In this document: in pieces, positions 1 through 64,000 of the stretch
How positions within the stretch are numbered: position 1 is the stretch's first letter
How the letters are laid out: each line of letters opens with the position of its first letter
Source: an uncultured Acidobacteriaceae bacterium
Lineage (GTDB): Bacteria > Acidobacteriota > Terriglobia > Terriglobales > Acidobacteriaceae
Direction of reading: 5' to 3'
NCBI GenBank assembly: GCA_963697035.1
Contig: CAVOMN010000004.1
Span: forward strand, 27,723 to 91,722
Length of the DNA: 64,000 nt
Translations under genes and position numbers: made by a program
The notes under the pieces: generated by a model
Told to the model about the DNA's origin: nothing
The model's input: only the letters and a program-made list of their open reading frames with translations
Databases searched by the model: none

Positions 1-194
1 CGGTTTAGCCCCCTCGTAGTCTCGATCTTTCCTTCTGGGTTCGCCGTCATAGTCGCTTGTCCCCCCTCTCAACGGCAGTTCGACGGCTAAAAGCCGGGGG
101 GATTTGCAATTTTGTTCGGCCATGGAAACGAATTCGGCTATTATCTGTTGGTTAACAGACGCCGGCCCTGGCCGCGAGCGGGAGCCCTATTCAC

Positions 195-1850
195 ATGTCA
201 CAATCGGTTCCGCATCGGGACACGCCCTTCGACCCATCCATCATTCCTACCCTGCTCTTCGTTCATGGCGAGCAAAAGCGGACCCTGAATCTCGACCACG
301 CTCCGTTCACCATCGGGCGTAAGGCGGGCAACGATTTGGTGATCAGCGACCCGCGGGTATCGCGCGAGCACGCCGCCATCCTTTCCGAAAACGGCCGATT
401 TTATATTGTTGACCAGAGCAATCGCACTTTTGTCAATGGCGAAGCGGTGCAGCGATGCGCTTTGAAACGCAATGACCGCCTGGAGTTTGGCGCCCGTGAC
501 TCCGCTTATGTCATTTTTGATCCACCCCAGGAAGACGCCCGGGGGGCGCGGGAATTCCTCGATCAAATCCCAGATCTTCAATTGACTTCCGCCACTACCG
601 ATCTGGAAAAGCTCACCATGTTTCTTGAAGCCGCCCGCCGGCTCAACACCCACGGCGTGCTGGAAGAGATCCTCGTAACCCTCTTGGATACCACTTTGAA
701 GTTGACGCGGGCGGAGCGGGCCTATGTTTTCCTTCACGGTGAAGAGGGCCGGTTGAGCTTGGCGGCGGGACGCAGCGCAAAGGGCGAGTCTTTGCTGGAT
801 GATAAAACGATCTCACACTCCATTCTCGAAGATGCCCTCAAGTCCAATTCCGAATTCCTGATTACCGATACCATCAAGTCGCTCGATCACGCGGAACGAA
901 GGAGCATCGTGGCTTTTGACCTGCGCACGGTGATCTGCATCCCGCTACGCAAGCCGCAAGTACAGTCCGGACGGGGCCGGGAGGCCGCGGCTGGACCCGG
1001 CGAGGTGATGGGAGCTCTGTACGTTGACTCTCGCTTCGCCTCACACAATCTGTCGGATGTTAGCAACGACATTTTGCGGGCCATCGCAACCGAAGCGGCT
1101 TCGCTTATCGAGAACGCGCGTCTGGTGCAGGCCGAGAACGCAGCCCGCTACTATCAGCAGGAGTTGTCCATCGCCGCGCGCATCCAGCAAGGCCTCATGG
1201 CCGTCACCATCCCCGAGGTTCCCTACGCCAGGTTGTGCGGCAAGAATCTCTCCTGCAAAGAGATTGGCGGGGATTTCTTCGACGTGGTGAATACCGACGA
1301 CGGCCTGGCTGTCGTGCTTGCCGACGTAAGCGGCAAGGGCGTTTCGGCGGCCTTGCTGGCTTCCACTCTGCAGGGCATGATCTATTCCCAGCTCACCGCA
1401 GGCATGGGTCTGACCGCAATTGTGACGGCCGTGAATGGCTTTTTCACGCATAAGAACATTCGTGAGAAATACGCCACCATGGTGATCGCCCGTGTGCGCC
1501 ACGATGGACAACTGGAATATGTGAACTGCGGTCATATTGCGCCGCTGCTGGTCTGCGCAGGCGAGGTGATCCGTCCCGCTCACGGAAACCTGCCTGTAGG
1601 GCTCATGGGAGACGTAGTCTACGAAAGCGATCACTTCGAGCTACACCCCGGTGACCGGTTGGTACTCGTAACCGATGGGGTCACCGAGGCCGAAAACCAA
1701 ACCGGCGACTTCTTTGACAACCAACGCCTGGAAGCCGCAGCCGCCAAAAGCGACAAACTGGATGACATCTTTTCCGCCATCGCCGAATTCTGCGCCGGTG
1801 CCCCCCTCAACGACGATTGCACCGTGGTCGAGTTACAGTACACCGGCTAG
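195..1850 (+). CDS. FHA-GAF-PP2C (SpoIIE/RsbU-type) protein serine phosphatase
   Basis: 551-aa ORF. N-terminal FHA signature (FTIGRKAGNDLVISDPRVSREHAAI..GRFYIVDQSNRTFVNG). GAF-like middle region. C-terminal PP2C/SpoIIE motifs (GGDFFDVV, LADVSGKGVSAALL, VLVTDGVTEA). Confidence 0.9.
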   Translation: MSQSVPHRDTPFDPSIIPTLLFVHGEQKRTLNLDHAPFTIGRKAGNDLVISDPRVSREHAAILSENGRFYIVDQSNRTFVNGEAVQRCALKRNDRLEFGARDSAYVIFDPPQEDARGAREFLDQIPDLQLTSATTDLEKLTMFLEAARRLNTHGVLEEILVTLLDTTLKLTRAERAYVFLHGEEGRLSLAAGRSAKGESLLDDKTISHSILEDALKSNSEFLITDTIKSLDHAERRSIVAFDLRTVICIPLRKPQVQSGRGREAAAGPGEVMGALYVDSRFASHNLSDVSNDILRAIATEAASLIENARLVQAENAARYYQQELSIAARIQQGLMAVTIPEVPYARLCGKNLSCKEIGGDFFDVVNTDDGLAVVLADVSGKGVSAALLASTLQGMIYSQLTAGMGLTAIVTAVNGFFTHKNIREKYATMVIARVRHDGQLEYVNCGHIAPLLVCAGEVIRPAHGNLPVGLMGDVVYESDHFELHPGDRLVLVTDGVTEAENQTGDFFDNQRLEAAAAKSDKLDDIFSAIAEFCAGAPLNDDCTVVELQYTG

Positions 1851-2103
1851 AACCCACTCGGGGCGCGGGTTTCCCCCCGTAACAGCGATTCGCCAAATCT
1901 GGGTAATTTGCTTGACATCGCGGAGGGCCGGTTGCAGAATTCCCTGCAAGCTTAGGCTTACCCGCTCCCCCCAACGGGATATCCCAGGCACCCAGGTACC
2001 TGAAAAGCGCAGCGTCCTCTCGTCGGATCGCAAGGGCCGTCCTTGCGGGGAATCTCCTGCGTTCGACGTGTACCCACAATCGTAGCCGCTCAAGGAAAGC
2101 CGA

Positions 2104-4866
2104 ATGAACCTCATGCCGCTTTGGCGTCCGCGCACCTTCCTGGCGTTTACTGGCGCTGTTTGTGCTCTTGTGCTGCCAGCTTTCGCCCAGCAAGTGATCA
2201 GCTTCCCCGACTTCAGCTCAACCACAGGCCTGAATTGCAATGGCAACGCGTCGGTCAGCGGGGCCTGCCGCAATGCCGGGAATGTATTGACCCTGACGGA
2301 TGCGAACGGAAGCGAAGCGGGGAGCGCCTGGTTCAGTAATCCGTCGAACCAAGCCGGAAGCATCTCGTTGGCCAACGGATTTACCACGAATTTCCAATTC
2401 CGCTTTACCAACGGATCTACTCCGCCGGCGGATGGCCTGGCTTTCGTGATTCAGAATACGAGCCTGACCGCTTTGGCCGATCCCGGCGGTAGCACCGGCG
2501 GCGGCAGCCTGGGCTATGGAACCATCGATGGCGGGGCTGACCCGGCAGGCTTTCCCAGTGTGGCTATAGAGTTTGATACTTTTCTAAATTCGGAAAATGC
2601 GGACCCGTACGTGCCGCACGTGGCCATACAGAGTTGTGGCGGCTCCACGGACAATACCGCAAATCACGCATCTTGCAACTACGGAATCTCCGCTTCTGGC
2701 GCTGTGCCTTATCTTTCGGATGGCAACGTTCACACCGCGACCATCAACTATGTTGTCACGTCCACCCCGACCCTCTCGGTGTTCATTGACGGCACGCTGG
2801 TGCTGAGCGGCAATATAAACATCCCAGCCGTACTGGGTCTGGATGCTTCCGGCGATGCCTATGTCGGATTCACTGCTGCAACGGGGGCTGATTTCGAGGA
2901 GCACGACCTTCTGAACTGGAATTTGTCCACCACCTCGCCACCGGCGCCGGTCACTTCCAACACGCCAGCCGTGATTACAACGTTCAACAACGCTCCGAAC
3001 AACGGTGTTACCCATGCGGTGGACTTCAGTCTGGCGTTCAGCTCGGGTACGGTTAGCGGAACGGACAATAATCCAGCGTTAGCCAGTTCCAATGAGGCCG
3101 TCGCCCCTGGAGACTGGAGTCAATTTGTAGCCGGCACGCCGTTTGCCACAACGACATGCGTTCCGCATAACGGGGAGGGCGGAAACTGCAAGCTTTTCGT
3201 CGATCTGTGCACCAACGATGTCAGTTCAACACCGTCGGGCCTGAATTGTCCGCAGTCCTCTCAGCGGAATATCCTCATCCAGGACAGCTTTGACGCGACG
3301 CCGAAGCCAGGGACCCCACTGGGAACCGGGTTTGGGTTGTTGATGGGCGGGGATGACTGGAGTACGCAAGGCGCCTCCAGTTGCGTTTTCCTCGGGTCAG
3401 AAGCCGGAAATCCGTGTCCGCAAAATATCTTGACCTCGTTTAGCGGCGACGGATCGATCGGCAGCGGGGTGACCAAGGGGCTCAACTCCACTTTCGTGAC
3501 CGTTGCCGGTGTGTTGATGCCCACCACAGCGGTAACCATTTCTCCAACCAACTCCTACGGCTGGACCAACAGCACCAATCCCAGTGTGAGTTTCACTTCC
3601 AGCCCCCCGGGCACTGCGGGAGGGATAAGCATCCCGGCGGTGCCGCCAACCACAAACAGCAATAACTTCGTAGCCGCGCCAATCGCGGGCGTCACGTATA
3701 GCTTGAATGGACCGAATAACCCGTCGCTGATTGCTGCGGGTCCTTGTCCCGCCTCGATTGTTCCGGGGACCACGGTAGCCAATCCCTTTACCGGCGGAGC
3801 AAGTCTGACAAATTTGAGTCAGGGGCTGAATACGCTTTTCTATTCGGCCAGTGACTGTGCCGGAACCGAAGAACTGGTATTTACCTTTACAGGTATTCCA
3901 AGTTCAGGATCGTGGTCGACTTCGACCAAGTCTTCGCCTATCTATGTGGATAGCATGGCGCCGACGGCCAGTTGCCCGCCCGCGGACACCGTATGGCACA
4001 ACGCCAACGTCACCGTGAACTGCAGCGCCAACGACACAGGGGCAGGATTCGCCCCGCCAACCAGCGCAGTGAATGGGACCAGTTTCGGCAGTCTCTCGGA
4101 AAATATCCCGCTCAGCACCACCGTGCTCGGGCAAATGGAAATCGCCAACGCCATGACCGGCAGCACTACCGTTTCGGACCTGGCAGGCAACGGACCCGTT
4201 GCGGTTGGTCCAGTGGGTCCATTCAAAATCGATACCAAGGCGCCGGTCATCACGGAGGTTACGCCTCTCCAGAACTCTATTCAGAATTACTTCCTCAATC
4301 AGACGGCGAAAATAACCGCAACCTATCACTGCTCCGACGGAGGCTCCGGGGTCGCAGTGTGTGGCACGGCCACGTACTCCACGCCGGTGCAAGGCACAAC
4401 TGCGAACATCAGCAACAACCTGAATACCGCGCTGCTCGGTCAATCGCAGAGCTTTGTTATTTCGGCGAATGATGCCGTGGGCAATTCCGCCACGGCCAAT
4501 TTGTTCACCTACAACGTCAGCTACGCATTTCTGGGATTCCTCACTCTGCAGCAACCGCCGCTCACCAACCCCCTCAAAGCGGGCAAGGCAACGGCCATCT
4601 TGTTCGATGTGCAAGACGGCAAGCCGCGGCCGATCACGGGCTTGAAGCTGGCTCCTGCCGGTGCGGTCACGGTAGCTGCTTTCTCCTCGACGAACTGCAG
4701 TGGCGTGAATCCAACCACGGTGGCCTTCAACGGAACTCTTTCGGGGTTGCCGTTGGGCGCCTATTCTTTGAACTGGACCCCGCCCAGCACGTTAGCCGGG
4801 AAATGCGTAACTCTTACGGTCAACCTGGGAGACGGAGTCGGTCACAAGGTGAACCTTAAGTTCTAA
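2104..4866 (+). CDS. secreted L-type (legume/ConA-like) lectin domain protein with Ig-like C-terminal modules
   Basis: 920-aa ORF. Signal peptide MNLMPLWRPRTFLAFTGAVCALVLPAFAQQ. Lectin-type motifs GSAWFSNP, ADGLAFVIQN, SVAIEFDTF, AYVGFTAATG. Long Thr/Ser/Asn/Gly-rich beta-type C-terminal region. Confidence 0.8.
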   Translation: MNLMPLWRPRTFLAFTGAVCALVLPAFAQQVISFPDFSSTTGLNCNGNASVSGACRNAGNVLTLTDANGSEAGSAWFSNPSNQAGSISLANGFTTNFQFRFTNGSTPPADGLAFVIQNTSLTALADPGGSTGGGSLGYGTIDGGADPAGFPSVAIEFDTFLNSENADPYVPHVAIQSCGGSTDNTANHASCNYGISASGAVPYLSDGNVHTATINYVVTSTPTLSVFIDGTLVLSGNINIPAVLGLDASGDAYVGFTAATGADFEEHDLLNWNLSTTSPPAPVTSNTPAVITTFNNAPNNGVTHAVDFSLAFSSGTVSGTDNNPALASSNEAVAPGDWSQFVAGTPFATTTCVPHNGEGGNCKLFVDLCTNDVSSTPSGLNCPQSSQRNILIQDSFDATPKPGTPLGTGFGLLMGGDDWSTQGASSCVFLGSEAGNPCPQNILTSFSGDGSIGSGVTKGLNSTFVTVAGVLMPTTAVTISPTNSYGWTNSTNPSVSFTSSPPGTAGGISIPAVPPTTNSNNFVAAPIAGVTYSLNGPNNPSLIAAGPCPASIVPGTTVANPFTGGASLTNLSQGLNTLFYSASDCAGTEELVFTFTGIPSSGSWSTSTKSSPIYVDSMAPTASCPPADTVWHNANVTVNCSANDTGAGFAPPTSAVNGTSFGSLSENIPLSTTVLGQMEIANAMTGSTTVSDLAGNGPVAVGPVGPFKIDTKAPVITEVTPLQNSIQNYFLNQTAKITATYHCSDGGSGVAVCGTATYSTPVQGTTANISNNLNTALLGQSQSFVISANDAVGNSATANLFTYNVSYAFLGFLTLQQPPLTNPLKAGKATAILFDVQDGKPRPITGLKLAPAGAVTVAAFSSTNCSGVNPTTVAFNGTLSGLPLGAYSLNWTPPSTLAGKCVTLTVNLGDGVGHKVNLKF

Positions 4867-5255
4867 GGAATCCCGGTTCGCTGTGGCGCGGCCATGCCGG
4901 GAGCACGGTCGGATGGGAAGTCGAAGAGACTGTCCTAGCTCATGCCGCCACAATAGTTTATCTATAAGCTATCGAAAACGGGCGGCGTGGCATTCCCGAA
5001 CCGCGCTAGCCTCGATCCGGCCGTCGCGTAGAATGCCCCGCAATCGCGCCAGGATGACTTATAGGCGTCTTTCTCGGGTCGATGCGACCCAGAGTGTCCC
5101 GCGATCCCGACAAGGGCTAGAATTCGATTTCGCTACATCTTTTAGCTATAGCAATCACAATTGCAGCAGATTCAGCCAGATACGGCCACCGGAGTGCCTG
5201 GGCATGGGTTAACGCCTTTAGCGGGCCTCGCGTAAAGTGTTGACCAAATTGCAGT

Positions 5256-8200
5256 TCAGCTCTGGTCCGCGCTCTTCGACCAGCGCGTGCAGTCCGTATA
5301 AACGGTGCGCAGGTCGGAGCGCTCGGTAAGGTGGCCGGCTCCGGGATCCTTGGCCATGTCATCGAGCAAGTGTAATGCGATCTGATAATGGCCGGCGGCC
5401 TCTGCCCCATTGCCGGACAGCCGCAAGGCGGTGGCAAGTAGGTAGTGAAGCTGAGCGGTCTGCAGCCGCAATCCAAGCTTGTCGCTCTTCCCCAGGTCTT
5501 GCTCGATTTCCGTTCGCGCCTGCGTATAATCCCTGGACCCCACCAGAGCCGCCGCCAGGTAAGTTGAGTTTTCCAACTCGAGGCTTGGCTGCTCAATGGC
5601 TTCAATCTGTGGCCGTAACGCCCGCAAGGCGGCGATGGCTTGCTGGGGACGTCCTGCCGCGATCGAGACCTTCGCCAGATTCAGCCTGGAAATAGCAACC
5701 TTGTCCTTTTCCGCTCCATGACCTGACATGGTCAGCGCGTCCTGATAGAACCGTCCGGCGGCGTTTAAGTCGCCGGTAAAAAATGCGATGTCGCCCTGCG
5801 TGTTGAGAATGGCGGACTGCAAAGAATCGTTCTTCAGGCCGCGCGCCAGATCGTTGGCCTCGGCGATTGGCTTCGAGGTTTCCGGAGCTCTGCCCGCCTG
5901 CGCCAAGGCTTCCGCCAGATCATTCAGGCACTCCGCCATGGTGAGGCTGCGATCATTGGCCTGGCGGAGACTATTCACGGCATCCTGCAGAGCGCTTACG
6001 GCGGCTCCGAACTTGCCTTGGGTTTCGAATATGCGCCCCATGCGGGCGGACTCCAGTCCGGCTCCGCTGACGTCGCCACTCTTGCGCCAAAGATCGAGAG
6101 CGCGCATGTAAGAGGAAAGCGCATCATCGAAGCGTCCGATTCTTGAATAGGCAGCGCCAATCTTGTCCACCGTATCGGCGATGTCAGCGGGAACATTCAG
6201 CTTTTCCCGCAACTGCAGGGCCTGTTGGAAATAGGTTAGCGCGTTGTCCGTATCTCCCTCACTCAGATAGACCAGACCAATATTGTTCAGGCACAGGCCC
6301 TGATAGTTTTCGTCGCCGGTATCGCGCTGCACTTGCAACGACTGTTTGTACATTTGCAGCGCTTTGTCGTATTGCCCGCGATCCTGGTAGACGCCGCCCA
6401 AATCGATGAGGGTATCGCCCATTTCCTTCTTGATACCGATGGCTTGCTGGATCTGCAGCGCCTGGCCATAGCTGACCAGAGCCGCGTCGAGTTTTCCGGT
6501 GGTTCTTTGCAGCGTCCCCATCTCGACATAATTCACCGCCAAATTCCTTTTCAAACCGAGACGCTGATTGATCTCCATGGACTGCTGGTAGTTGCGCATG
6601 GCATCATCGGGCTTGTTCATCAGCCGGTAGGTGACTCCCATAGCCTGCAGGATGAGCGACTTCTGCTCCTGATTGTCCACCTCGATGGCCAGGCTCAGAC
6701 CGTGATTAAAGAAGTCCAGCGCGCCTTGGTAGTTGCCGCTCATGACTTCCACCGCGCCCATGGACCAAAGCGTCTTGATGTTCTTGGGATCGGCGTCGAG
6801 CACTTTCTGGAAATGGGCGCGGGCTTGGTCGTAGTCTCCCTGTTCCTGGTAGAGGCTGCCCAGCGCATATTGCACGTCGAGATTGTCCGGCGAACTCTTC
6901 GCCAGATTCTCATAGGCCTCGATCGCCTTCTTGTCGTCCTTCAGGACGCGGGCGTAGCTGGCTTGAATCAGATATTTCTCGGCCAGGGGAAGATTTTCGC
7001 TGAGATCATTGGCTTTGCGAGAAGATTGCTCGGCATCGCTGTCATACCCCAGCTCGGCGTAGCTCTCACCCAAGCGCGAGTAGGCGAGAGCGAATTGCGG
7101 GTCTTCTTTGGTGGCGGCTGCTAAGTGCTTCACGGCTTCCAGGCTGTTGCCCTGCCGGGCGAGTTGCACTCCCTGGTTGTAATCGCGCAGGGCATCCACC
7201 GAATTTGAATTCGGTTTGAACGCCTGACTCTGCAGCTCTTTCACCAGATTGGGAGCCAGGGAAAGACTTTGCCGGATCGCATCGGCCAATTGATCCACTG
7301 CGGCGGACAGAGCCTTCTCGCTGGCGGCTTCCGACTTTATCGAAATTGAGCGGTCGTGCTTGAGATCGCGGACCACGGCGTCGATACGAATCTGCTCGCC
7401 GAAGCGAACGAATTGTCCGGAAACAACGGTATCCGCATTGGAGAATTCGGCAATGTGCCGCAGCGTATCCGGATCCACCGATGTAGCCGGCGAAATGCGC
7501 AGATCATGCAGCACCTGTTGCAGGCGGTCGGTGGAAACGGTGCGCAGATGTGCGGACTGGCCTACATCCGTACTCAGCATTTCGGCCATGCTCGGTCCGA
7601 GCCAATCCCAGGATTGGTCGCCCGACGCGTTGTGAAACGGCAAAATTGCCAAGGAGACGACCGGTCCCGCTGTTGCGGACGGCTTTGGCGACGCCCGGAA
7701 CAGCTTATCCCGCAGCAGAAATCCAGTAACCCCCAGCACCGCGATCACAATGGCTGCCGCCAGAAATGGCCAGGGTACAGTTTGTCCCCATGGCTTTTCG
7801 CTCGCCGGAAAACTCAAGGAAGCGGCAGCGCTCTTGCCGAGCCACGCTTCGAGATCCAGCAGAATCTGCTCAACCTTCTGGTAGCGCAGATTCGGATCGC
7901 GCTCCAGGCATTTGCTGACGATGTCGCTTAGAGGCCGAGGAATATTGGAGTCGAGATCGCTAACCGGAGTGACTCGCTCCTGGGTGCGCTTGATCAGGCT
8001 AGCCACCGCGCTATCCGCCTTGAAAGGCATTTCGCCGGTGAGCAGTTCGTAAAAAATAAGTCCGAGAGTAAAGATGTCCGAGCGCTGATCGAGCGGCTTG
8101 GCCAGAGCCTGCTCGGGAGACATATATTCCATGGTGCCGATCATGGCGCCGGACTGGGTCATGCCGTCGCCACCCACGGTGCGCGCCAACCCGAAGTCCA

Positions 8201-9017
8201 TGACCAGAATCCGGCCACTTTTGTCCCGCATAATGTTCTGCGGTTTCAGGTCGCGATGGATTACCCCCACGCCGTGAGCCGCATCGAGCGCCCGGCAAAC
8301 CTGCTGCATGATGTCCACGGCTTCGTCCGGCGGCAGCTTTTTCTTTTGCTGAATCAAAGATCGAAGGTCTTCACCCTCGATGTACTCCATGGTGATGAAC
8401 TTGAGGCCGTCGGCCTCGCCCAGGTCGTAAATGCGAATGACGTTCTTATGGGTCACCTGGTGCGCCAGCAGCAACTCCTGCTTGAAGCGGTCGATGATGG
8501 CGGGATTTCTTGCCAAATCCGGGCGGATCACCTTCAGCGCGACCAGACGGTTTATTTCGATGTCTTTCGCTTTGTAAACCGCGCCCATGCCACCTTCGCC
8601 GAGCATTTCGAGGATTTGATATCTTTGCCCCAAAACGGCGTTGGGCTGCAGGATGGGTTGTGCGGAAACCAAACCCGCCGAACTAGCGGCAGGGATCCGA
8701 TCGATGATGGTGGGTGTGCCGGCCGGGCCAGACAAGGGGACAGAAACAGGAAGCGCAGGAATATCGATCAGGGTTGGAGTGTCAGGATCCGACGGAATGC
8801 TGTTTTGCGAGGGAGCCCGCACCCCCAGCGACGCATTTCCCAGATGCGGCAGGCTCTTGCCGGGACCAGCCTTGTCATCCTCTCCCATGAGTGGTGTGGG
8901 CTCACTTCGACGCACGGCCGTCCTGTGCGGAACGGCCTTTCTCCCGCACCGGAGGCGAGGCAGCAAGTATACAGCGGGTGCATTGCGATTGCAGCGGAAT
9001 CTGCGCGGCCCAAGCAC
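5256..9017 (-). CDS. Hanks-type Ser/Thr protein kinase with TM segment, TolB-N-like domain and long TPR array
   Basis: 1253-aa ORF. Kinase motifs GEGGMGAVYKAKD, HRDLKPQNIM, DFGLAR, GTMEYMSPEQ. TM segment WPFLAAAIVIAVLGVTGFLL, followed by VSLAILPFHN and many TPR-like repeats. Start uncertain: GTG at 9017 or ATG at 8888. Confidence 0.9.
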   Translation of the reverse strand: MLGPRRFRCNRNAPAVYLLPRLRCGRKAVPHRTAVRRSEPTPLMGEDDKAGPGKSLPHLGNASLGVRAPSQNSIPSDPDTPTLIDIPALPVSVPLSGPAGTPTIIDRIPAASSAGLVSAQPILQPNAVLGQRYQILEMLGEGGMGAVYKAKDIEINRLVALKVIRPDLARNPAIIDRFKQELLLAHQVTHKNVIRIYDLGEADGLKFITMEYIEGEDLRSLIQQKKKLPPDEAVDIMQQVCRALDAAHGVGVIHRDLKPQNIMRDKSGRILVMDFGLARTVGGDGMTQSGAMIGTMEYMSPEQALAKPLDQRSDIFTLGLIFYELLTGEMPFKADSAVASLIKRTQERVTPVSDLDSNIPRPLSDIVSKCLERDPNLRYQKVEQILLDLEAWLGKSAAASLSFPASEKPWGQTVPWPFLAAAIVIAVLGVTGFLLRDKLFRASPKPSATAGPVVSLAILPFHNASGDQSWDWLGPSMAEMLSTDVGQSAHLRTVSTDRLQQVLHDLRISPATSVDPDTLRHIAEFSNADTVVSGQFVRFGEQIRIDAVVRDLKHDRSISIKSEAASEKALSAAVDQLADAIRQSLSLAPNLVKELQSQAFKPNSNSVDALRDYNQGVQLARQGNSLEAVKHLAAATKEDPQFALAYSRLGESYAELGYDSDAEQSSRKANDLSENLPLAEKYLIQASYARVLKDDKKAIEAYENLAKSSPDNLDVQYALGSLYQEQGDYDQARAHFQKVLDADPKNIKTLWSMGAVEVMSGNYQGALDFFNHGLSLAIEVDNQEQKSLILQAMGVTYRLMNKPDDAMRNYQQSMEINQRLGLKRNLAVNYVEMGTLQRTTGKLDAALVSYGQALQIQQAIGIKKEMGDTLIDLGGVYQDRGQYDKALQMYKQSLQVQRDTGDENYQGLCLNNIGLVYLSEGDTDNALTYFQQALQLREKLNVPADIADTVDKIGAAYSRIGRFDDALSSYMRALDLWRKSGDVSGAGLESARMGRIFETQGKFGAAVSALQDAVNSLRQANDRSLTMAECLNDLAEALAQAGRAPETSKPIAEANDLARGLKNDSLQSAILNTQGDIAFFTGDLNAAGRFYQDALTMSGHGAEKDKVAISRLNLAKVSIAAGRPQQAIAALRALRPQIEAIEQPSLELENSTYLAAALVGSRDYTQARTEIEQDLGKSDKLGLRLQTAQLHYLLATALRLSGNGAEAAGHYQIALHLLDDMAKDPGAGHLTERSDLRTVYTDCTRWSKSADQS

Positions 9018-9058
9018 ACTCCGGCGGGGCGGCCAAAGACCAACTCAAAGCGGCGGGC

Positions 9059-9415
9059 TCAGGAGACCAATGCCTGTTGGGCGGAGTCCACGGTGTCGAA
9101 GAACTTGAAGAACTGCTCCACGCGCGACACTTTCAGAACGGAACGAACGCGTTCGTTGGCAGCCACGAGCGAAAGCGTGCGGCCATCCTTTTGGCGGTTG
9201 ACGTAGGCCCCGACCAGAGCCCCGATGCCAGCAGAATCGGCGTAGGGAACGCCGCTGAAATCCAGGATGAGTGCACGAGAGGTGTCCGACCGGACCTGAG
9301 CCTGAAAATCGAATAGGTTAGAAATCACCAGGGGTCCACTGAGGCGTAAGATGCGCTGGCCTGGCCCGTTTCCCTGCAAATCCTCGATCGTGAGAGCTTG
9401 TTCACGCATGGGCAT
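9059..9415 (-). CDS. STAS-domain anti-sigma-factor antagonist (SpoIIAA/RsbV-like)
   Basis: 118-aa ORF. STAS pattern LDFSGVPYADSAGIGALVGAY with the conserved phosphorylatable Ser in DSAG. Confidence 0.85.
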   Translation of the reverse strand: MPMREQALTIEDLQGNGPGQRILRLSGPLVISNLFDFQAQVRSDTSRALILDFSGVPYADSAGIGALVGAYVNRQKDGRTLSLVAANERVRSVLKVSRVEQFFKFFDTVDSAQQALVS

Positions 9416-9450
9416 CGCAAGATACTAGCTCCTAACGCTGAGCGCTAATG

Positions 9451-9750
9451 TTAATAGAGGGTTAATTTTGCGGCTCGCGGGGAGCCACAAAACGGAGTTA
9501 CAGTACGAATCAATTCGCTCGGGTCCGCCAATCTACTTCGGTACCACGATTCGCACTGTTCCAAATCCATTACAAAAGCGGCAACGCTCCGCCTCATGAG
9601 TTGAGCAGCGCACTCCGCACATCTGGCGACGATCTGAAATTGCGCGTCGCTGGTATCTGGCACTTTGCCGGGAATTTCCTTAACGACTTCCGCGCGATGG
9701 TGCTTGCGCAACCACGAGGCCAGTTTCGCCTCAATCCGCTCCCGGTCCAT
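9451..9750 (-). CDS. hypothetical protein (99 aa)
   Basis: ORF co-oriented with the flanking genes and 5 nt downstream of the 86-aa ORF. No recognisable domain and a weak RBS. Confidence 0.4.
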   Translation of the reverse strand: MDRERIEAKLASWLRKHHRAEVVKEIPGKVPDTSDAQFQIVARCAECAAQLMRRSVAAFVMDLEQCESWYRSRLADPSELIRTVTPFCGSPRAAKLTLY

Positions 9751-9754
9751 GACA

Positions 9755-10015
9755 CTAAGCCGGGCGGACTAAAGAGGACCACCAATCCGGAATGCACTTG
9801 TAGCAGACGATGTGTCCGTTTTCGAAAAGTGCGCCGGGATCCGCGGAGCGGAAAAATTGTTGGCATTGAGAACAACGCTTCACCCCGAGCAGCGCCAAGG
9901 CGCTAATCACGTCGCTGAGATCGTGCTCGACACGGACCAGGTTCTCAAATAAAGAGTTGTCTGCCGGGTCGTGCATTTCCATTTGCGATAGCGCGTTCCC
10001 TAGTTCCGATGGCAT
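9755..10015 (-). CDS. hypothetical CxxC..CxxC zinc-ribbon-like protein (86 aa)
   Basis: ORF preceded by a strong SD (GAAGGAGG about 7 nt upstream). Cys pairs CSQC and CYKC. Confidence 0.55.
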   Translation of the reverse strand: MPSELGNALSQMEMHDPADNSLFENLVRVEHDLSDVISALALLGVKRCSQCQQFFRSADPGALFENGHIVCYKCIPDWWSSLVRPA

Positions 10016-10099
10016 TTGATGCCTCCTTCAATGTTTGACTGGCTTCGTTTGTTCTCCACGGACATACTTCTACCTGCCGGTTAACCAAGTTCTGGCACT

Positions 10100-10743
10100 G
10101 TTGCACAAAGCCGATAAAGCGGCGCGCCAACTCCGCAATTCGCTCGGGTTGACGTATGCGAAGAATCGCTTCCCTAGGAATCAACTGCGGTGCCGATGCC
10201 GAGCGCAACTGAGCCTGCCAGAATGAAGCTGGACGCAGTTTGCTGATTTACTCCCGCCAGCCGCGACCAGGGGTACCTTCGGAAACATCGCCTTCAATGC
10301 CCGGACGTAGCCCTCCCCGCCCACCTGTGCACAGGGAACAACCTTGACGAAATCAGGGCGCAGCTTCCACGCTCTGAAGCACCTCGCTCGGAGTAAGGGT
10401 CGCCCGGGAATCACAACGGCATTTTCCTGCTACCGCGAGAGCCGACTAATGTCAGCGTCGAACCCGTCGCTGGTCAGGAAGTTGGCCCCGGCATCCAGGC
10501 AACTCCGCGCTGTCTTCACATCGTATGACGCCGCCCGCGCCTACGATCACGTCAGGAGCGTTCTGCACAAGATGGGAGATCACGTGTGTACGCGTCGGGC
10601 ACAGTCAAGGTGACCTCGACAATAGGAATTCCCCCTCGAGACACAGCTTCCGCCGCGAAAAGGGCGTCGTCGGCGGTGGACACACGAACCGAGGGAATAA
10701 TTCCAATCTCCTCGATCCGGCTTCGTACGTCTTCTTTGTTCAC
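10100..10743 (-). pseudogene. eda: KDPG/KHG aldolase, frameshifted
   Basis: N-terminal fragment 10552..10743 (IEEIGIIPSVRVSTADDALFAAEAVSRGGIPIVEVTLTVPDA). Middle fragment 10181..10414 (KAMFPKVPLVAAGG). C-terminal piece LIPREAILRIRQPERIAELARRF lies in a third frame. 3' limit approximate. Confidence 0.7.
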
Positions 10744-12082
10744 AAATCCGACTCCTTGGCGATCAATGGGCTCCCGAAGTCACTCACGGCAGATCTCTTA
10801 CGCCCGACCGCTTCTCGAAGCTGTTCGACCGCGAGCAAGTACGCGGCCAACGCTTGCCGGTAGGCGAGTTGCGTGGCCCGATAGCTGCGCTCGGCATCCA
10901 GAAAATCCAGCAAGCTGACGGCGCCGCGCTGGTAGGCGTACTCGCTGATGTCACGGTCTTTCTGCGCCACGATCGAGATAGCCCGAGCGATAAAGAGTTG
11001 GACCACTCTTGTCGTTCGTGCGCAGGCCTTCGTAGGCGTCATGAACGTCCGTCATGACCTGCTCGCTGGCTGCCTTCTGCTGCTCCTGCGCCTGCGTGAT
11101 GGCGTAGTTGCGTCGCGCGCGATCTCGCCCTGGTTGCGGTCGAAAATCGGAAGCGGGATGCTGCCAAAGAACGTAGGCGGTGTTGAGTCCGCTGACGTGC
11201 GTGTAGTTGACCTGTCCCGTGATATCAACTTTACCAATCGCCTTTTGCAGTTCGTACTGGCTTTTCGCAGCAGTCACGCCCTGTTGCGCGGCGCGAAGAT
11301 CGGGCCGGTTCTGCAGGGCCTTCAATTTGCATGTCCTCGACATTGCCCTTGCACCGGTTGATAGTCAAACTGCGCCGGCGACATCGTAATCCGCGGACAC
11401 GGATTCGTATCCCAATAACTGCCGCAAATCGGAAAGGGCTTGGACTTTGGCCAGTTGCGCTTGCTGAAAGTCGGTCTGGAACTGCAGCAGCTGCAACTTG
11501 ATCTTTAAGTAGTCATCCTCACTGATCGCCGCCGGCTTTGTAATTGAATCTGGCTGAGATCCACGGTCTGCTGAAAACTTTTCAGGTCCTGTTCGGCGAG
11601 TTCGAGAGTGGATTCAGCAAGCTGCACGTTGACGAACTGAGTGCGCCACATTGAAACGTGAGCGCTGCGCTCGTTGTCCGCGACGAGCGAGCGTCGTCTG
11701 CGCCGTGATGTCTTTCGCTGCCTGCAAGCGGCGTTGGCGTTTCTTGCCGCGCTCGAACAGATAGCTCGAGGCCAAGGTCGACTCCGCGGTGTAGTCTGCA
11801 GGTAGTCGAGTGGATAGCCGGATTGGGGCGATTATGACTGGCGGGCGAGCCGAGTGGCAGATACTCCGAGTCGGCAAACAGCGTCGGATTCGGGCCGCAG
11901 GTTCGCCGTCATCTCCTCAGCCTGGCTCTGTTGGATCGTGGTGCGCGCCGCCAAGAGATGTGTGGTTATGCTGCAGCGCCAGCTGAATGGCTTCGTCCGA
12001 GCGTGATCCTGCACCGAGACTTTGCGCGGGCGGCTGCGAGTGCCGCGTAAGCAGCGAAGCCAGCAAGCACGAAGCATGCCAT
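10740..12082 (-). pseudogene. TolC/CzcC-family outer-membrane efflux factor, multiply frameshifted
   Basis: Signal-peptide start MACFVLAGFAAYAALAAA at 12082. Fragments 11614..11877, 10951..11343 (NRPDLRAAQQGVTAAKSQYELQKA) and 10740..11042 (GAVSLLDFLDAERSYRATQLAYRQALAAYLLAVEQL) sit in different frames. Confidence 0.75.
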
Positions 12083-12119
12083 ATCCCGCAAGCTCGCGCA
12101 CTTAACCGGCGAATGCAAT

Positions 12120-15100
12120 TTCTTAAGCTCTCAAACGATTCCTCCGGTTCCGGGAGCTTGTCGTTGTCCCTGGCGATCCACACATACAAAGTCGGCAACA
12201 GAACGATGCTCATGACCAGGGCGGAAATGAGGCCACCCACGATGACAATGGCGAAAGGGCCGCTGCGAATCGGAGCCAATGGCGTGCGAAAGCGCTGCCG
12301 GAACCAGTCCAAAGGTCGCCACCAGCATGGTCATCATGATGGGGCGAAGCCTCAGGACGGCGCCTTCGATGGCGGCATCCACGATGGTGTAGCCGCGAGC
12401 CCGGAGCTGGTTGATGTATTCCAGCATGATGACGCCGGTCTGGACCGACACCCCGAAGAGCGCCAGGAAACCGATGCCGGAGGACACGCTGAAGTTCGTA
12501 CCGGTGAGCAGCAACGCCAGCAGCCCGCCAATGCGCGCCATGGCCACGTTCAGCAAGAATGAGCAGCGCCCACTTCGACCGAACGGAACATGGTGTAAAG
12601 GATGATGAAAATGACGAGGAACGGTCAGCGGCACGATGAGCAGCAAGCCGCGCCTCGGCCCGCTTTTCGCTCTCGTATTCTCCCGACCAGCTCGAGGCGA
12701 TAGCCCGGCGGAAGTTTGCACTTTTTCGACTGATCTGGGCCATCGCATCTTCGACCGTGCTGCCCAGATCCCGTCCTCGCACATTGAAGGTCACGGCCAC
12801 GTAGCGGCTGTTTCCTTCGCGGTAGATATCGTAAGCGCCATCGCGAACTTCCACGCTGGTGAACTGCGCAAGCGACACTCGCTCCCCGGAAGGAGAGAGC
12901 AGTCGAATATCGCTCGATGGCGTCTTGCGTCCTTGCGGTAAGGCTCCTGGTAACGCACCACTACGTCGTAGCGTTGCTCGCCGGCAGCACTTCGCTCACG
13001 GCTTTCCCACCCACGGCGGTCTCGACCGCGTCTTGAATGTCGGTGACGTTGATTCCGAAACGCGCCGCTTGCTGCCGGTCGATGGTGAAGTTGAGATTCG
13101 GCTGGCCAAAATCACGATACAGCTTGACGTCCGTGATGCCGGGGATCTTCGACATGCACAGTCGATGATCTCGTTCGCCCTTATCCTCAAGGGTTTTCAA
13201 GTCATTCCCGAAGATCTTCAGCGCGAGTCGACCCTTGGTGCCGGTGATGCGTTTCGCCGACGTTGTCTTCAATCGGTTGCGAGAAATTCCAGATGGCACC
13301 CGGGTAATTTTGATATGGCGCGATTCATGGCGGCGATGAGTTCCTCTTTGTTCTCATGAAAAATGGGCCGCCATTGCGTCTTGCGGCTTCAAATCGACGA
13401 AATATTCTGTGTTGCCGAATCCACCGGTGTCGGTTCCGTCATCGGGCCGGCCAACCTCGGAGACGACGGTTGTTCACTTCCGGAAAGGACGCGAAGACAT
13501 AACGCTCGTTGGTCGTAAACTGCTCGCCTTCGGTAAGGCTGGTGCTGTTCGCGAGGGTGCCGCGCGCCCAGATCGCGCCTTCGTCCAGATGCGGCAGAAA
13601 TTCCGAGCCAATGATTCCGCTGAAGCCACAGAAACAGAGCGTCACCGCGAGCGCAGCCAACACCAACCGCGACCGTAAAGCCAGCGATGCCCCACGGCAC
13701 CAGCGCAGCCGCCGCCGGTAGTGCTCGGTGAGGTAGGCCATGACCGGGTTGTGCCATTCCCGAACACCACTCGCGGAACAACACGCTCGCCAGAACCGGG
13801 GCGATCAGGATGGAGAAGGTCATGGCGCCGAGCAGCGCAAAGGCCACGGTCCATGCCATGGGCCGGAACAAGCGGCCCTCCACGCGCTGCAGGGTGAAGA
13901 TCGGCAGATAGGCCGTGATGATGATGGCGATCGCGTAGAACACCGGGCGCTGCACTTCATGGCCGCCTCACGGATGATCTGCGTCGGACTCTTCAGCACC
14001 ATCGTGCGCGCCCTGACCCGGGGCCATTCTGGTGGTGGCTCATGTGCCGAACGATGTTTTCCACCATGACCACGGCGCCGTCGACCACCATGCCGAAGTC
14101 CAGCGCGCCCAGCGACAGCAGATTGGCCGGAACCTTGCTCAAGTCGAGCCAGATGGAAGCGAAGAGAAAGGAGAACGGAATGGTGAGCGCAACGATGAGA
14201 GCGGCGCGAACGTTACCGAGGAACAGGAAAAGGATGATGGTGACCAGGATCATCCCTTCGGCCAGGTTGTGCATCACGGTGTGCAGCGTGAAGTGAAGCA
14301 AATCGCTGCGGTCCAGCATCGGAACGACTGTCACGCCGGGAGGCAGAATACCGTTGTTGAGCTCGTCCACTTTATTGTGAATAGCCTCGAGCGTCGGTTC
14401 CTCTTCGGCGCCTTTGCGCATAATACACCGCACCCTGGATGACATCAGGTTCGTCCACAATGCGTCCGTCTTGCAGGTGGTTGGCTCTGGCCATGTGGCC
14501 CAGACGGATTTTCGGACCCTGCGTCACCTCGGCGATGTCTTTCACCCGAAGGGCGGTGCCGGTCTGAGTCTTCAGAACGGTCTGCTCGATGTCCTGCACG
14601 TCACCGAAAAGCCCGAGCGCGCGGACATTCATCTGTTGCAGGCCGTCTTCGACGAAGCTGCCGCCGGCGTTGATGTTGTTGCTGGCCAGTTGCTGCTCGA
14701 CCTGGCCGATGCTGGAGTCCGTATGACACCAGCTTGTTCGGATCCACGCGCACCTGGTACTCGCGCTCCGTGCCCCCGAAAGTCCGAAACGTCCACCACA
14801 TCGGGAACGGACTTGAATTGCTTGAGCAGAACGCAAATCCTCGATCGACCGCAACTCCATCAGGTCATAACGAGGGTTTGTGCTTCTCAGCGTGTACCAA
14901 TAGATCTGGCCGGTGGTGCTCCAGTCGGTGCCGATTTGCGGTTGAAGGTTTTGTCGGGAAGATCTGACCTGGGTGAGCCTCTCCAGAACCTTCTGGCGGT
15001 TCCAGTCATTCACGGAACTGTCGTCGAAGATCATGATCACGAACGACAGGCCGAAGATCGATTCGGACCGCAGATAGGTCATGTGCGGCATGCCCGGCCA

Positions 15101-15318
15101 TCTGGATCTCGATGGGGATGGTGACCTGCTGCTCCACCTCCTCGGCCGAGCGGCCCGGGCCATTGCGTGATGACCGTCACGTAGTTGTCGGCGATATCGG
15201 GATAGGCCTCAACAGGCAGGTTGTGGAATGAGATAACACCCCAGCCGAGCAACAGGACGGCGAGCGCAAGCACCACGAACTTGTTGTTGAGCGCAAAATC
15301 GACGAGAGCGCGAATCAT
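12120..15318 (-). pseudogene. czcA: CusA/CzcA-family heavy-metal RND efflux pump, roughly 8-9 frameshifts
   Basis: N-terminus MIRALVDFALNNKFVVLALAVLLLGWGVISFHNLPVEAYPDIADNYVTVITQWPG (15079..15318). Consecutive RND fragments in alternating frames: 14372..15163, 13993..14460, 13389..13955, 12961..13299, 12210..12878, 12131..12784, 11917..12312. 3' limit approximate. Confidence 0.85.
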
Positions 15319-15373
15319 TGTTTATTGTATTTCCTGCCTGGTTTCCCAGTTGCCAGGCTGTAGTTAGTATACA

Positions 15374-16525
15374 TCACTGAGCGAGCACGTGGTCCAAGAC
15401 CAACGCATTCGTCACTACCTGCTGTCCGGGTGCGAACGCCGGACTTGATCTCCTGCAGATTTGTGTTGTCGGCAGGAGATCGCCACCGACAACTTCCACG
15501 CGGCGGAACTTATTGTTGGGCGCGGGGACGAACACGAAATCGCGATCATGCATGTGCAGAATGGCGGAGGCCGGGCACGATCGTGTGCATCTCCGTGGTC
15601 TGGCCGAGGAAGGTTGCTTTGGCAAACATCCCGAGGCGCATGATTCCGGGATTCGGCACTTCGATCCGGACCTTGGCGGTGCGAATGTTCGGATCGAGCA
15701 CCGCGCCAATGTTGCTCACCTTCCCTTGAACAGGCGTTCGGGATAGGCATTCAAGAGTGATCTCCGCCGTATCGCCGATGCGGACGCGTTGGCAAGTCGT
15801 TTTCATACACATCGCAGACAATCCAGACCGACGAGAGATCGGAAATCGTGAAAGGACTCGGAGTATTGAACGCTCTGCACTGCTGCCGCATTGGTGACTT
15901 GCTGGTCGGTAATCACGCCGGAAATAGGCGCGAAGATATCGACCATGCCCATCGGTTTGCCGGGGTCGTTCCCAGCAGGCGAAGATGTTCGGCCGCGGTT
16001 TCCAGCGTCGATTTTAGCGTCAGTCCTCGGCATCCTGAGCGACCTCGAGAGTCTTGCGTATGCCATCGCCCCGTGACCGTAAAGATCCTTGGCCCGATCC
16101 AGTTGCTTGCGCGCGAGCAGTTCATCCGCCACGGCCTTCCGATAGGCGTCGAAACCGCCGGAGACATCGTCGCTGCGAATGGTCAGGAGCAACTGGCCTT
16201 TCTTACCGTGTCGCCCAGCCGTGCGTGGATTTCCACGACGCGGCCGGAAGCGAGCGAGACGACCGGGACATTGCGGGAAATATCGGGAGTGACGGTGCCG
16301 GTGACGACTAAGCTCAGAAGTTGAAGGATGCGCGGTGGCCACGGCGAGCGGAAACTGTTCCGGGTGCTCAACCGTGAAGAAATTGACGAATCGCGTCGGT
16401 GACGACATTGGCGGGCGGCGGCGCTTCCGCCACCGGATCTCATTGCGCATTGTGACAAGCGGCAAGAGCAATAATGCCGGCTAGAGAATGAACAGAAGCC
16501 CAATTCGCAGGTATTTATTTTTCAT
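15374..16525 (-). pseudogene. RND periplasmic adaptor (HlyD/CzcB family), in-frame stop plus frameshifts
   Basis: Start MKNKYLRIGLLFIL is followed by TAG. Fragments 16183..16503, 15803..16471, 15546..15821 (VSNIGAVLDPNIRTAKVRIEVPNPG) and 15374..15709 (NKFRRVEVVGGDLL..GQQVVTNALVLDHVLAQ). Confidence 0.75.
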
Positions 16526-16660
16526 GAGCGTCATTCAACTGCCGTTATGGAACTTCAGCCGCCTTTCCGTCATACAGAGCTTTATCGTTCGCAGCGAGGG
16601 CCACATGCTCGCCAGCACATGTGGCCGCTCTGCTCTCGCAACGGGGAGGCCTGCGGACGG

Positions 16661-18459
16661 CTAGAACTTGACCATGATGGCCATCCTGATACTGGGTTCG
16701 TTCTTCCGCAGATCGGGGTTCCACAGACCGCCGTCATTACCGCAACCTGAGGGCGTTAGCGTTCCGGGCGGTGCTTGTGCATGCAAACGTACTCGGCCGG
16801 GACTGCCATTATTTCCGCCGGGAGGGGTTATGCCGCCTGCGGCCGGTAAAGTACGGCACGTTCGCATGGCGATAACCAAACTCCCAGACGAAAGGTGATG
16901 TATTGCTTTGGCATCCAATCGAAGGTGAGCGGAAGCGTCCCAGGCATTTGAACAGGGTCTCCGGGATTCTGCAGGGAAGTAAGGCGAACCGGAGATGGCA
17001 TCGGCTCCGTTGATCGGTGGCAGCAAGAGTCAGATAGCGTGCCTGGATTGTTCGAAGGCGCCGCCGCCAAGGGTGATCGCATACTTGTCATTATCGAACC
17101 ACCACCGGTTATAGAGCATCCATCCCGCGAAGGCTGCTCTGCGGACCGCCTGAACCGTTGGCCGCAACGGGTCGATTGTGGTAGCAGCTCACGCCCCCAC
17201 CATATTCGCAACCCAAATCGCCGGTAAGGGAGAATGCCATTTTGTCGAGGAACATTCTCAGGATGGTCGTAATACTTGACCTCGATACTGTCGTCGGTGT
17301 GGATGCGCGATATCCGCCACCGGGATTAGCCTGGTTCAGCGTGTCTTCGCCCATGCCGTAGTTGTTGAACACGAACGAAAGCCATGACGTGGGACGATAC
17401 AGGATCTGTCCTCCCAAGCCGGGCCTGCTACCGTACCTGCCATAGGACTGCCATCCGTTGATGATCCAGGGCTCGATCTTCAGTTTATTGGTGGGAAACC
17501 ACTGGATCCGCAGCCCATTGAAAAACCATGGCGTATTGGAGGAAACATAGGACGGCTGGTACGTCCAGTTATCAAAGTTATAGTAACTGAAGAGACCGAT
17601 GTAAGACACAAAGATTCCCGCATCGATGTTGAGGCCATGATTCACATTGAAGTGGTATCCGCCATAGGCCTCCGAGACGTACCGGTAGGCGCCTCGAAGA
17701 TCCCACTGACCACGCCCCGGACTGGCGTCATTGCGTGGCGTGGTGACGCCAAACATTCCATCCATGGTTAAGAGCCTGCCGCGAACGTTCTGCCAGTGGA
17801 AGTCGCCGCCTACGCTGATCTGCTCCACTTGGAATTCATCCGACCGGAAAATCTCCGTAGAGCCGCCGAGCGTGTCATCCTTGGGGTGGTTAAAACTGTA
17901 AACATAGTGCGTGTCGAACCGGACTTCAGGGGTAAAGAATTTCGAATCCCACACCGCATCCTTGTTGCGCGGTGTCCCGTTCAACCACGTCCAGTCCGCG
18001 AACGCATATGGAGTTTGTGTATCGACCGCCGGTGGAGGCGTCTGCGTTGATGCCGCGGGTGAGGATTCCTGCGCCTGGACTGGCGCAGCCGCCACTGCGC
18101 CAGCCGGGGCTGTGGCGGGCCCGGCTACCGCCGTGCTTGGCTCGCCCGGCGCGGCATTCGCCTTCAGTTGCAATTCCAGCTGCTCAATGCGCGCTTTCAG
18201 CGCCTCCAACTCCTTCGCGACGGCGGCGGACACTGTTGGGTACGGTGCCGCGGTGGGCTGGAGCGGCCGCCGCCGTTCCCACATCGGCCGCGCCATCCGC
18301 GGAAGACTTCGCTGGATCATCTAATTTCGCCATCTTCGCCGGAGGCCGTGCCTGGTCCTGCCCATAGCAACGCGCGGTCTGCACGATCGCCGGGCACGCA
18401 AGAATCATTGTGAGAATTGCCCTTGCCGCGATTCCACGCGAAGCTCCTATATTTTTCAC
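16661..18459 (-). pseudogene. outer-membrane beta-barrel porin (OmpL/bbp2-like) with N-terminal coiled coil, frameshifted
   Basis: GTG start with GGGAG SD. Signal peptide VKNIGASRGIAARAILTMILACPAIVQ (frame of 18184..18534). Main body 17109..18320 (KELEALKARIEQLELQLK, Tyr/Gly/Asn-rich strands). C-terminal pieces 16828..17211 and 16661..17026 end in MAIMVKF. Confidence 0.6.
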
Positions 18460-19070
18460 GCTCCCATTCCTTCCCGATTCAAGGTTGCTCTCCGCTTTAC
18501 GGCATGACATCCGCGACTTGAAAACATTCGTCATTTCCTTCGCCCCCGTTCCACGTCATCGTCCACTTGCGATTTTGTTTCTGCCCTGTTTTCGCACCCC
18601 GTTGACTACAGAGTGCCCATAAACTAAGCGCAGGCAGTTGTTATCGTCCAATAGATAATTCTGCTTGCCTCGATAACGGATTAGCCATTAGTTATATCTA
18701 ATCAGTTCCATTAGAAATTCCGGACAGCGCCTACAAACTTCGACGAAACGACTGCGGGCGCCGCGCACATCAAGCCACAAACTCTTCCATCGGTCTCTGC
18801 GACTCTTCTCAATTGCACATGAAAGCGCGCAAAGATCGCATAAAGAGCGCATAAAATGTTTATTAAGAAATCTGCAGTCTCTGAACGGACAAGAGGGCGC
18901 ACTCCATTGCAGCAATTCGCTCGGTTAGCAATGGGACAGACAGGAGCAAAGCATCAGGTGGCAAGCGTTGTAAACGGACTCGGAGCAGATGGTGCGGAGT
19001 CGCACACGCCAGTGAGAGTCATAGCATCAAGCTATTGATCGGCGCGGCTTCTCAACCCCCTTGCCTGCGG

Positions 19071-20011
19071 TTAGCCGCTCGCGTGGGAAGGCCACGCGAT
19101 TGCCTCCACGGGCGGATCGAGACGACTCCGGGTTGCGGTTTGGAACGAAGTTGCCAGGGCCGCCTCCATCAGGGCGCTGGCCCGATTGGCTACGGGCTCG
19201 CCGCGAAATATTCCGAACCGGACTTCGGGAAGTACAGGGAGTTTGGCGTACCGGACTTCCTGAATGCCACCGTTCCGGACTGTTTCACGCAGAAATGCAG
19301 ATACTCCGAGTCCGGACTCCACTGCTGCCAGAGTCGCGTCTAAACTTGCGCTCTCGAATGTAACTCGCCATTCCCAGCCGGCCTGGCGCAACGCAAATAG
19401 TATTTCGCCGCGCCATAGGTCCGCGCCTTCACAAAGTACTAGCGGCAGCACCTGGAATGGCTCGATCGAGAAGTCTGCGGCGGCAAACCAGGTCAGTTGA
19501 GAACTCCATTCAATGACGGGCAGAGCCGCGATTGTAGCGGGATCACAGATGATGAAGTCCAATTCCTTTTGAGTAAGCAGAGACTCGAGTTCGGCGGCCG
19601 TGCCACCGTAAGTCTCAACTCAACGGCTGGATGACTGCGCTGGAATCGCTTCAATGCCGGCGTGAGCCCTGCCACGATTGTTTCCTCGCTAACTCCCAAT
19701 CGCACCGGACCGGAGGCGGATTCTTCCCGCAGCCGCGCCAAGGCCTCTTCATTGAGATCAACCGCGCGGTTCGCATACGCGACCAAAAGCTCGCCGTGGC
19801 GAGTCAAGCACACTCCGTTGCGGGTTCGGGAGAAAAGTTTTCGCCCGATAATTTCTTCCAGGCGCAACATCTGCTGGCTTACGGCAGATTGAGTCTTGGC
19901 GACCGCTGTCGCTGTCCTTCCCATGCTTCCGTGCCGGACGACAGCAAGAAAGGTGCGCAAAAGGCTGAGGTCCAAGTCTTCCCGATCGGTTGTCATCGTC
20001 ATATGCGACAT
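19071..20011 (-). pseudogene. LysR-family transcriptional regulator, one frameshift near 19.56-19.62 kb
   Basis: HTH half is 19493..20011 (LSLLRTFLAVVRHGSMGRTATAVAKTQSAVSQQMLRLEE). Effector-domain half is 19071..19562, in another frame. Confidence 0.75.
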
Positions 20012-20305
20012 CCTTGTCCGCGAACTGACTGTGTAACCTGGTCAACCATCCACTCTGCACCAGTTGCACGGTAGCGTGATGACCATAAAGAAATCGTGAA
20101 GAATCTTCATTAAAGCTTTAACTGGACTCCATAGAAGTTTTAACTATTGGAGCGTGCATATCAGGCCTCATACAAGCGCACGGTTCCTCTCTCTGGATGC
20201 GAAGCAAGCGATACAGCAAGAAAGGAAATGCGGATACCAAGGAGGGCTCGTCCCGGAACCCTCCCTGGCAATGCAGCTGTTGGCCTACCAGAGCCATACG
20301 TCTAC

Positions 20306-20668
20306 CTACTCGTTCTTCGATGGGCGGCCAATTGTTTCCACTTTCAGGACTGCCCCTTCCAGGCGCCCGGTGACCGTCGCCTTGGAGGTCATGAACTTCA
20401 AGAGCTGGTTCGTGTCGCCTTGCAGCTTGTAGGCCCGGTCGCGGGAGACCAGAATAATGTCATCACCGCGACTGACGGAATAGCAAGCCCAGCTGTATGG
20501 CGTGAAACCCTTGTGTGGTTGAATATCCTGGCAATGCGCGCAACTTACCATCCCACTCACAGTGGTCCTAATGGTCTCAGTGCTTGCTGAGTGGGCGTAA
20601 CGCACGGTCGCTGTCAGACCCAAGGCAAAGATACTAGCGAGAAATACAACCTGACTGATAGCTTTCAT
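20306..20668 (-). CDS. small secreted protein (120 aa), DUF5818-like C-terminal half
   Basis: Internal ATG at 20668 preceded by AGGGAGA SD. Signal peptide MKAISQVVFLASIFALGLTA. C-terminal pattern DDIILVSRDRAYKLQGDTNQLLKFMTSKATVTGRLEGAVLKVETI. Confidence 0.6.
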   Translation of the reverse strand: MKAISQVVFLASIFALGLTATVRYAHSASTETIRTTVSGMVSCAHCQDIQPHKGFTPYSWACYSVSRGDDIILVSRDRAYKLQGDTNQLLKFMTSKATVTGRLEGAVLKVETIGRPSKNE

Positions 20669-20882
20669 GTTCGTCTCCCTCGAACTCGAGGCCAACCTGC
20701 CTAAGATCTCAAGCTTCACTGGAGAACATAGATCGCGAGGCATGGAGAAAACGTGAAGATTTCGGCAAATGTCCATAAAATATTTGTTTCCGGCACATAA
20801 GAATTTTCGTCGCACCTGTTACCTTGGTAAGTCAACGGCTCTGAACAGGGACGATAGATTGCGACTGCGCGAGATAAATCGC

Positions 20883-21620
20883 TCAAAAAGACTCGTCGCT
20901 TCTTGCTGGAGATCCCGGCTCGGATGAATCAGCAAAGCGGTAGCCTACCCAGGGTTCGGTGAGAACGTATTTTGGACTTGCCGGGTCATCTTCAATTTTC
21001 TTGCGGAGGGTTCTTACGTAGGACCGCAGGTAATCCAGTTCGGTGCCGTATTCCGGCCCCCAGATGGTGCGTAACAACTTGGCGTGGGTGACCGGCATGC
21101 CGCGGTTGCGCATCAACAACGCCAGCAGGTCGAATTCTGTCGGCGTTAAATGCACGATCGCGCCCGCCTTGCGTAAAGAGTGGCGCTCCATATCCATTTC
21201 CAGATTGCCGGCTTGAAGGACGGGCGGTTCCATCCCCGCTTCGAAACGAACGCGGCGCAAGACGGCGTGCATGCGCGCGACTAGCTCGCCAAAGCGCACC
21301 GGCTTGGTGACGTAGTCGTCCGCGCCAGCCTCGAGCGCCCTCACCATATCGTGCTCCGCCTCGCGCACGGTCACCATGACGATGCCGACTTTAGGCGCCA
21401 AAGCGCGAATCTCACGGCAGGCTTCCACTCCGCCGATGCCGGGCATGTTGATGTCCAGCAATACCAGATCGAATGGGTGCTGCGGAAGAATGTCGACGGC
21501 TTCTTCGCCGCTGCGTGCTTCTTCCACTACGAAGCCACTGGCTGCCAGGGAGGTACCGAATGCTTTGCGAAGAGATGGCTCGTCATCCACCACCAAAACA
21601 TTGATTTGGCGCGTTGACAT
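20883..21620 (-). CDS. OmpR/KdpE-type response regulator
   Basis: 245-aa ORF. Receiver motifs VLVVDDEP and DLVLLDINMPG. Winged-helix C-terminus (LTPTEFDLLALLMRNRG, GYRF). Confidence 0.9.
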   Translation of the reverse strand: MSTRQINVLVVDDEPSLRKAFGTSLAASGFVVEEARSGEEAVDILPQHPFDLVLLDINMPGIGGVEACREIRALAPKVGIVMVTVREAEHDMVRALEAGADDYVTKPVRFGELVARMHAVLRRVRFEAGMEPPVLQAGNLEMDMERHSLRKAGAIVHLTPTEFDLLALLMRNRGMPVTHAKLLRTIWGPEYGTELDYLRSYVRTLRKKIEDDPASPKYVLTEPWVGYRFADSSEPGSPARSDESF

Positions 21621-21758
21621 CGGTAAATCTGGCCCTTCGCCGGATCTCTCGAATCGAGATCTTATAAGTCACACTAAATCTGATCTCATGAAAAATCCGT
21701 AAAAATTCCATAAGAAGTTGGTGGTGAAGCCGCGGCTGACGAAGTGAAATATTTAGGG

Positions 21759-23234
21759 TTACGAGACTGCGGTGAGCGCCTCGCTTTTTACCGCCGGCAA
21801 TGTCAGAAGAAAGGCGGTGCCGCGCTTCCCGGCTATTTCGGGTTCAAGCTGCAGAGTACCGCCGTGCGCGAGCGCTATTTTTCGAGCGACATACAGACCC
21901 AGCCCCGAGCCGGGCGCCAGATCGCGGGTTTGGGACCCCCGGTAGAAACGGTCGAAGATCTTTTCTCTTTCACTTCGCGTGATCATGCGCCCATCGTTCC
22001 ATACCCGGACTGTCACAAATCCATCTTGTGAACGAACGTCGACCTCAATTTCGGAACCGGGGGGCGAGTATTTGGCGGCATTGTCCAGCAGTTGGCGTAG
22101 AGCCAATTGAATAAGCTCCGAGTCGGCCGAAACCTCCGCGGATTCCACAGCCTTCGTCACGGAGAATTTCCGGTCAGTCCAACGCGCCGAATATTGTTGG
22201 ACCAGGTTGCTTACCAGACTCAGCGCATCAATAATTTCCAGTTGCGGCTTCACCTCCTCTCGATCGAGGCGGGCCACACGGAGCAATCGAGAAGTTAACC
22301 GCGCCAAACGGGAAGCCTCCACTTCCGCCAGTTCGGCCAGTTGCAACTGTTCAGGACGCAATCCGCCAATTTCACGCAGGCCGCTGGAGGCAGTGACGAT
22401 GGTGGCAAGAGGAGTTTTGAATTCGTGAGCCAGGGCGTCAAGAATCGCACCGCGAAACACTTCCGCCTGAGCCGCAGCGGCAGCGTAGCTCGCATTGCGA
22501 AACACGTGCGCTCTTTCCAGGATGGCCGCGGCTAATGCTGCCAACGGACCGGCGGTCAACTCCGGATTGCGCAAGCCCTCGAATCCAACTGCTCCAATGG
22601 TCTTACCACCGGCCTGAAGAGGACGGGTGTGGATCGCGGAAACGGTGTCATCTCCGTCCACTCGTTCAATATAGGCCGCTCTGGTTCTATCGGCCAGGTC
22701 AGCCGGGGAGTCACCCGCGCTGTAGAGTTCCGCGTTCGTCCCATCGAATAAACAGGCTGCCCGCATACCGAAAACCGTGCGGAACAGAGCGACCGACTTG
22801 CTTAGCATTCCGCCGCCCGGGTCCAATGCCAGCAACTGTTGTGCTAACTGGTAGAGGAGCTTCATGTCGCGGCGTTGAAGTTCCGATATCTCGCCTTCCT
22901 GCCGCACTTGAGTTGTGAGCCGGGTAATGACCAGCCCGGTGAGCAAAAAAGTAATCAGCGCCCAAGTGTCCGAGGAGTCACTGACCCGCAAGGAAAAGAT
23001 GGGAGGCACGAAAAAGAAATTCAAACAGAGGTCTGCGATGACGGAAACAATGGCCGAGGAAACGAAATCGCCGAGAAGGGATTGCAATACCACAACAATC
23101 AAATAAAGGAGGCTGGTCGCCGTGAGGTTTAGCCCCAACCCATAACAGATGAACGTTACCAGCCCGACCAGAAGTGTGCCGGGAATTGCCCGCAAACCGG
23201 AACGCCACTGGCTTGGGTTTATAACGCTCTTCAT
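21759..23234 (-). CDS. sensor histidine kinase, KdpD C-terminal type (DUF4118 membrane module, GAF-like, HisKA, HATPase)
   Basis: 491-aa ORF with 3-4 N-terminal TM helices. H-box LAHEFKTPLATI. N/G boxes LLDNAAKYSPPGS and GSGLGLYVARKIALAHGG. Confidence 0.9.
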   Translation of the reverse strand: MKSVINPSQWRSGLRAIPGTLLVGLVTFICYGLGLNLTATSLLYLIVVVLQSLLGDFVSSAIVSVIADLCLNFFFVPPIFSLRVSDSSDTWALITFLLTGLVITRLTTQVRQEGEISELQRRDMKLLYQLAQQLLALDPGGGMLSKSVALFRTVFGMRAACLFDGTNAELYSAGDSPADLADRTRAAYIERVDGDDTVSAIHTRPLQAGGKTIGAVGFEGLRNPELTAGPLAALAAAILERAHVFRNASYAAAAAQAEVFRGAILDALAHEFKTPLATIVTASSGLREIGGLRPEQLQLAELAEVEASRLARLTSRLLRVARLDREEVKPQLEIIDALSLVSNLVQQYSARWTDRKFSVTKAVESAEVSADSELIQLALRQLLDNAAKYSPPGSEIEVDVRSQDGFVTVRVWNDGRMITRSEREKIFDRFYRGSQTRDLAPGSGLGLYVARKIALAHGGTLQLEPEIAGKRGTAFLLTLPAVKSEALTAVS

Positions 23235-23375
23235 AAGACTGCCGGTAGTCCACGACCGGTGTTAAAGCTTTCGGAGTCTGATTCTATCGAAAGTCTCGTC
23301 GTCAATCCGTGGAACATTGTGGCCCGCGACTCGGACCGGTCAGCGAGTCGACGGCAGTGCCGCCCAATGGATTCG

Positions 23376-26135
23376 TTATCGCGATTGCGACTCATCGGAA
23401 TCTGCCCAACGGCATTCCGCAGGCGGCATCACAGTTTCTCCTTTGAGATTGAAATACCGGGTAGCGGTTATGCCGCCAATGGGGTTGTAATCGCGCTCGG
23501 CCCGGCAGTAGCCGCCGCGTCTTTCAACCGGAGATCCGTCAAGCCCGAAGTAGGTCTCTTCCGTTTGATTGCCGCGGCTGTCATAGACTCCTTTGAGAAG
23601 CGCATAGCCATCCGGATGCAAAGTGGGCTTCTCATCGGTTCCAAAAAATGCCTGCTCGACCACATTGCCGCGCGCGTCATACTTTGATTGCAGGCGGGCA
23701 AAACCTTCCTTGCCCACGATCAGAGCGCCATCCACCCCGTGACACTGGGTGGTCAGCACATTTCCGCGATCGTCATACTCAGCAACCAACCGGGCCAGGT
23801 GATCTTTGCCAAGAATAGGCTTCCCATCCACACCGAAAATCTTTACCTCGGTGTAGTTCCCCCGCGCATCGTAGGTTTTCACCACGCTGGCGCAACCCCT
23901 CGCGTCCAGAATGGGCCGGCCGTCCATGCCGAAATAATCTTCTCTGGTGCGGTTGCCCCGCGCGTCGTAGGCGAAAGTGGTTCTCGCATAGCCAGCTTTT
24001 CCCAGGATAAGTGAGCCGTCGGCGCCGAAGTAGCTTTGCTCGATCGGATTTCCGTGCGCGTCAAAAACAGAAACCATCCGGGCATAACCGTTCTTCCCCA
24101 CAATCGGAGCACCGTCAGTTCCGAAACTCGCAATCTCCGTCAGGTTCCCGCGCGCGTCGTAAGCAAAGGTCACTCGCGCATAGCCATCGCTGGTCAGGAT
24201 GGGCGCATCATCCACGCCCAAATAGGCCAGAGCTACCACGTTCCCGCGCGCGTCGTAAGCGGATATTTCCCGGGCAGAACCTCTCTTGCACTGTGTGGGC
24301 GCTCCCTTCTCATCAAAATAGGCTCTGCTGGTCTCGGCGCCGCGAGCGTCATACGCAAAAGTGATTCGCGCATAGCCTTGCTTCGACAAGATGGGCTCAC
24401 CGCTTACCCCAAAATAAGCGCACTCCGTGATGTTGCCACGCGGATCGAACTTTGCGGTGCATCGAGCGTGACCATTGGCGCACAGGATGGGAGCACCGTT
24501 CACAGCAAAACAGGCCCATTGTGTCATGTCATTGCAGGAATCATAGCTGCACGTCGCGCGGGCGTAACCATCCGTACATGGAATGGGAGCACCATCGGGG
24601 CCGAAAAATACCTGCTCGATCACGTTCCCTTTAGCATCATATTGCGAAGTTGTGCGGGCATATCCCTGCCGTGACACAACCGGCTCACCGTTGGGCCCAC
24701 GGTAAGAGCTTGCCCGGACGTGACCAAATTCGTCGTATTCATTCCCCCAAATTGCTATCCAATCTTCATTGCACGAGGGCACGCCGTGGTCATCCCGGCA
24801 GATCAGACGAGTAGCATTGCCATCATTGTCGTATTCGGTGGTGACGGAAGCGTATTCCCGGCCCGTCACGATCAACTGGCCAAGGCTATCGTGATAAGAC
24901 CAGCGCGTCAGGCGGTGCGCGGAATCGTACTCGTGATGTTCCTCGGCTACGCCATTCCGCTGCGTAACACACTGGCCCGCGGCATCCAAATACCAGGTGC
25001 GGATTCGCAACCCGCAACTGTCAACTTCATAGCCCTCTCCGTAATTGCCGGCTGCGTCCTGGGCCGGAGTATTGAAAGTGTCCCGGGCATAGTGCCGCCG
25101 AGCAACAAAGGCTCGATCGTCATACGTCAAGAGATGGCGAACGATCTCCGCGTTGCTGATCAAGAGCTGGTTCATTTCCTTCCGGGTGAAACCCAAACCG
25201 CCCGCGAACGATCCCTGCGCCACTGCACGGTCGTCCTCAGTTTGAAAATCCACGGTGCGGGCGTCCCGGCTATAGGTCTGCCGAAGTTTGACCCCTCCAT
25301 GCCGGTTGCGGGAGTCAACTGCTTCCACAGTACCGTTGGAACGGTAAGTCACGTCCAGCTGAGCGACTCCACTGTCGTCTTCCCGCAACATGCCATGGCT
25401 ATCCACCCGCTTTACGCTTTGCACCCGGCCATCGCGCATGTCGAATTGCCAGGAGAACTGGCGGCGCGCGACATTTTCCGCTGAAAGCCGTCCAACTCCT
25501 TCGGGAACACCGCGGCGCCAGACCACGTCGTGAAAGTATTCGCTCTTGGTTTCGCGTTTGCGGAGCGTGGCGAGGCACTCCCGCAAATCAGAGAGAGAGC
25601 AATTCAGCAGCCCTGCGAGCAACCGGTCGCGCGCCAGTTCCTTGAGTTCCTGGTCCGTCATATTTTGCCGGGCGGTGACGTCGGCACCCGCTGGAACCAC
25701 TAACTCCATGACCGTGGCCGGCCCCTCGCCGACCATGCGGTATTGCCGAAGCTCGCTGGGAAAGGACTCCTCGGGACGGCCCGAGGTAAGTAGGACAAGA
25801 ATCCTGTCAGACCGTTCCCAGTGCTTGAAGAGGGCAATTTCGGCGCGCACCCAATCCGACTTGGGAGTGTTGGGAGAGCAAACCACGATCAGGTGGGAGG
25901 AATTCCAGAGGGCCGCTTTGAGATCACCGGAAAGGTCGGCACTGGCCGACATTTCGTTGTCGTCCCGGAAAATGAGTCCAACGCGGTCAGGAACGCCCTG
26001 CTTGCGGAGGGGTTCGGGTGTGTCGAAATTTCCCAGCGCCTCGACCAGCCATTCCGCCCACTGGGTATCCTCCGGAAGGCGTCGGTAGCTGACAAAGACA
26101 CTGTACTTCGGTTCTTCAAGCCCAGGCATGCGCAT
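23376..26135 (-). CDS. cytoplasmic TIR-domain protein fused to a YD/RHS-like repeat array
   Basis: ORF 23376..26213 opens with GTG; the likely ATG is at 26135 or 26129. TIR pattern YSVFVSYRR..LIFRDDNEM..HLIVVCSPNTPKSDWVRAEIALF. No signal peptide or TM segment. The following ~700 aa are YDxxGN-type repeats. Confidence 0.85.
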   Translation of the reverse strand: MRMPGLEEPKYSVFVSYRRLPEDTQWAEWLVEALGNFDTPEPLRKQGVPDRVGLIFRDDNEMSASADLSGDLKAALWNSSHLIVVCSPNTPKSDWVRAEIALFKHWERSDRILVLLTSGRPEESFPSELRQYRMVGEGPATVMELVVPAGADVTARQNMTDQELKELARDRLLAGLLNCSLSDLRECLATLRKRETKSEYFHDVVWRRGVPEGVGRLSAENVARRQFSWQFDMRDGRVQSVKRVDSHGMLREDDSGVAQLDVTYRSNGTVEAVDSRNRHGGVKLRQTYSRDARTVDFQTEDDRAVAQGSFAGGLGFTRKEMNQLLISNAEIVRHLLTYDDRAFVARRHYARDTFNTPAQDAAGNYGEGYEVDSCGLRIRTWYLDAAGQCVTQRNGVAEEHHEYDSAHRLTRWSYHDSLGQLIVTGREYASVTTEYDNDGNATRLICRDDHGVPSCNEDWIAIWGNEYDEFGHVRASSYRGPNGEPVVSRQGYARTTSQYDAKGNVIEQVFFGPDGAPIPCTDGYARATCSYDSCNDMTQWACFAVNGAPILCANGHARCTAKFDPRGNITECAYFGVSGEPILSKQGYARITFAYDARGAETSRAYFDEKGAPTQCKRGSAREISAYDARGNVVALAYLGVDDAPILTSDGYARVTFAYDARGNLTEIASFGTDGAPIVGKNGYARMVSVFDAHGNPIEQSYFGADGSLILGKAGYARTTFAYDARGNRTREDYFGMDGRPILDARGCASVVKTYDARGNYTEVKIFGVDGKPILGKDHLARLVAEYDDRGNVLTTQCHGVDGALIVGKEGFARLQSKYDARGNVVEQAFFGTDEKPTLHPDGYALLKGVYDSRGNQTEETYFGLDGSPVERRGGYCRAERDYNPIGGITATRYFNLKGETVMPPAECRWADSDESQSR
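23418..24665 (-). repeat. 13 consecutive 32-aa (96-nt) coding repeats, consensus GYARxTxxYDARGNxxExxYFGxDGxPIxxxx
   Basis: Read directly from the translation; the period is exactly 32 residues through the last 416 aa before the 13-aa tail. Confidence 0.8.
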
Positions 26136-26217
26136 GCATCCAGGCCAGAAAGTATAACCCGCTTGAAGATAACCCGCGCGCTTCCCTGGTCCGCGCGCTA
26201 CGAATGGCTTCACACCC

Positions 26218-27118
26218 TTACTTTAGGGCCCCGCACTTACTTAAGATGACGCGGAGATGTTCGCGATCTGCCGCGAATAACGCAGGGAGTGGCGGTCGAA
26301 CCGGACCTACATTGATGCCGCAGAGGTTCATGGCTTCTTTAATCACGGAGGTCGAATAACCGGGATGCTTGACCCGCATATCAAAAATGGCGAGTGTGTC
26401 TCTTTCGACAATTCTTGCCGCTTCTTCCAGTTGCCGGTTCTGCAGGCAGGTCATAATTCCCGTGAGGTTTGCGGCATAAAGTTTACGATGCCGCTGGTAA
26501 ACCCTTCACGCCTAAGGCTGCATAGCTTGGCATCAGAATCTCGCCCACTCCGCACAGCATCTCAAAGCGGTCGCCGACGGCTGCTGTTGTCGAACAAACT
26601 GTTTCATATCACCATGCTCATCTTTAAGCCAACCATGTTAGGGATCTCAGCGAGTCGACGAAGCAAAGCCGGGCTGAAATGAACTCGGGGGTCTGGAAGA
26701 GGATGACCCCAAGATCGGTGGCCTTCGCGGCCGCCTGATAATACGCAAACATGCCCTCCTCATTCGATCTGGAAAAGTGAGGCGGAAGAATTAAGATGCC
26801 GTCGGCGCCATATGCTTCGGCCGCCTGTGCCAGTTCGCAAGTGTCCGGAAGGGAGAACCCGGTTCCGACTAACACGGGCTTACGTTTGCCGACTTCTTCG
26901 ACTACGGTGCGGCCCACCAATTTCTGCTCGTTGAGCGAGAGGGAGAAAATTTCGCCGTTATTGCCCAACGCAACCACCAAATCGCAATATTTCGCCAGAT
27001 GGGCGGCGTTCTGCCGCAGAGATTGCTCATCGATCGTCAAATCCTGGTGGAAAGGCGTAACTCCAAATCCAATCAGGCCATGTAGCGCCGACTTCAGTTC
27101 AGCAGGACTTAGTCCCAT
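26218..27118 (-). pseudogene. DapA/DHDPS-family aldolase/dehydratase, frameshifted
   Basis: N-terminal 26624..27118 (GLIGFGVTPFHQDLTIDEQSLRQNAAHL..GADGILILPPHF). C-terminal 26218..26454 in another frame. The middle part is only readable in a third frame. Confidence 0.7.
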
Positions 27119-27216
27119 AGATTCCTCCGATGGATGAGAAGCGGTGCGCTATGACCTTCATTCCTATAGTTGTTATTGTTTCGACGGCACAAAACAAAGC
27201 GAATGTGCGCCGCGGT

Positions 27217-28476
27217 TTATGTTCTCTCGTCCACCAATCGGACGCCGGCAGTTCTGCAATGCGTAGGATGTACCAAAACAATGACCACAATGGCGGCACA
27301 AATAATCATGCCCGAGCCCGCGACGAACACCGACGCGTAAGAGACATTGGCCACCAGCCATCCCGTTACCAGAGTGAAAGCCATTCCCCCGATTGCTCCC
27401 GCCGTTCCTGTCAGACCGGTCACCTGTCCCACTTCATGGCTTCCAAAAAGATCAATAGGCAAACTCAGCATGTTGCTGGCCCAACCTGTATAGCCAAATA
27501 ACACAACGCTAATCCAAGCCAGCGCGTTGCCGCGCTGGAAGCGCGGGCAGCGAAATGCCGCAAAGCATGAGAAGTGCGCCATAACCCATCACTATTTTCC
27601 GAGCCTTCACTTCGGAAATCCTCTCCCGACAAGGGCATCCGATACGTATCCACCAAACCAGCCACCCACACCGGCAAAAACAAATGGGATCCAGGCGGTA
27701 TGACCGATTTGTGCGAGACTGAAGCCCCGACTGTGTGCCAAATAGCTGGGTAGCCAAAATGCGTAAAACCACCACACTGGGTCGGCCAATGACCGGGAAA
27801 TCATCAAGCCCCCAACAGCCCGGTTGCGTAAATGCGACCGGAACGAATGGCTGCCATTCGAGGAAGTCGCCGTCGGTTCTGGTTCCGCAACTGGTTCGCG
27901 TTTATAAAGGACGCTCCACAGCAAAACCCAGATGAAGCCCGACAGCCCGACCACAACGAACATCATCCGCCATCCCCAGATTGCCGTGACTGCGGAAACA
28001 ATCGGCGGGGCGATAATCGCGCCGGCAGTTGAGCCACTATTGAATACACCGACAGCAAAGGCACGGCGAGGCATGGGAAAGTTCTCGCTCACCGCCTTGA
28101 CCGCTCCAGGCCAATTGCCGGCCTCCGCCATCCCCAACAAAAAACGAAGAACCCCAAAACTCAGTACTCCGGCAGAAAGGCCGTGCAGCATGCTCACTAC
28201 CGACCACGCGGCAACACACAGCAACATGCCCAGCCGGCTGCCGGTCTTATCAATCAATCCGCCTGCCAATGCCTGGCTGATGGTGTAACCAAGAAGAAAA
28301 ACAAAAATGACGTGCGAATAATCCAGGGTAGAAAGTGAGATTTGGACTGCCAGAACTGGCGCAACTACGGACAGGGCCTGCCGGTCGAGGTAATTGACGG
28401 CGGTCGCGGCAAATAACAGGGCCATGAACAACAAACTCATAGCCGCGAGTTGATCGCTTGATTGGCTTGAGACCAT
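27217..28476 (-). pseudogene. MFS transporter (hexuronate/ACS-like), frameshift near 27.6 kb
   Basis: 27607..28476 (AVNYLDRQALSVVAPVL..GGLIDKTGSR..GMAEAGNWPGAVKAV) continues as 27217..27582 in another frame. Confidence 0.75.
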
Positions 28477-28479
28477 TGT

Positions 28480-29256
28480 TCAGTCGGTGTGGTGGATGCC
28501 GGAAAAGATTGTCCGCCCGGCGTCAACATACAAAGTGGTACCCGTTATGCAGCGCGCCATATTGGACACCAGAAAAACGGCAGCATTTGCTACATCCTCG
28601 GGAAGGATGCGAATGGGCAAGGGTTGCAGTGCAATCAGTTCGTCAACGGAGATATGGGGACGCTGCGCGAAGTATTCCAGACTGAGTGGGGACATGACCA
28701 ATCCTGGGGCGATGGCGTTGACGCGGATTCCCTTCGCCCCAAAATCCACGGCAAGACTTCGCGTCAGTGAAAGCAGCCCGCCCTTTGCCACGCCGTATGG
28801 AAAAGCTTGCGCTTGGGCGCGTTCCGCGTGCGTCGAGGCAATATTGATGATCGAGCCTCCACCTGCCTTGATTAACAGTGGCAAACCTTGTTTGCAGCAA
28901 AACCAGGCACCCTTGAGATCGACGTCAAGACACCGGTCCCATTCGCGCTCCTCCAGGGTCATTGCATTTTTGTACACATACATGCCTGCGGCGTTCACGA
29001 GGATGTCGAGTTTTCCCGAGCGTTTCCCAATCTCCTCGAATGCGGCGGACACCTGTTCAGAGGATGAAACATCGGCATGGACCGCAAATGCTTGGCCGCC
29101 GGACTGCCGGATTTCTTCGGCTACGCACTCGGCAGCAGCCATGTTTTGGTCGAGAATAATTGAGAAAGCTCTCTGATGGGTGAAAGCAAGGGCAATGGCT
29201 CTGCCGATCCCTGATGCACCACCTGTAATTAGAGCGACTCTATCTGCGAGCATCAT
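28480..29256 (-). CDS. SDR-family oxidoreductase
   Basis: 258-aa ORF. TGGASGIGRA cofactor motif and YGVAKGG active-site motif. Confidence 0.9.
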   Translation of the reverse strand: MMLADRVALITGGASGIGRAIALAFTHQRAFSIILDQNMAAAECVAEEIRQSGGQAFAVHADVSSSEQVSAAFEEIGKRSGKLDILVNAAGMYVYKNAMTLEEREWDRCLDVDLKGAWFCCKQGLPLLIKAGGGSIINIASTHAERAQAQAFPYGVAKGGLLSLTRSLAVDFGAKGIRVNAIAPGLVMSPLSLEYFAQRPHISVDELIALQPLPIRILPEDVANAAVFLVSNMARCITGTTLYVDAGRTIFSGIHHTD

Positions 29257-29262
29257 GGTTCT

Positions 29263-29656
29263 TTATTTAATGGAGTTGTTGGTTAAATCCGTTTCTTGAA
29301 AACCACCCAGATCAATATTGGGGTCGTCCAATGTCATCCCCAGATCTCGCCGGTTAAAAATAATGACGATCGTGCCCGGCACTAATGCCTCCGGGGAATG
29401 ATGGACGCCACGCGGGATAATCGTGAAATCGCCGCGATTCGAGTTCCAACATGCCGTCCCCGGTATGAATACCGAGCCGGCCTTCGAAGACAAACCAACC
29501 CTCGTCACCATTGGGATGGGAGTGCCATGGAAAACGGCCGATGGTTTTCGCCACTCGCACCGTGTAGTCCTCGTCCACGCCGATGACGTGAAAATTGGTG
29601 CGCGGGGGGTGAGGGGCTAACAGCTCAAGAAGGTTGACCTTGGTTGGTTTCCACAT
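29263..29656 (-). pseudogene. cupin-domain protein, one frameshift
   Basis: 29354..29656 (FPWHSHPNGDEGWFVFEG) and 29263..29511 (FTIIPRGVHHSPEA) overlap in different frames. Confidence 0.6.
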
Positions 29657-29657
29657 A

Positions 29658-30902
29658 TTATTTCTTTCGAACCCCCTGCAATCCTGTACTTAGATTTACC
29701 TTCCAGGCGATGTCATGAATGTCCGGCACGGATTGGTCAATCTCATATTCGCGCCAGCCAATCTTGTAGTGCAGCGCTTTCACCTTGTCCCAGTCGATGT
29801 CGACACCTAGGCCGGGGCCTTCGGGAACCAGCATGTATCCCGACTCGTAGAGAATTGGATTAATCGCCGGATCTTCGGTGTACAACTTGGGTCCAATCGC
29901 GACGGTCGGATAGTGAATATTGATTACGGCAGCTCCGACATGAGCCTCCGCGGCGGTTCCCAGCGAAGTTTCCTGTGTCGTGCTTAAGATGGTTCGCAGA
30001 CCCAGCGTCTCGGCAACGGCGAACACCTTCAACGACTCCCGCATGCCGCCATGAGCGCTGTTCGCAACGTTGATGATGTCGATTGCGCGCGCCTTCCACA
30101 TGGCGAGCGCGTGCCGCGCGTCGCCCACATGCTCACTGACCGGGATATCGAGTTTGGCCCTTGCCTCCGCCATGCCCTCGATATTGTGAAACGGAGCGAT
30201 ACTCTCGACGTACTGGGGCTCGTAGTATTTCCGCATGCGATGGATCAACCGCACCGAGTCGGTGGGATGAACGTGATTGCTGAGATCAAAGGCCTGCATG
30301 GTGATGCGGTCGCCCACCTGGTTTCTGAGGGCGGAGAGGAAAATTTCGTCGAAGTCCGGCGCGCCTCCAATGTACAGGCGGAAATTATCGAAGCCTTCGC
30401 CAAGAAACCGTTCCACCAGCGCTAGATTCTGCTCGACATGCTTTTCATTGAGGTTTCTGAAAATCGGGATGCAGACCTTGATCCTGGTTCGTACCGGCCC
30501 ACCAAAGAGCGCGTAAACCGGAACTCCCAGAGCCTTACCGGCAATATCGTGCAGCGCCATCTCAAATCCTGCACGAAGACTCCCGGTGTAAATGCCGGTA
30601 TCACCACGCCCGGTCAAAAGCAGGCCGAGAAGATGGTCGAGCCTTGCCACTTCCATGGCGTTTTGGCCGCACAGCACATTGGACAGGCTCTTTTGGAGAT
30701 CTTCCAGATCGGGCATGGTGAGCGGCAGGTCGGTGATATCGGCGTATTCGCCGACACCGGCAATCCCGGAATCTGTATCCAGGCGAATGAGAACATGCTG
30801 CGACGCATCGCCGGATATTCGCGGGGTTCGGATTGGATACAGGCTGATTTTCGTAATAATTACCGAATTCTTGCGATTCAGATGGTCACTGTTTTCGGTC
30901 AC
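29658..30902 (-). CDS. enolase-superfamily (mandelate racemase/muconate lactonizing) enzyme
   Basis: 414-aa ORF. Capping domain plus TIM-barrel pattern (GVGEYAD, ALHDIAGKALGVPVYALFGG, FDLSNH, VSEHV). Confidence 0.85.
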   Translation of the reverse strand: MTENSDHLNRKNSVIITKISLYPIRTPRISGDASQHVLIRLDTDSGIAGVGEYADITDLPLTMPDLEDLQKSLSNVLCGQNAMEVARLDHLLGLLLTGRGDTGIYTGSLRAGFEMALHDIAGKALGVPVYALFGGPVRTRIKVCIPIFRNLNEKHVEQNLALVERFLGEGFDNFRLYIGGAPDFDEIFLSALRNQVGDRITMQAFDLSNHVHPTDSVRLIHRMRKYYEPQYVESIAPFHNIEGMAEARAKLDIPVSEHVGDARHALAMWKARAIDIINVANSAHGGMRESLKVFAVAETLGLRTILSTTQETSLGTAAEAHVGAAVINIHYPTVAIGPKLYTEDPAINPILYESGYMLVPEGPGLGVDIDWDKVKALHYKIGWREYEIDQSVPDIHDIAWKVNLSTGLQGVRKK

Positions 30903-32128
30903 GCGACGCTCCTTTTAAGCTTTCCGAGAGTATTTGCTGCCGCCGTCAATAGGTGCACCGGGGCCAGGCCGTAGTGATACAGTTGCACCGCGCGAAATCC
31001 TTCAGCGTGCAAGAAGGCGAGCCGGGATTCAATCGCCGCCTCCGACATAACATCCGGGGGGAAGATTCGAATGCCCGCGATCCACCGGGAAGCATCGTTT
31101 ACGCAACTCAATGCTGTCTCAAAGCGCTTGCGAAAGGCGCTTTCGTTGGGTTCAAACACAACCAGTAATAGCTGATTGGCTAATTGCAGTGTCTCCGGAG
31201 GATTTGCGCCAAATAAGGCGCCACACTCGAACGGCGAGAGCCCCGAACTCACAGTCAATTCGATGGCACGCGGAACAATTCCGCGTATTTCCTGTAGCAG
31301 GCTCAGGACACACTGACTGCGAGCACGCAGCAAGGTTTGCGCCGTCTCGTCACCGAGAAGCCGCTGCAGCTCTTCCTGTGCGTGCGCTGCATCTTTGACG
31401 GCCGAGGCTCCTCTGAAGAATGCAGCCAGGCGCTCACGAAATTTGCCGGCCACAAGGTCGATATCCAGACCGGCCGCTTGAAAAGCCGTCCTGCAGTGCA
31501 AACAGAAACAACAAGAGAAGAGGAAGTGGTGAAACAGATCAAAAGCAACCCCGCATTTTTCATGTAGCGACAGATGTTCATAACCGTAGAATCCGACGGC
31601 CTCAAGCTCGAGCGCATGCACTGAACGGTTGGAGATCGCACGCACCAGCCGCAGGGCATACTCCCGCGCTCTTGGTGCGGAGGGGCATAGCGCGTGAGCA
31701 AAAACGTCGCCAAAGCAATTGGTAATTGCAGAATCGGGATTCGCACTCGCCAGCGGTGTGCTGTGAAATACAACCGTCCACGCTTTCACCCGCAAGCCTG
31801 TTCTCTCCGCTTGCTCCGCAAGGGACTCAACCGGCCCTTGGTCGGTCGCCCAATCCGCACAGGGTGGTTGTACGCCGGAAGCGGGAAACTCCCCGGACCG
31901 CGGCCGGAAGCCAAGCGCAGCACTGGCAGACATTACTTTGCGACCCTCGCGGTGGGGACTGAAAGCACGGACGGAATGGTAGGCAAAGGGTATGCTGATC
32001 GCATTCGCTCCCAGGCGGCGAATGTGTAACAGCCGATCCCCTGGATCGGCGTCCGTGAGATCCCAGGGATAGACCCAGAAAATCTGCTCAGCGAAAGCCA
32101 TTTGCCATTGCCCCTTCGCCATCAACAA
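30899..32128 (-). CDS. hypothetical protein (409 aa)
   Basis: Long intact ORF whose stop overlaps the start of the downstream enolase-family gene by 4 nt. No domain recognisable by eye. Confidence 0.6.
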   Translation of the reverse strand: MLMAKGQWQMAFAEQIFWVYPWDLTDADPGDRLLHIRRLGANAISIPFAYHSVRAFSPHREGRKVMSASAALGFRPRSGEFPASGVQPPCADWATDQGPVESLAEQAERTGLRVKAWTVVFHSTPLASANPDSAITNCFGDVFAHALCPSAPRAREYALRLVRAISNRSVHALELEAVGFYGYEHLSLHEKCGVAFDLFHHFLFSCCFCLHCRTAFQAAGLDIDLVAGKFRERLAAFFRGASAVKDAAHAQEELQRLLGDETAQTLLRARSQCVLSLLQEIRGIVPRAIELTVSSGLSPFECGALFGANPPETLQLANQLLLVVFEPNESAFRKRFETALSCVNDASRWIAGIRIFPPDVMSEAAIESRLAFLHAEGFRAVQLYHYGLAPVHLLTAAANTLGKLKRSVA

Positions 32129-32202
32129 CAGACGAACAAATTACGGAATCTAGGATGAGCACCTTACCGCTTTCCTTAAAGGACATTTCACTGCAGAACA
32201 TT

Positions 32203-34017
32203 TCACTGCAGAGCTATGACGGAATAGCCATCGATCGAAGGCAATGTGGCTTCCAGGGTTGAGCCCTTCCATTGCACCTTCTGGAATGCTGGACTTGCCG
32301 TATCCGGAGAAAGCAGAGTTGGCTTCCGGCCGGCGAGTCTTGAGAAGTCTTTCCCAAGGACCAGTTTCAGCTTCACCCCGGAAACGGGAGCCTGGTCATA
32401 ATTAAGTAAATGGACCACCAGTCCGCGGCCATCCTGCACGGAAGTGACGTTCGCGAGCACATGACCCGGCGTATCTAGTTCGACGCGCGTCGCCCCAGGC
32501 GCAAGCGAATAAATATCCGCGAGAACCTGGGCCTGGATTGTTTTGTCCTTCGGCGAACTCTTGTCGGACGGCGGGAGTACTTCCGCATTCAAGCCTTCTA
32601 CGTCTGGCTTTTCGGTAAGAATAGAAGCCTTGCCACTATCAGCCTGATAATCGCGGATCATCTGCTTCTGAGTTGCTGACAGGGACGAATAGGAAGGAAC
32701 GATCACACCTTGATACGCCGCTAGATCCTTTTTCGTAACACGACTCGCAAACTTGTAGTCGCACAGGACACTGTTCTTGGTGAGGAAGTCCAATCGCGTG
32801 GCGCCACCCGTCCAATCGAAATCCGGATCAAGACTGTCAGGAAGAAGAACCACCCAGGGAGCGATATTCACCGCATTGGCATAGAGCGATAGGTGGTCCG
32901 CCAGAAATCCGTTATATTGACCGATCGCCGCCCAGGACTGCAACCCATTGGGATCCTGATTAAGCAGAGCCGTGTCGAGTGGGCCTTCCATGTCCCAGGT
33001 ATAAGATGCGCCGAAAGCAGCCGCTTCCGCAGTTCCCAGCTTTTCTGAGCGTGCCCCGAGAAATGAATCGTTCCGGTCCCCCTTGTGGAAGTGTGAATAC
33101 TCCGTAACAAATGGTTTGTTGCCGGGATTCAGGCCTTTTACGAAGCGATCGCGGCGAATATTGGAAACGTCCCATTGATCTGCCCAAGCCCCGGGTTCAA
33201 CCCAGCCCTCGTCGTAAATAAAATCCATCCGCTGGTTCAGCGAGCTAAACGGGGGGTGAAGTCCGAGGTTGGTGAAAAATGGGATATCAGATTTTTTCTC
33301 CCGGCGCGCATAGTCCAGAAGCTGCTCAAAAAAATGAAGAACCCTATCTGGTGTGCTGGGATGTTGATCAAGATTGGGATTATCGAAAAAGATTGCATCG
33401 AGCCCGTCATCAATGATTCCTCCGATCCGCTGCTTCTGGTATTCCACCCAGCCGGGGCTATCAATATCCGCCACAAACCGCATGGCGTCGCGACCTTCCG
33501 AATAGCGGTATGGGACGCCTTTATCGTCCAACATGATCCATTTCACCGACTGAGGAGCATCTTTGAACAAGCTCTCCCAGAATATGGTAGTGGCGCACAT
33601 GTAGGCCGCCGCCTTAATCCCATGCGCGTGCAGTTTCCTGACGAGCTCCTTTACCGCAACGCGTTGGGCTTCCTCGTCCTCCCAGGAGAAACCCACACTG
33701 TAGGTCACCCACACAAAATTAATCTTCGCCTGATCCAGGAGATCGACCATGCGGTCCGCATGACTTCCATAGAGATTCGTCATCGCCTCGAAATCCTGGG
33801 AAGAGAACCGCCCCGCCCAGGCAGATCTCCGCGCTTTTTGAGTTTCGAGGGAGCCACCGTCAAACCGGGCAAAACGAACCGTTCCCGCTTTTAGCCATCC
33901 CGGCAAGGGGGACTTCGCCGCTTCGGCTGGGTGAACGGAGTCATCGGTTTGCGCTCGTCCAGCAATGCTCAGCACGCTTATGAACGCGCAAATGACCGGC
34001 AGTAATCGGAATCTCAT
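32203..34017 (-). CDS. secreted glycoside-hydrolase-like TIM-barrel protein (family not assignable by eye)
   Basis: ORF 32203..34050. Likely ATG at 34017 gives signal peptide MRFRLLPVICAFISVLSIAGRAQ. Segment GIKAAAYMCATTIFWE..GLDAIFFDNPN resembles GH-like barrels. Confidence 0.65.
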   Translation of the reverse strand: MRFRLLPVICAFISVLSIAGRAQTDDSVHPAEAAKSPLPGWLKAGTVRFARFDGGSLETQKARRSAWAGRFSSQDFEAMTNLYGSHADRMVDLLDQAKINFVWVTYSVGFSWEDEEAQRVAVKELVRKLHAHGIKAAAYMCATTIFWESLFKDAPQSVKWIMLDDKGVPYRYSEGRDAMRFVADIDSPGWVEYQKQRIGGIIDDGLDAIFFDNPNLDQHPSTPDRVLHFFEQLLDYARREKKSDIPFFTNLGLHPPFSSLNQRMDFIYDEGWVEPGAWADQWDVSNIRRDRFVKGLNPGNKPFVTEYSHFHKGDRNDSFLGARSEKLGTAEAAAFGASYTWDMEGPLDTALLNQDPNGLQSWAAIGQYNGFLADHLSLYANAVNIAPWVVLLPDSLDPDFDWTGGATRLDFLTKNSVLCDYKFASRVTKKDLAAYQGVIVPSYSSLSATQKQMIRDYQADSGKASILTEKPDVEGLNAEVLPPSDKSSPKDKTIQAQVLADIYSLAPGATRVELDTPGHVLANVTSVQDGRGLVVHLLNYDQAPVSGVKLKLVLGKDFSRLAGRKPTLLSPDTASPAFQKVQWKGSTLEATLPSIDGYSVIALQ

Positions 34018-34358
34018 GGCATTAGACCTCGCACCGGCCGCGCAGCTCACAGAGTCGGTGAACTAGGTTACGCTTGCTTGATTGGTGAAGGAGAGCAGAG
34101 TGCCAGTATATGGACGCATTGCGGTTAGAGTCCTATCCCGGTTCTCCGCGACAAGTGTTCAACGGGTGCGCAATACAGTCAACCAAGAACTTCTGAGGGC
34201 AGCGTTTAGCGGAGCTTAATCCGCGAGACATGGAAAATAGGCAGCATCCTGGCCAACTGGAATTGTCTCTGGATATCCGCAAGAGCAACGTTGCGGCCAA
34301 TCCGGCCCTTCGGAGCGTTGCCATGCGAATCCCGGCGGAGGGAGTAAAATCACGTGCC

Positions 34359-35258
34359 ATGGAGTTGCGCCAGCTTGAAACCTTCAAGATCGTCATGCTA
34401 ACGCTGAACATGACGGCCGCGGCCAAGCATGTGTATCGTTCCCCGGCGGCGATCAGCCTTCAACTTAAGCAACTGAGTGATGAGGTGGGAGCGGAATTGT
34501 TCACGCGTGTTGGCCGCAAGCTTGCGCCGACACCGGCGGCCATACGGCTGCAGCAGAATCTATATCCGCTCATGGGCGCGTTGCGAGCGATTCGGGAAGA
34601 TTTCCCGCCTGAGCCCGAACTCGACACCCGGCCTTTCGTATTGGCCTCCGGCATCACCACTCTTATCTATCAACTTCGACAGCCACTAATCGAGCTGCGC
34701 CGGAAATTTTCCAAAAATGACATTCAGGTAAGCATCGGTACCACGGAGGCAATCCTTCGTGGACTGGAAAGCAAACGATTTGACCTGGGTCTCGTCTCGC
34801 TCCCAGTGGAAGACCCTGCCATCCAATTAGCCCCTCTATTTAAGGAGGAAATGCTGTTTGTTACCAGTGCCCGCCAAGCGAACTTCCATCGCAAGACCGT
34901 AAGCCTAAGAGACATACGTGAAATTCCAATGATCCTTTACCCGCCGAGTGCGACAACCAGGCAGATCATTGACCAGGTGGTCGCGCGCCATGGATTGTCT
35001 CTGCTGGTCGCCATGGAAGCTGAGGATACAGAGGCGATTAAGCGACTCGTCGAAGCTGGCTTTGGCTCCTCGATTCTTCCGGCCAATGCTCTAAAAGATT
35101 CGCGGAAGCTGTGGACGTTTCGAATTGCCGAGGAACGTATTTTCAGGGAAGTCGCGCTGGCTACCGCGGCGAGCCCGTACACCCGCGGACTTACCCGGGC
35201 AATCAGCGAATTTCTCATGAAAAAACTGGGCGACCGGCGCCGGCGGGTGAAGAGCTAA
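34359..35258 (+). CDS. LysR-family transcriptional regulator
   Basis: Internal ATG at 34359 gives MELRQLETFKIVMLTLNMTAAAKHVYRSPAAISLQLKQLSDEVG, a typical LysR HTH. Divergent from the sugar-acid locus. Confidence 0.85.
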   Translation: MELRQLETFKIVMLTLNMTAAAKHVYRSPAAISLQLKQLSDEVGAELFTRVGRKLAPTPAAIRLQQNLYPLMGALRAIREDFPPEPELDTRPFVLASGITTLIYQLRQPLIELRRKFSKNDIQVSIGTTEAILRGLESKRFDLGLVSLPVEDPAIQLAPLFKEEMLFVTSARQANFHRKTVSLRDIREIPMILYPPSATTRQIIDQVVARHGLSLLVAMEAEDTEAIKRLVEAGFGSSILPANALKDSRKLWTFRIAEERIFREVALATAASPYTRGLTRAISEFLMKKLGDRRRRVKS

Positions 35259-35300
35259 ATGGCTGGAAACATTAATAAGAGGAGTCGGTTAATAGGGGAT

Positions 35301-35349
35301 TGGTTGCGGGGGGTGGATTTGTTCCACCCGACCTTTGGGTTATGAGCCC
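35301..35349 (-). tRNA. truncated 3' fragment of initiator-type tRNA-Met(CAU); not functional, candidate att remnant
   Basis: Minus strand reads GGGCTCATAACCCAAAGGTCGGGTGGAACAAATCCACCCCCCGCAACCA. This covers the anticodon loop CUCAUAA with GGG/CCC stem, a T-arm with aberrant loop AACAAAT, and acceptor 3' strand CCCCGCA-A-CCA. No D-arm or 5' acceptor strand lies upstream. Confidence 0.6.
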
Positions 35350-35739
35350 TGGGTTTGACCCTATTCGGGATCGATTCTTTGCCCAAGTTTCTTGCCTTGT
35401 TCTTACCGTCCTACCCGATTCGCTGCTTACTTGATGTCGAGTTCTGTCAGCTACCTTCGTACATCTGACTGAGGAACCGAACCAGCAACCTCATCATCCC
35501 TGGAAAGCTGGGCGCATTGGTTCTGTCGAGCTTGGCCTTGGCGGTGGCGACGCAGTTCAACAAGTGGCGTTCCAGAAATTCAGTCCCAGCCCGCGCAAAG
35601 GAAACGGCAGTACTCTCTTCGGGTGTATGTTCACAGGTACGGCGCGGCTCAAATTAACGGCAGAAGCTCGATGATTCGAGGTGCATGCACTGGTCAACAT
35701 TGACCATCTTGCGGCCGAGCAAGATCGCATTATGTAGTT

Positions 35740-35880
35740 ATGAAAATCACCGAGAAGCAAGCATTAGCGGTTCGGTGCCCCACTTGTGGCGCCAAGCCGG
35801 GAGAAAAATGTGAGTTAAGCACCGGCCTGCCTCGTACCGAGCCCCATCGAGATCGACGCCTGGCAGCTTCGGATAGGTAA
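35740..35880 (+). CDS. 46-aa zinc-finger mini-protein (CPTCGAKPGEKC motif)
   Basis: Hand-translated ORF below the track cutoff: MKITEKQALAVRCPTCGAKPGEKCELSTGLPRTEPHRDRRLAASDR. Confidence 0.35.
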   Translation: MKITEKQALAVRCPTCGAKPGEKCELSTGLPRTEPHRDRRLAASDR

Positions 35881-35953
35881 GTCTCTAGCAACACGCTTTG
35901 AGTCCAGCAGCAAGATCTTCCGACTGGCTTGTAGATCGGCGGGGATTAACAAC

Positions 35954-36157
35954 TTAATTCAGAGGCATGGTTGACGGGTCGGTCAGAACAATTAATTTTC
36001 CAGGCGGGTAGTCTGCCGGTGTAAGCGGAATCTCGGGCTCGGGGTTAATGATCGTCAGGACCTGACCGCTGAGAATCCCTCGGATCAATAAGCGGTCATT
36101 CTCCACAGCGACTACTCGGTATCGCTCCTCGAAAAGTGATTTCTCAGTCTCTTTCAT
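35954..36157 (-). CDS. hypothetical protein (67 aa)
   Basis: ORF MKETEKSLFEERYRVVAVENDRLLIRG.., non-overlapping with its neighbours. Confidence 0.45.
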   Translation of the reverse strand: MKETEKSLFEERYRVVAVENDRLLIRGILSGQVLTIINPEPEIPLTPADYPPGKLIVLTDPSTMPLN

Positions 36158-36234
36158 CTAAGCCATTGGATGCGCGATTTCATATCGGCGGTGCTTGGGT
36201 GTCCACTTCGGTACCGGATACCGGTTCAGACGGC

Positions 36235-36696
36235 TTAGCGCGTTCGCCCTCCCGTGATCGGACGCAGATCAACCTCTGGCCCCACTGCATCGTGCTTGGA
36301 CATCCGACGTGTCTCGGTGCTGTCCAGGTAGCAGCTCTGCTGGAGATGGCGAGAGTGTGCAGAAACGATGACGTAGGGCACGCCCAGAAAACGCTTGGCA
36401 ATAATCTCCGTCACCTCCAGGCCATTAAAATGCTGTTGCTTCACCTTGCCTAGGATTCGCCTCAATGCGTTCTCGATCTTCTTTGCTCTAACGCCGCCAA
36501 AGAACATCGCCTTTGCTTCAGTCGCCATGAAAAAGAAGTTCCATCCAGCGGCGCGGATCTTGCGATCGAGGGCAAAGCTATCTAGCACCTTAACCAGCCT
36601 CCTGGTACCCGAATGGGGCTCGCTTTCCAAGCCCGGGAATTGTGCCATCAGTGGCTGATCTTCGAGCAGGATGGCGCCAACTTGAATGCCTGACAT
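36235..36696 (-). CDS. hypothetical protein (153 aa)
   Basis: Intact ORF divergent from the first Crp/Fnr gene. No domain recognised. Confidence 0.55.
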   Translation of the reverse strand: MSGIQVGAILLEDQPLMAQFPGLESEPHSGTRRLVKVLDSFALDRKIRAAGWNFFFMATEAKAMFFGGVRAKKIENALRRILGKVKQQHFNGLEVTEIIAKRFLGVPYVIVSAHSRHLQQSCYLDSTETRRMSKHDAVGPEVDLRPITGGRTR

Positions 36697-37002
36697 GAGT
36701 CCTCCAGAGAAACTGGCCCGGTTAAGTGCATGTGAGCGATGGCGAAAAGAACATCAGCCCCACCACCGCGCGCAGTGGCACGATCTTTCGCGGGAGCGTG
36801 GTATCGAAACCGGCCGCTGACGAGGTGCCCTCCACTGGAGGGCGACCCGGTTGCGGATTCCGGAGAAGTGAACACCGGTGATGGCCCGCGAACCACCTTG
36901 TCAGGGCAAGTTCCCGCCTCAAGAGTTAGGTAGGCCGTCTGGTTTGGCGAGCGAACTGTCTTCTTGAGCTGTTGATAGATTGATCGATTTCTTTGCGGAA
37001 TA

Positions 37003-37021
37003 CTGTGCAGAATGGCTCACT
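37003..37021. promoter_or_regulatory. quasi-palindromic motif copy 1: CTGTGCAGAATGGCTCACT
   Basis: 61 nt upstream of the Crp/Fnr paralog 1 ATG. Confidence 0.45.
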
Positions 37022-37081
37022 CTCGACGTGGAGACAAAATTTATGCGAATTGGGTGTCGTTTTTCCGGACTATACTTATCG

Positions 37082-37762
37082 ATGATGAGCCCTAGTGCGG
37101 CGGCAAAGAAAAACCGTGAGTTCGACCCCAAGAGCTTCCTGGCAACCATTGGTGCCGGGAGAAAGCTCTTGGCCGTCCCAGGGAAGCAAACGATATTCAC
37201 GCAAGGGGACGGGGCGGACGCGGTCTTCTATATCCAGAAAGGCAAAGTGAGGCTCACCGTCGTTTCCAAAATTGGCAAGGAAGCGACGATCGGCATGCTG
37301 AGTGAGGAGAATTTTTTTGGCGAAGGCGCGCTGGCTGGCCAGGTCCTTCGTATGGGATCCGCGGCTGCCATGACGGATTGCGAGCTGTTGCGGATCGAGA
37401 AGAAGGCCATGATGGAAGCTCTTCACCGCGAGCAGGCGCTTTCCGACATGTTCGTGGCATATTTGCTGGCCCGGAATATCCGCTACGAAGAAGACCTGGT
37501 GGACCAGCTCTTCAACTCCAGTGAGAAGAGACTGGCTCGCGTTCTTCTGTTGCTTGCACATTTTGGCAAAGAGGGTATTCCGGAAACCGTGGTTCCCAAA
37601 ATCAGCCAGGAGACCCTGGCCGAAATGGTTGGAACTACTCGTTCGCGAGTCAGTTTTTTCATGAACCGCTTCAGGAAGCTGGGATTCATTCACTATGCTG
37701 GAGGGGTAGAAGGCGGGTTACAGGTTCACAGTTCGCTGCTTAACGTCGTCCTAAACGATTGA
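37082..37762 (+). CDS. Crp/Fnr-family transcriptional regulator (paralog 1)
   Basis: cNMP-binding fold (IFTQGDGADAVFYIQKGKVRLTVVSKIGKEATIG..FFGEGALAG). C-terminal HTH (ISQETLAEMVGTTRSRVSFFMNRFRKLGFI). ATG at 37082 chosen by alignment with paralog 2. Confidence 0.9.
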   Translation: MMSPSAAAKKNREFDPKSFLATIGAGRKLLAVPGKQTIFTQGDGADAVFYIQKGKVRLTVVSKIGKEATIGMLSEENFFGEGALAGQVLRMGSAAAMTDCELLRIEKKAMMEALHREQALSDMFVAYLLARNIRYEEDLVDQLFNSSEKRLARVLLLLAHFGKEGIPETVVPKISQETLAEMVGTTRSRVSFFMNRFRKLGFIHYAGGVEGGLQVHSSLLNVVLND

Positions 37763-37885
37763 GCGCCCACGAAAAGCGCCTGAACTCCTGGACCCATCTC
37801 TTTAATTCAACCATTCAACTAAGGGACAGCTACGGAAGGGCGGAAGCAGCAACCTCGCGTTGCGGCCTTGCCGGACCTAAGACTG

Positions 37886-38200
37886 CTACTCGGTTGCGCC
37901 GGTACTCTTGGGCGGGTCGGCTCGCCAAACGTACAAGTATTTCTCGTCGCTCGACGTTTCCACCGGAATGTTTCTCTCTCGCGTTACACGGTTCAAAGCG
38001 GAACGAAGATTCTGCATCTTCTCGCCGTTCAGACCGCTCAACGGAATCTTGACCGCTTGCCGCGAGTCCAGCTTGGAAAGGTCGCCGAGAATGTCCGCCA
38101 CTGCCTTCCGATGTTTTCCTTTACGACCTTGCGGAACATCGGAGCGATTCACCGACGCATAGTGCGTGTCGTTTCCGTTACTGTTTCTGTTGGGTGTCAC
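37886..38200 (-). CDS. hypothetical protein (104 aa)
   Basis: ORF lying between two Crp/Fnr paralogs. No recognisable domain. Confidence 0.45.
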   Translation of the reverse strand: MTPNRNSNGNDTHYASVNRSDVPQGRKGKHRKAVADILGDLSKLDSRQAVKIPLSGLNGEKMQNLRSALNRVTRERNIPVETSSDEKYLYVWRADPPKSTGATE

Positions 38201-38421
38201 GGAGGGCTCCGTTTTTCAGTATCGTACCCGTACGCGCGAAATCCTACCGCAAAGAATCGTAACCCGCAACTAAAAATCTATACGAAACCTTAGTGAAGGC
38301 GGCGATCTGTCACACACGAATACGTTAAGTTTAACTTTATCAATAAGATACACAACCAACGTTTCGTTAAAACTTGCTTAAGAGTTCACCCGAATCGGAG
38401 GGATAAAGGTAATCTTGAATC

Positions 38422-39099
38422 ATGGCGCCCGGCTTGACTGCAAAAACGAAACTAAAGAAGAATCCCGAGTTCGATCCCACCACTTTCTTGGCGACGATTG
38501 GCGCCGGCCGGAAGTTTGTGCCTGCTCCGGCAAAGCAAGCGATATACACGCAGGGGGACGCGGCGGACGCTATCTTTTATATCCAAAAAGGTAAAGTGAG
38601 GCTCACCGTCGTCTCCAAAATTGGTAAGGAAGCCACCATCGGCGTATTGAGTGAAGAGAATTTCTTTGGAGAGGGCGCGCTGGCTGGTCAAATTCTGCGT
38701 ATGGGATCCGCGGCTGCAATGACGGATTGCGAACTGCTGCGGATCGACAAAAAGGCCATGATGCATGCACTTCACCGCGAACATGCATTTTCCGATCTGT
38801 TTGTTGCATATTTGCTGGCGCGGAATATCCGCTACGAAGAGGACCTGGTGGACCACCTGTTTAATTCCAGCGAAAAGAGACTGGCCCGGGTCCTTCTATT
38901 ACTCGCTCATTTTGGCAAGGAGGGCGTTCCGGAAACTGTAGTCCCCAAAATCAGCCAGGAGACGCTGGCCGAGATGGTGGGAACCACCCGTTCGCGAGTC
39001 AGCTTTTTCATGAACAGATTCAGAAAATTAGGATTCATTCACTACAACGGCGGTCTTCAGGTCCACAGTTCGCTGCTCAACATCGTTTTACACGACTAG
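38422..39099 (+). CDS. Crp/Fnr-family transcriptional regulator (paralog 2)
   Basis: 225-aa ORF, near-identical to paralog 1 across the cNMP and HTH regions. Confidence 0.9.
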   Translation: MAPGLTAKTKLKKNPEFDPTTFLATIGAGRKFVPAPAKQAIYTQGDAADAIFYIQKGKVRLTVVSKIGKEATIGVLSEENFFGEGALAGQILRMGSAAAMTDCELLRIDKKAMMHALHREHAFSDLFVAYLLARNIRYEEDLVDHLFNSSEKRLARVLLLLAHFGKEGVPETVVPKISQETLAEMVGTTRSRVSFFMNRFRKLGFIHYNGGLQVHSSLLNIVLHD

Positions 39100-39187
39100 A
39101 ATTTCTCGCCAAACTCACCTCACTCGAATATCCCGAAAATCAAGACCGCCCGAGGGATCCTTTGCGAATTCCCGTGGTACCAGCCAT

Positions 39188-39206
39188 GTTGAGCAATTTT
39201 GTACAG
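39188..39206. promoter_or_regulatory. motif copy 2 (reverse complement CTGTACAAAATTGCTCAAC)
   Basis: 53 nt upstream of the LuxR-type regulator ATG. Confidence 0.4.
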
Positions 39207-39258
39207 ACACATCTTAAGGGCCCTTGCTAAGTTTGTCCCTCAGTTGTGAGGAGGCTCT

Positions 39259-39984
39259 ATGAGTGCATTTCGCATTTTGCTGGCTGACGATCATCCAATA
39301 TTCCGTTTCGGTCTGTGCTCGCTGCTTGGGGCGCACGAAGGGTGGGAGGTCTGCGGAGAGGCTGCTGATGGACGGGATACGGTAGAAAAATGCAGGCGTT
39401 TGAAACCAGATCTTCTTATGTTGGACATTTGCATGCCCGGACTAAATGGCCTGGACACGGCACGGAAAATCCTGGCCGACAATCCGGCTCAGAGAATACT
39501 GGTCATCTCCGATCTGGAATCGGAGCAGGTAGTCCGGGATTGTTTGGAAGCGGGGATTCGCGGCTGGGTCTTTAAGTCCGACGGGACCGATGAACTGATA
39601 ACAGCAGTGGGGGCAATGCAATGGCACAAGTCCTTTTTCAGCTCGCGAGTGTCCGAGCTGATCATGGACGGTTACCTGCAGGGGCATCGCATTAATCCAG
39701 TCGCAGGCAAGGTCCCTCAACTGACCCCTCGGGAGCGCGAGGTCGTACAACTCGTAAGTGAGGGCAAGACTTCCAAGGAAGTCGCCCTGATCCTGAATGT
39801 GACGGTGAAAACGGCAGAAACACATCGAAGCAACATCATGTTTAAGCTGAAGCTACATTCGATCGCAGAGTTGGTGCTGTATGCGGTGAGGAACCAGATC
39901 GTCAACGTGCAACTCCCCACCGTACTGCGCTTTCCCAACCCGGAGAACGGCCGAGCCGATGCCGCCTCTCAGGGCCTTGACTGA
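39259..39984 (+). CDS. NarL/FixJ (LuxR-type) response regulator
   Basis: Receiver motifs ILLADDHP and DLLMLDICMPGLNG. LuxR HTH LTPREREVVQLVSEGKTSKEVALILNVTVKTAETHRSNIMFKL. Confidence 0.9.
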   Translation: MSAFRILLADDHPIFRFGLCSLLGAHEGWEVCGEAADGRDTVEKCRRLKPDLLMLDICMPGLNGLDTARKILADNPAQRILVISDLESEQVVRDCLEAGIRGWVFKSDGTDELITAVGAMQWHKSFFSSRVSELIMDGYLQGHRINPVAGKVPQLTPREREVVQLVSEGKTSKEVALILNVTVKTAETHRSNIMFKLKLHSIAELVLYAVRNQIVNVQLPTVLRFPNPENGRADAASQGLD

Positions 39985-40076
39985 GGGTTTGCTTTTCTCG
40001 ATCGGGACGACAAGAGATTTTTATTGAGCCGGTGGTCGGCCTTCGGGCGATCACGGCCTAGGCGGAGAAACTCTTT

Positions 40077-40406
40077 GTGAAAATGTTACTCTTTGCAGGC
40101 CTGCTCCTAGTCGCACTCGGCATCGCATCGCTGATCGTACCGATCCCGCACAGCGAGACGCAGGGCATCAAAATAGGAGACACGAATATAGGCGTGCAGA
40201 CCAGTCACAGTGAACGTGTATCGCCTATCCTCAGCGCGGTGGTGATCGCGGGTGGGATCGCGCGGCCATTGCAGGCGTGCGTGGCCGGGGGTCGAAAAGC
40301 TGAGGCTCCTCTCCACCTCATGCTGAATGCGCTTGAGCAGCTCTTTTCGGGCTTTCCGTCCCGATCGAACATCCATCTCTCAATGTCGGACAGTGGTCAA
40401 TTGTGA
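40077..40406 (+). CDS. small membrane protein, probably carrying a +1 frameshift (native end about 40306)
   Basis: MKMLLFAGLLLVALGIASLIVPIP.. then a second hydrophobic segment. After AGGIA the +2 frame reads AAIAGVRGRGSKS-stop, which looks like the native C-terminus. Confidence 0.45.
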   Translation: MKMLLFAGLLLVALGIASLIVPIPHSETQGIKIGDTNIGVQTSHSERVSPILSAVVIAGGIARPLQACVAGGRKAEAPLHLMLNALEQLFSGFPSRSNIHLSMSDSGQL

Positions 40407-40443
40407 CCAGAGAATTCCGCCATTCTTATGGTAACAACATCCC

Positions 40444-40647
40444 ATGGCTAAGAGGCAGTGCCTGGAATGCGGTGGTGAGCTGGTCATGGCATTCCGTCCC
40501 AGCGAAAGTGGACGGCTCAACCCTGGTGCGGGCACTTTGTCAATCGCAAACTCAAAATGGAGATGCAGCACCTGCGGACATAGCTTTAATGCGCGGCAGC
40601 TTCGAGCCGATAAGCGAGCGGTCAAGAAAACGGTGGAGCAAGCGTAA
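40444..40647 (+). CDS. zinc-ribbon mini-protein (67 aa)
   Basis: CLECGG .. CSTCGH Cys pairs in a basic protein. Confidence 0.5.
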   Translation: MAKRQCLECGGELVMAFRPSESGRLNPGAGTLSIANSKWRCSTCGHSFNARQLRADKRAVKKTVEQA

Positions 40648-40726
40648 TCAACAACGAGAGTTCGTTCTGGTCGCCCTCTCTGCAAAATAAGCAGCCTGAT
40701 AAGTCGATCAAAGGAGAATCGTTAAT

Positions 40727-40897
40727 ATGGAGACCGTAACAGAAGAAAAACGCGGAATGAAGACAGAGATAAGAGATGCATCCTCGGAGTATTCCAAGCC
40801 CTTCACCGATAAGTTTTCGGAAAAAAGAATGGCCAACAAACAGAGAAGAAAGAGAGCGCACAAACGTAAGCTGAGCCGGTCCAATACGAACGGTTAA
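40727..40897 (+). CDS. 56-aa basic mini-protein
   Basis: Hand-translated: METVTEEKRGMKTEIRDASSEYSKPFTDKFSEKRMANKQRRKRAHKRKLSRSNTNG. AAGGAG SD about 10 nt upstream. Confidence 0.4.
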   Translation: METVTEEKRGMKTEIRDASSEYSKPFTDKFSEKRMANKQRRKRAHKRKLSRSNTNG

Positions 40898-41002
40898 GGG
40901 CAGCTCTTTGTCCTTGCATGCCTCCAAGAATTAACCAAGGCAGTTCCATCGCCTCTGGAGGCAGCTCTACCAGGGAATCAATGTTAGCAACAATGGTTAC
41001 GC

Positions 41003-41021
41003 CGTGAGCAAATTTGAACAG
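41003..41021. promoter_or_regulatory. motif copy 3 (reverse complement CTGTTCAAATTTGCTCACG)
   Basis: 50 nt upstream of the receiver-only regulator ATG. Confidence 0.4.
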
Positions 41022-41070
41022 CTTTGGTCGCGTGATATCGCTGATTTCTTGATGTGGGGAGGTCAAATTT

Positions 41071-41478
41071 ATGTCCAATCACACAACCCCCAAGATAATT
41101 CTGTGCATTGACGATGATGACGGCATGCTGGGGTACCAACGAGCCCTGCTCGAAAGATGTGGATTTGCAGTGCTTACCGCCGCCTCAGCTCGGCAAGGGG
41201 TAATAATTGCGTCAGCCTCCGGGGTTGCCGCCGTCATCGTGGACTACCACATGCCTGATATGAATGGGCATGAGGTCGCGACCGAAATAAAGCGCCTCAG
41301 ACCGCAAATTCCGATAGTCATGGTCTCCAGTGACGACGATATACCTGAACACGAATTAAGGATGGTCGATGCCTTCGTTTCCAAGAGCGAGGCGTCCAGG
41401 CGCTTGTTGCCGGTCATCACTCGGATGTGCAGTGCAGACCCCTCCGCGTTCTCAGAAAGCACCAGGATCGCAGGCTGA
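41071..41478 (+). CDS. stand-alone response-regulator receiver (CheY-like)
   Basis: Motifs ILCIDDDD, AVIVDYHMPDMNG and PIVMVS. Confidence 0.85.
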   Translation: MSNHTTPKIILCIDDDDGMLGYQRALLERCGFAVLTAASARQGVIIASASGVAAVIVDYHMPDMNGHEVATEIKRLRPQIPIVMVSSDDDIPEHELRMVDAFVSKSEASRRLLPVITRMCSADPSAFSESTRIAG

Positions 41479-41595
41479 GTTATACGCGAGGCTTTCCCCA
41501 GGAGCGTACGCGCCTACTGGTTATCACGCGCCCAGCCGGAAACGCCGGCACGTCTACAAATCGCCCAAAGTATCATTGGTCTCTATCTCTTTTGC

Positions 41596-41820
41596 TTATC
41601 CCTGCCTCGCGTCTTTCCGTCCGAGCTGAGATCCTTTGAGCGACTTCCCACACTCCAAACAAAATCGTTTCGAACGTGGCGTGATTAAACCACAAAACGG
41701 GCACATCCTTTGTGATGCGAAGTCTCGGCTATTCACGCCTAAACCCTTCCTCAGCAATCCGGTGATAAAGGCGGACGCGGTATGAACGCGTACCAGCAAC
41801 TTGCGCACGACTGATTCCAT
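41596..41820 (-). CDS. zinc-ribbon mini-protein (74 aa)
   Basis: CPFCG .. CLECG Cys pairs. Confidence 0.45.
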   Translation of the reverse strand: MESVVRKLLVRVHTASAFITGLLRKGLGVNSRDFASQRMCPFCGLITPRSKRFCLECGKSLKGSQLGRKDARQG

Positions 41821-41928
41821 GTCTGAACTTCCAATTTCCCTGGCCGCTCGAATCGGTGCTCAATGGCGTAAGATCACCAGATCAGCTCAAAGCCAAGGGC
41901 TAGGGTGACACATCAAACGCCAGCGATT

Positions 41929-41947
41929 CTGTGCAGGATTGCTCACA
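41929..41947. promoter_or_regulatory. motif copy 4: CTGTGCAGGATTGCTCACA
   Basis: Lies in the divergent intergenic region between the 74-aa zinc-ribbon gene and the SYLF gene. Confidence 0.45.
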
Positions 41948-42162
41948 TTGCCCTCAGTTTTCAGGTATCTCAGCAAACAGACAACTCTTCCCTCATGCGA
42001 CGGTAAAACGCGAGTGAGCAATTCAGACCAGCTATTCTTTCGAGCCTGAGTCATCATACCGTTTGAGATGAGCTCTTCCTCTCTCTTTCAGGTCCTCTGA
42101 ACTAAGTCAGCCCATCTGAAGTTTTCTTCTCTTAGTTTCTACAGCTCCGAAAGGACCAAAAT

Positions 42163-42879
42163 ATGAAAAAGACGATTTCGCTATTTGTGATGAGCTTTGT
42201 AGCCTTAGCTGGAACCTACGCGTTGGCAGGCTCGGCTCGGGAAGACACGGTGGCACGCCTGCAATCGTCCGTGGAGGTTCTGCACGCGATTATGGCAACG
42301 CCGGACAAAGGGATTCCGGAAGAAGTACTGAGCGATGCCAAATGCATCCTGGTGGTGCCAGATTTGATCAAGGGTGGCTTCATCCTTGGTGGCAAGCACG
42401 GACGTGGTGTGGCTACTTGCCGCACGGCCGCGGGCTGGAGTGCACCGGCGTTCGTTTCGGTTGGTGGTGGAAGTGCGGGATTCCAGATCGGGGTCGAAGG
42501 CGTGGACTTGGTCATGCTGGTGATGAACGATCAGGGATTTCAGCATCTGCTCTCCAGCAAATTCGAGCTCACTGGTGAAGGATCGGTTGCGGCGGGCCCG
42601 GTTGGCCGTCACGCGTCCGCGGGGACCGACTGGAAGATGAACACTGAAGTGCTGACCTACTCGCGCTCCAAGGGCGTGTTTGCTGGCGTTACCCTCGAAG
42701 GCGCAGTGGTGGAGCAGGACGACGACTCCACTCGCGCTATTTACGGCAAGCCTATGATGTTCCGCAGTATTCTTTCCGGCAAAGTGTCAACCCCGAGAAG
42801 TGCGGACGCATTCATGAAGGCCGTTTCAGATGCAGGTCAACAGGCGCGGATCGCAGACGCCACAGAAGACAAAAAGTAA
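42163..42879 (+). CDS. SYLF (DUF500/Ysc84-like) lipid-binding domain lipoprotein/secreted protein
   Basis: Signal peptide MKKTISLFVMSFVALAGTYALAG. SYLF pattern KCILVVPDLIKGGFILGGKHGRGV..FQIGVEGVDLVMLVMN..VLTYSRSKGVFAGVTLEGA. Confidence 0.85.
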   Translation: MKKTISLFVMSFVALAGTYALAGSAREDTVARLQSSVEVLHAIMATPDKGIPEEVLSDAKCILVVPDLIKGGFILGGKHGRGVATCRTAAGWSAPAFVSVGGGSAGFQIGVEGVDLVMLVMNDQGFQHLLSSKFELTGEGSVAAGPVGRHASAGTDWKMNTEVLTYSRSKGVFAGVTLEGAVVEQDDDSTRAIYGKPMMFRSILSGKVSTPRSADAFMKAVSDAGQQARIADATEDKK

Positions 42880-42915
42880 TTGCATCTAAGCTCTGCCGGC
42901 GAATTGGACTTGTAA

Positions 42916-42950
42916 CTGACCGGAACCGCGTACCGGCTCCGGTCAGTTTC
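42916..42950 (+). terminator. putative intrinsic terminator after the SYLF gene
   Basis: CTGACCGGA-(13 nt)-TCCGGTCAG hairpin followed by TTTC. Confidence 0.5.
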
Positions 42951-43009
42951 CCAACCTAGAATGACGGATCCTCGTTTCCGGCGCTATTGATCCTCCGAAA
43001 GGCGGCACA

Positions 43010-43879
43010 ATGAAAGCCAATTTGCGCAGATATCGTTGGGTACAGGTGGTAGCCTGCCTCAGTTTTTCGTCTATGCTGGCACTTGGCCAGTCCGCTGGTT
43101 TCGCCCAGAATCTGGAGGCATGTAAGGCTGGCCGCGAAGCCTGCGACCGCTCCAAGTTGAGCCCCTCGCAATCGGCCGAAGTGGCTCTCGCCAGCCACGC
43201 ACGCAACGTTTCAAGCTGTAGGAACAGCTACGATTCCTGTGATCGATCCAAACTCACTCCGCCGGAAGCGGTTGCGTTGGCCGTGGCCGATCACAAACGC
43301 AATGTCTCCGATTGTAACGACGGCGTGTGGACCTGCGACCGCTCCAAGCTGACCCCGTCCGAAGCCCGCGATTCGTCCGTCGCAGAGCGGCAGCGGAACA
43401 TCGGCGACTGCAAGGACGGGGTTGGGTCCTGTGATCACTCCAAACTGACACCGTCGGAAGCCGGAGAAGTGGACGCGGCGAGGCGTCAACTCAACGTCTC
43501 CGACTGTAAGCGCGGCACGGGCCTCTGCGACCATTCCGCTCTAACCACTTTGGAAGCGAGCGAAGTGAGTGCTGCTGAACACCAGCGCAATGCGCAAAAT
43601 TGCGAGAATGGCTGGGACGAATGCGACCACTCCAAACTCACTCCGGCGGAAGCAGGTCAAAGCGCCTACCTGGATCATCAGCGGAACCTCTCTGCTTGTG
43701 GGGACGGCGAGGAAACCTGTGATTACTCAAGACTGAGTGCGGCCGAAGCCGGCCGGCTGATGGTCGCGGAGCAAGGCCGCAATTACGCGGCATGTCGCGC
43801 CGGATACGGGTATTGTGATCGCTCCCGTTTGACGCCGGCGGAAGTCCAGTCGATTGCCGCGGAGCCCAAACCCCGGTGA
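43010..43879 (+). CDS. secreted Cys-rich protein built from eight 32-aa repeats
   Basis: Signal peptide MKANLRRYRWVQVVACLSFSSMLALGQSAGFAQ, then repeats of CxxGxxxCD[RH]SKLTPxEAxxxxxAxxxRNxxx. Confidence 0.75.
   Translation: MKANLRRYRWVQVVACLSFSSMLALGQSAGFAQNLEACKAGREACDRSKLSPSQSAEVALASHARNVSSCRNSYDSCDRSKLTPPEAVALAVADHKRNVSDCNDGVWTCDRSKLTPSEARDSSVAERQRNIGDCKDGVGSCDHSKLTPSEAGEVDAARRQLNVSDCKRGTGLCDHSALTTLEASEVSAAEHQRNAQNCENGWDECDHSKLTPAEAGQSAYLDHQRNLSACGDGEETCDYSRLSAAEAGRLMVAEQGRNYAACRAGYGYCDRSRLTPAEVQSIAAEPKPR
43121..43876 (+). repeat. 7.9 tandem 96-nt coding repeats (2 Cys per unit)
   Basis: Period of exactly 32 aa, read from the translation. Confidence 0.8.
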
Positions 43880-43906
43880 ATGCACGGGAACAATAGGGCG
43901 CAGATA

Positions 43907-44125
43907 TCAGGATCCGAGCGGAGAGCGCTGTGCCATTCTATTGGGCGAACCTACCGGTCCAGTAGCACTCCCATTTCTTTGTCCTCGCCCCACACCTTGG
44001 CGTATTGCGCTTTCCCGATTGCTCCAGGGCCGTTTGGCCCCATCTCGTAATATTATCTTTGCGTCCGGGGAAAACTTTTTCAACGCCTCCATGAGATCCT
44101 TAACTGTCCATTCCTTATTTGCCAT
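43907..44125 (-). CDS. small hypothetical protein, probably frameshifted (native stop about 43951)
   Basis: MANKEWTVKDLMEALKKFSPDAKII.. After KII the +1 frame reads YEMGPNGPGAIGKAQYAKVWGEDKEMGVLLDR-stop, which looks far more protein-like than the listed tail. Confidence 0.4.
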   Translation of the reverse strand: MANKEWTVKDLMEALKKFSPDAKIILRDGAKRPWSNRESAIRQGVGRGQRNGSATGPVGSPNRMAQRSPLGS

Positions 44126-44134
44126 ATTTCCTCA

Positions 44135-45010
44135 TTACGCGGCTAAGTTAGGCTCCGTGCGCCGCGTCGTTTCAGGTACTAATCTCCCTTTAGCTTCTAG
44201 CAGGAGTTCCGCATTGAATTGAGCGCCGATCAAGATCACGAACCCGGTCCAATAAAGCCAAATGCTGAATGCGAGCGCGACCCCGAAGCTGCCATAACCC
44301 TTGCTGTACGCGGAGAAGTCCTGGAAATAGATTCCGAGCAGACAGGAAAGTCCGATCCAGCCGCCTACCGCGATTAGTGCGCCTGGCAGCGTGCTCACGA
44401 ATCTGTGCTTCACATTCGGCGCAACGAAGTAGAGGAGCTCAACCGCGAGAACTGTGCATGCAAGTGCGACTGACCATCGAACATAGGACCAGAGGCGGAC
44501 CATTCGCACGGTTGCGTTGAACGGCGCGCTCAGGTTAGGGCCGACAAGCATCAGTCCAAGGGCAACGATGAGCAGACATCCAACCGAGAAAGTAAGACTT
44601 ATGGCGAGACTACGCGTCTTCCAATAGGGCCTCGTCTCAGATACGTCATAGGCAGTGTTCAGCGCATCGATCAACGCCGTAAACCCGCTCGACGCTGACC
44701 ACAGGGTGAACAGAATTCCGAAGGTCAGCAGACGGCTGTGTCTGGACAAAATCGTGTCCGTTATTAGGTTCCTGAACGGGCCCATGGTGGCGGCGGGGAC
44801 AACCCGTGCGATCAGCCCCATGACCTGGCTAAAGAAGTCCGGAAATGGCAGATGGGCGACGAGCGCGGAGAGGAGGATTAGAAAAGGAAACAGGGCGAGG
44901 ACAAAGTAGTACGCCAATGCCGCGGCAAAAGCCATGGTGTGGTTCTTTTCCATGTCTCGAACCACGTTGACCGTTGCGTTCTTGAAGTGGAGTAAGCGCA
45001 AGGGGATCAT
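44135..45010 (-). CDS. YihY/BrkB-family membrane protein
   Basis: ORF 44135..45193. Likely start is MIPLRLLHFKNATVNVVRD..AFAAALAYYFVLALFPFLILL, with multiple TM segments. Confidence 0.8.
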   Translation of the reverse strand: MIPLRLLHFKNATVNVVRDMEKNHTMAFAAALAYYFVLALFPFLILLSALVAHLPFPDFFSQVMGLIARVVPAATMGPFRNLITDTILSRHSRLLTFGILFTLWSASSGFTALIDALNTAYDVSETRPYWKTRSLAISLTFSVGCLLIVALGLMLVGPNLSAPFNATVRMVRLWSYVRWSVALACTVLAVELLYFVAPNVKHRFVSTLPGALIAVGGWIGLSCLLGIYFQDFSAYSKGYGSFGVALAFSIWLYWTGFVILIGAQFNAELLLEAKGRLVPETTRRTEPNLAA

Positions 45011-45279
45011 TGTGCAGCGCTGCTCGCCGCGGGCGGAACCGTCTCCACGGACTTCAACTTGTCCAAGCCAGTCAGTGGGCCTTGCTAGGGAACCTGGTCC
45101 TTCTTCGTCTCGCTGTCTCCGAGAGGCCTGAATTAACTGCAGGATGCATTCGCACAGCTCCGGCGAGGTCCGAGCTAACTTCCGCTCTGACAACTAAGCC
45201 AGGAACTGCCTCCGGTTATGATGGCAAACCGCTGCCTCCTTACGTCACTTACGAGATTCTCTCAATTGCTCCTGGATTC

Positions 45280-45298
45280 CTGTGCAGAATTGCTCACT
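45280..45298. promoter_or_regulatory. motif copy 5: CTGTGCAGAATTGCTCACT
   Basis: Lies in the divergent intergenic region between the YihY gene and Crp/Fnr paralog 3, 92 nt upstream of the latter. Confidence 0.45.
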
Positions 45299-45389
45299 GC
45301 ATGAAGAAGTGTGCCTCCTCGCCGAGATGACCGCCGTCCAGAAGGGGTAAAATTGAGACGTCGTTGTTCAGGCAGAAGGAGGTGCGCCT

Positions 45390-46151
45390 ATGTCTCCTAA
45401 TCGCCAAACCAACGGTACTCCCCCCAGAAGGAAAGTCGCCCGCCCAACCCTGATCGTCCCGGCATTCCAACCAGAGCGTAATGCCATAAGTCCAGGTGTA
45501 GTAGCCAAGAGAAGGCACGCTTTCGATCCCCATGAATTCCTCGCGACCATCGGCGAGGACAGGAAATCTGTGCTTTTCCAGAGGAAGCACGGAATCTTTG
45601 CACAAGGGGATACCGCGGATGCTGTGTTTTATATCCAGACGGGCAACGTGAAACTCACCGTGGTCTCGAAAACTGGCAAGGAAGCAACCATCGGCATACT
45701 AAGTGACGGAGATTTTTTCGGCGAAGGTTTGCTTGCGGGCCAAGCGCTCCGCATGCACTCGGCAACCGCAATGACGGATTGCGCTGTACTGCGAATCGAC
45801 AAGCTTGCCCTGATGGAAGCCCTTCATCGAGAACACGAATTTTCTGACCTATTCGTGGCCTATTTGTTGTCGCGGAACATCCGTTACGAAGAAGATCTGG
45901 TTGATCAGCTTTTCAATTCGAGCGAAAAGAGGCTGGCCCGTATCCTTTTACTGCTCGCTCATTTTGGCAAGGAAGGCAAACCGGAGAGTGTAGTTCCCAA
46001 GATCAGTCAGGAAGTCCTGGCGGAAATGATCGGCACAACCCGCTCGCGGGTCAGCTTCTTCATGAACCGGTTCAGGAAATTGGGATTTATTCAATACAAT
46101 GGCAAGTTGCAAGTCCATAGCTCGCTGCTTAACGTCGTTCTGCACGACTAG
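45390..46151 (+). CDS. Crp/Fnr-family transcriptional regulator (paralog 3)
   Basis: AAGGAGG SD 7 nt upstream. Same cNMP and HTH motifs as paralogs 1 and 2, with a longer N-terminal extension. Confidence 0.85.
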   Translation: MSPNRQTNGTPPRRKVARPTLIVPAFQPERNAISPGVVAKRRHAFDPHEFLATIGEDRKSVLFQRKHGIFAQGDTADAVFYIQTGNVKLTVVSKTGKEATIGILSDGDFFGEGLLAGQALRMHSATAMTDCAVLRIDKLALMEALHREHEFSDLFVAYLLSRNIRYEEDLVDQLFNSSEKRLARILLLLAHFGKEGKPESVVPKISQEVLAEMIGTTRSRVSFFMNRFRKLGFIQYNGKLQVHSSLLNVVLHD

Positions 46152-46488
46152 AGCACCGAAAGGTTGCAGACGCGAGGCCTTCCCCAATGTGGAGTTTTGC
46201 CGTCCGCGGGATCAGTCTTGCAGGCCCTTGCACATTGGGATCAATGCGGCAAGCGTCTGCCATGGCACAGACCACGGCACGCGAGGTCTCCTGATGAAGA
46301 AAAGGGCATCTCTGAAGGCTCAGGATGCCCCAAACCATAAATTGGGAGAACACCTTTAGTGATAATCGTCACGATCATGTAGTTTCAAGCAGCTCTCCTG
46401 TACGAATTCGGACTCCATCACTTGCTCAACATTCGTACCAAGATGTTTTGTCGCCCATCGCATCAGGTCCCTGGCGAGGCGCATCATC

Positions 46489-47824
46489 TCAATGTGCCGT
46501 ACCACCCGCAACCATCGGCGATGATGACGGCGCCGGCACCGCGGACTTCAACAAGTCCACGTTAGTCAACACCCTCTCCCACAGAACCTGGTCTTTTTTC
46601 GTCTCGATCGGCACCGAGAGGTCGGAATAGAACTGCAGAACGTTCTCACGCAGCTCCGGAGACATCCGATCGAACTTCCGCTCTGACAACTGAGCTAGTA
46701 ACCTCGCATAGGCATCGTCCGTCAGCGTGTACTCCGCTGCCTTAGTTGCGTGGCCGCTATCCAGATCGCAGTTGGGTAGCTTCAGCGTCTCAGTGCGCAC
46801 CTCTTCAAGAAACGCGCGGTATTGATCGACGGTCGTATTGATGCTCTTGATGTAGAGGTCTTCGGTTTGCGGAGTCGGGTTATTGAACGCCAGCTTCTTG
46901 AACGGACCGATTTTTGGCATGTACCGCAGCAGTGTTGACAAGATGCGAGTGCCCATGCCCGGCTTCACGTAATCCTTGCCCCATTGCTTTTCGTAGTCAG
47001 AGCGCGAAAGACGGTATAGAAATTTCCGTTTCGCGAAATTTGGGGTTTCGCGCATCAGGTCTTTCTTGTGAGTCTGCAGCGCGACTTCGGTCATCTGCGG
47101 AATCAGCCGGCTGACCGCGAAACGATACGAACCCACCGCCAGATCCTCGTGGGTAAGCACGTCCTTCAGTTCCACGCCATACACAACGGGAAAGACCCGC
47201 TCCAGCAGTGGTTTGGACACTTGAAATCCGATGAAATCGTGGTACTGCTGTGACGCATAACGATTCTTCGCGACCTGCACGGTGTCAAACCCGAACTCCG
47301 TTTTCAGGTGCGCCGTCTTGTCCTGGGCATAGCGGACTGACTTGCCCAAACTTCGCTCGCAGCTTGGGATACTCGATTGCGACGGCCTGGTTAACTGCGG
47401 GGTGCCCGGCGATGTCCGACGCATAGTGCGACAGCGCCCCCAGCGCGAAAGCGTACTCGTTAGCGTCCTGGCTTTCGAGCAGCAACTCGCGGACAAAGTC
47501 TCCGCTGCGGACGTAATGCACCAGGTCACTGAATTCCCTGCTGCCGAACGGGTAGTAGCCGAGATCCTGGATGACTGCGCCTCCGTAGGCATAGGCATGC
47601 GCCTCTCTGATCTGGTCTTCCGAAAGTCCCGGATAGCGTTTGAGCAGGAGCGGCTGGATCTCGTCGGTCCAGAGCAGGTCCACGATTTCCTCATGCGTCA
47701 GAACGGAGTAGGCGGACGAGCCGCCGCTGCACATCAGTGCGACGAGAAGAAGCGCTGCCGCACGGACAGAAAGCGGGCGCCAACCTTTGCCCATGGCGCC
47801 TGGCGATGTCAATGGCTGGCGCAT
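46489..47824 (-). pseudogene. zinc-dependent phospholipase C-like secreted protein, one frameshift near 47.3 kb
   Basis: N-terminal 47285..47824 (signal peptide, YSVLTHEEIVDLLW, HYASDIAGHPAVN). Body in the frame of 46489..47694. Family call is tentative. Confidence 0.55.
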
Positions 47825-47827
47825 GGC

Positions 47828-47983
47828 TCAGATCCGACCGAGAACCAGGAGAATGACAACGATCAACAGGACCAGTCCTACTCCTCCGGTCGGGGCATAG
47901 CCCCAGTCCCGGCTATGCGACCACCGTGGCAGCGCACCAAAGAGTGCGAAAACCAAAATCACAATCAAGATAGTTCCAAGCAT
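47828..47983 (-). CDS. DUF3309-like small membrane protein (51 aa)
   Basis: Hand-translated: MLGTILIVILVFALFGALPRWSHSRDWGYAPTGGVGLVLLIVVILLVLGRI. AAGGAG SD. Its stop lies 3 nt before the next gene start. Confidence 0.6.
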   Translation of the reverse strand: MLGTILIVILVFALFGALPRWSHSRDWGYAPTGGVGLVLLIVVILLVLGRI

Positions 47984-48061
47984 GTTGTCACTCCTTCATT
48001 CCGTGATTCAGGAATATTGGCTATCTGGTGCAGCCTCCTTCGAGGCTGCACCGGGTGACCG

Positions 48062-48841
48062 CTACATCGAGATGCTGATCGCAATTCCGACGTTGGGATA
48101 CCGGCGGTCGTACAGGTAGTAGCCGTTGTCGACGTAGGCGACATAGACGTCGTCATTGTCGTACCAGTCATTGCCCCAGTATTCCGGCCAGGGATCAACG
48201 AGACTGATCCAATAGCCCTGGTACTGGAAGCGCGGATATCCGCCAACAACCAGGAAGGGCAGGCCGTAGATTCGGAACCCATGGCTCGGCCCAAAGTATC
48301 CACGGAAACGGTCGTCAGGAATGCGGTAGCCGTTGTAGCCGCCGCGTTGTTGCCAGGTGCGGTGGTCGGACTCCCAGCTTCGTGCGCCGATGCTGCTGCC
48401 AGGCTCTGTTGACTGCTGCTGCGCAGCGTTGTGTGCTCATTGCCCTGCTGCTGCTGGGCGTGCTGTTGCTGTTTGTTCTGGTCTTGCTGCTGTTGCTGCT
48501 GGGCATGCTGTTGCTGCTTGTTCTGGTCCTGCTTCTGCTGCTGCTGGGCATGCTGTTGCTGCTTGTTCTGGTCCTGCTTGCTGCTTGTTGCTGAGCATGC
48601 TGTTGCTGCTTGTTCTGGTCTTGCTGCTGCTGTTGCTGAGCATGCTGCTGCTGCTGTTCTGGTCTGACTGCCGTTGCTGTTGAGCATGCCGGCGTCGGGC
48701 TTGGCTTGCTCGTGCTTGCTCTGCTGCTGTTCGGGATGGTCTTGCTTTTCGCCCTGCTGCTCCTGCTGTGCGTAAGCCGGAGCAGGCGATTCCGAGAATC
48801 AAAGACAGAACGGCTGTGCTGATGATTCCAATCGCTTTCAT
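48062..48841 (-). pseudogene. secreted Gln-rich repeat protein with Tyr/Trp/Gly-rich C-terminal domain, reading frame broken several times
   Basis: GGAGG SD plus signal peptide MKAIGIISTAVLSLILGIA. QDQNKQQQHAQQQQ repeats in a second frame. C-terminus WQQRGGYNGYRIPDDRFRGYFGPSHGFRIYGLPFLVVGGYPRFQYQGYWISLVDPWPEYWGNDWYDNDDVYVAYVDNGYYLYDRRYPNVGIAISISM in a third frame. Confidence 0.5.
48445..48690. repeat. about 5 imperfect tandem copies of a roughly 45-nt CAG/CTG-rich unit
   Basis: Units of ctgctgggcatgctgttgctgcttgttctggtcctgct.. whose lengths are not all multiples of 3. Confidence 0.7.
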
Positions 48842-48881
48842 AAGTGTTACCTCCATTACTGACTGGTTACTTGTGCTTGCT

Positions 48882-50530
48882 TTACCGCAAGCTTCCTGTG
48901 GTCGCGTTGACCGGGTTGCCGATGGCTTCGCCGGATACCAGAAGTTCCACTCTGCCGGTTCTGCTGCCGGCCGGCGGAGTTATCGTTGGAGGCTACCGGC
49001 AAAGTGTTGCCGAAGCCTTTTGCGCTGACTGAATTGGTCGCCACGCCTTGTTGCACCAGGTAATCGCGCACCGATCCGGCGCGGTTCTCAGACAGCGTTT
49101 GATTCATTGCATCGCCGCCGACATTATCGGTGTAGCCGCCGACTTCAATGTTGAGTCCAGGGTAGGCGAGCAGAATGCCGGCGACTTTCGCCAGCTTCTC
49201 CCGCGCACCCGGCTTCAACGAATATTTTCCGGTGTCAAACAAAACATCGGACATGCTGACGATGAGCCCGCGCGCGCTGTCGCGAGTCTGGAGAATGGAA
49301 TTCAACTGCTCGGACAATCGCGTGCGCATGGCCGCTTTGTCGGTTTCCGCCTGTTGCGCGTTCTGCTGCGCTTGCTGCGCAGCTAAACGAGATTGTTCGG
49401 CATCGGCCTGGGCTGCGGCAGTGCGGTGGCTGATGCAGCCTGGCTGTCTGCCATATCGGATTTGGCCTGTCGGAGTCCGACTGTGCTGGCAGTTCGGCCT
49501 GGCCTCACGTGCAGCTTCGCCTGGGCTTTGCGCTTGCGCTGGCTGTGTCCGACTCGCCTGAGCTTGCGCTTCGGCACGGGCTTGGTCAGACTGGGCTTGC
49601 TCTTTCTGCCGGGTGGCGTCATCGGCTTGCGCCTGCGATTGTGCCTGCGCGTCGGCGGAAGCCTGGCGTTCGTTGGCCAGGCGCACCTCGTCCATCTTCT
49701 TGACCGCGATGGCGCGCGCATCTTCGGCAGTCTGCACTGCCTCGCGGGCGACTGCGATCAGCGGCTTTCTGTCGATGTGTTTTCTGGTGGCATATTCATC
49801 GGCATTGTTCATCAACTGGACAGCATGCTGATAGCTGTCGCTGGCATATTGCTCGGCTCCCTCGGATTGCGCGATGCGCAGCGCATTGCGCGCTTCGAAG
49901 AATTCCAACGGCAACTTGGCATTCAGAACCACCGGGTCGAACTTGTAGCCGGTGGGAATGTAGCCGCCGCGCTCCATAGTTCGTACTTTGCATTCACCGC
50001 CTCGGTCGTTCCCTTGGTGTCGTCGCGAACCACGTTCTCAATCACCACCACGTTGCTGGGCTGCCGCACGGCATAATAAGGTTCCGCGGTAACGATCAGA
50101 GCGAAAGCCTGAAGGTCGGTGGTGACGTCCAGCTTGCTGCGATGGTTGTCGCCCACCAGCACTTCGCCCAGGTTCACGGCCCGGCCTTCGGGCGAAATCG
50201 CCCACAGGATGTAGGTCAGATACTCATTGCCGAAAGTCGTGGGTTTTTGCAGATTGCCAAATTCCACTTCGATCTCGATGGAGCCCTTCTTGCTTTCTAC
50301 TTTGGCTTGGCCGTTCGCTGAGGGCATCAGATCGGTGCCCGCGAAATCCAGCTTGGTGGCTCCGCTGCGATGCTTGTAGTTGACGGCCTGCACGCTGCGG
50401 CTGACTACGTTCACCCGGAAGGTCGGCGTCGGGCCATGGGCTCGACGACCATGGTTGTTTGGGAATTGGTTTGAGCAAATGCGCTCAAACTGAGGGCGAT
50501 TCCGACTGCTAACAAAAGCTTTGTTTTCAC
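48882..50530 (-). pseudogene. OmpA-family protein (N-terminal beta domain, Gln/Ala coiled-coil linker, OmpA_C), at least 3 frameshifts
   Basis: GTG start with AAGGAG SD and signal peptide VKTKLLLAVGIALSLSAFAQ. Body in the frames of 49923..50816 and 48856..49977 ([51 protein letters not shown]). The [14 protein letters not shown] motif is split by a 1-nt shift near 48.94 kb. Confidence 0.65.
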
Positions 50531-50623
50531 AAGTATCTCCTTGTGGCAGATGTCTGCCGTGTTGCGTTGTATCGATCTTGTGATTGCTGATCCGCTGCTT
50601 GCTGGTATCCTGCTCGTCATCCT

Positions 50624-50816
50624 TTACGTTCCGACGTGGATATCTGGAAAGGGAATGAAACAGCCCAAAAACATTCAGGAGCCACAGAACCACGGCAATG
50701 ACCACGACGCCATTCAAAATTGACTTGATGGATCCCTGCATGGGAATGAAGCGATTCACCAGCCACAGCAGAACACCCACCACGATCAGAACTTCCAGGA
50801 GTTGAATTAAAGGCAT
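50624..50816 (-). pseudogene. small two-TM membrane protein, probable 1-nt frameshift near its 3' end
   Basis: MPLIQLLEVLIVVGVLLWLVNRFIPMQGSIKSILNGVVVIAVVLWLLNVFGLF.. The adjacent frame gives IPFPDIHVGT-stop at 50624. The listed 297-aa ORF is a read-through fusion with the OmpA gene. Confidence 0.45.
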
Positions 50817-51179
50817 GATCTTTACCTTCCTTGTTTCGCGGGCTAACGCCTCTCATCCGCCTGGAGGTGTTGCCCTAATTTCGATGTTCGAGACTTTTAG
50901 GGTCGAATCGTGTCTCGCCGGAGGTTTCGCGGCGTACACACGGATGAAGAATGCCGATTGGCTGGATGTGGCCGCTTGCGATCTCGATCCTGGATCTCAC
51001 CGCAGCGACCTAGGAATGAGAGCTGCGAATCAGCGGTCGCAGCTCCGTCTACACACTCAGGAGAATCAAGAATGACAGGTGCGGACTTTCGTGTCTGAGC
51101 AAGATAGCTCACATGTGCAGAATCAGGATGGATGTCCACCGGATCGAATCGCGAAGCCGTTCAGCGTGCTTGTGCGGAT

Positions 51180-51363
51180 TTAGCTGTAAGCACGGCGTTT
51201 TGGCAGCGGCAGATGCACGGGCCTCGGAATCTTCGGTAACTCAAATTCCCGTCCACAATCAAAGCAGACCCGGTAGGTCCGGTGTCTTGATGGTAAACAC
51301 GCGGCTCAGGTGACGGTGATGGCACCCGAAGGCAAATTGGAAAATCCAAAGTAGCGGGTTCAT
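51180..51363 (-). pseudogene. small zinc-ribbon protein, one frameshift
   Basis: MNPLLWIFQFAFGCHHRHLSRVFTIK, then a frame shift to RTYRVCFDCGREFELPKIPRPVHLPLPKRRAYS. Its ATG overlaps the GH130 stop (ATGA). Confidence 0.45.
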
Positions 51364-52345
51364 CGATCCTGATCTCGTCTGCGTTCGCAACTTCCATTGG
51401 CGTCGAGCCAAGTTAGTAGGGAGCGCACGCTGGCCCGAGCCAGGGCAATGGAGCAATCAGCGGCTCCGTAGTAGAGATTGATGGTGTCGCCATCCGGGTC
51501 CATGGTGTAGCCGCATGGAAACACCACATCGTCCACGTCGCCGTGGCGTTCGTAGTCGGCCTCCGGCCCAAAGATCCACGAGTCCCCTCGCAGCAAGCAT
51601 TTCTCCGGATTCTCAAGGTCAAACAGAGCCAGACCCAAGCGATAGAGACAGCCCGAAGGCGTGTGCCGCACTCCGTGGTAGAAGCACAAGCCATCCTCTG
51701 GAAGTCTCGATGGGCGGCGGCGACAAGCCGATCTTGTTCGCGTCCCACCAGGCGCCCGCGGCGTGCTTCCAGCATGAGCCGGTGCCTGCCCCAATGGCGC
51801 AGGTCGGGAGAGTAGGAAATCCACATGTGGGACCCGAGCGTCGTCATGGGCCGATGAATCAGCGCCCAGTAGCCATTGATTCTGCGAGGCAAAAGCGCCG
51901 AGTCTTTGTCGTCAGGCGGCATGATGACGCCGTAGCGCTCGAAGCTGCGAAAGTCTTTGGTCAGAGCAAGAGACACTCCCGGGCCACCGCGCGAATAGGA
52001 GGTGTAGGTGACCACGTATTGCTGCAGTTCCGGCACGAAAGTGATGCGAGGGTCTTCGATGCCCCAGATTTCTTCGGGATACTCTTTCGGGCTCGGCATC
52101 AGCGTCGGTTCGCGATCAATCTGCCAGCCGTCCACGCCGTTTCGCGAGCGCGCGGCGCAAAGATGCGACAAGCCGCGGCGATCTTCCACGCGGCAGAGCA
52201 GCAGAGTTGAGCCATCCGCAAGCAGCGTCGCGCCGGCATTGAAGACGCTGTTGATAGGGTAAGGCCAGTCCTTGCCGGTCAGGATTGGGTTGGCGGGATG
52301 GCGAAGAAGCAGAGGCTCGTGACGAGTTGTTGTGGCAACGCTCAT
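51360..52345 (-). pseudogene. GH130-family glycosidase/phosphorylase, frameshifted
   Basis: 51413..52345 (NPILTGKDWPYPINSVFNAGATLL..WGIEDPRITFV..VTYTSYS) and 51360..51824 (YHGV..YRLGLALFDLENPEKCLLRGDSWIFGPEADYERHGDVDDVVFPCGY..INLYYGAADCSIALA) in different frames. Confidence 0.75.
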
Positions 52346-52375
52346 AAGGATTTCACGAGAAGAAAGAGGACAACT

Positions 52376-54806
52376 TCAAAGTACATGAGCCGGAACCTCA
52401 TCCCAGGTACTGACGGTGCGGAACAGGTCGCCGCTTGATCGCGGACCATCAACCTCTCCCTGCAAGCGCATTTCGACTTGCGCCATCAGGAACGCCAGGG
52501 TTGATTCTGCTCCCTGGTTTTCGTTCACGCGCTCCGGATGCAAACCGTCTCGGCAACCACCGGTGAGTGGGATCGTATAGAGGCAATCTGCAGATCGTTG
52601 TCTCCCAGAAACCAGTTGAAGGCCGACCAGGCTTCCCTGCGCCAGCGATCATCTCCGGTTGCGCGATAGGCTTCGAGACACGCGGAAACCGCGCCGCCCG
52701 CTTCAACCGGCTGTTGATCGAAGCGTGCCCTTTCAGCCGCCCTTGCGGTAGAAACCCTGCGAACCGATGGGCACAAAATGGTCTTGTTTCCTCCGCAACG
52801 CTGCATTTCGCTGAGCCAATTCAGTGCTCTCGAGGCCGATGGATATCATCTGCCGGTCCGAGTTACGACGGCCGGCTATCAAGAGCGCTTGCGGCAACCT
52901 GGCATTGGAGTATGCCAGAACATCCTCAAACCAGTCCCAGCCCGGTGACCGGTTACTGCGCGTAGATTTCGACCAGCCGGGTGGCCAGCGCCGAACTCAC
53001 TCGTTGGGCCTCTCTGTCGCCGGGAAAGCAATGGAGGTATTCCTCAATCCCCAGCAGTGCGAAGGCCCAGGCGCGCGGGCTGTGAAAACGCAACCACGGC
53101 GGGAGCCGCGATCTCGAAAAGATGGCCCGCCGCACCCCGGAGCGCCGTGATCTTTGGAACGTCCCAGAACCGTCCCGAGTGCCCACAATGCGCGCCCATG
53201 AGAATCCTCTGAGCCCTGCGCTTCGCTCCACGTGCGCTCATAGCTCAGGAAGTTTCTGAATCTTCCATTCGCCGGATTCAGTGCATGACCCAGAAAAGCC
53301 AGATAGCGCGAGGCCAGGTTGTCGGTCGGCCACGGACTCCGTTTGTCCAAGTTGCTCGAGCAGGACGGTGAGAACGAGAGCACGCGCATTATCGTCGGTG
53401 GTGTATCCCTCGGTGTAGTTGGGAACTGCAAAGGTCGCGTGCTGGAGCATCCCGGTGTCGTCGGTCAACCGATGCAAATGATCCAGCTTTAGCGCCGGCA
53501 GCTTGTCGAGAGATTTCGCTGGTACCGCTATCCGCGAACATCACGCGTGGCTCCCGCATGCGGTCACTGCGAGCCTGCGCAAAACTCGCCATGTAACCCT
53601 GGGCGACTTTCTTCCAGACCATTCCCCGTGCGTACAAATAGGCGCGTTTGCGCATGGCGTGGCGTATCGCCGGGGTATCCAAGAGTTCGATCGTCTTTCG
53701 CGCAATCGCGTCCGGATTTTGGAAGGGAACCAACGCACCACGCCGGTCGTCCAACAACTCGATCGCGTGCCAGTACGGAGTCGAGATGATCGCCTTGCCC
53801 GCACCCAACGCATAGGCAAGCGTCCCGGAAACTACCTGTGCCTCATGGCGGTAAGGAGTGATATAGATGTCGGCCGCGCCAATGAACTCAGCCATCTCTG
53901 CAGGGCTGACAAAGCGGTCGTGGAAGATCACTTTGGATTCCACTCCCATTTCCTTCGCCAAAGCCTGCAAGCTGGCTCGCGATAGTGTCGCCCTCACGAC
54001 GAAGGATGTGCGGATGGGTCGCGCCCGCAACCATGTAGACCACATTCTTGTGCCTGGACAAAATCTGCGGCAGTGCTTGGATGACGTTTTCGATTCCCTT
54101 ATTCGGCGAGAGCAGCCCGAAGGTGAGAAGTACTGCTTTTCCTTCCACGTCAAACCGGTCTTTATAGAAATTGGGATCCAGAAATGGCAAATCGGGAACG
54201 CCATGCGGAACCATGTCGATCTTGCTGCCAGGTACTTTGAATATTTCTTGCAGGAACTGGGAAGACAGCTCGCTCATCACGATGAGACGATCCGATAGCG
54301 CCTGCGATCTCCTCCATTACCCGCCGTTGATCGGGATTCGGTTCGCGAAGAACCGTATGAAGAGTCGTGATAACCGGCATCTTGAGCCGGCGCAGCAGCA
54401 CCAGAATATGACTGCCGGCCGGGCCGCCAAAAATTCCGTATTCGTGCTGCAGGCATACCAAATCGAAGTTCGTGAAATTCAGGAACTCGGCAGCCTGCTC
54501 ATAGGAGGACAAATCATCCTGCGCCAGCGCGAGTCTTACCCGCGCTGGGTAGGCATACCCCGCTTCCGTGTCGTTGACCGGCACGGCGAACAGCCGTGCC
54601 GTACCACATTCGGTGGAAATCGCTTCGCACAAGTCGGTAGTAAAAGTGGCGATCCCACACTGGCGCGGAAGATAGTTGCCAACGATGGCGATCCGGCTGG
54701 GGAGACCCGCGCTCGATTGCAGCTGAATGGGCGCCTTGGGCGCTTGCCAGGAAGCTATCGGTCGCCGGTTAACAAGTTCGAGTGCTCCGGTCAAAGGTAG
54801 TGACAT
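52376..54806 (-). pseudogene. GT4 glycosyltransferase fused to a C-terminal alpha-helical domain, many frameshifts
   Basis: Fragments 54162..54806, 53888..54280 and 53389..54204 carry the GT4 core (ADIYITPYRHEAQVVSGTLAYALGAGKAIISTPYWHAIELL). Fragments 53238..53477, 52997..53431, 52953..53231, 52525..52806 and 52449..52706 carry the C-terminal domain. Confidence 0.7.
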
Positions 54807-55312
54807 CAGTTTTCTGGTTTGCGCCTAGCTAGTTTGGAGAGGTTGATTTCCATAATGAACGCCCGCTCTTCAGTGGTGAATCGAGAACGGGCAATGACAT
54901 TTCATTTCACTCGCTTTTGGGTTCGTGCTATCCGGAACGCAGTCTCCCGTTTCTAAGTCTCGGCTAGACCGGCGAGGAAGGCTGATCAAAATTGATCAGA
55001 TTACAATGTCAAAATGCAGTTGGAGAAATCTCCTGACCGACGGCAATGGTGACGTGCCCTCGAAAAACTCAGCCAGCTAGAATTGGGGACCTCACGTCGC
55101 GGCGGTAGCGATGAAGGAGGGCTGCGGCCATGAAGAGAGGGCGCTTCAGCGATTCAGGGTCAGGACAGAATGCTGCAAATCAGCCCACTCTTCCCTCCGG
55201 CGCATACATCGGACTATGCCTAATGACCCGGCGTCAGAATTTCCAGAGTGCACGTCGCCTGCCGGGGCGCGAAAGTAAGGTCGTCATTCGCGTTCTTTCC
55301 CGTCGGCGACGC

Positions 55313-55429
55313 CCGTTTACTTTGGGCTGGACCCGAGCCACTCAGTATTCCACTGGACAGTCCCCCTGCATGGAAGCTGGGCCCACAGATCATGTTTGGA
55401 ATTTGGAGGAATTGGTGGGATTATTGGGG
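55313..55429 (+). mobile_element. possible C-terminal remnant of a transposase
   Basis: Translation ..SPCMEAGPTDHVWNLEELVGLLG resembles the TPAMAAG(L/V)TDHxWSxEELV tail I recall from IS1/IS1595-type transposases. No catalytic region is present. Confidence 0.3.
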
Positions 55430-55450
55430 ATCAGCTCAGGGAGTAGCCGC

Positions 55451-55840
55451 ATGACGCAAGAGGACAGAGACAAGATAGCTGGACAGACGCGCCGAGAGTA
55501 TCGCGAGGCCAAACACGAATTGGCGGCGTTGCAAGCAATAGCCCGCAAACTGGGTGAACGCATGACACAAGTGGGAAACCTGCTCGCCAACGCGCCAGAG
55601 ACTCTTATTTTCAACCAGGAGTCGCACGACCCACGATTCCAGCCCGCACTCGATCCTCTTGCCACAACGGGAGAATTTGCTGAGGTTCATGAAATGCTTC
55701 CGCTCACTAATCAAATCCGTGCAGCCATACTCAGGGTTGATAAGTTGCGGCAAGAACTTACTCGGCTTGAAGAGGAAGATCCAGAGGGCGGCGAACCCGG
55801 TGTTTTCAATTCTCCACCACGACCCCATTTCATTGGGTGA
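55451..55840 (+). CDS. hypothetical coiled-coil protein (129 aa)
   Basis: Internal ATG with GGGAG SD. MTQEDRDKIAGQTRREYREAKHELAALQAIARKLGERM.. Confidence 0.45.
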   Translation: MTQEDRDKIAGQTRREYREAKHELAALQAIARKLGERMTQVGNLLANAPETLIFNQESHDPRFQPALDPLATTGEFAEVHEMLPLTNQIRAAILRVDKLRQELTRLEEEDPEGGEPGVFNSPPRPHFIG

Positions 55841-55995
55841 CCGTTGCAATCCGCTGGTCTAACACTACCGTTCTTGCGCGATCGGAAGTGACCCCTCCTC
55901 GCTCGATCGAAATCGGTGGCCCGACCGTGGATGCGATCTGGCGATGATCGTCGCGCACCCGGGAAGCGATTCCCAGCGGAATGCCGAGCGTGGGC

Positions 55996-57024
55996 CTAAC
56001 CTGCCGATGGCTCCGTCGCCGCCGGCGCGGGCGGAGCCATCACATCAGAGCGTTGATTGATCAAGGCGAGGGGTTCAAGGCCCATGCTGATTCGGCGTAC
56101 ATTCTCGCCCGTGAAATCCGCTCGACGCCGCCACGTCCCGTAAGTGTTCCCCGCGATGTGATTGGTGACGACTACGTTGGGCAGATGGAGCAACGGGTGA
56201 TCGGTGGTTATCGGCTCGGGTTCGGTCACATCCAGTCCCGCACCTGCCGGCTGCCCTTCCCGCAGGCAGCGCGCAAGAGCGTCGCAATCGACCAGGCCGC
56301 CACGCGCTACATTGATCAGAAACGCGGAGGACTTCATCAGCCGAATCCGCCTTTCGCCGAAGATGTGTTTCGTCTGCTCGGTCAAGTGGAGATGGAGAGA
56401 CACGTAATCGGCCGCGGCTAACGCCTCGTCAAGTTGCCCGGGACCCGTGGCGAACTCGATCCCAAATTGGCGCTTTTCGTCAGCACTGATTTCACGAACA
56501 TCGATGGCATGGATTCGCATGCCGAAGGGAACGGCCCGCCGCGCCAGTTCCTTGCCTGCAGCTCCGAAGCCGACAATCAAGAGAACCTTTCCCGCCAGTT
56601 CGTCTCCCAAGGGCAGATTGATCACCCCGGATTGCACGTTGCGCTGAATTCCATGCCAATGCCGCGAAAGCATCAGCATGAGCATGAGCGCACACTCTGC
56701 CAGAGGGACCCCGGTCAGGTTGCCTGGACAATTGGCCACCGGAACCTTCTTCGACCGCCAGTATTCCAGGTCGAACTGGTCGATCCCATTGCCGAGGACC
56801 TGCCACAGTTTGATGCCGCCTGCAAAGTCGGCCATCTCGCGGGTTCCCATAATCCCGCCAAAATCAATTCCAACGTCCGCCCATTCAATCTGGGGACCGA
56901 CCGGCAAATTGCGGTCATACAGGCGCAACTCGTGCGGCGGTTTGATCACATCAATCACATCTCGTCCCCAACGATTGCCGGGAATGAGGGTGGGAGGAAG
57001 ATAGAGTACGTTGAGCTTTTTCAT
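55996..57024 (-). CDS. D-isomer-specific 2-hydroxyacid dehydrogenase family protein
   Basis: NAD-binding motif GKVLLIVGFGAAGKELARR. Catalytic region SAFLINVARGGLVD..TNHIAG. Its ATG at 57024 overlaps the upstream stop. Confidence 0.85.
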   Translation of the reverse strand: MKKLNVLYLPPTLIPGNRWGRDVIDVIKPPHELRLYDRNLPVGPQIEWADVGIDFGGIMGTREMADFAGGIKLWQVLGNGIDQFDLEYWRSKKVPVANCPGNLTGVPLAECALMLMLMLSRHWHGIQRNVQSGVINLPLGDELAGKVLLIVGFGAAGKELARRAVPFGMRIHAIDVREISADEKRQFGIEFATGPGQLDEALAAADYVSLHLHLTEQTKHIFGERRIRLMKSSAFLINVARGGLVDCDALARCLREGQPAGAGLDVTEPEPITTDHPLLHLPNVVVTNHIAGNTYGTWRRRADFTGENVRRISMGLEPLALINQRSDVMAPPAPAATEPSAG

Positions 57025-57812
57025 CGTGATTGAGTAGGCACCGCAGCCCGTACTTCCCGGAGGCACCGGCGCGCTTCCGCCATCAAATAGCCGTCATCAC
57101 TCGCCACCAGCAGGAGATTGTCTCCCTGGCGGGCGCATTCCCGGGCAAATTCCAGGTTGTAGCAACCGGTCCCCATAGCCTTGCCGTGCCGCCGGCAAGC
57201 CGCCCGGACCGTATCTACTGCTGAAATGAAACGCGGATCATCGAACTTCTTGAAACAGCCCAGGGCCATGCTCAAGTCATTTGGCCCCATCACCGCGGCG
57301 TCAATGCCATCGACTTTCACAATGTCATCGATGCGTTCTACGGCTTCGAGGGTCTCGATGATGGGCAGGCACAACATGGCCGCGTTGGCCTTTGCCAGGT
57401 ATTCATCCGAATCCATCCCATAAACCGCGCGGCGCGGTCCCCACCCCCGAATGCCGGCTGGTGGATAACGGCAGTATTCCACCAGGCGAGCGGCTTCTTC
57501 GCCGCTATTTATGAAGGGGCACATGACCCCGGGGGAGCCAGTATCGAGATAAAGTCGGATTTCATCCAGGTCGAGCTTCCGCGGACGCCCCAGCAGCACC
57601 GCCGAAGTGCCCGCGGCGGCTTGCAGCATATGCTTGAGCGTGTCGATGCTATGGGGGGCGTGCTCGGTATCGAGGGAAATCCAATCGTATCCCGCGTGGC
57701 CGAAAATCTCCGCTATCGACGGATCGGTGAGACCAAGTTGCGCGCCAATCAAGCACTCGCCGGCCCGAAGTCTCGCCTTGAACCTCAATGCCTTGTCGAT
57801 TTCATTCGTCAT
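57021..57812 (-). CDS. HpcH/HpaI-family aldolase
   Basis: 263-aa ORF. Motifs GYDWISLDTEHAP, PIIETLEAVERIDDI, GPNDLS. Confidence 0.85.
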   Translation of the reverse strand: MTNEIDKALRFKARLRAGECLIGAQLGLTDPSIAEIFGHAGYDWISLDTEHAPHSIDTLKHMLQAAAGTSAVLLGRPRKLDLDEIRLYLDTGSPGVMCPFINSGEEAARLVEYCRYPPAGIRGWGPRRAVYGMDSDEYLAKANAAMLCLPIIETLEAVERIDDIVKVDGIDAAVMGPNDLSMALGCFKKFDDPRFISAVDTVRAACRRHGKAMGTGCYNLEFARECARQGDNLLLVASDDGYLMAEARRCLREVRAAVPTQSR

Positions 57813-58218
57813 TCGGCCCTTGCCTCCTCAGTCGAGCGCCACCCACTGAATTCTGATCTCTTCTCAAAATAGCATCTAAAAAAATGGCTGTCAGGTAGGA
57901 CTCGAAGCCACACCCCCGTTCACCCCCGCCCTCCCGCGAGCAAGACGGTAACAGATGCAGGAAACAATTGTCTACAAGATTGTTGACCCACTCGCGATTG
58001 GAATAATCTTGCCTTGAAAAGTGTCAAATACCCTAAACTGTTACGCTGTTGTTCCGCAGGATTTGCTACGTGGGGACGGTTGCCTTTTGCATCCAAGTAG
58101 TCAAATTGATTTCTTTTTAGTCGAAGTCAACATTTGCAACGCAGTGAGGTCGTGTCCAATAGTCCTTGAGCTAGAGCCAAGCGGTCGCAGGAAAGTGCAT
58201 TCAGGTTAAGGAGAGAAT

Positions 58219-59211
58219 ATGCGGCAGGTATTGATTACAGATTTCGCCTGGAAAGATCTCAAGGTAGAAGAAGAGATACTCACTCAGGCGGGGATTGCGA
58301 TACAGGTAGCGAAAACAGCGTCGGAAGAGGAGCTCCTTCAGCTCGCCCCTGCAGCCGACGGCATTTTGACGTGTTGGAAGCCGGTAAGTGGGAGGGTGAT
58401 CGGCAAGGCGGGGCGCTGCCTGTCGATTGGCCGTTTTGGAATCGGACTGGACAACATTGATGTGGCAGCGGCAACCGCTGCCGGGATTATTGTCACCAAC
58501 GTGCCAGCATATTGCATAGACGAAGTTTCCGACCATGCGATGGCTTTGCTCCTGGCTTGTACGCGAAAAATAGCGTTCTACGACCGCAACATCAAAGCCG
58601 GTTCCTATGATTTGCAGGCGGGAACGCCTTTGTTCCGCCTCAGGGGAAAAACCCTGGGCATTGTCGGCTTTGGGAGGATTGGAAGTGCTTTGTCGCTGAA
58701 GGCACGGGCCTTTGGCCTCAACATCATCGTCTTCGATCCGAACATTCCTTCGGACAAGATTTCGCAAGCCGGGGCTGCTGCCGTTTCTTTCCCTGAGCTA
58801 CTCAAAGGAAGTGATTTCATTTCGATTCATGTCCCGCTTTCAGTCCAGACGGCTCGCTTATTCGACTACAACACTTTTCGTGAAATGAAACGCACCGCAG
58901 TCATCATCAATACTTCACGAGGGGACGTTATCGATAGCGCAGGTTTGCTCGCTGCTTTAAATGAGAAACTCATCGCGGGCGCTGGGCTTGACGTTTTGTC
59001 CCAAGAGCCTCCCGCTGCCGGCGATGCGCTCATCGGCCATCCCAAGACAGTGATCACGCCACATGCAGCCTTCAACTCCGAGGAGTCTCTCGTGGACCTG
59101 AGGAAAACGGCGGCCACTCAAATGGCCGATGTCCTCTGCGGCAGGAAGCCACAAAATATCGTCAATGCTGACGTACTGAAAAGACCAGCATTGCGGTGGC
59201 ATGTTTCCTGA
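58219..59211 (+). CDS. 2-hydroxyacid dehydrogenase (CtBP/PGDH-like)
   Basis: Motifs GKTLGIVGFGRIGSAL, INTSRGDVID and TPHAAFNS. Confidence 0.85.
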   Translation: MRQVLITDFAWKDLKVEEEILTQAGIAIQVAKTASEEELLQLAPAADGILTCWKPVSGRVIGKAGRCLSIGRFGIGLDNIDVAAATAAGIIVTNVPAYCIDEVSDHAMALLLACTRKIAFYDRNIKAGSYDLQAGTPLFRLRGKTLGIVGFGRIGSALSLKARAFGLNIIVFDPNIPSDKISQAGAAAVSFPELLKGSDFISIHVPLSVQTARLFDYNTFREMKRTAVIINTSRGDVIDSAGLLAALNEKLIAGAGLDVLSQEPPAAGDALIGHPKTVITPHAAFNSEESLVDLRKTAATQMADVLCGRKPQNIVNADVLKRPALRWHVS

Positions 59212-59411
59212 GGAAGGCCCACAGTGCGGTTGAAGTGCCCCGGTTTGCTGGGCGGTGGGCAGAGGTTGACCCGAAAGACTTGATTGAACCCGGCGAGAAA
59301 GAGCAATAATCGGGATCGGCCGACTTTCAATGAACGCTAGCGGCCTGGTTACGACTGGTGGGGTGTCAATTGCCTGCGAGACGCGGCCTTCTCGCTTATA
59401 ATTTGCCCGCT

Positions 59412-62400
59412 ATGGCAAATTGCTTCTCCGCTGCTGGGTCAAACTCTAAATCAGGCAGTGCGATTCCAAGCCGGAGGCAGTTCCTATACTCGGCCGGCTG
59501 CGTTGCCGCTGTACCCGTAGCACTTTCGGCGGCATCGCACATCGTGCAATCCCCTGCCGAAGAGTCCTACAGCCAGGTTTTTTCGCTGGATGGTTCGGAC
59601 TGGCTCCTCTCGACTGATCCTGACAACAGCGGCCGCAATCGGGACTGGATCAAAGGCCCCGCACAAGGCGCGATACCAGCGCGAGTGCCTTGGGTAATTC
59701 AGGATGCCTTTCCCGACTACCACGGCGTCGCGTGGTACTGGCGGCAGTTTCCGGTTCCAGCGCCCAGTCAACCTGACGGACGATATCTTCTACGCTTCCA
59801 CGCCGTAGACTATCTTGGCGAGGTCTGGGTAAACGGAACGCGCATAGGCATTCACGAAGGCGGTGAAGAACCTTTTGTACTCGACGCGACCGCGGCCGTC
59901 CGGCCGGGACAGACGAATCAGATCGCGGTCAGAGTTCTCAATCCTACCCATGAATTGATTGACGGGATTCGGCTTGAAGAAGTGGCTACCGGACGCCGCG
60001 ACTATCCTGTGCCGCGCGATAACGCCTACAACACGGGCGGCATTACCGGATCGGTCGAGTTGCTGCTCACCCCTGTCGTCCGCGTCGAAGACGTTTATGT
60101 GGTTCCGGACTGGAAAACCGGAGACATCCACATCCAGGCAACGATTCGGAATGCAAGCGAAAAGGCGGTGCGTGGACTCACTGTTTTTCACTGCGCACCC
60201 GCCGGAGCGGCGGAGACGGTCGCAGCGGTTACCTCGGAGCAGCCACTGCAACCGGGCGACAATACTGTCCACGCGGTCCTGCGAGTTCCCGGCCATCGGC
60301 TCTGGGAGCTGAATGATCCGTTCCTTTATCGCGTGACGGCGCGCGTGCGAGCTCCGGGAAGCGCTGGGGTGGACGAGCGATCGGTTCGATGCGGATTCCG
60401 CGACTTCCGTTTTGAGAATAATTATTTTCGCCTGAACGGACGCCGCATTCGCGTTCACGGCGCACTTTACACCGTTCTGCAATTTCCTGTCTCCGAGACA
60501 ACGCCTTACGACGAAGACCTGTTGAGGCGCGACATGCTCAACATGAAGGCGATGGGCTTTAACGCAATCCGCATCACCTGCGGCGCGGCGCTGCCCCGGC
60601 AACTCGATTTGCTCGATGAGCTTGGCTTGTTGGCCTGCGAAGAGCATTTTGGCGCGCGCGAACTCGCTCCCTCGCCGAAACTCGAAGAGCGCTGGGATCG
60701 CAGTATTGACGGGGTGATCCGGCGTGATCGAAACCATCCTTCGATTGTGATGTGGTCGCTTTTGAACGAAGTGAAAGATGGGCGGCTATTCCGCCACGCG
60801 GTGGGGTCCTTGTCCCGGGTGCGCGACCTGGATGACGGCCGGATCATCCTGGTGGGCAGCGGCCGCTTTGATAACGACGCGAAAGTCGGGAGCCTCAGCA
60901 ATCCGGGATCGCGAGAATGGGAGTTGACTAACCTGCACGATGTGCACGCCTATCCTAACTTTCCGCACTCCGCCGCAGATTCGCGGATGATGCGCGGAGC
61001 GAGCGACCGGTTTGAGTTCCTCGGTGCGTTCAACATGGGGTCCGAGAATTCGGAGGAATGGAAGCCACTGCTTTTGTCGGAATATGGCGTTTGCGGTGCT
61101 CAGGACTATCCGCGATTTCTGCGCCACTTCGAACAGCTGGGAAAAGAGCATGCTGCCGACGCGGCGCTGTTCCGCAAAAAGATGGATGCCTTCGAGGCCG
61201 ACTGGCAAAAATTCCGGCTCGATGAGTGTTGGGCCCGTCCGGAGGATTACTTTGCCGAGAGCCAGCGCCTGCAGGCCAAGCTAGCGCTCACCGATTACAA
61301 CACGTGGATGGCGAATCCTACCCTCATCGGCGACTTTAACTCCACTCAGATTGTGGATGCGTGGTTCCATGGCTGCGGAATCACCACCTATTTCCGTGAA
61401 CTCAAGCCCGGCATGGCCGATGCTTTCAACGACATGGCATCGCCAGTTCGCTTGTGCCTCTTCTCCGACCAGATGAATGTTTACCCGGGTGCCACGGTGC
61501 ATCTGGAGGCATACCTGGTGAACCTGGATGCCCTGAAGCCGGGAACTTATCCGATTCGGTTTCAAGTTGTAGGCCCGAATGTCAGCCGGCAACTGGATAC
61601 GACGATCCAAGTGGAAGTTCCCGACGCCGGGCACGAGCCTGCGTTCGCCCGCTCGATCTTCACTCACGATTTGGCTGCAGCCGGTCCCGCTGGACGATAC
61701 CGGTTCTTAGCCACATTCGAGCACGGAGCCGTTGCCGGTGGCGGGGAAGCAGAGTTTTATGTTGGCGATAGAGCAGGACTGCCCGAAGTTCCTGTCGAGG
61801 TTGTTTTGTGGGGCGGGGATCAACAGCTCGCCGCGTGGCTCAAGGACCGGGGAATACGATTCCGGGATTCGCTTTCACCCACACAAACGGCGCGTGAAGT
61901 CATCGTGGTTTCCGGAAAACCTGCGACAACAGATGCCGCGGCCGCATTCCGTGAACTTGCGCGGCGCGTTGCGCGGGGCTCGACGGCGCTGTTCCTGACT
62001 CCTGAAACCCTGGTGGAAGAAACCTACCCACGAAATCCCGAGAACCTAGTGCAGGAAATCTTTACCGGAAAGCCCAGGACCATACGGTGGGTACCGTTGG
62101 AATCCAGGACGCGGCTGCAACTGTGCCATACGCAAAATTGGTATTTTCGCGCCGATCCCTGGGCGAAAGAACACGCCGTGTTTAGTGGGCTTCCCTCCGG
62201 CGGCATTCTGGATTACACGTTCTATCGCGACATTATCAGCGCCACTGTCTTTCGTGGGCTTGACCAACCAGTGGAGGCGATTTCGGGGGCAATCCAAACC
62301 AGCGGTGGCCCGGACGACTACGAGTCGGACCTTACGGTAGCGGCATACAAATTCGGGGCCGGACGCGTCATCCTGAACAGCCTGAAAATTCGAGAGAACC

Positions 62401-62531
62401 TGGGAATTGCCCCCCCTGCTGAAAGGCTAATCCGTAATTTTCTAAATTATGCCGCCCAGGGAATCGAGCAGCCGCTGGTGGACTTGCCTGCCGGATTTGA
62501 TGAATATCTCCGTAAGCTCTATGGAACCTGA
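59412..62531 (+). CDS. glycoside hydrolase family 2 protein with Tat-type signal
   Basis: SRRQFLYSAG twin-arginine motif. GH2 sugar-binding N-domain (YHGVAWYWRQF..LRFHAVDYLGEVWVNG..HEGGEEPFVLD). Barrel motifs (FNAIRIT, RDRNHPSIVMWSLLNEV). Confidence 0.85.
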   Translation: MANCFSAAGSNSKSGSAIPSRRQFLYSAGCVAAVPVALSAASHIVQSPAEESYSQVFSLDGSDWLLSTDPDNSGRNRDWIKGPAQGAIPARVPWVIQDAFPDYHGVAWYWRQFPVPAPSQPDGRYLLRFHAVDYLGEVWVNGTRIGIHEGGEEPFVLDATAAVRPGQTNQIAVRVLNPTHELIDGIRLEEVATGRRDYPVPRDNAYNTGGITGSVELLLTPVVRVEDVYVVPDWKTGDIHIQATIRNASEKAVRGLTVFHCAPAGAAETVAAVTSEQPLQPGDNTVHAVLRVPGHRLWELNDPFLYRVTARVRAPGSAGVDERSVRCGFRDFRFENNYFRLNGRRIRVHGALYTVLQFPVSETTPYDEDLLRRDMLNMKAMGFNAIRITCGAALPRQLDLLDELGLLACEEHFGARELAPSPKLEERWDRSIDGVIRRDRNHPSIVMWSLLNEVKDGRLFRHAVGSLSRVRDLDDGRIILVGSGRFDNDAKVGSLSNPGSREWELTNLHDVHAYPNFPHSAADSRMMRGASDRFEFLGAFNMGSENSEEWKPLLLSEYGVCGAQDYPRFLRHFEQLGKEHAADAALFRKKMDAFEADWQKFRLDECWARPEDYFAESQRLQAKLALTDYNTWMANPTLIGDFNSTQIVDAWFHGCGITTYFRELKPGMADAFNDMASPVRLCLFSDQMNVYPGATVHLEAYLVNLDALKPGTYPIRFQVVGPNVSRQLDTTIQVEVPDAGHEPAFARSIFTHDLAAAGPAGRYRFLATFEHGAVAGGGEAEFYVGDRAGLPEVPVEVVLWGGDQQLAAWLKDRGIRFRDSLSPTQTAREVIVVSGKPATTDAAAAFRELARRVARGSTALFLTPETLVEETYPRNPENLVQEIFTGKPRTIRWVPLESRTRLQLCHTQNWYFRADPWAKEHAVFSGLPSGGILDYTFYRDIISATVFRGLDQPVEAISGAIQTSGGPDDYESDLTVAAYKFGAGRVILNSLKIRENLGIAPPAERLIRNFLNYAAQGIEQPLVDLPAGFDEYLRKLYGT

Positions 62532-62967
62532 GAAATCCAAGGCGCTCCACGCTCGCTGTCTGCTCCTCCCTGAAGGCGCGCGTCTCAAGAGGTCACCCGA
62601 GACCGCGAACCGCTTCCTTAGGAGAGGTCGACTGACAAGAAATTCCTATTACACTCATTTTGCCCATAGTAGCGATGGGCAATTGAGATGGTCGTTGCAC
62701 AAGCGCCAGTTTCTTGCCTCTCGTTTCGAGACGTTTGCCGGGAAGGCCTATCACTTCTTCAAGCAGGCCACGTCTGGGTGACCGTCCAGGAGGTCATCGA
62801 GCCGCTCGCGCATCCCTTTTAGCCAGGCCATGCACTCGTTCCCAACCAGTATCGGGGGGCAACGTTAGGCCCCTCTATCTCCAAACCATTCGCGTTGACG
62901 GCTCGAATCTGCCAAGCCTAAAATGCAATTCGCGGCGGAAACTCTCGGTTTTTTGGCGACCGGCCTT

Positions 62968-64000
62968 ATGAAGAGACGAGGCTTTCTCAAAAACGCTGCA
63001 GTTTCCACTTTTGCGGTCACACCTCTCGTCCGCAGATTAGCCTCATTCACCGGCCAACCAACAGCAATCGGGCAAGACGAAATCCAGCATGGTAACAATT
63101 ATGGGCGGCCCTTCGAACCGCCTACCCGCCCGGCCCTTCTGCCCTTACCCCCCGGAGCCGTGGAACCACAAGGCTGGCTGCGTGATTGGTGCGTCACCGC
63201 AAAAAACGGATACACCGGCCACATGGATGAGTTCTCTCCCGCTTTCCAGCAGGCCTGGGACGCCGATTTCACTCCGCGCGGCGAAAAATTGCGGCTGTGG
63301 GATAAAGGCGCGTGGCCGCTCGAAGGCGGTGGCTATTGGTTCGACGGCTTGTTGAAACTCGGCTACGCCCTGCACGATGAGTCTTTGATCAATCAAGCCA
63401 AGGCACGACTCGATGTCGTCGTCAATCACATGAATGCGAACAGCATTCTTTTTATCTGGTGGCTCAACCGAAACAAACCCGAGGACATGTCAGACGACGA
63501 GGCTGGCAACCCTGCATGGTGGCCGTCCTGGCCTAGTGGGTTCATGGGACGAACCCTCGCCGCCTACTACGCCGCTTCCAGCGATTCCCGGATTCTGCAG
63601 GCCCTTCAATGGGCCTACGACGCGAAGTACAACTGGCTGCGGGTACGAGGCGCCCAAACCAACATCTTCCCGGCATTTGAAACCTACACCTGGACGGGCA
63701 ACAAAGAGGTTCAGGCCTCTCTTAACGAACTGTTCGCTAAGGGAGTGAACAAGAGTATTCCGGGCAAGCCCGAGGAAATTGGCATGCCTTACTCCATCGT
63801 CATGCCCAACGGAAACGGTCCCTGGTACACCCAGGCCGGCCACTACAGCTATGAAGACGGTGGGTGGGTTTCAACCGAAGCTGTTCATGGCGTGATGTTC
63901 AACGAGCTTTCCAGTCCGTGGGTGTTGGGTTACCTGTGGACTGGCGACCGCAAATTCCTCGATGCCGTCTCCCGCTACTACGACATGATGGAAGAGGACG
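62968..64000 (+). CDS. Tat-secreted putative glycoside hydrolase, 3'-truncated by the window end
   Basis: Hand-translated frame open from ATG 62968 to the window end. MKRRGFLKNAAVSTFAV.. then GGYWFDGLLKLGYALHD.. Absent from the ORF track because no stop falls in the window. Confidence 0.7.
   Translation, partial: MKRRGFLKNAAVSTFAVTPLVRRLASFTGQPTAIGQDEIQHGNNYGRPFEPPTRPALLPLPPGAVEPQGWLRDWCVTAKNGYTGHMDEFSPAFQQAWDADFTPRGEKLRLWDKGAWPLEGGGYWFDGLLKLGYALHDESLINQAKARLDVVVNHMNANSILFIWWLNRNKPEDMSDDEAGNPAWWPSWPSGFMGRTLAAYYAASSDSRILQALQWAYDAKYNWLRVRGAQTNIFPAFETYTWTGNKEVQASLNELFAKGVNKSIPGKPEEIGMPYSIVMPNGNGPWYTQAGHYSYEDGGWVSTEAVHGVMFNELSSPWVLGYLWTGDRKFLDAVSRYYDMMEED

Follow-up and report, generated by a model that had tools for sequence, protein, structure and literature searches.

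A TIR-domain protein with a tandem hairpin array belongs to an anchor-less branch of a large undescribed receptor-like protein family

A 64,000-nucleotide stretch of DNA from an uncultured Acidobacteriaceae bacterium, referred to below as the window, encodes a protein in which an N-terminal TIR domain is followed by a long array of YD-type beta-hairpins. Profile searches, structure prediction and comparison with homologs indicated that this protein (the query) descends from receptor-like proteins of a large, undescribed family but has no membrane anchor. In our estimate there is about an even chance that it acts as a stand-alone, cytoplasmic, single-chain sensor-effector, with the array as sensor and the TIR domain as NADase effector.

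Gene model and TIR domain

The longest open reading frame (945 aa; 23376..26213, minus strand) begins with GTG at 26213 and ends with a TAA stop at 23376-23378; its translation was checked. A DHDPS-family reading frame upstream stops ~10 nt ahead of this GTG. The closest ortholog, found at locus L006 and 83% identical to the query, begins with MPEAQDPKYSVF, which aligned to Met29 of the query. Based on this ortholog start, the GTG start was probably placed too far upstream and the true start codon is Met27 (26133-26135) or Met29 (26127-26129), which together occupy 26127..26135 on the minus strand. The coding sequence is therefore likely to span 23376-26129 or 23376-26135 and to encode about 917-919 aa. 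Comparison of the query with the L006 ortholog revealed no frameshifts and no stops in the gene, which is under purifying selection.

The N-terminal TIR domain that an earlier note on this DNA had described was confirmed at aa 37-178 (25680..26105, minus strand). Pfam TIR_2 matched aa 39-144 (E=6.1e-9, 36.9 bits, cutoff 28), ThsB_TIR matched with E=2.1e-6 and 28.5 bits (cutoff 21.2), and Pfam TIR matched as well. The AF2 model showed an alternation of strands and helices over the domain, with a pLDDT of about 90, and a profile built from the query's own clade matched TIR structures of AtTIR, L6, ROQ1, TLR2 and TcpB.

NADase activity of bacterial TIR domains depends on a WxxxE motif (PMC11374754). 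In the query, this motif is represented by W121-V-R-A-E125 (25839..25853, minus strand), which aligned with the SxWCxxEL motif of plant TIR domains (SsWCldEL in AtTIR, 3jrn; SkWClmEL in L6, 3ozi). The region of E125 was also aligned to ROQ1 residue ~87. The glutamate previously reported at the catalytic NADase position was thereby located at E125, the predicted catalytic residue. Of the 13 clade members, 12 keep a glutamate at this position, as do 64 of 65 relatives with a transmembrane (TM) helix; clade member P0155 lacks both the WxxxE and the SYRH motif. With its intact WxxxE motif, the TIR domain would be of the NAD-cleaving type, and NADase activity is predicted on this basis.

Identity between the query and its ortholog was 94% over the TIR domain and 66% over the array, at dN values of 0.039 and 0.238, respectively. 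Saturation of dS made dN/dS usable only qualitatively. The TIR domain is far better conserved than the array and strongly constrained.

The hairpin array

The array module starts with a conserved motif, VWRRGVPEGVG, at aa 231-241 (25491..25523, minus strand), which was recognised by comparison across fusion proteins. In the form V(W/R)RRGVPEGVG, this array start is common to fusions with TIR, Ser/Thr kinase, nSTAND1 and AAA_35 domains; its R, P, E and G residues are nearly invariant across TIR, kinase and STAND fusions, and in P0006, P0007 and P0010 it comes after the TM helix. The motif lies within a degenerate N-terminal hairpin region (aa 223-440; 24894..25547, minus strand) that is conserved across the clade. 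This region holds a short helical insert at ~aa 340-352 and, at aa 377 and 409, one to two degenerate units in phase with the 32-aa register of the units that follow.

Motif spacing, HMMs and the AF2 model together defined 15 beta-hairpin units in exact 32-aa register at aa 441-920 (23454..24893, minus strand), with the consensus FGxDGxPIxxxxGYARxxxxYDARGNxTxxxY and with YDxxGN motifs spaced exactly 32 aa from aa 461 to 877. The earlier note had counted 13 phased 32-aa units and a tail of 13 aa; the phasing of the YDxxGN motifs held, and the counts were revised to 15 units and a tail of 25 aa. This C-terminal tail (aa 921-945; 23379..23453, minus strand; FNLKGETVMPPAECRWADSDESQSR) contains no domain and was modelled with low confidence; its first 8 residues resemble the beginning of a further unit.

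Pfam RHS_repeat matched the array with E=1.1e-12 and 48.4 bits (cutoff 22), and TIGR01643 YD_repeat_2x with 23.5 bits (cutoff 15.8), so that both profiles proposed earlier for a check, TIR and RHS_repeat, scored above their curated cutoffs. Each unit was modelled as one hairpin (6+7 residues) and a loop, with a pLDDT of 85-97; the whole AF2 model reached a pLDDT of 87.7. Mutual identity of the units was only 37%, and Tandem Repeats Finder found no DNA-level repeat in the gene; the array is therefore old and diverged. Residues 240-945 had no sequence match in the PDB at E<=1, and a viral fold library returned only MORN- and YwqK-type hairpin proteins, with low TM-scores. P0002 and P0003, which are near-identical alleles, differ by exactly four units through an insertion or deletion. 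Copy number of the array is flexible.

Family context and probable loss of the membrane anchor

Clustered at 50% identity, the array family yields 1,811 or more clusters (E<=1e-30). Motif spacings of 32 aa predominated across the family (642, versus 190 at 31 aa and 180 at 33 aa), and unit counts ran up to 29, with 14 as the median. Its array partners are TIR, Pkinase (Ser/Thr kinase), nSTAND1 and AAA_35 NTPase domains. That one array occurs behind kinases, STAND/AAA NTPases and TIR domains is what an exchangeable sensor module would lead one to expect. Combined with the stronger conservation of the TIR domain relative to the array, this occurrence supported the earlier idea of a single-polypeptide sensor-effector.

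Ahead of the array, 121 of the top 150 family representatives had a TM helix, a signal anchor or several hydrophobic segments, TM calls being made by a hydropathy threshold. Because most relatives have a TM helix between TIR and array, a feature that the earlier note had overlooked, the array is extracytoplasmic in the family at large. Consistent with an earlier claim that signal peptide, TM segment, PAAR and other secretion modules are absent, a hydropathy scan of the query detected no TM helix or signal peptide, and Pfam and motif searches detected no PAAR or other secretion domain. The highest Kyte-Doolittle hydropathy over 19 residues was 0.96 in the query, versus 2.07-2.81 in relatives with a TM helix or signal peptide.

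Where relatives carry the TM helix, the query has a two-helix linker (aa 187-221; 25551..25655, minus strand; DQELKELARDRLLAGLLNCSLSDLRECLATLRKRE), whose helices correspond to residues 161-177 and 181-195 of the AF2 model. Its hydropathy was 0.92, versus 1.6-2.9 in TM-bearing relatives. Across the query's clade the linker is a charged helix with a hydropathy of 0.2-1.56 and a conserved motif, (A/L)RDRLAA.LLGC. In a neighbour-joining tree of TIR domains, midpoint-rooted and without support values, the TM-less proteins formed one clade, and the sister group and all other clades had a TM helix. The TM-less clade consists of about 15 clusters; a further homolog search gave mainly fragments and few additional full-length proteins. 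As judged from these sequence comparisons, the cytoplasmic state of the query is derived: in a small clade the TM helix appears to have been swapped for a charged helix, so that the whole protein would stay in the cell.

A 2024 survey concluded that features of a TM helix plus a repeat ectodomain seem absent from bacterial TIR systems (PMC11350192). Tentatively, and at somewhat less than an even chance, the query may represent the cytosolic branch of a very large, unrecognised class of bacterial one-component surface receptors, in which an ectodomain of 32-residue hairpins would signal through one TM helix to a catalytically competent TIR domain or else to a Ser/Thr kinase or STAND NTPase; the TIR forms would have the topology of Toll-like receptors. 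The division of such a class would be analogous to that between the surface and intracellular immune receptors of eukaryotes.

Proposed mechanism

The mechanism proposed for the query combines four inferences: that it has NADase activity, that clustering activates it, what kind of ligand it binds, and that it serves in immunity. The array of about 17 YD-type hairpins, putatively open-ended, would act as the ligand-binding or scaffolding part, on which a multivalent or oligomeric ligand would draw TIR domains together. The TIR site around Glu125 of the WxxxE motif, which would need TIR-TIR contacts, could then cleave NAD+, with NAD+ depletion or an ADP-ribose-derived signal as the outcome. The final effect would be growth arrest or cell death, most plausibly in response to infection or conflict.

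The earlier note had not recognised the combination as a described defence type, and this assessment was borne out. PADLOC contained no combination of TIR domain and hairpin array, its sole weak match being ThsB (E=0.0018); a literature search found no paper with both 'YD repeat' and 'TIR domain', and the surveys PMC7075850, PMC7159879 and PMC8195603 contain no description of this architecture.

Genomic neighbourhood and alternative explanations

Downstream of the TIR-YD gene and in the same orientation lie a histidine kinase gene (DUF4118-HisKA-HATPase_c; 21759-23234, minus strand) and a gene for an OmpR-type response regulator (20883-21620, minus strand). Pfam domains identified both members of this previously noted pair as real. 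The gap between TIR-YD gene and kinase gene measures 141 bp, within which no match to a consensus terminator or promoter was found. In the window as well as at the L006 locus, the TIR-YD gene is surrounded by genes for sugar-acid catabolism and regulation, with no recognisable defence island, and an enolase-superfamily gene is located near both.

These observations are in line with a non-immune signalling function, in which the array would sense an endogenous cue, such as an envelope or carbohydrate metabolite, and the TIR domain would make an NAD-derived signal or adjust NAD+, perhaps together with the kinase and regulator. That Ser/Thr kinases, as classical signalling proteins, use the same array also fits such a function. 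However, the kinase/regulator pair is found neither beside the L006 ortholog nor at any other locus compared, and its PADLOC and Pfam matches are generic; among the window neighbours, PADLOC found only similarities to HATPase and receiver domains. Relative to the TIR-YD gene, the enolase-superfamily gene of one genome is situated on the opposite side from that of the other. The L006 locus has only the TIR-YD gene in common with the window, flanking DNA was not conserved even at 72% gene identity, and across 11 loci the TIR-YD gene was the sole shared family, with no neighbour family common to them. A functional link to the kinase and regulator, as suggested by their position, was thus not upheld; they are probably neighbours only and not part of the system. 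Non-immune signalling is considered unlikely on balance.

Gene context, of which a survey had also been proposed earlier, gave a divided picture: no defence island was apparent in the window or at L006, but several homolog loci lie among conflict-type genes. The latter encode a STAND-WD40 protein, a CHAT protease, an LCAT-like lipase, further TIR proteins, a caspase-family peptidase, and Roc-COR and RyR-domain proteins. A TraG/VirD4-like ATPase gene adjoins homologs P0001 and P0004; it was missed in the all-vs-all clustering of the 11 loci through an ORF-calling artefact and, because it was found at 2 loci only, was ruled out as a conserved partner.

Descent of the clade from TM-bearing, receptor-like proteins would also be compatible with a non-catalytic or regulatory derivative, which lost its anchor and, by contacts between TIR domains or between arrays, serves TM-bearing paralogues as adaptor, decoy or dominant-negative partner. 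The loss of the WxxxE and SYRH motifs in P0155 and the adaptor role that TIR domains can have in animals (PMC7075850) both accord with this explanation. It is nevertheless improbable, in view of the retention of WxxxE in nearly the entire clade and the strong constraint on the TIR domain. Moreover, no TM-bearing paralogue was seen within the window, and the flanks have no conserved gene for such a partner.

The 'inverted Rhs architecture' of the earlier note implies a cage: the YD array would close as an Rhs-type cocoon around the TIR domain, or mask it, until a trigger arrives. Matches to the RHS_repeat and YD_repeat HMMs, shells of Rhs, Tc and teneurin proteins as the best Foldseek matches (E 1e-27 to 1e-14) and a pTM of 0.77, which suggests a defined global shape, are compatible with such a structure. 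However, TM-scores to all solved Rhs, Tc and teneurin shells were 0.13-0.39, with RMSD values of 15-34 A, so that the likeness is only local, and open single-layer sheets (engineered OspA, MORN proteins) matched equally well at this level. A pattern search of the query detected no DPxG[LW] or PxxxxDPxGL core/aspartyl-protease motif, Pfam gave no Rhs core match, and neither a plug nor C-terminal cargo is present, the last unit being followed by the tail alone. In the predicted structure, the low TM-scores, together with the tolerated four-unit difference between P0002 and P0003, argue against a closed, cocoon-shaped shell, as does the spread of unit counts across the family. In most relatives, the membrane parts the N-terminal domain from the array, which therefore cannot enclose it. 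A cage is accordingly very improbable. An Rhs/YD polymorphic toxin was ruled out as well, because secretion module, core motif and cargo are all absent.

Finally, export of the protein as an effector, delivered to other cells by, for example, a type IV system and with the TIR domain as toxic part, could be read from the TraG/VirD4-like genes beside P0001 and P0004 but is highly unlikely. The window and most other loci lack a gene of this kind, the query has neither signal peptide nor secretion domain, no immunity gene is conserved, and the TIR domain of relatives lies on the cytoplasmic side of the TM helix.

Significance and comparison with known systems

A TIR domain coupled to a repeat sensor is a recurring design in immunity, as seen in TLRs, plant TIR-NLRs, bacterial TIR-TPR proteins and Avs systems. 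The 32-residue YD-type hairpin array, barely detected by Pfam, adds a new sensor module to this design. As the cluster number of its family illustrates, the module is used at scale, with TIR, kinase and STAND outputs that in most cases lie on the other side of a membrane. Should the TM-bearing forms prove to be true receptors, bacterial TIR proteins would also sense outside the cell, which would revise the current picture of bacterial TIR systems that detect infection only from within. The TM-bearing relatives are a more striking lead than the query itself; the TM-less clade offers a soluble, tractable protein for the question of whether TIR NADase activity is switched on by the array and for a ligand search.

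Like Rhs, TcB-TcC and teneurin proteins, the query has units that match the RHS_repeat and YD_repeat HMMs; locally, its structure resembles theirs as well (Foldseek E to 1e-27). The canonical YD repeat has a period of roughly 20 aa. The query differs from these proteins by its period of 32 aa, its flexible copy number and a global TM-score <=0.39, and it has no core/aspartyl-protease motif, plug, toxin cargo or secretion module.

The TIR domain resembles ThsB of Thoeris (28.5 bits with ThsB_TIR; the weak PADLOC match to ThsB) but, unlike ThsB, continues into about 700 aa of repeats in the same chain. Pfam and PADLOC searches detected no ThsA partner (SIR2 or Macro-SLOG) among the window neighbours; the homolog loci have none either, and no partner gene is common to the 11 loci. 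Membership of Thoeris was ruled out because ThsA is absent.

Like Toll-like receptors, the TM-bearing relatives have a repeat ectodomain that one TM helix connects to a TIR domain in the cytoplasm. In contrast to Toll-like receptors, their TIR domain is N-terminal (type II orientation), the ectodomain consists of hairpins instead of LRRs and the catalytic glutamate is kept. The query itself has no TM helix, and the comparison is not meant to suggest homology outside the TIR domain. Receptor kinases of the PknB/PknD type and STAND proteins (Avs/NLR-like) are comparable in that the same array serves as sensor in kinase-TM-array-PDZ and STAND-TM-array-PDZ proteins, whereas the query has no kinase or NTPase domain and its array is predicted to be cytoplasmic.

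The query TIR domain was closest to those of TIR-WD40 and TIR-TPR proteins (E 1.6e-29 to 5.4e-14). In E. coli, single-protein TIR+TPR and TIR+TM systems give protection from phage in that the infected cell dies or stops growing (PMC11350192). Among the homologs compared, the closest TIR-WD40 and TIR-TPR proteins have a TM helix behind the TIR domain, unlike the query, whose sensor moreover is an array of 32-residue YD-type hairpins; the anti-phage phenotype is that of the E. coli systems. Shared with TIR-TPR ('TIR-II' of E. coli, PMC11350192) and TIR-WD40 proteins is an N-terminal TIR domain joined to a repeat sensor in one chain, encoded by a stand-alone gene. By analogy, the same logic would be expected in the query: the sensor would drive activation of the TIR domain, followed by growth arrest.

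Domain organization of the TIR-array protein

The 945-aa ORF at positions 23376..26213 (-) was present as described in the earlier note. Both proposed domain types scored above curated Pfam cutoffs, with matches to TIR_2 (E=6.1e-9, aa 39-144), ThsB_TIR (E=2.1e-6) and RHS_repeat (E=1.1e-12). The NCBIfam model YD_repeat_2x also matched, and PADLOC matched ThsB only weakly (E=0.0018). Translation probably does not begin at the annotated GTG, since an 83%-identical ortholog begins at the equivalent of Met29; the reading frame upstream stops approximately 10 nt short of the GTG.

YDxxGN motifs were spaced at exactly 32 residues from aa 461 to 877. The 32-aa register proposed earlier was correct, but the count of 13 units was too low: 15 units (consensus FGxDGxPIxxxxGYARxxxxYDARGNxTxxxY) occupy aa 441-920 in perfect register, and one or two degenerate units upstream of these remain in phase. 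With just 37% identity among the units, and no DNA-level tandem repeat detected in the gene by Tandem Repeats Finder, the array is ancient, without recent amplification.

Genomic context

Genes for a DUF4118-HisKA-HATPase_c kinase and an OmpR-type regulator lie 3' of the TIR-array gene in the window, after a 141-bp gap in which no consensus terminator or promoter was found. Genes of sugar-acid catabolism and a DHDPS-family gene that is frameshifted precede it. The proximity of the kinase and regulator would be compatible with non-immune signalling, possibly involving this pair. However, the TIR-array gene was the sole family common to 11 loci, so the adjacency recorded in the earlier note is not conserved. 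At L006, the closest ortholog locus (an Acidobacteriaceae MAG), this gene was the only DNA-level match to the window (72% identity), and the genes next to it were GH30, IclR and FAA-hydrolase. The TIR-array gene behaves as a stand-alone unit, and a signalling role of this kind is considered unlikely. An enolase-superfamily gene near the TIR-array gene (L006 14618-15829; window 29658-30902) lies on opposite sides in these two Acidobacteriaceae genomes, which suggests local rearrangement around the TIR-array gene.

PADLOC identified no recognised defence genes near the query gene in the window. Conflict-type genes were plentiful at several homolog loci. Those at L007 encoded a CHAT protease, an LCAT-like lipase and a STAND-WD40 protein, L014 had a gene for a caspase-family peptidase near the homolog, and Roc-COR, RyR-domain and TraG-like genes occurred at L001 (969-9990), L005 (2307-4914) and L011 (766-3284). 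The homologs at these loci (P0001, P0004 and P0059) form one sub-branch without a transmembrane (TM) helix, beside genes for TraG/VirD4-like ATPases, RyR-domain proteins and an LRR-Roc-COR GTPase; a TraG-like gene is found at two loci. Locus L012 encodes two more TIR proteins besides the homolog P0005, along with QueC and TGT-like genes. There (345-7405), P0005 comes immediately after a series of genes for a PfkB kinase, a TIR_2 + TGT-like protein of 470 aa, Ogg-HhH, QueC and a protein of 156 aa with a TIR alone, possibly a multi-TIR cluster linked to 7-deazaguanine. At L003, an ADP-ribosylglycohydrolase (DraG-like) and ADP-ribosyltransferase (DRAT) pair (4919-6272), a further NAD-using pair adjoining a TIR gene, lies directly downstream of and convergent with the gene for homolog P0002. 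At L014 (8001-11109), a frameshift breaks the homologous gene into two overlapping ORFs (520 and 522 aa); P0175 and P0176, two short 'homologs', are probably truncated in the same way.

Many genes in the window were split, including those at 26222-27118 (-), 27217-28476 (-), 19071-20011 (-) and 12210-15163 (-). The DHDPS-family gene runs on past three or more frameshifts, the genes for an MFS transporter and for a LysR regulator are each divided between two ORFs, and that for an RND efflux pump is broken into several fragments. The assembly may be prone to indels (long-read), or the genes may be decaying; the 2.8-kb TIR-array ORF is intact. An AT-skew outlier of -0.30 at 48-50 kb was attributed to a Gln-rich, low-complexity ORF at 47965-48687 (-) (QQQKQDQNKQQQ...). 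Three paralogous ORFs at 36980-37762, 38422-39099 and 45390-46151 (+) share the N-terminal motif EFDP.(S/T)FLATIGAG.

Catalytic motif of the TIR domain

As the earlier note had anticipated, a Glu occupies the catalytic position: E125, within W121-V-R-A-E125, aligned both with ROQ1 and with SxWCxxEL, the motif seen in the plant TIRs 3jrn and 3ozi. The segment fits the C-helix WxxxE motif, which is required by most bacterial TIR NADases (PMC11374754), and the query has, at the level of sequence, the features of a TIR NADase. The same Glu was present in 64/65 TM-bearing TIRs of the array family. With this motif in place, a non-catalytic adaptor or decoy derivative seems unlikely. One member of the query's own clade, P0155, carries RVRAK in place of WVRAE and CSPH in place of SYRH, and its TIR is probably catalytically dead.

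The array family and its membrane topology

A word-indexed search yielded only five full-length TIR+array relatives, and the same array was found behind a STAND NTPase (P0006) and Ser/Thr kinases (P0007, P0010). Exhaustive HMMER searching of 1.84 billion cluster representatives expanded the family to 1,811 clusters at E<=1e-30. The module start V(W/R)RRGVPEGVG was conserved in all array-family proteins and a 32-residue spacing was dominant (642 of 32, vs 190 of 31 and 180 of 33), with a median of 14 and a maximum of 29 units per array. The array itself was almost invisible to Pfam in relatives (P0056 matched TIR only; P0149 gave no match), and public databases label relatives 'toll/interleukin-1 receptor domain-containing protein' or 'hypothetical protein'.

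Exactly one TM helix separated the N-terminal domain from the array in 96 of the top 150 representatives; 18 showed several hydrophobic segments and 7 an N-terminal signal/anchor only. Pfam partners on the cytoplasmic side were TIR_2, Pkinase, nSTAND1 and AAA_35, and a PDZ domain often followed the array. In P0006, P0035, P0082, P0098 and P0103, a kinase, nSTAND1 or AAA_35 domain is followed by a TM helix, the 32-aa array and PDZ; it is unusual for a STAND NTPase to have a C-terminal PDZ and a sensor array that apparently lies outside the cytoplasm. TIR was N-terminal in 81 of the 175 sequences collected. Since a clear TM helix directly followed it in at least 56 of these 81, TIR-TM-array is a common architecture. 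The closest TIR relatives of the query, TIR-WD40 and TIR-TPR proteins, also have a TM helix after the TIR.

The query belongs to a TM-less clade with 14 further sequences, P0001-5, P0030, P0033, P0038-40, P0059, P0096, P0155 and P0171 (alignment of approximately 445 aa, mean column identity 57%). The members derive from Acidobacteriaceae, Korobacteraceae, Hyphomonadaceae and other Pseudomonadota MAGs. In place of the TM helix, this clade has a conserved helix with charged residues, (A/L)RDRLAA.LLGC.L..L. In a simple midpoint-rooted neighbour-joining tree of TIR domains, built without support values, the TM-less sequences formed a single clade whose sister and all other groups were TM-bearing; secondary loss of the TM helix is the parsimonious reading.

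Predicted structure of the array

The AlphaFold2 model (22-sequence alignment, begun at Met27; mean pLDDT 87.7, pTM 0.77) comprised the TIR domain, two linker helices, approximately 10 strands that are less regular and include a short helical insert, and the 32-aa units, each predicted as a single beta-hairpin (6+7 residues) followed by 13 residues of loop. Rhs, teneurin and TcB/TcC shells were its best PDB fold matches (Foldseek, E 1e-27 to 1e-14), with TM-scores of 0.13-0.39 and RMSD of 15-34 A. Engineered single-layer OspA sheets also matched, as did MORN- and YwqK-type hairpin proteins from a viral fold library, both types at low TM-score; by sequence, the array matched no PDB chain. Because these shells ranked first but TM-scores did not exceed 0.39, the modelled hairpins are YD-type, with an overall shape that does not superpose on a closed cocoon.

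A closed YD shell around the TIR, the 'inverted Rhs' cage of the earlier note, would accord with this ranking. However, P0002 and P0003, from different metagenomes (L003 and L004), are identical except for exactly 128 aa, or four 32-aa units, and unit number varies widely across the family. Moreover, the query has no core/protease motif or cargo domain, and in most relatives the N-terminal domain and the array lie on opposite sides of a membrane. A cage is thus highly improbable, and classification of the query as an Rhs protein, inverted or not, was rejected. Similarly remote is an exported effector: as previously noted, no TM-grade segment (19-residue hydropathy maximum 0.96), PAAR or secretion module was found in the query, and a motif pattern search detected neither PAAR nor Rhs core motifs.

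Selection

The query and its L006 ortholog aligned without internal gaps and with equal unit counts. Amino acid identity was 94% in the TIR (dN 0.039), 86% in the linker helices (dN 0.065), 78% in the degenerate hairpin region (dN 0.132) and 66% in the 32-aa array (dN 0.238), where units 3-7 (aa 505-664) were most divergent (50-59%) and units 10-11 were conserved. Purifying selection on the gene is clear, the effector being conserved while the array evolves faster; dS was saturated, making dN/dS ratios qualitative only.

Proposed function and comparison with known systems

The best-supported reading of the query is a cytoplasmic single-chain sensor-effector; from the earlier proposal, the array as sensor and the TIR as effector are retained, while the cage, at odds with the four-unit indel and missing cargo, is not. 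The hairpin array would bind a ligand of some kind, clustering would switch on the TIR NADase via Glu125, and NAD+ depletion or an NAD-derived signal would follow. Enzymatic activity, trigger and immune role are all inferred. By analogy, this mechanism would follow the logic demonstrated by experiment for single-protein E. coli TIR systems, including TIR+TPR and TIR+TM, which cause cell death or growth arrest (PMC11350192).

With Rhs/Tc toxins the query shares YD-type repeats, whereas the secretion module, core motif and cargo are theirs alone; the modelled superposition leans against a closed shell. It is not Thoeris, since Pfam and PADLOC scans of its neighbours in the window found no partner ThsA. 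The query belongs with the known single-chain proteins that combine a TIR and a repeat sensor, though its sensor module has not been described as such. In line with the earlier note, literature searches found no paper joining YD repeats with TIR domains, and the architecture was absent from broad surveys (PMC7075850, PMC7159879, PMC8195603). According to a 2024 E. coli survey, TLR-like TM and repeat-ectodomain features seem to be missing from bacterial TIR systems (PMC11350192). The TM-bearing part of the array family (P0056 and P0143 are examples) is a more striking lead than the query itself. The topology implied for TIR-TM-array proteins, with the array outside and the TIR inside, resembles that of Toll-like receptors.

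What the first reader, a model, noticed from the sequence alone, without database searches (positions are those of the whole stretch)
37003..45298. Five copies of an 18-19 nt quasi-palindrome (CTGTGCA-N4-TGCTCAC) in promoter regions of the Crp/Fnr-rich region
The five copies read directly from the sequence are:
- CTGTGCAGAATGGCTCACT (37003)
- CTGTGCAGAATTGCTCACT (45280)
- CTGTGCAGGATTGCTCACA (41929)
- reverse complement CTGTACAAAATTGCTCAAC (39188)
- reverse complement CTGTTCAAATTTGCTCACG (41003)

All five are intergenic. They lie 50-92 nt upstream of two of the three Crp/Fnr paralogs and of both response regulators, and in the divergent SYLF / zinc-ribbon promoter region.

The half-sites (TGTGCA / TGCTCA, ideal form TGTGCA-N4-TGCACA) form an imperfect inverted repeat, the geometry expected for a Crp/Fnr dimer. 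The motif differs from the FNR (TTGAT-N4-ATCAA) and CRP (TGTGA-N6-TCACA) consensus sites.

Inference: this is a local auto- and cross-regulated regulon of the paralogous regulators.
Basis: partly seen in the sequence, partly recalled or inferred. Interest (0 to 1): 0.65.

Follow-up and report, generated by a model that had tools for sequence, protein, structure and literature searches.

The report
Activator sites of acidobacterial Crp regulators
The repeated 18-base sequence is a real, widely conserved binding site, most likely for an unstudied branch of Crp-type regulators in soil Acidobacteria, and it sits at a fixed distance upstream of at least nine promoters in this region.

Summary
The five copies are at the stated coordinates and are far more than chance gives: 6 matches with up to 2 mismatches against 0.48 expected.

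I found at least four more sites in the window. The same motif occurs in 80 related Terriglobia genomes, at the same place and orientation before orthologous genes.

The general form is TGNNCA-N4-TGNNCA. In this lineage the strong half is GTGAGCAA, not TGTGCA.

The element is directional. Exactly 20-21 nt after its weaker half lies a conserved -10 box (nAWnnT). This puts the site centre near -41.5, the class II activator position. The -10 and the start sites are predicted, not mapped.

Targets include two response regulators, a SYLF protein, three small zinc-finger proteins and a BrkB membrane protein.

The copies "upstream of crp1 and crp3" are placed for the divergent promoters, not for the crp genes, so autoregulation is not shown here.

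The three Crp paralogs, which share one recognition helix (TTRSRVS), are the most likely binders. A relative subfamily only about 55% identical carries the same dyad in its own promoters. Binding itself is untested.

Side finding: a nearly invariant 5' leader is shared by the SYLF, Hsp20 and other genes.

The parts
35690..35707 (+). Site CTGGTCAACATTGACCAT, followed by -10 CATTAT (35728-35733). It drives a leaderless 46-aa zinc-finger ORF (ATG 35740, to 35880).
   Evidence: Dyad scan; gap of 20 nt to the -10; Pfam Phage_zn_bind_8.
37003..37020 (-). Site read on the minus strand as GTGAGCCATTCTGCACAG, with -10 CAATCT at 36982-36977. This divergent promoter points towards the 153-aa ORF (36235-36696). 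It lies 61 nt before the crp1 ATG, at -71.5 from the crp1 -10.
   Evidence: Orthologues keep GAWTCT at a gap of 20 nt.
39189..39206 (+). Site TTGAGCAATTTTGTACAG with -10 TAAGTT (39228-39233). Promoter of the receiver+GerE response regulator (39259-39984).
   Evidence: Six orthologous promoters have the same layout.
40393..40410 (+). Site GTGGTCAATTGTGACCAG with -10 TAACAA (40432-40437). It drives a leaderless 67-aa zinc-ribbon ORF (40444-40647).
   Evidence: weak zinc-ribbon Pfam hits, below the curated cut-offs.
41004..41021 (+). Site GTGAGCAAATTTGAACAG. Promoter of the receiver-only response regulator (41071-41478). The -10 is weak in the window (TGATTT/GATTTC).
   Evidence: 24 orthologous promoters carry the site in this orientation.
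41929..41946 (-). Site read on the minus strand as GTGAGCAATCCTGCACAG, with -10 CACCCT (41907-41902). Promoter of the 74-aa zinc-ribbon ORF (41596-41820).
   Evidence: 31 orthologues have gTCATCGT at the same gap.
42014..42031 (+). Site GTGAGCAATTCAGACCAG with -10 CATCAT (42052-42057) and a predicted start near 42064. Promoter of the SYLF/Ysc84 gene (42163-42879).
   Evidence: 30 orthologues have the site centre 136-160 nt (28 of them 136-146) before the ATG. In 3 of 4 runs, RNA contigs cover nothing upstream of 42059.
42064..42162 (+). 5' leader of SYLF. It contains the nearly invariant core CTCTTTCAGGTCCTCTGAACTAAGTCAGCCCATCTGAAG...CTCTTAG.
45280..45297 (-). Site read on the minus strand as GTGAGCAATTCTGCACAG, with -10 GAATCT (45259-45254). 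This divergent promoter points towards the BrkB/YihY gene (44135 to about 45011). It lies 92 nt before the crp3 ATG.
51095..51112 (-). Site read on the minus strand as GTGAGCTATCTTGCTCAG, with -10 CATTCT (51074-51069). A long conserved leader runs towards the 297-aa membrane ORF (49923-50816) and the OmpA-domain gene (48856-49977).
   Evidence: 13 orthologues are nearly identical.
54982..54999 (.). Perfect palindrome CTGATCAAAATTGATCAG in an intergenic spacer. It is only a candidate site, with no convincing -10 on either side.
37082..37762 (+). crp1: cNMP_binding + HTH_Crp_2. Its own -10, TATACT (37071-37076), lies 5 nt before the ATG, so the mRNA is predicted to be leaderless.
38422..39099 (+). 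crp2: paralog 87% identical to crp1, with no site upstream.
45390..46151 (+). crp3: paralog 76% identical to crp1, with a longer N-terminus (253 aa against 226).
37032..37049 (+). Weak copy of a second conserved element found only in crp promoters. The orthologue consensus is TGKCACGATTTRTGMCA, centred near -40 of the crp -10.

Best explanation
The 18-mer is the operator of a promoter module used by a regulon of Terriglobia (Acidobacteriota).

Layout: a 16-bp dyad TGNNCA-N4-TGNNCA, here aaaGTGAGCAAttnTGnnCAG, is followed after 20-21 nt by a -10 box nAWnnT. There is no usable -35 box. The dyad centre therefore falls near -41.5, the position from which Crp/Fnr-type dimers activate RNA polymerase directly (class II activation).

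Binder: the most likely binder is the group of three paralogous Crp-family proteins encoded among the sites. All three carry the same recognition helix, TTRSRVSFFMNRF. They keep the Arg that in CRP reads the outer TG. They lack the Glu that in CRP reads the next G:C, which fits the free inner dinucleotide of the half-site.

Targets in the window: two response regulators, a SYLF lipoprotein, three small zinc-finger proteins, a BrkB-type membrane protein, a 153-aa ORF and a membrane/OmpA operon.

What is shown: the motif, its spacing, its conservation, its one-sided link to a -10 box, and its association with this Crp subfamily.

What is inferred: which protein binds, that it activates rather than represses, the transcription start sites, and the signal sensed.
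For: 1. Non-random in the window: 6 matches against 0.48 expected, and 9 against 1.03 expected.

2. Conserved in relatives. There are 244 PWM hits of at least 16 bits in 953 kb from 80 related genomes. They are 8.5 times denser outside ORFs than inside. They keep a fixed orientation and distance before orthologous genes.

3. The dyad is spacer-specific. TGNNCA-Nx-TGNNCA in non-coding DNA gives 178 hits at N4 against 3-7 at N2, N3, N5 and N6.

4. The -10 signal is one-sided. After the ...CAG end, position +22 is A in 77% of sites and +26 is T in 73%. Nothing comparable lies on the other side. All nine window sites have a -10-like hexamer at a gap of 20-21 nt, weak at 41004 and 40393.

5. Link to the Crp subfamily:
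- The recognition helix is invariant in about 85 homologues.
- The site lies within 300 nt of the crp gene in 46 loci.
- In 80 loci of a subfamily about 55% identical to crp1 (helix RSRVNFFMNKF), the same N4 dyad is again enriched: 29 against 1-4 in non-coding DNA, and 14 against 0-1 just upstream of the crp homologue.
- In one group of that subfamily the dyad sits in the crp gene's own leaderless promoter at about -42.5.
- GerE-type regulators are nearly absent from those loci.
- Half-site preference shifts with the helix variant: TGT-N-CA makes up 91% against 31%.

6. Alignment to M. tuberculosis CRP gives R-S-R-V-S against R-E-T-V-N.
Against: - No binding or expression data exist for any member. 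No RNA run from this organism was found.
- Start sites are predicted only from conserved -10 boxes.
- In this lineage the crp genes' own promoters mostly lack a properly placed site. They carry a different element instead.
- The GerE-type response regulator has a class II site in its own promoter. From memory, the TraR tra box (ATGTGCAGATCTGCACAT) fits the same dyad pattern.
- The loci were chosen by the presence of a crp homologue, so co-location is partly built in.
- The helix/half-site correlation rests on two lineages only.
Confidence: 0.62

Rival explanations
1. The dyad is bound by the NarL/LuxR-type response regulator (39259-39984), not by the Crp paralogs. The Crp genes would merely be neighbours or targets.
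For: - The regulator has a GerE helix-turn-helix domain.
- Its own promoter carries the site at about -42 in the window and in six orthologues, the usual pattern of positive autoregulation.
- From memory, GerE-family dimers bind 16-20-bp palindromes, and the TraR tra box fits TGNNCA-N4-TGNNCA.
- In most genomes the crp promoters of this lineage lack a well-placed site.
Against: - A homologue lies within 6 kb in only 9 of 80 loci, although sites occur in nearly all of them.
- In the distant Crp subfamily the dyad sits in the crp promoter, and there is no close GerE regulator nearby: 4 weak hits at about 33% identity.
- Genome-wide presence could not be checked.
Confidence: 0.15
2. The copies before crp1 and crp3 autoregulate those genes, for example by class I activation from -71.5, so that the paralogs form an auto- and cross-regulated loop.
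For: - In the window both sites lie 50 nt before the predicted crp -10 boxes, giving -71.5, a position allowed for CRP class I activation (sequence).
- In three orthologues the site is at -41 of the crp -10.
- A distant subfamily is clearly self-controlled.
Against: - Across 40 orthologues the distance ranges from -41 to -104.
- Phasing is not robust: Rayleigh p is about 0.003 on all values but 0.5 on unique values.
- The conserved -10 lies on the other side of the site.
- crp2 has no site.
Confidence: 0.3
3. The element is a promoter for an alternative sigma factor, or a site for an unidentified regulator encoded elsewhere, and not a Crp-type operator.
For: The orientation relative to the -10 box is fixed and no -35 box is present. 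No binding data exist.
Against: - Two-fold symmetry with strict N4 spacing points to a dimer.
- The distance from the conserved half to the -10 box (about 30 nt) fits no known sigma.
- The sigma-54 spacing is off by 2 nt (direct reading).
- The motif follows the Crp subfamily across about 55% sequence identity.
Confidence: 0.08
4. The copies are chance matches or remnants of a dispersed repeat.
For: None beyond the short length of the motif.
Against: Shuffle controls, unrelated flanks, and conservation of position in 80 genomes.
Confidence: 0.01

Closest known systems
FNR/CRP class II activator sites (E. coli FNR TTGAT-N4-ATCAA, CRP TGTGA-N6-TCACA, both centred at -41.5)
   Same: - The regulator has a cNMP-binding-like sensor domain plus a Crp-type helix-turn-helix.
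- The core is a 16-bp two-fold symmetric site.
- The inferred centre is near -41.5, at promoters without a -35 box.
- The flanks are A/T-rich.
   Different: - The half-site is TGNNCA with a free inner dinucleotide.
- The recognition helix reads R-S-R-V-S instead of R-E-T-V-G: CRP Glu181 and Arg185 are replaced.
- There is no FNR-type N-terminal cysteine cluster.
- The R-[ST]-A cAMP-contact motif is interrupted (RMGSA).
- The ligand is unknown.
Cmr (Rv1675c) and CooA sites, TGTCA-N6-TGACA (PMC4705688)
   Same: A Crp-family regulator binding a 16-bp palindrome that begins with TG and ends with CA.
   Different: The conserved CA lies one base further in (TG-NN-CA against TG-T-CA). The second element found here in crp promoters, TG(T/G)CA-N7-TG(A/C)CA, resembles the Cmr half-site more closely, but it has an odd spacer.
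TraR tra box ATGTGCAGATCTGCACAT (LuxR family; recalled from memory, not checked here)
   Same: It fits TGNNCA-N4-TGNNCA and is used from about -42 in class II-type promoters.
   Different: TraR has an acyl-homoserine-lactone binding domain. The GerE protein here is a phospho-receiver response regulator, and it does not travel with the motif.

Membership tests
Crp/Fnr-family operator and regulon | A regulator with a cNMP-binding-type sensor domain and an HTH_Crp_2 domain is encoded with the sites | tested here: met
   Three paralogs match PF00027 + PF13545. Their helix-turn-helix regions are identical.
Crp/Fnr-family operator and regulon | A two-fold symmetric site with fixed half-site spacing (14-16-bp core) | tested here: met
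   N4-specific enrichment: 178 against 3-7, 29 against 1-4, and 9 against 1.03 expected in the window.
Crp/Fnr-family operator and regulon | The site is centred at -41.5 (class II), or at about -61.5, -71.5 and so on (class I), from the transcription start | tested here: inconclusive
   A conserved -10-like hexamer at a gap of 20-21 nt implies -41.5 to -42.5. No mapped start sites exist. RNA contigs are only compatible with the prediction.
Crp/Fnr-family operator and regulon | The regulator physically binds the site | not testable with these tools
   This needs EMSA, DAP-seq or ChIP.
Crp/Fnr-family operator and regulon | The motif travels with the regulator family across genomes | tested here: met
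   The site lies next to crp in 46 of 80 close loci and upstream of a subfamily about 55% identical. The half-site shifts with the helix variant. Absence from genomes without the family was not tested.
E. coli-type CRP site | TGTGA-N6-TCACA consensus and the R180/E181/R185 recognition residues | tested here: not met
   The consensus differs. E181 is replaced by Ser and R185 by Phe, from the alignment to M. tuberculosis CRP.
FNR site | TTGAT-N4-ATCAA consensus and an N-terminal Cys cluster for the [4Fe-4S] centre | tested here: not met
   The consensus differs. There are no N-terminal cysteines in crp1-3.
LuxR/TraR-type box | A GerE-type regulator consistently encoded with the motif | tested here: not met
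   Present in the window, but in only 9 of 80 close loci, with only 4 weak hits in 80 distant loci. Whole genomes were not examined.
Sigma-54 promoter | GG and GC elements exactly 10 nt apart (TGGCAC-N5-TTGC) | tested here: not met
   Direct reading: there is no GG, and the spacing is 2 nt short. The orientation is also opposite to that required at several genes.

The most novel reading that the evidence does not exclude
A very large, uncharacterised Crp subfamily, defined by the TTRSRV recognition helix (1241 clusters at 50% identity with E below 1e-30), is a master activator of a stress or dormancy-type regulon in soil Acidobacteria. It would act through -35-less, often leaderless, class II promoters with a new recognition code (TGNNCA-N4-TGNNCA). 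One of its targets, SYLF, carries a nearly invariant 5' leader also found on Hsp20 and other small stress genes. That leader is among the most abundant acidobacterial sequences laid on this locus from four soil metatranscriptomes, and it matches no Rfam family.
Probability: 0.35. Interest if true: 0.65.

Novelty: new variant of a known kind. Interest (0 to 1): 0.5.

Why it matters
Terriglobia are among the most abundant soil bacteria, yet almost nothing is known about how they control transcription.

This analysis gives a testable promoter architecture: a dyad at -41.5, a -10 box nAWnnT, and frequent leaderless mRNAs. It also gives a candidate recognition code for a Crp subfamily with thousands of members.

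It provides a first regulon list: response regulators, SYLF, zinc-finger miniproteins and BrkB. Related genes are expressed in soil metatranscriptomes: contigs matched the crp genes, the SYLF gene and its leader, and the start of the response-regulator gene.

It also corrects which genes the sites next to crp1 and crp3 are likely to control.

Tried and rejected
- **Sigma-54 reading.** The spacing is 2 nt short and there is no GG.
- **Proximal half TTGnnC as a -35 box.** The spacer to the -10 would be 22 nt, too long.
- **Helical phasing between the site and the crp -10.** Rayleigh p is about 0.003 on all 40 values, is similar for periods of 10, 10.5 and 11, and is 0.5 on unique values. Not robust.
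- **Second crp-promoter element as a degenerate copy of the main motif.** It has about 6 mismatches in 13 conserved positions and a different spacing, so I kept it separate.
- **Mapping start sites with public RNA.** No RNA run from this organism was found. Only assembled contigs of related soil bacteria are available, and they show expression but not 5' ends.
- **Rfam search for the conserved leader.** No meaningful hit.
- **Covariation in the leader.** None, because it is invariant.
- **Folding energy of the leader.** No better than shuffles, z = 0.1-0.6.
- **Regulon list from the first downstream ORF.** Too noisy to use beyond the large clusters.
- **Literature searches.** Nothing found on an acidobacterial Crp motif or on the leader.
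- **tRNA or integration-site idea for the start of the region.** No tRNA in the window.
Full report
**1.

The five 18-19-mers are at the stated coordinates. Their flanks are unrelated, so they are not pieces of one duplicated segment.

Gene calls around them were confirmed with Pfam:
- Three cNMP_binding+HTH_Crp_2 proteins: crp1 37082-37762, crp2 38422-39099, crp3 45390-46151.
- A receiver+GerE response regulator, 39259-39984.
- A receiver-only protein, 41071-41478.
- An Ysc84/SYLF protein, 42163-42879.
- A 74-aa zinc-ribbon ORF, 41596-41820 on the minus strand.
- A BrkB/YihY membrane protein, 44135-45193 on the minus strand.

The pattern is well above chance. With up to 2 mismatches it occurs 6 times against 0.48 expected, and no shuffle of 100 reached 6.

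**2. There are more sites and the motif is looser than proposed**

A weight matrix built from the five sites also finds 42013(-) and 51095(+). The generic dyad TGNNCA-N4-TGNNCA occurs 9 times in the window against 1.03 expected. This adds 35691, 40394 and a perfect palindrome at 54983.

**3. The motif is conserved in relatives**

A scan of species-representative genomes with the three paralogs found 552 relatives. The best 80 loci are labelled Terriglobia or Acidobacteriota MAGs (one carries a Gammaproteobacteria label), at 79-88% identity.

- In their 953 kb the matrix finds 244 hits of at least 16 bits. In 100 simulated 64-kb sequences the best score averaged 14.4 bits.
- Hits are 8.5 times denser outside long ORFs: 0.86 against 0.10 per kb.
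- An unbiased comparison of 8-mers in non-coding against coding DNA recovers the motif words ATTGCTCA, GTGAGCAA and TGGTCAAT.
- The decisive control is spacing. In non-coding DNA, TGNNCA-Nx-TGNNCA occurs 178 times at x=4 and only 3-7 times at x=2, 3, 5 or 6.
- Half-sites are TGGTCA, TGAGCA, TGTTCA, TGTGCA and TGATCA. Hybrid sites occur, such as GTGAGCAATTCAGACCAG before SYLF. This suggests that one protein reads all of these half-sites.

**4. The element is directional and belongs to a promoter module**

Hits keep a fixed orientation and distance before orthologous genes (alignments).

I aligned all 244 hits on the motif and looked at the flanks, which the matrix does not cover. The signal is one-sided. 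After the ...CAG end, position +22 is A in 77% of hits, +23 is T or A, and +26 is T in 73%. Upstream of the GTGAGCAA half there is only an A-rich stretch.

This is a -10 hexamer, nAWnnT, at a gap of 20 nt. If the hexamer spans -12 to -7, the dyad centre is at -41.5.

All nine window sites have such a hexamer at a gap of 20-21 nt, though it is weak at 41004 and 40393:

| Site | Hexamer |
|---|---|
| 35690 | CATTAT |
| 37003 | CAATCT |
| 39189 | TAAGTT |
| 40393 | TAACAA |
| 41004 | TGATTT |
| 41929 | CACCCT |
| 42014 | CATCAT |
| 45280 | GAATCT |
| 51095 | CATTCT |

No -35 box fits. The proximal TTGnnC would leave a 22-nt spacer.

Several targets are predicted to be leaderless. For the zinc-finger ORFs at 35740 and 40444, the ATG lies 6 nt after the -10.

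Public RNA data offer only assembled contigs from related soil bacteria. They show that SYLF and its leader, the crp genes and the 104-aa ORF at 37886-38200 are expressed. In three of four runs nothing covers the DNA upstream of 42059, next to the predicted SYLF start at about 42064. This agrees with the model but does not prove it.

**5. Consequence for the copies "upstream of crp1 and crp3"**

Their orientation places the conserved -10 on the minus strand. At 37003 the promoter points to the 153-aa ORF; in many relatives it first passes a 43-aa membrane peptide. At 45280 it points to BrkB.

The crp genes have their own conserved promoter, GGACTAnAAT, 5-8 nt before the ATG. They are therefore predicted to be leaderless.

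The distance from the dyad to that -10 varies from 19 to 83 nt among 40 orthologues. That corresponds to centres from -41 to -104. In the window the distance is 50 nt, or -71.5, for both crp1 and crp3. Helical phasing is not robust.

Between the dyad and the crp -10 most orthologues carry a second palindrome, TGKCACGATTTRTGMCA, centred near -40. Apart from chance matches at the 3' ends of crp genes, it occurs almost only in crp promoters. Its binder is unknown. crp2 has no site.

Direct autoregulation of crp1 and crp3 is thus possible, but it is not what the conserved geometry points to.

**6. Which protein binds?**

The three paralogs have identical helix-turn-helix regions. The helix GTTRSRVSFFMNRF is invariant in about 85 homologues from the 80 loci.

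Aligned to M. tuberculosis CRP, R-E-T-V-N becomes R-S-R-V-S. By established knowledge of CRP-DNA contacts:
- Arg180 reads the G of the outer TG. It is kept here, and TG is invariant.
- Glu181 reads the next G:C. It is replaced by Ser here, and the corresponding bases are free.

This mapping is inference.

I tested the link with more distant relatives.
- An exhaustive search shows the helix GTTRSRV[SN]xFMN[KR]F persisting down to about 45-50% identity. There are 1241 clusters with E below 1e-30.
- I fetched 80 metagenome loci for a subfamily about 55% identical to crp1, with helix RSRVNFFMNKF. The N4 dyad is again enriched there: 29 against 1-4 in non-coding DNA, and 14 against 0-1 within 200 nt around the crp start.
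- In one group of that subfamily the dyad lies in the crp gene's own leaderless promoter: CTGTGCAAAATTGAACAG, then 22 nt, TATTCT, 5 nt and the ATG, giving a centre of about -42.5.
- GerE-type regulators are almost absent from those loci.
- Half-sites there are 91% TGT-N-CA, against 31% in the close set. This shift goes with the Ser-to-Asn and Arg-to-Lys changes in the helix.

Together this favours the Crp subfamily over the GerE response regulator. The response regulator remains a real rival for two reasons. It has a class II site in its own promoter. And, as I recall, the TraR tra box fits the same dyad pattern.

**7. What the regulon looks like**

Targets in the window:
- Two response regulators.
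- SYLF/Ysc84.
- Three small zinc-finger or zinc-ribbon proteins, at 35740, 40444 and 41820.
- BrkB/YihY.
- A 153-aa ORF.
- A membrane protein plus OmpA-domain operon.

No histidine kinase lies nearby. The sensed signal is unknown. The sensor domains lack FNR cysteines, and the R-[ST]-A cAMP-contact motif is interrupted (from sequence).

**8. Comparison with known systems**

In working principle this is a Crp/Fnr class II activator regulon. It is not a CRP or FNR site, because the consensus and the recognition residues both differ.

The nearest published 16-bp relatives are the Cmr and CooA sites, TGTCA-N6-TGACA (PMC4705688). There the CA lies one base further out.

I found no paper on an acidobacterial Crp motif in the held library.

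**9. Side finding**

The SYLF transcript starts with a leader of about 75-100 nt. Its core, CTCTTTCAGGTCCTCTGAACTAAGTCAGCCCATCTGAAG...CTCTTAG, is nearly invariant, with 25 invariant columns in 35 sequences.

It occurs 51 times in the 80 loci plus the window, in the two core-bearing forms. It always lies in the same orientation just before a gene. Those genes include Hsp20, a DUF2934 protein, a DUF4440 protein, a 106-aa and a 67-aa ORF. These other genes have ordinary TTGACA-17-TAnnAT promoters.

Its words are the most enriched non-coding 8-mers in the loci. In four soil metatranscriptomes the core reaches contig depths of about 57 to 2,500, against roughly 1-500 over the SYLF coding region. 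This is partly because the core recruits contigs from many species.

It has no Rfam match. RNAalifold predicts an 8-bp stem enclosing a 4-bp stem, but there is no covariation because nothing varies. Folding energies are no better than shuffles.

I cannot say whether it acts as RNA (a thermosensor, or a binding site for a protein or sRNA) or as a DNA operator. The constant orientation favours RNA.

Noticed in passing
window 42064-42162; 51 copies in L003-L079 and the window (e.g. L032:3494-3613, L034:5430-5549, L062:6907-7026): A nearly invariant 5' leader, with core CTCTTTCAGGTCCTCTGAACTAAGTCAGCCCATCTGAAG...CTCTTAG, starts at the predicted +1. It is shared by SYLF, Hsp20, DUF2934, DUF4440 and two unknown small genes that have different promoter types. 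It is very abundant in soil metatranscriptome contigs. It has no Rfam hit, no covariation and no unusual folding energy.
   Followed up: partly
window 37032-37049; crp promoters in L017, L020, L027, L030, L034, L035, L073 and others: A second palindrome, TGKCACGATTTRTGMCA (TGTCA/TGGCA-N7-TGACA/TGCCA), is centred about 40 nt before the crp start and is found almost only in crp promoters. Its half-site resembles Cmr/CooA sites but the spacer is odd. The binder is unknown.
   Followed up: partly
window 37071-37084 and 35728-35742, 40432-40446; crp promoters of L001-L080: A conserved GGACTAnAAT lies 5-8 nt before the crp ATG, and -10 boxes lie 6 nt before two zinc-finger ORFs. These mRNAs are predicted to be leaderless, a trait little documented in Acidobacteriota.
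   Followed up: partly
window 45030-45200 versus 46530-46700: The first ~60 codons of the 352-aa BrkB ORF are a diverged duplicate of the 3' end of the 401-aa gene at 46489-47694 (LSERK..SPEL..). The real BrkB start is probably the ATG at 45011. The remnant would then form part of a leader of about 236 nt.
   Followed up: partly
window 51062 down to 50816 (minus strand); L013, L016, L021, L024, L030, L033, L034, L036, L051: A leader of about 240 nt downstream of the 51095 promoter is strongly conserved (..CTCCTGAGTGTGTMGAGAGAGC..GCTCTCATTCTTAGGTCGCTG..). It may be structured or may encode a small RNA. No Rfam hit.
   Followed up: no
window 37886-38200 (minus strand): A 104-aa ORF with no Pfam match lies between crp1 and crp2. 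Related contigs reach depths of about 100-400 in one soil metatranscriptome (up to about 60 in a second, none in two others), the highest in the 2.7 kb laid.
   Followed up: no
window 43010-43879: A 289-aa secreted-looking protein is made of about nine tandem ~27-residue repeats, each with two cysteines (C-D-R/H-S-K-L-T-P-S/A-E-A ... N-x-x-x-C). No Pfam family.
   Followed up: no
window 54982-54999: A perfect 18-bp palindrome, CTGATCAAAATTGATCAG, lies in the spacer between a glycosyltransferase-like ORF and an unknown ORF. It fits the dyad but has no -10 box at the usual gap on either side.
   Followed up: partly
window 35740-35880, 40444-40647, 41596-41820: Three different miniproteins with zinc-finger or zinc-ribbon motifs (46, 67 and 74 aa) are all predicted targets. 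The 46-aa one matches a putative DNA-binding phage zinc-finger domain.
   Followed up: partly
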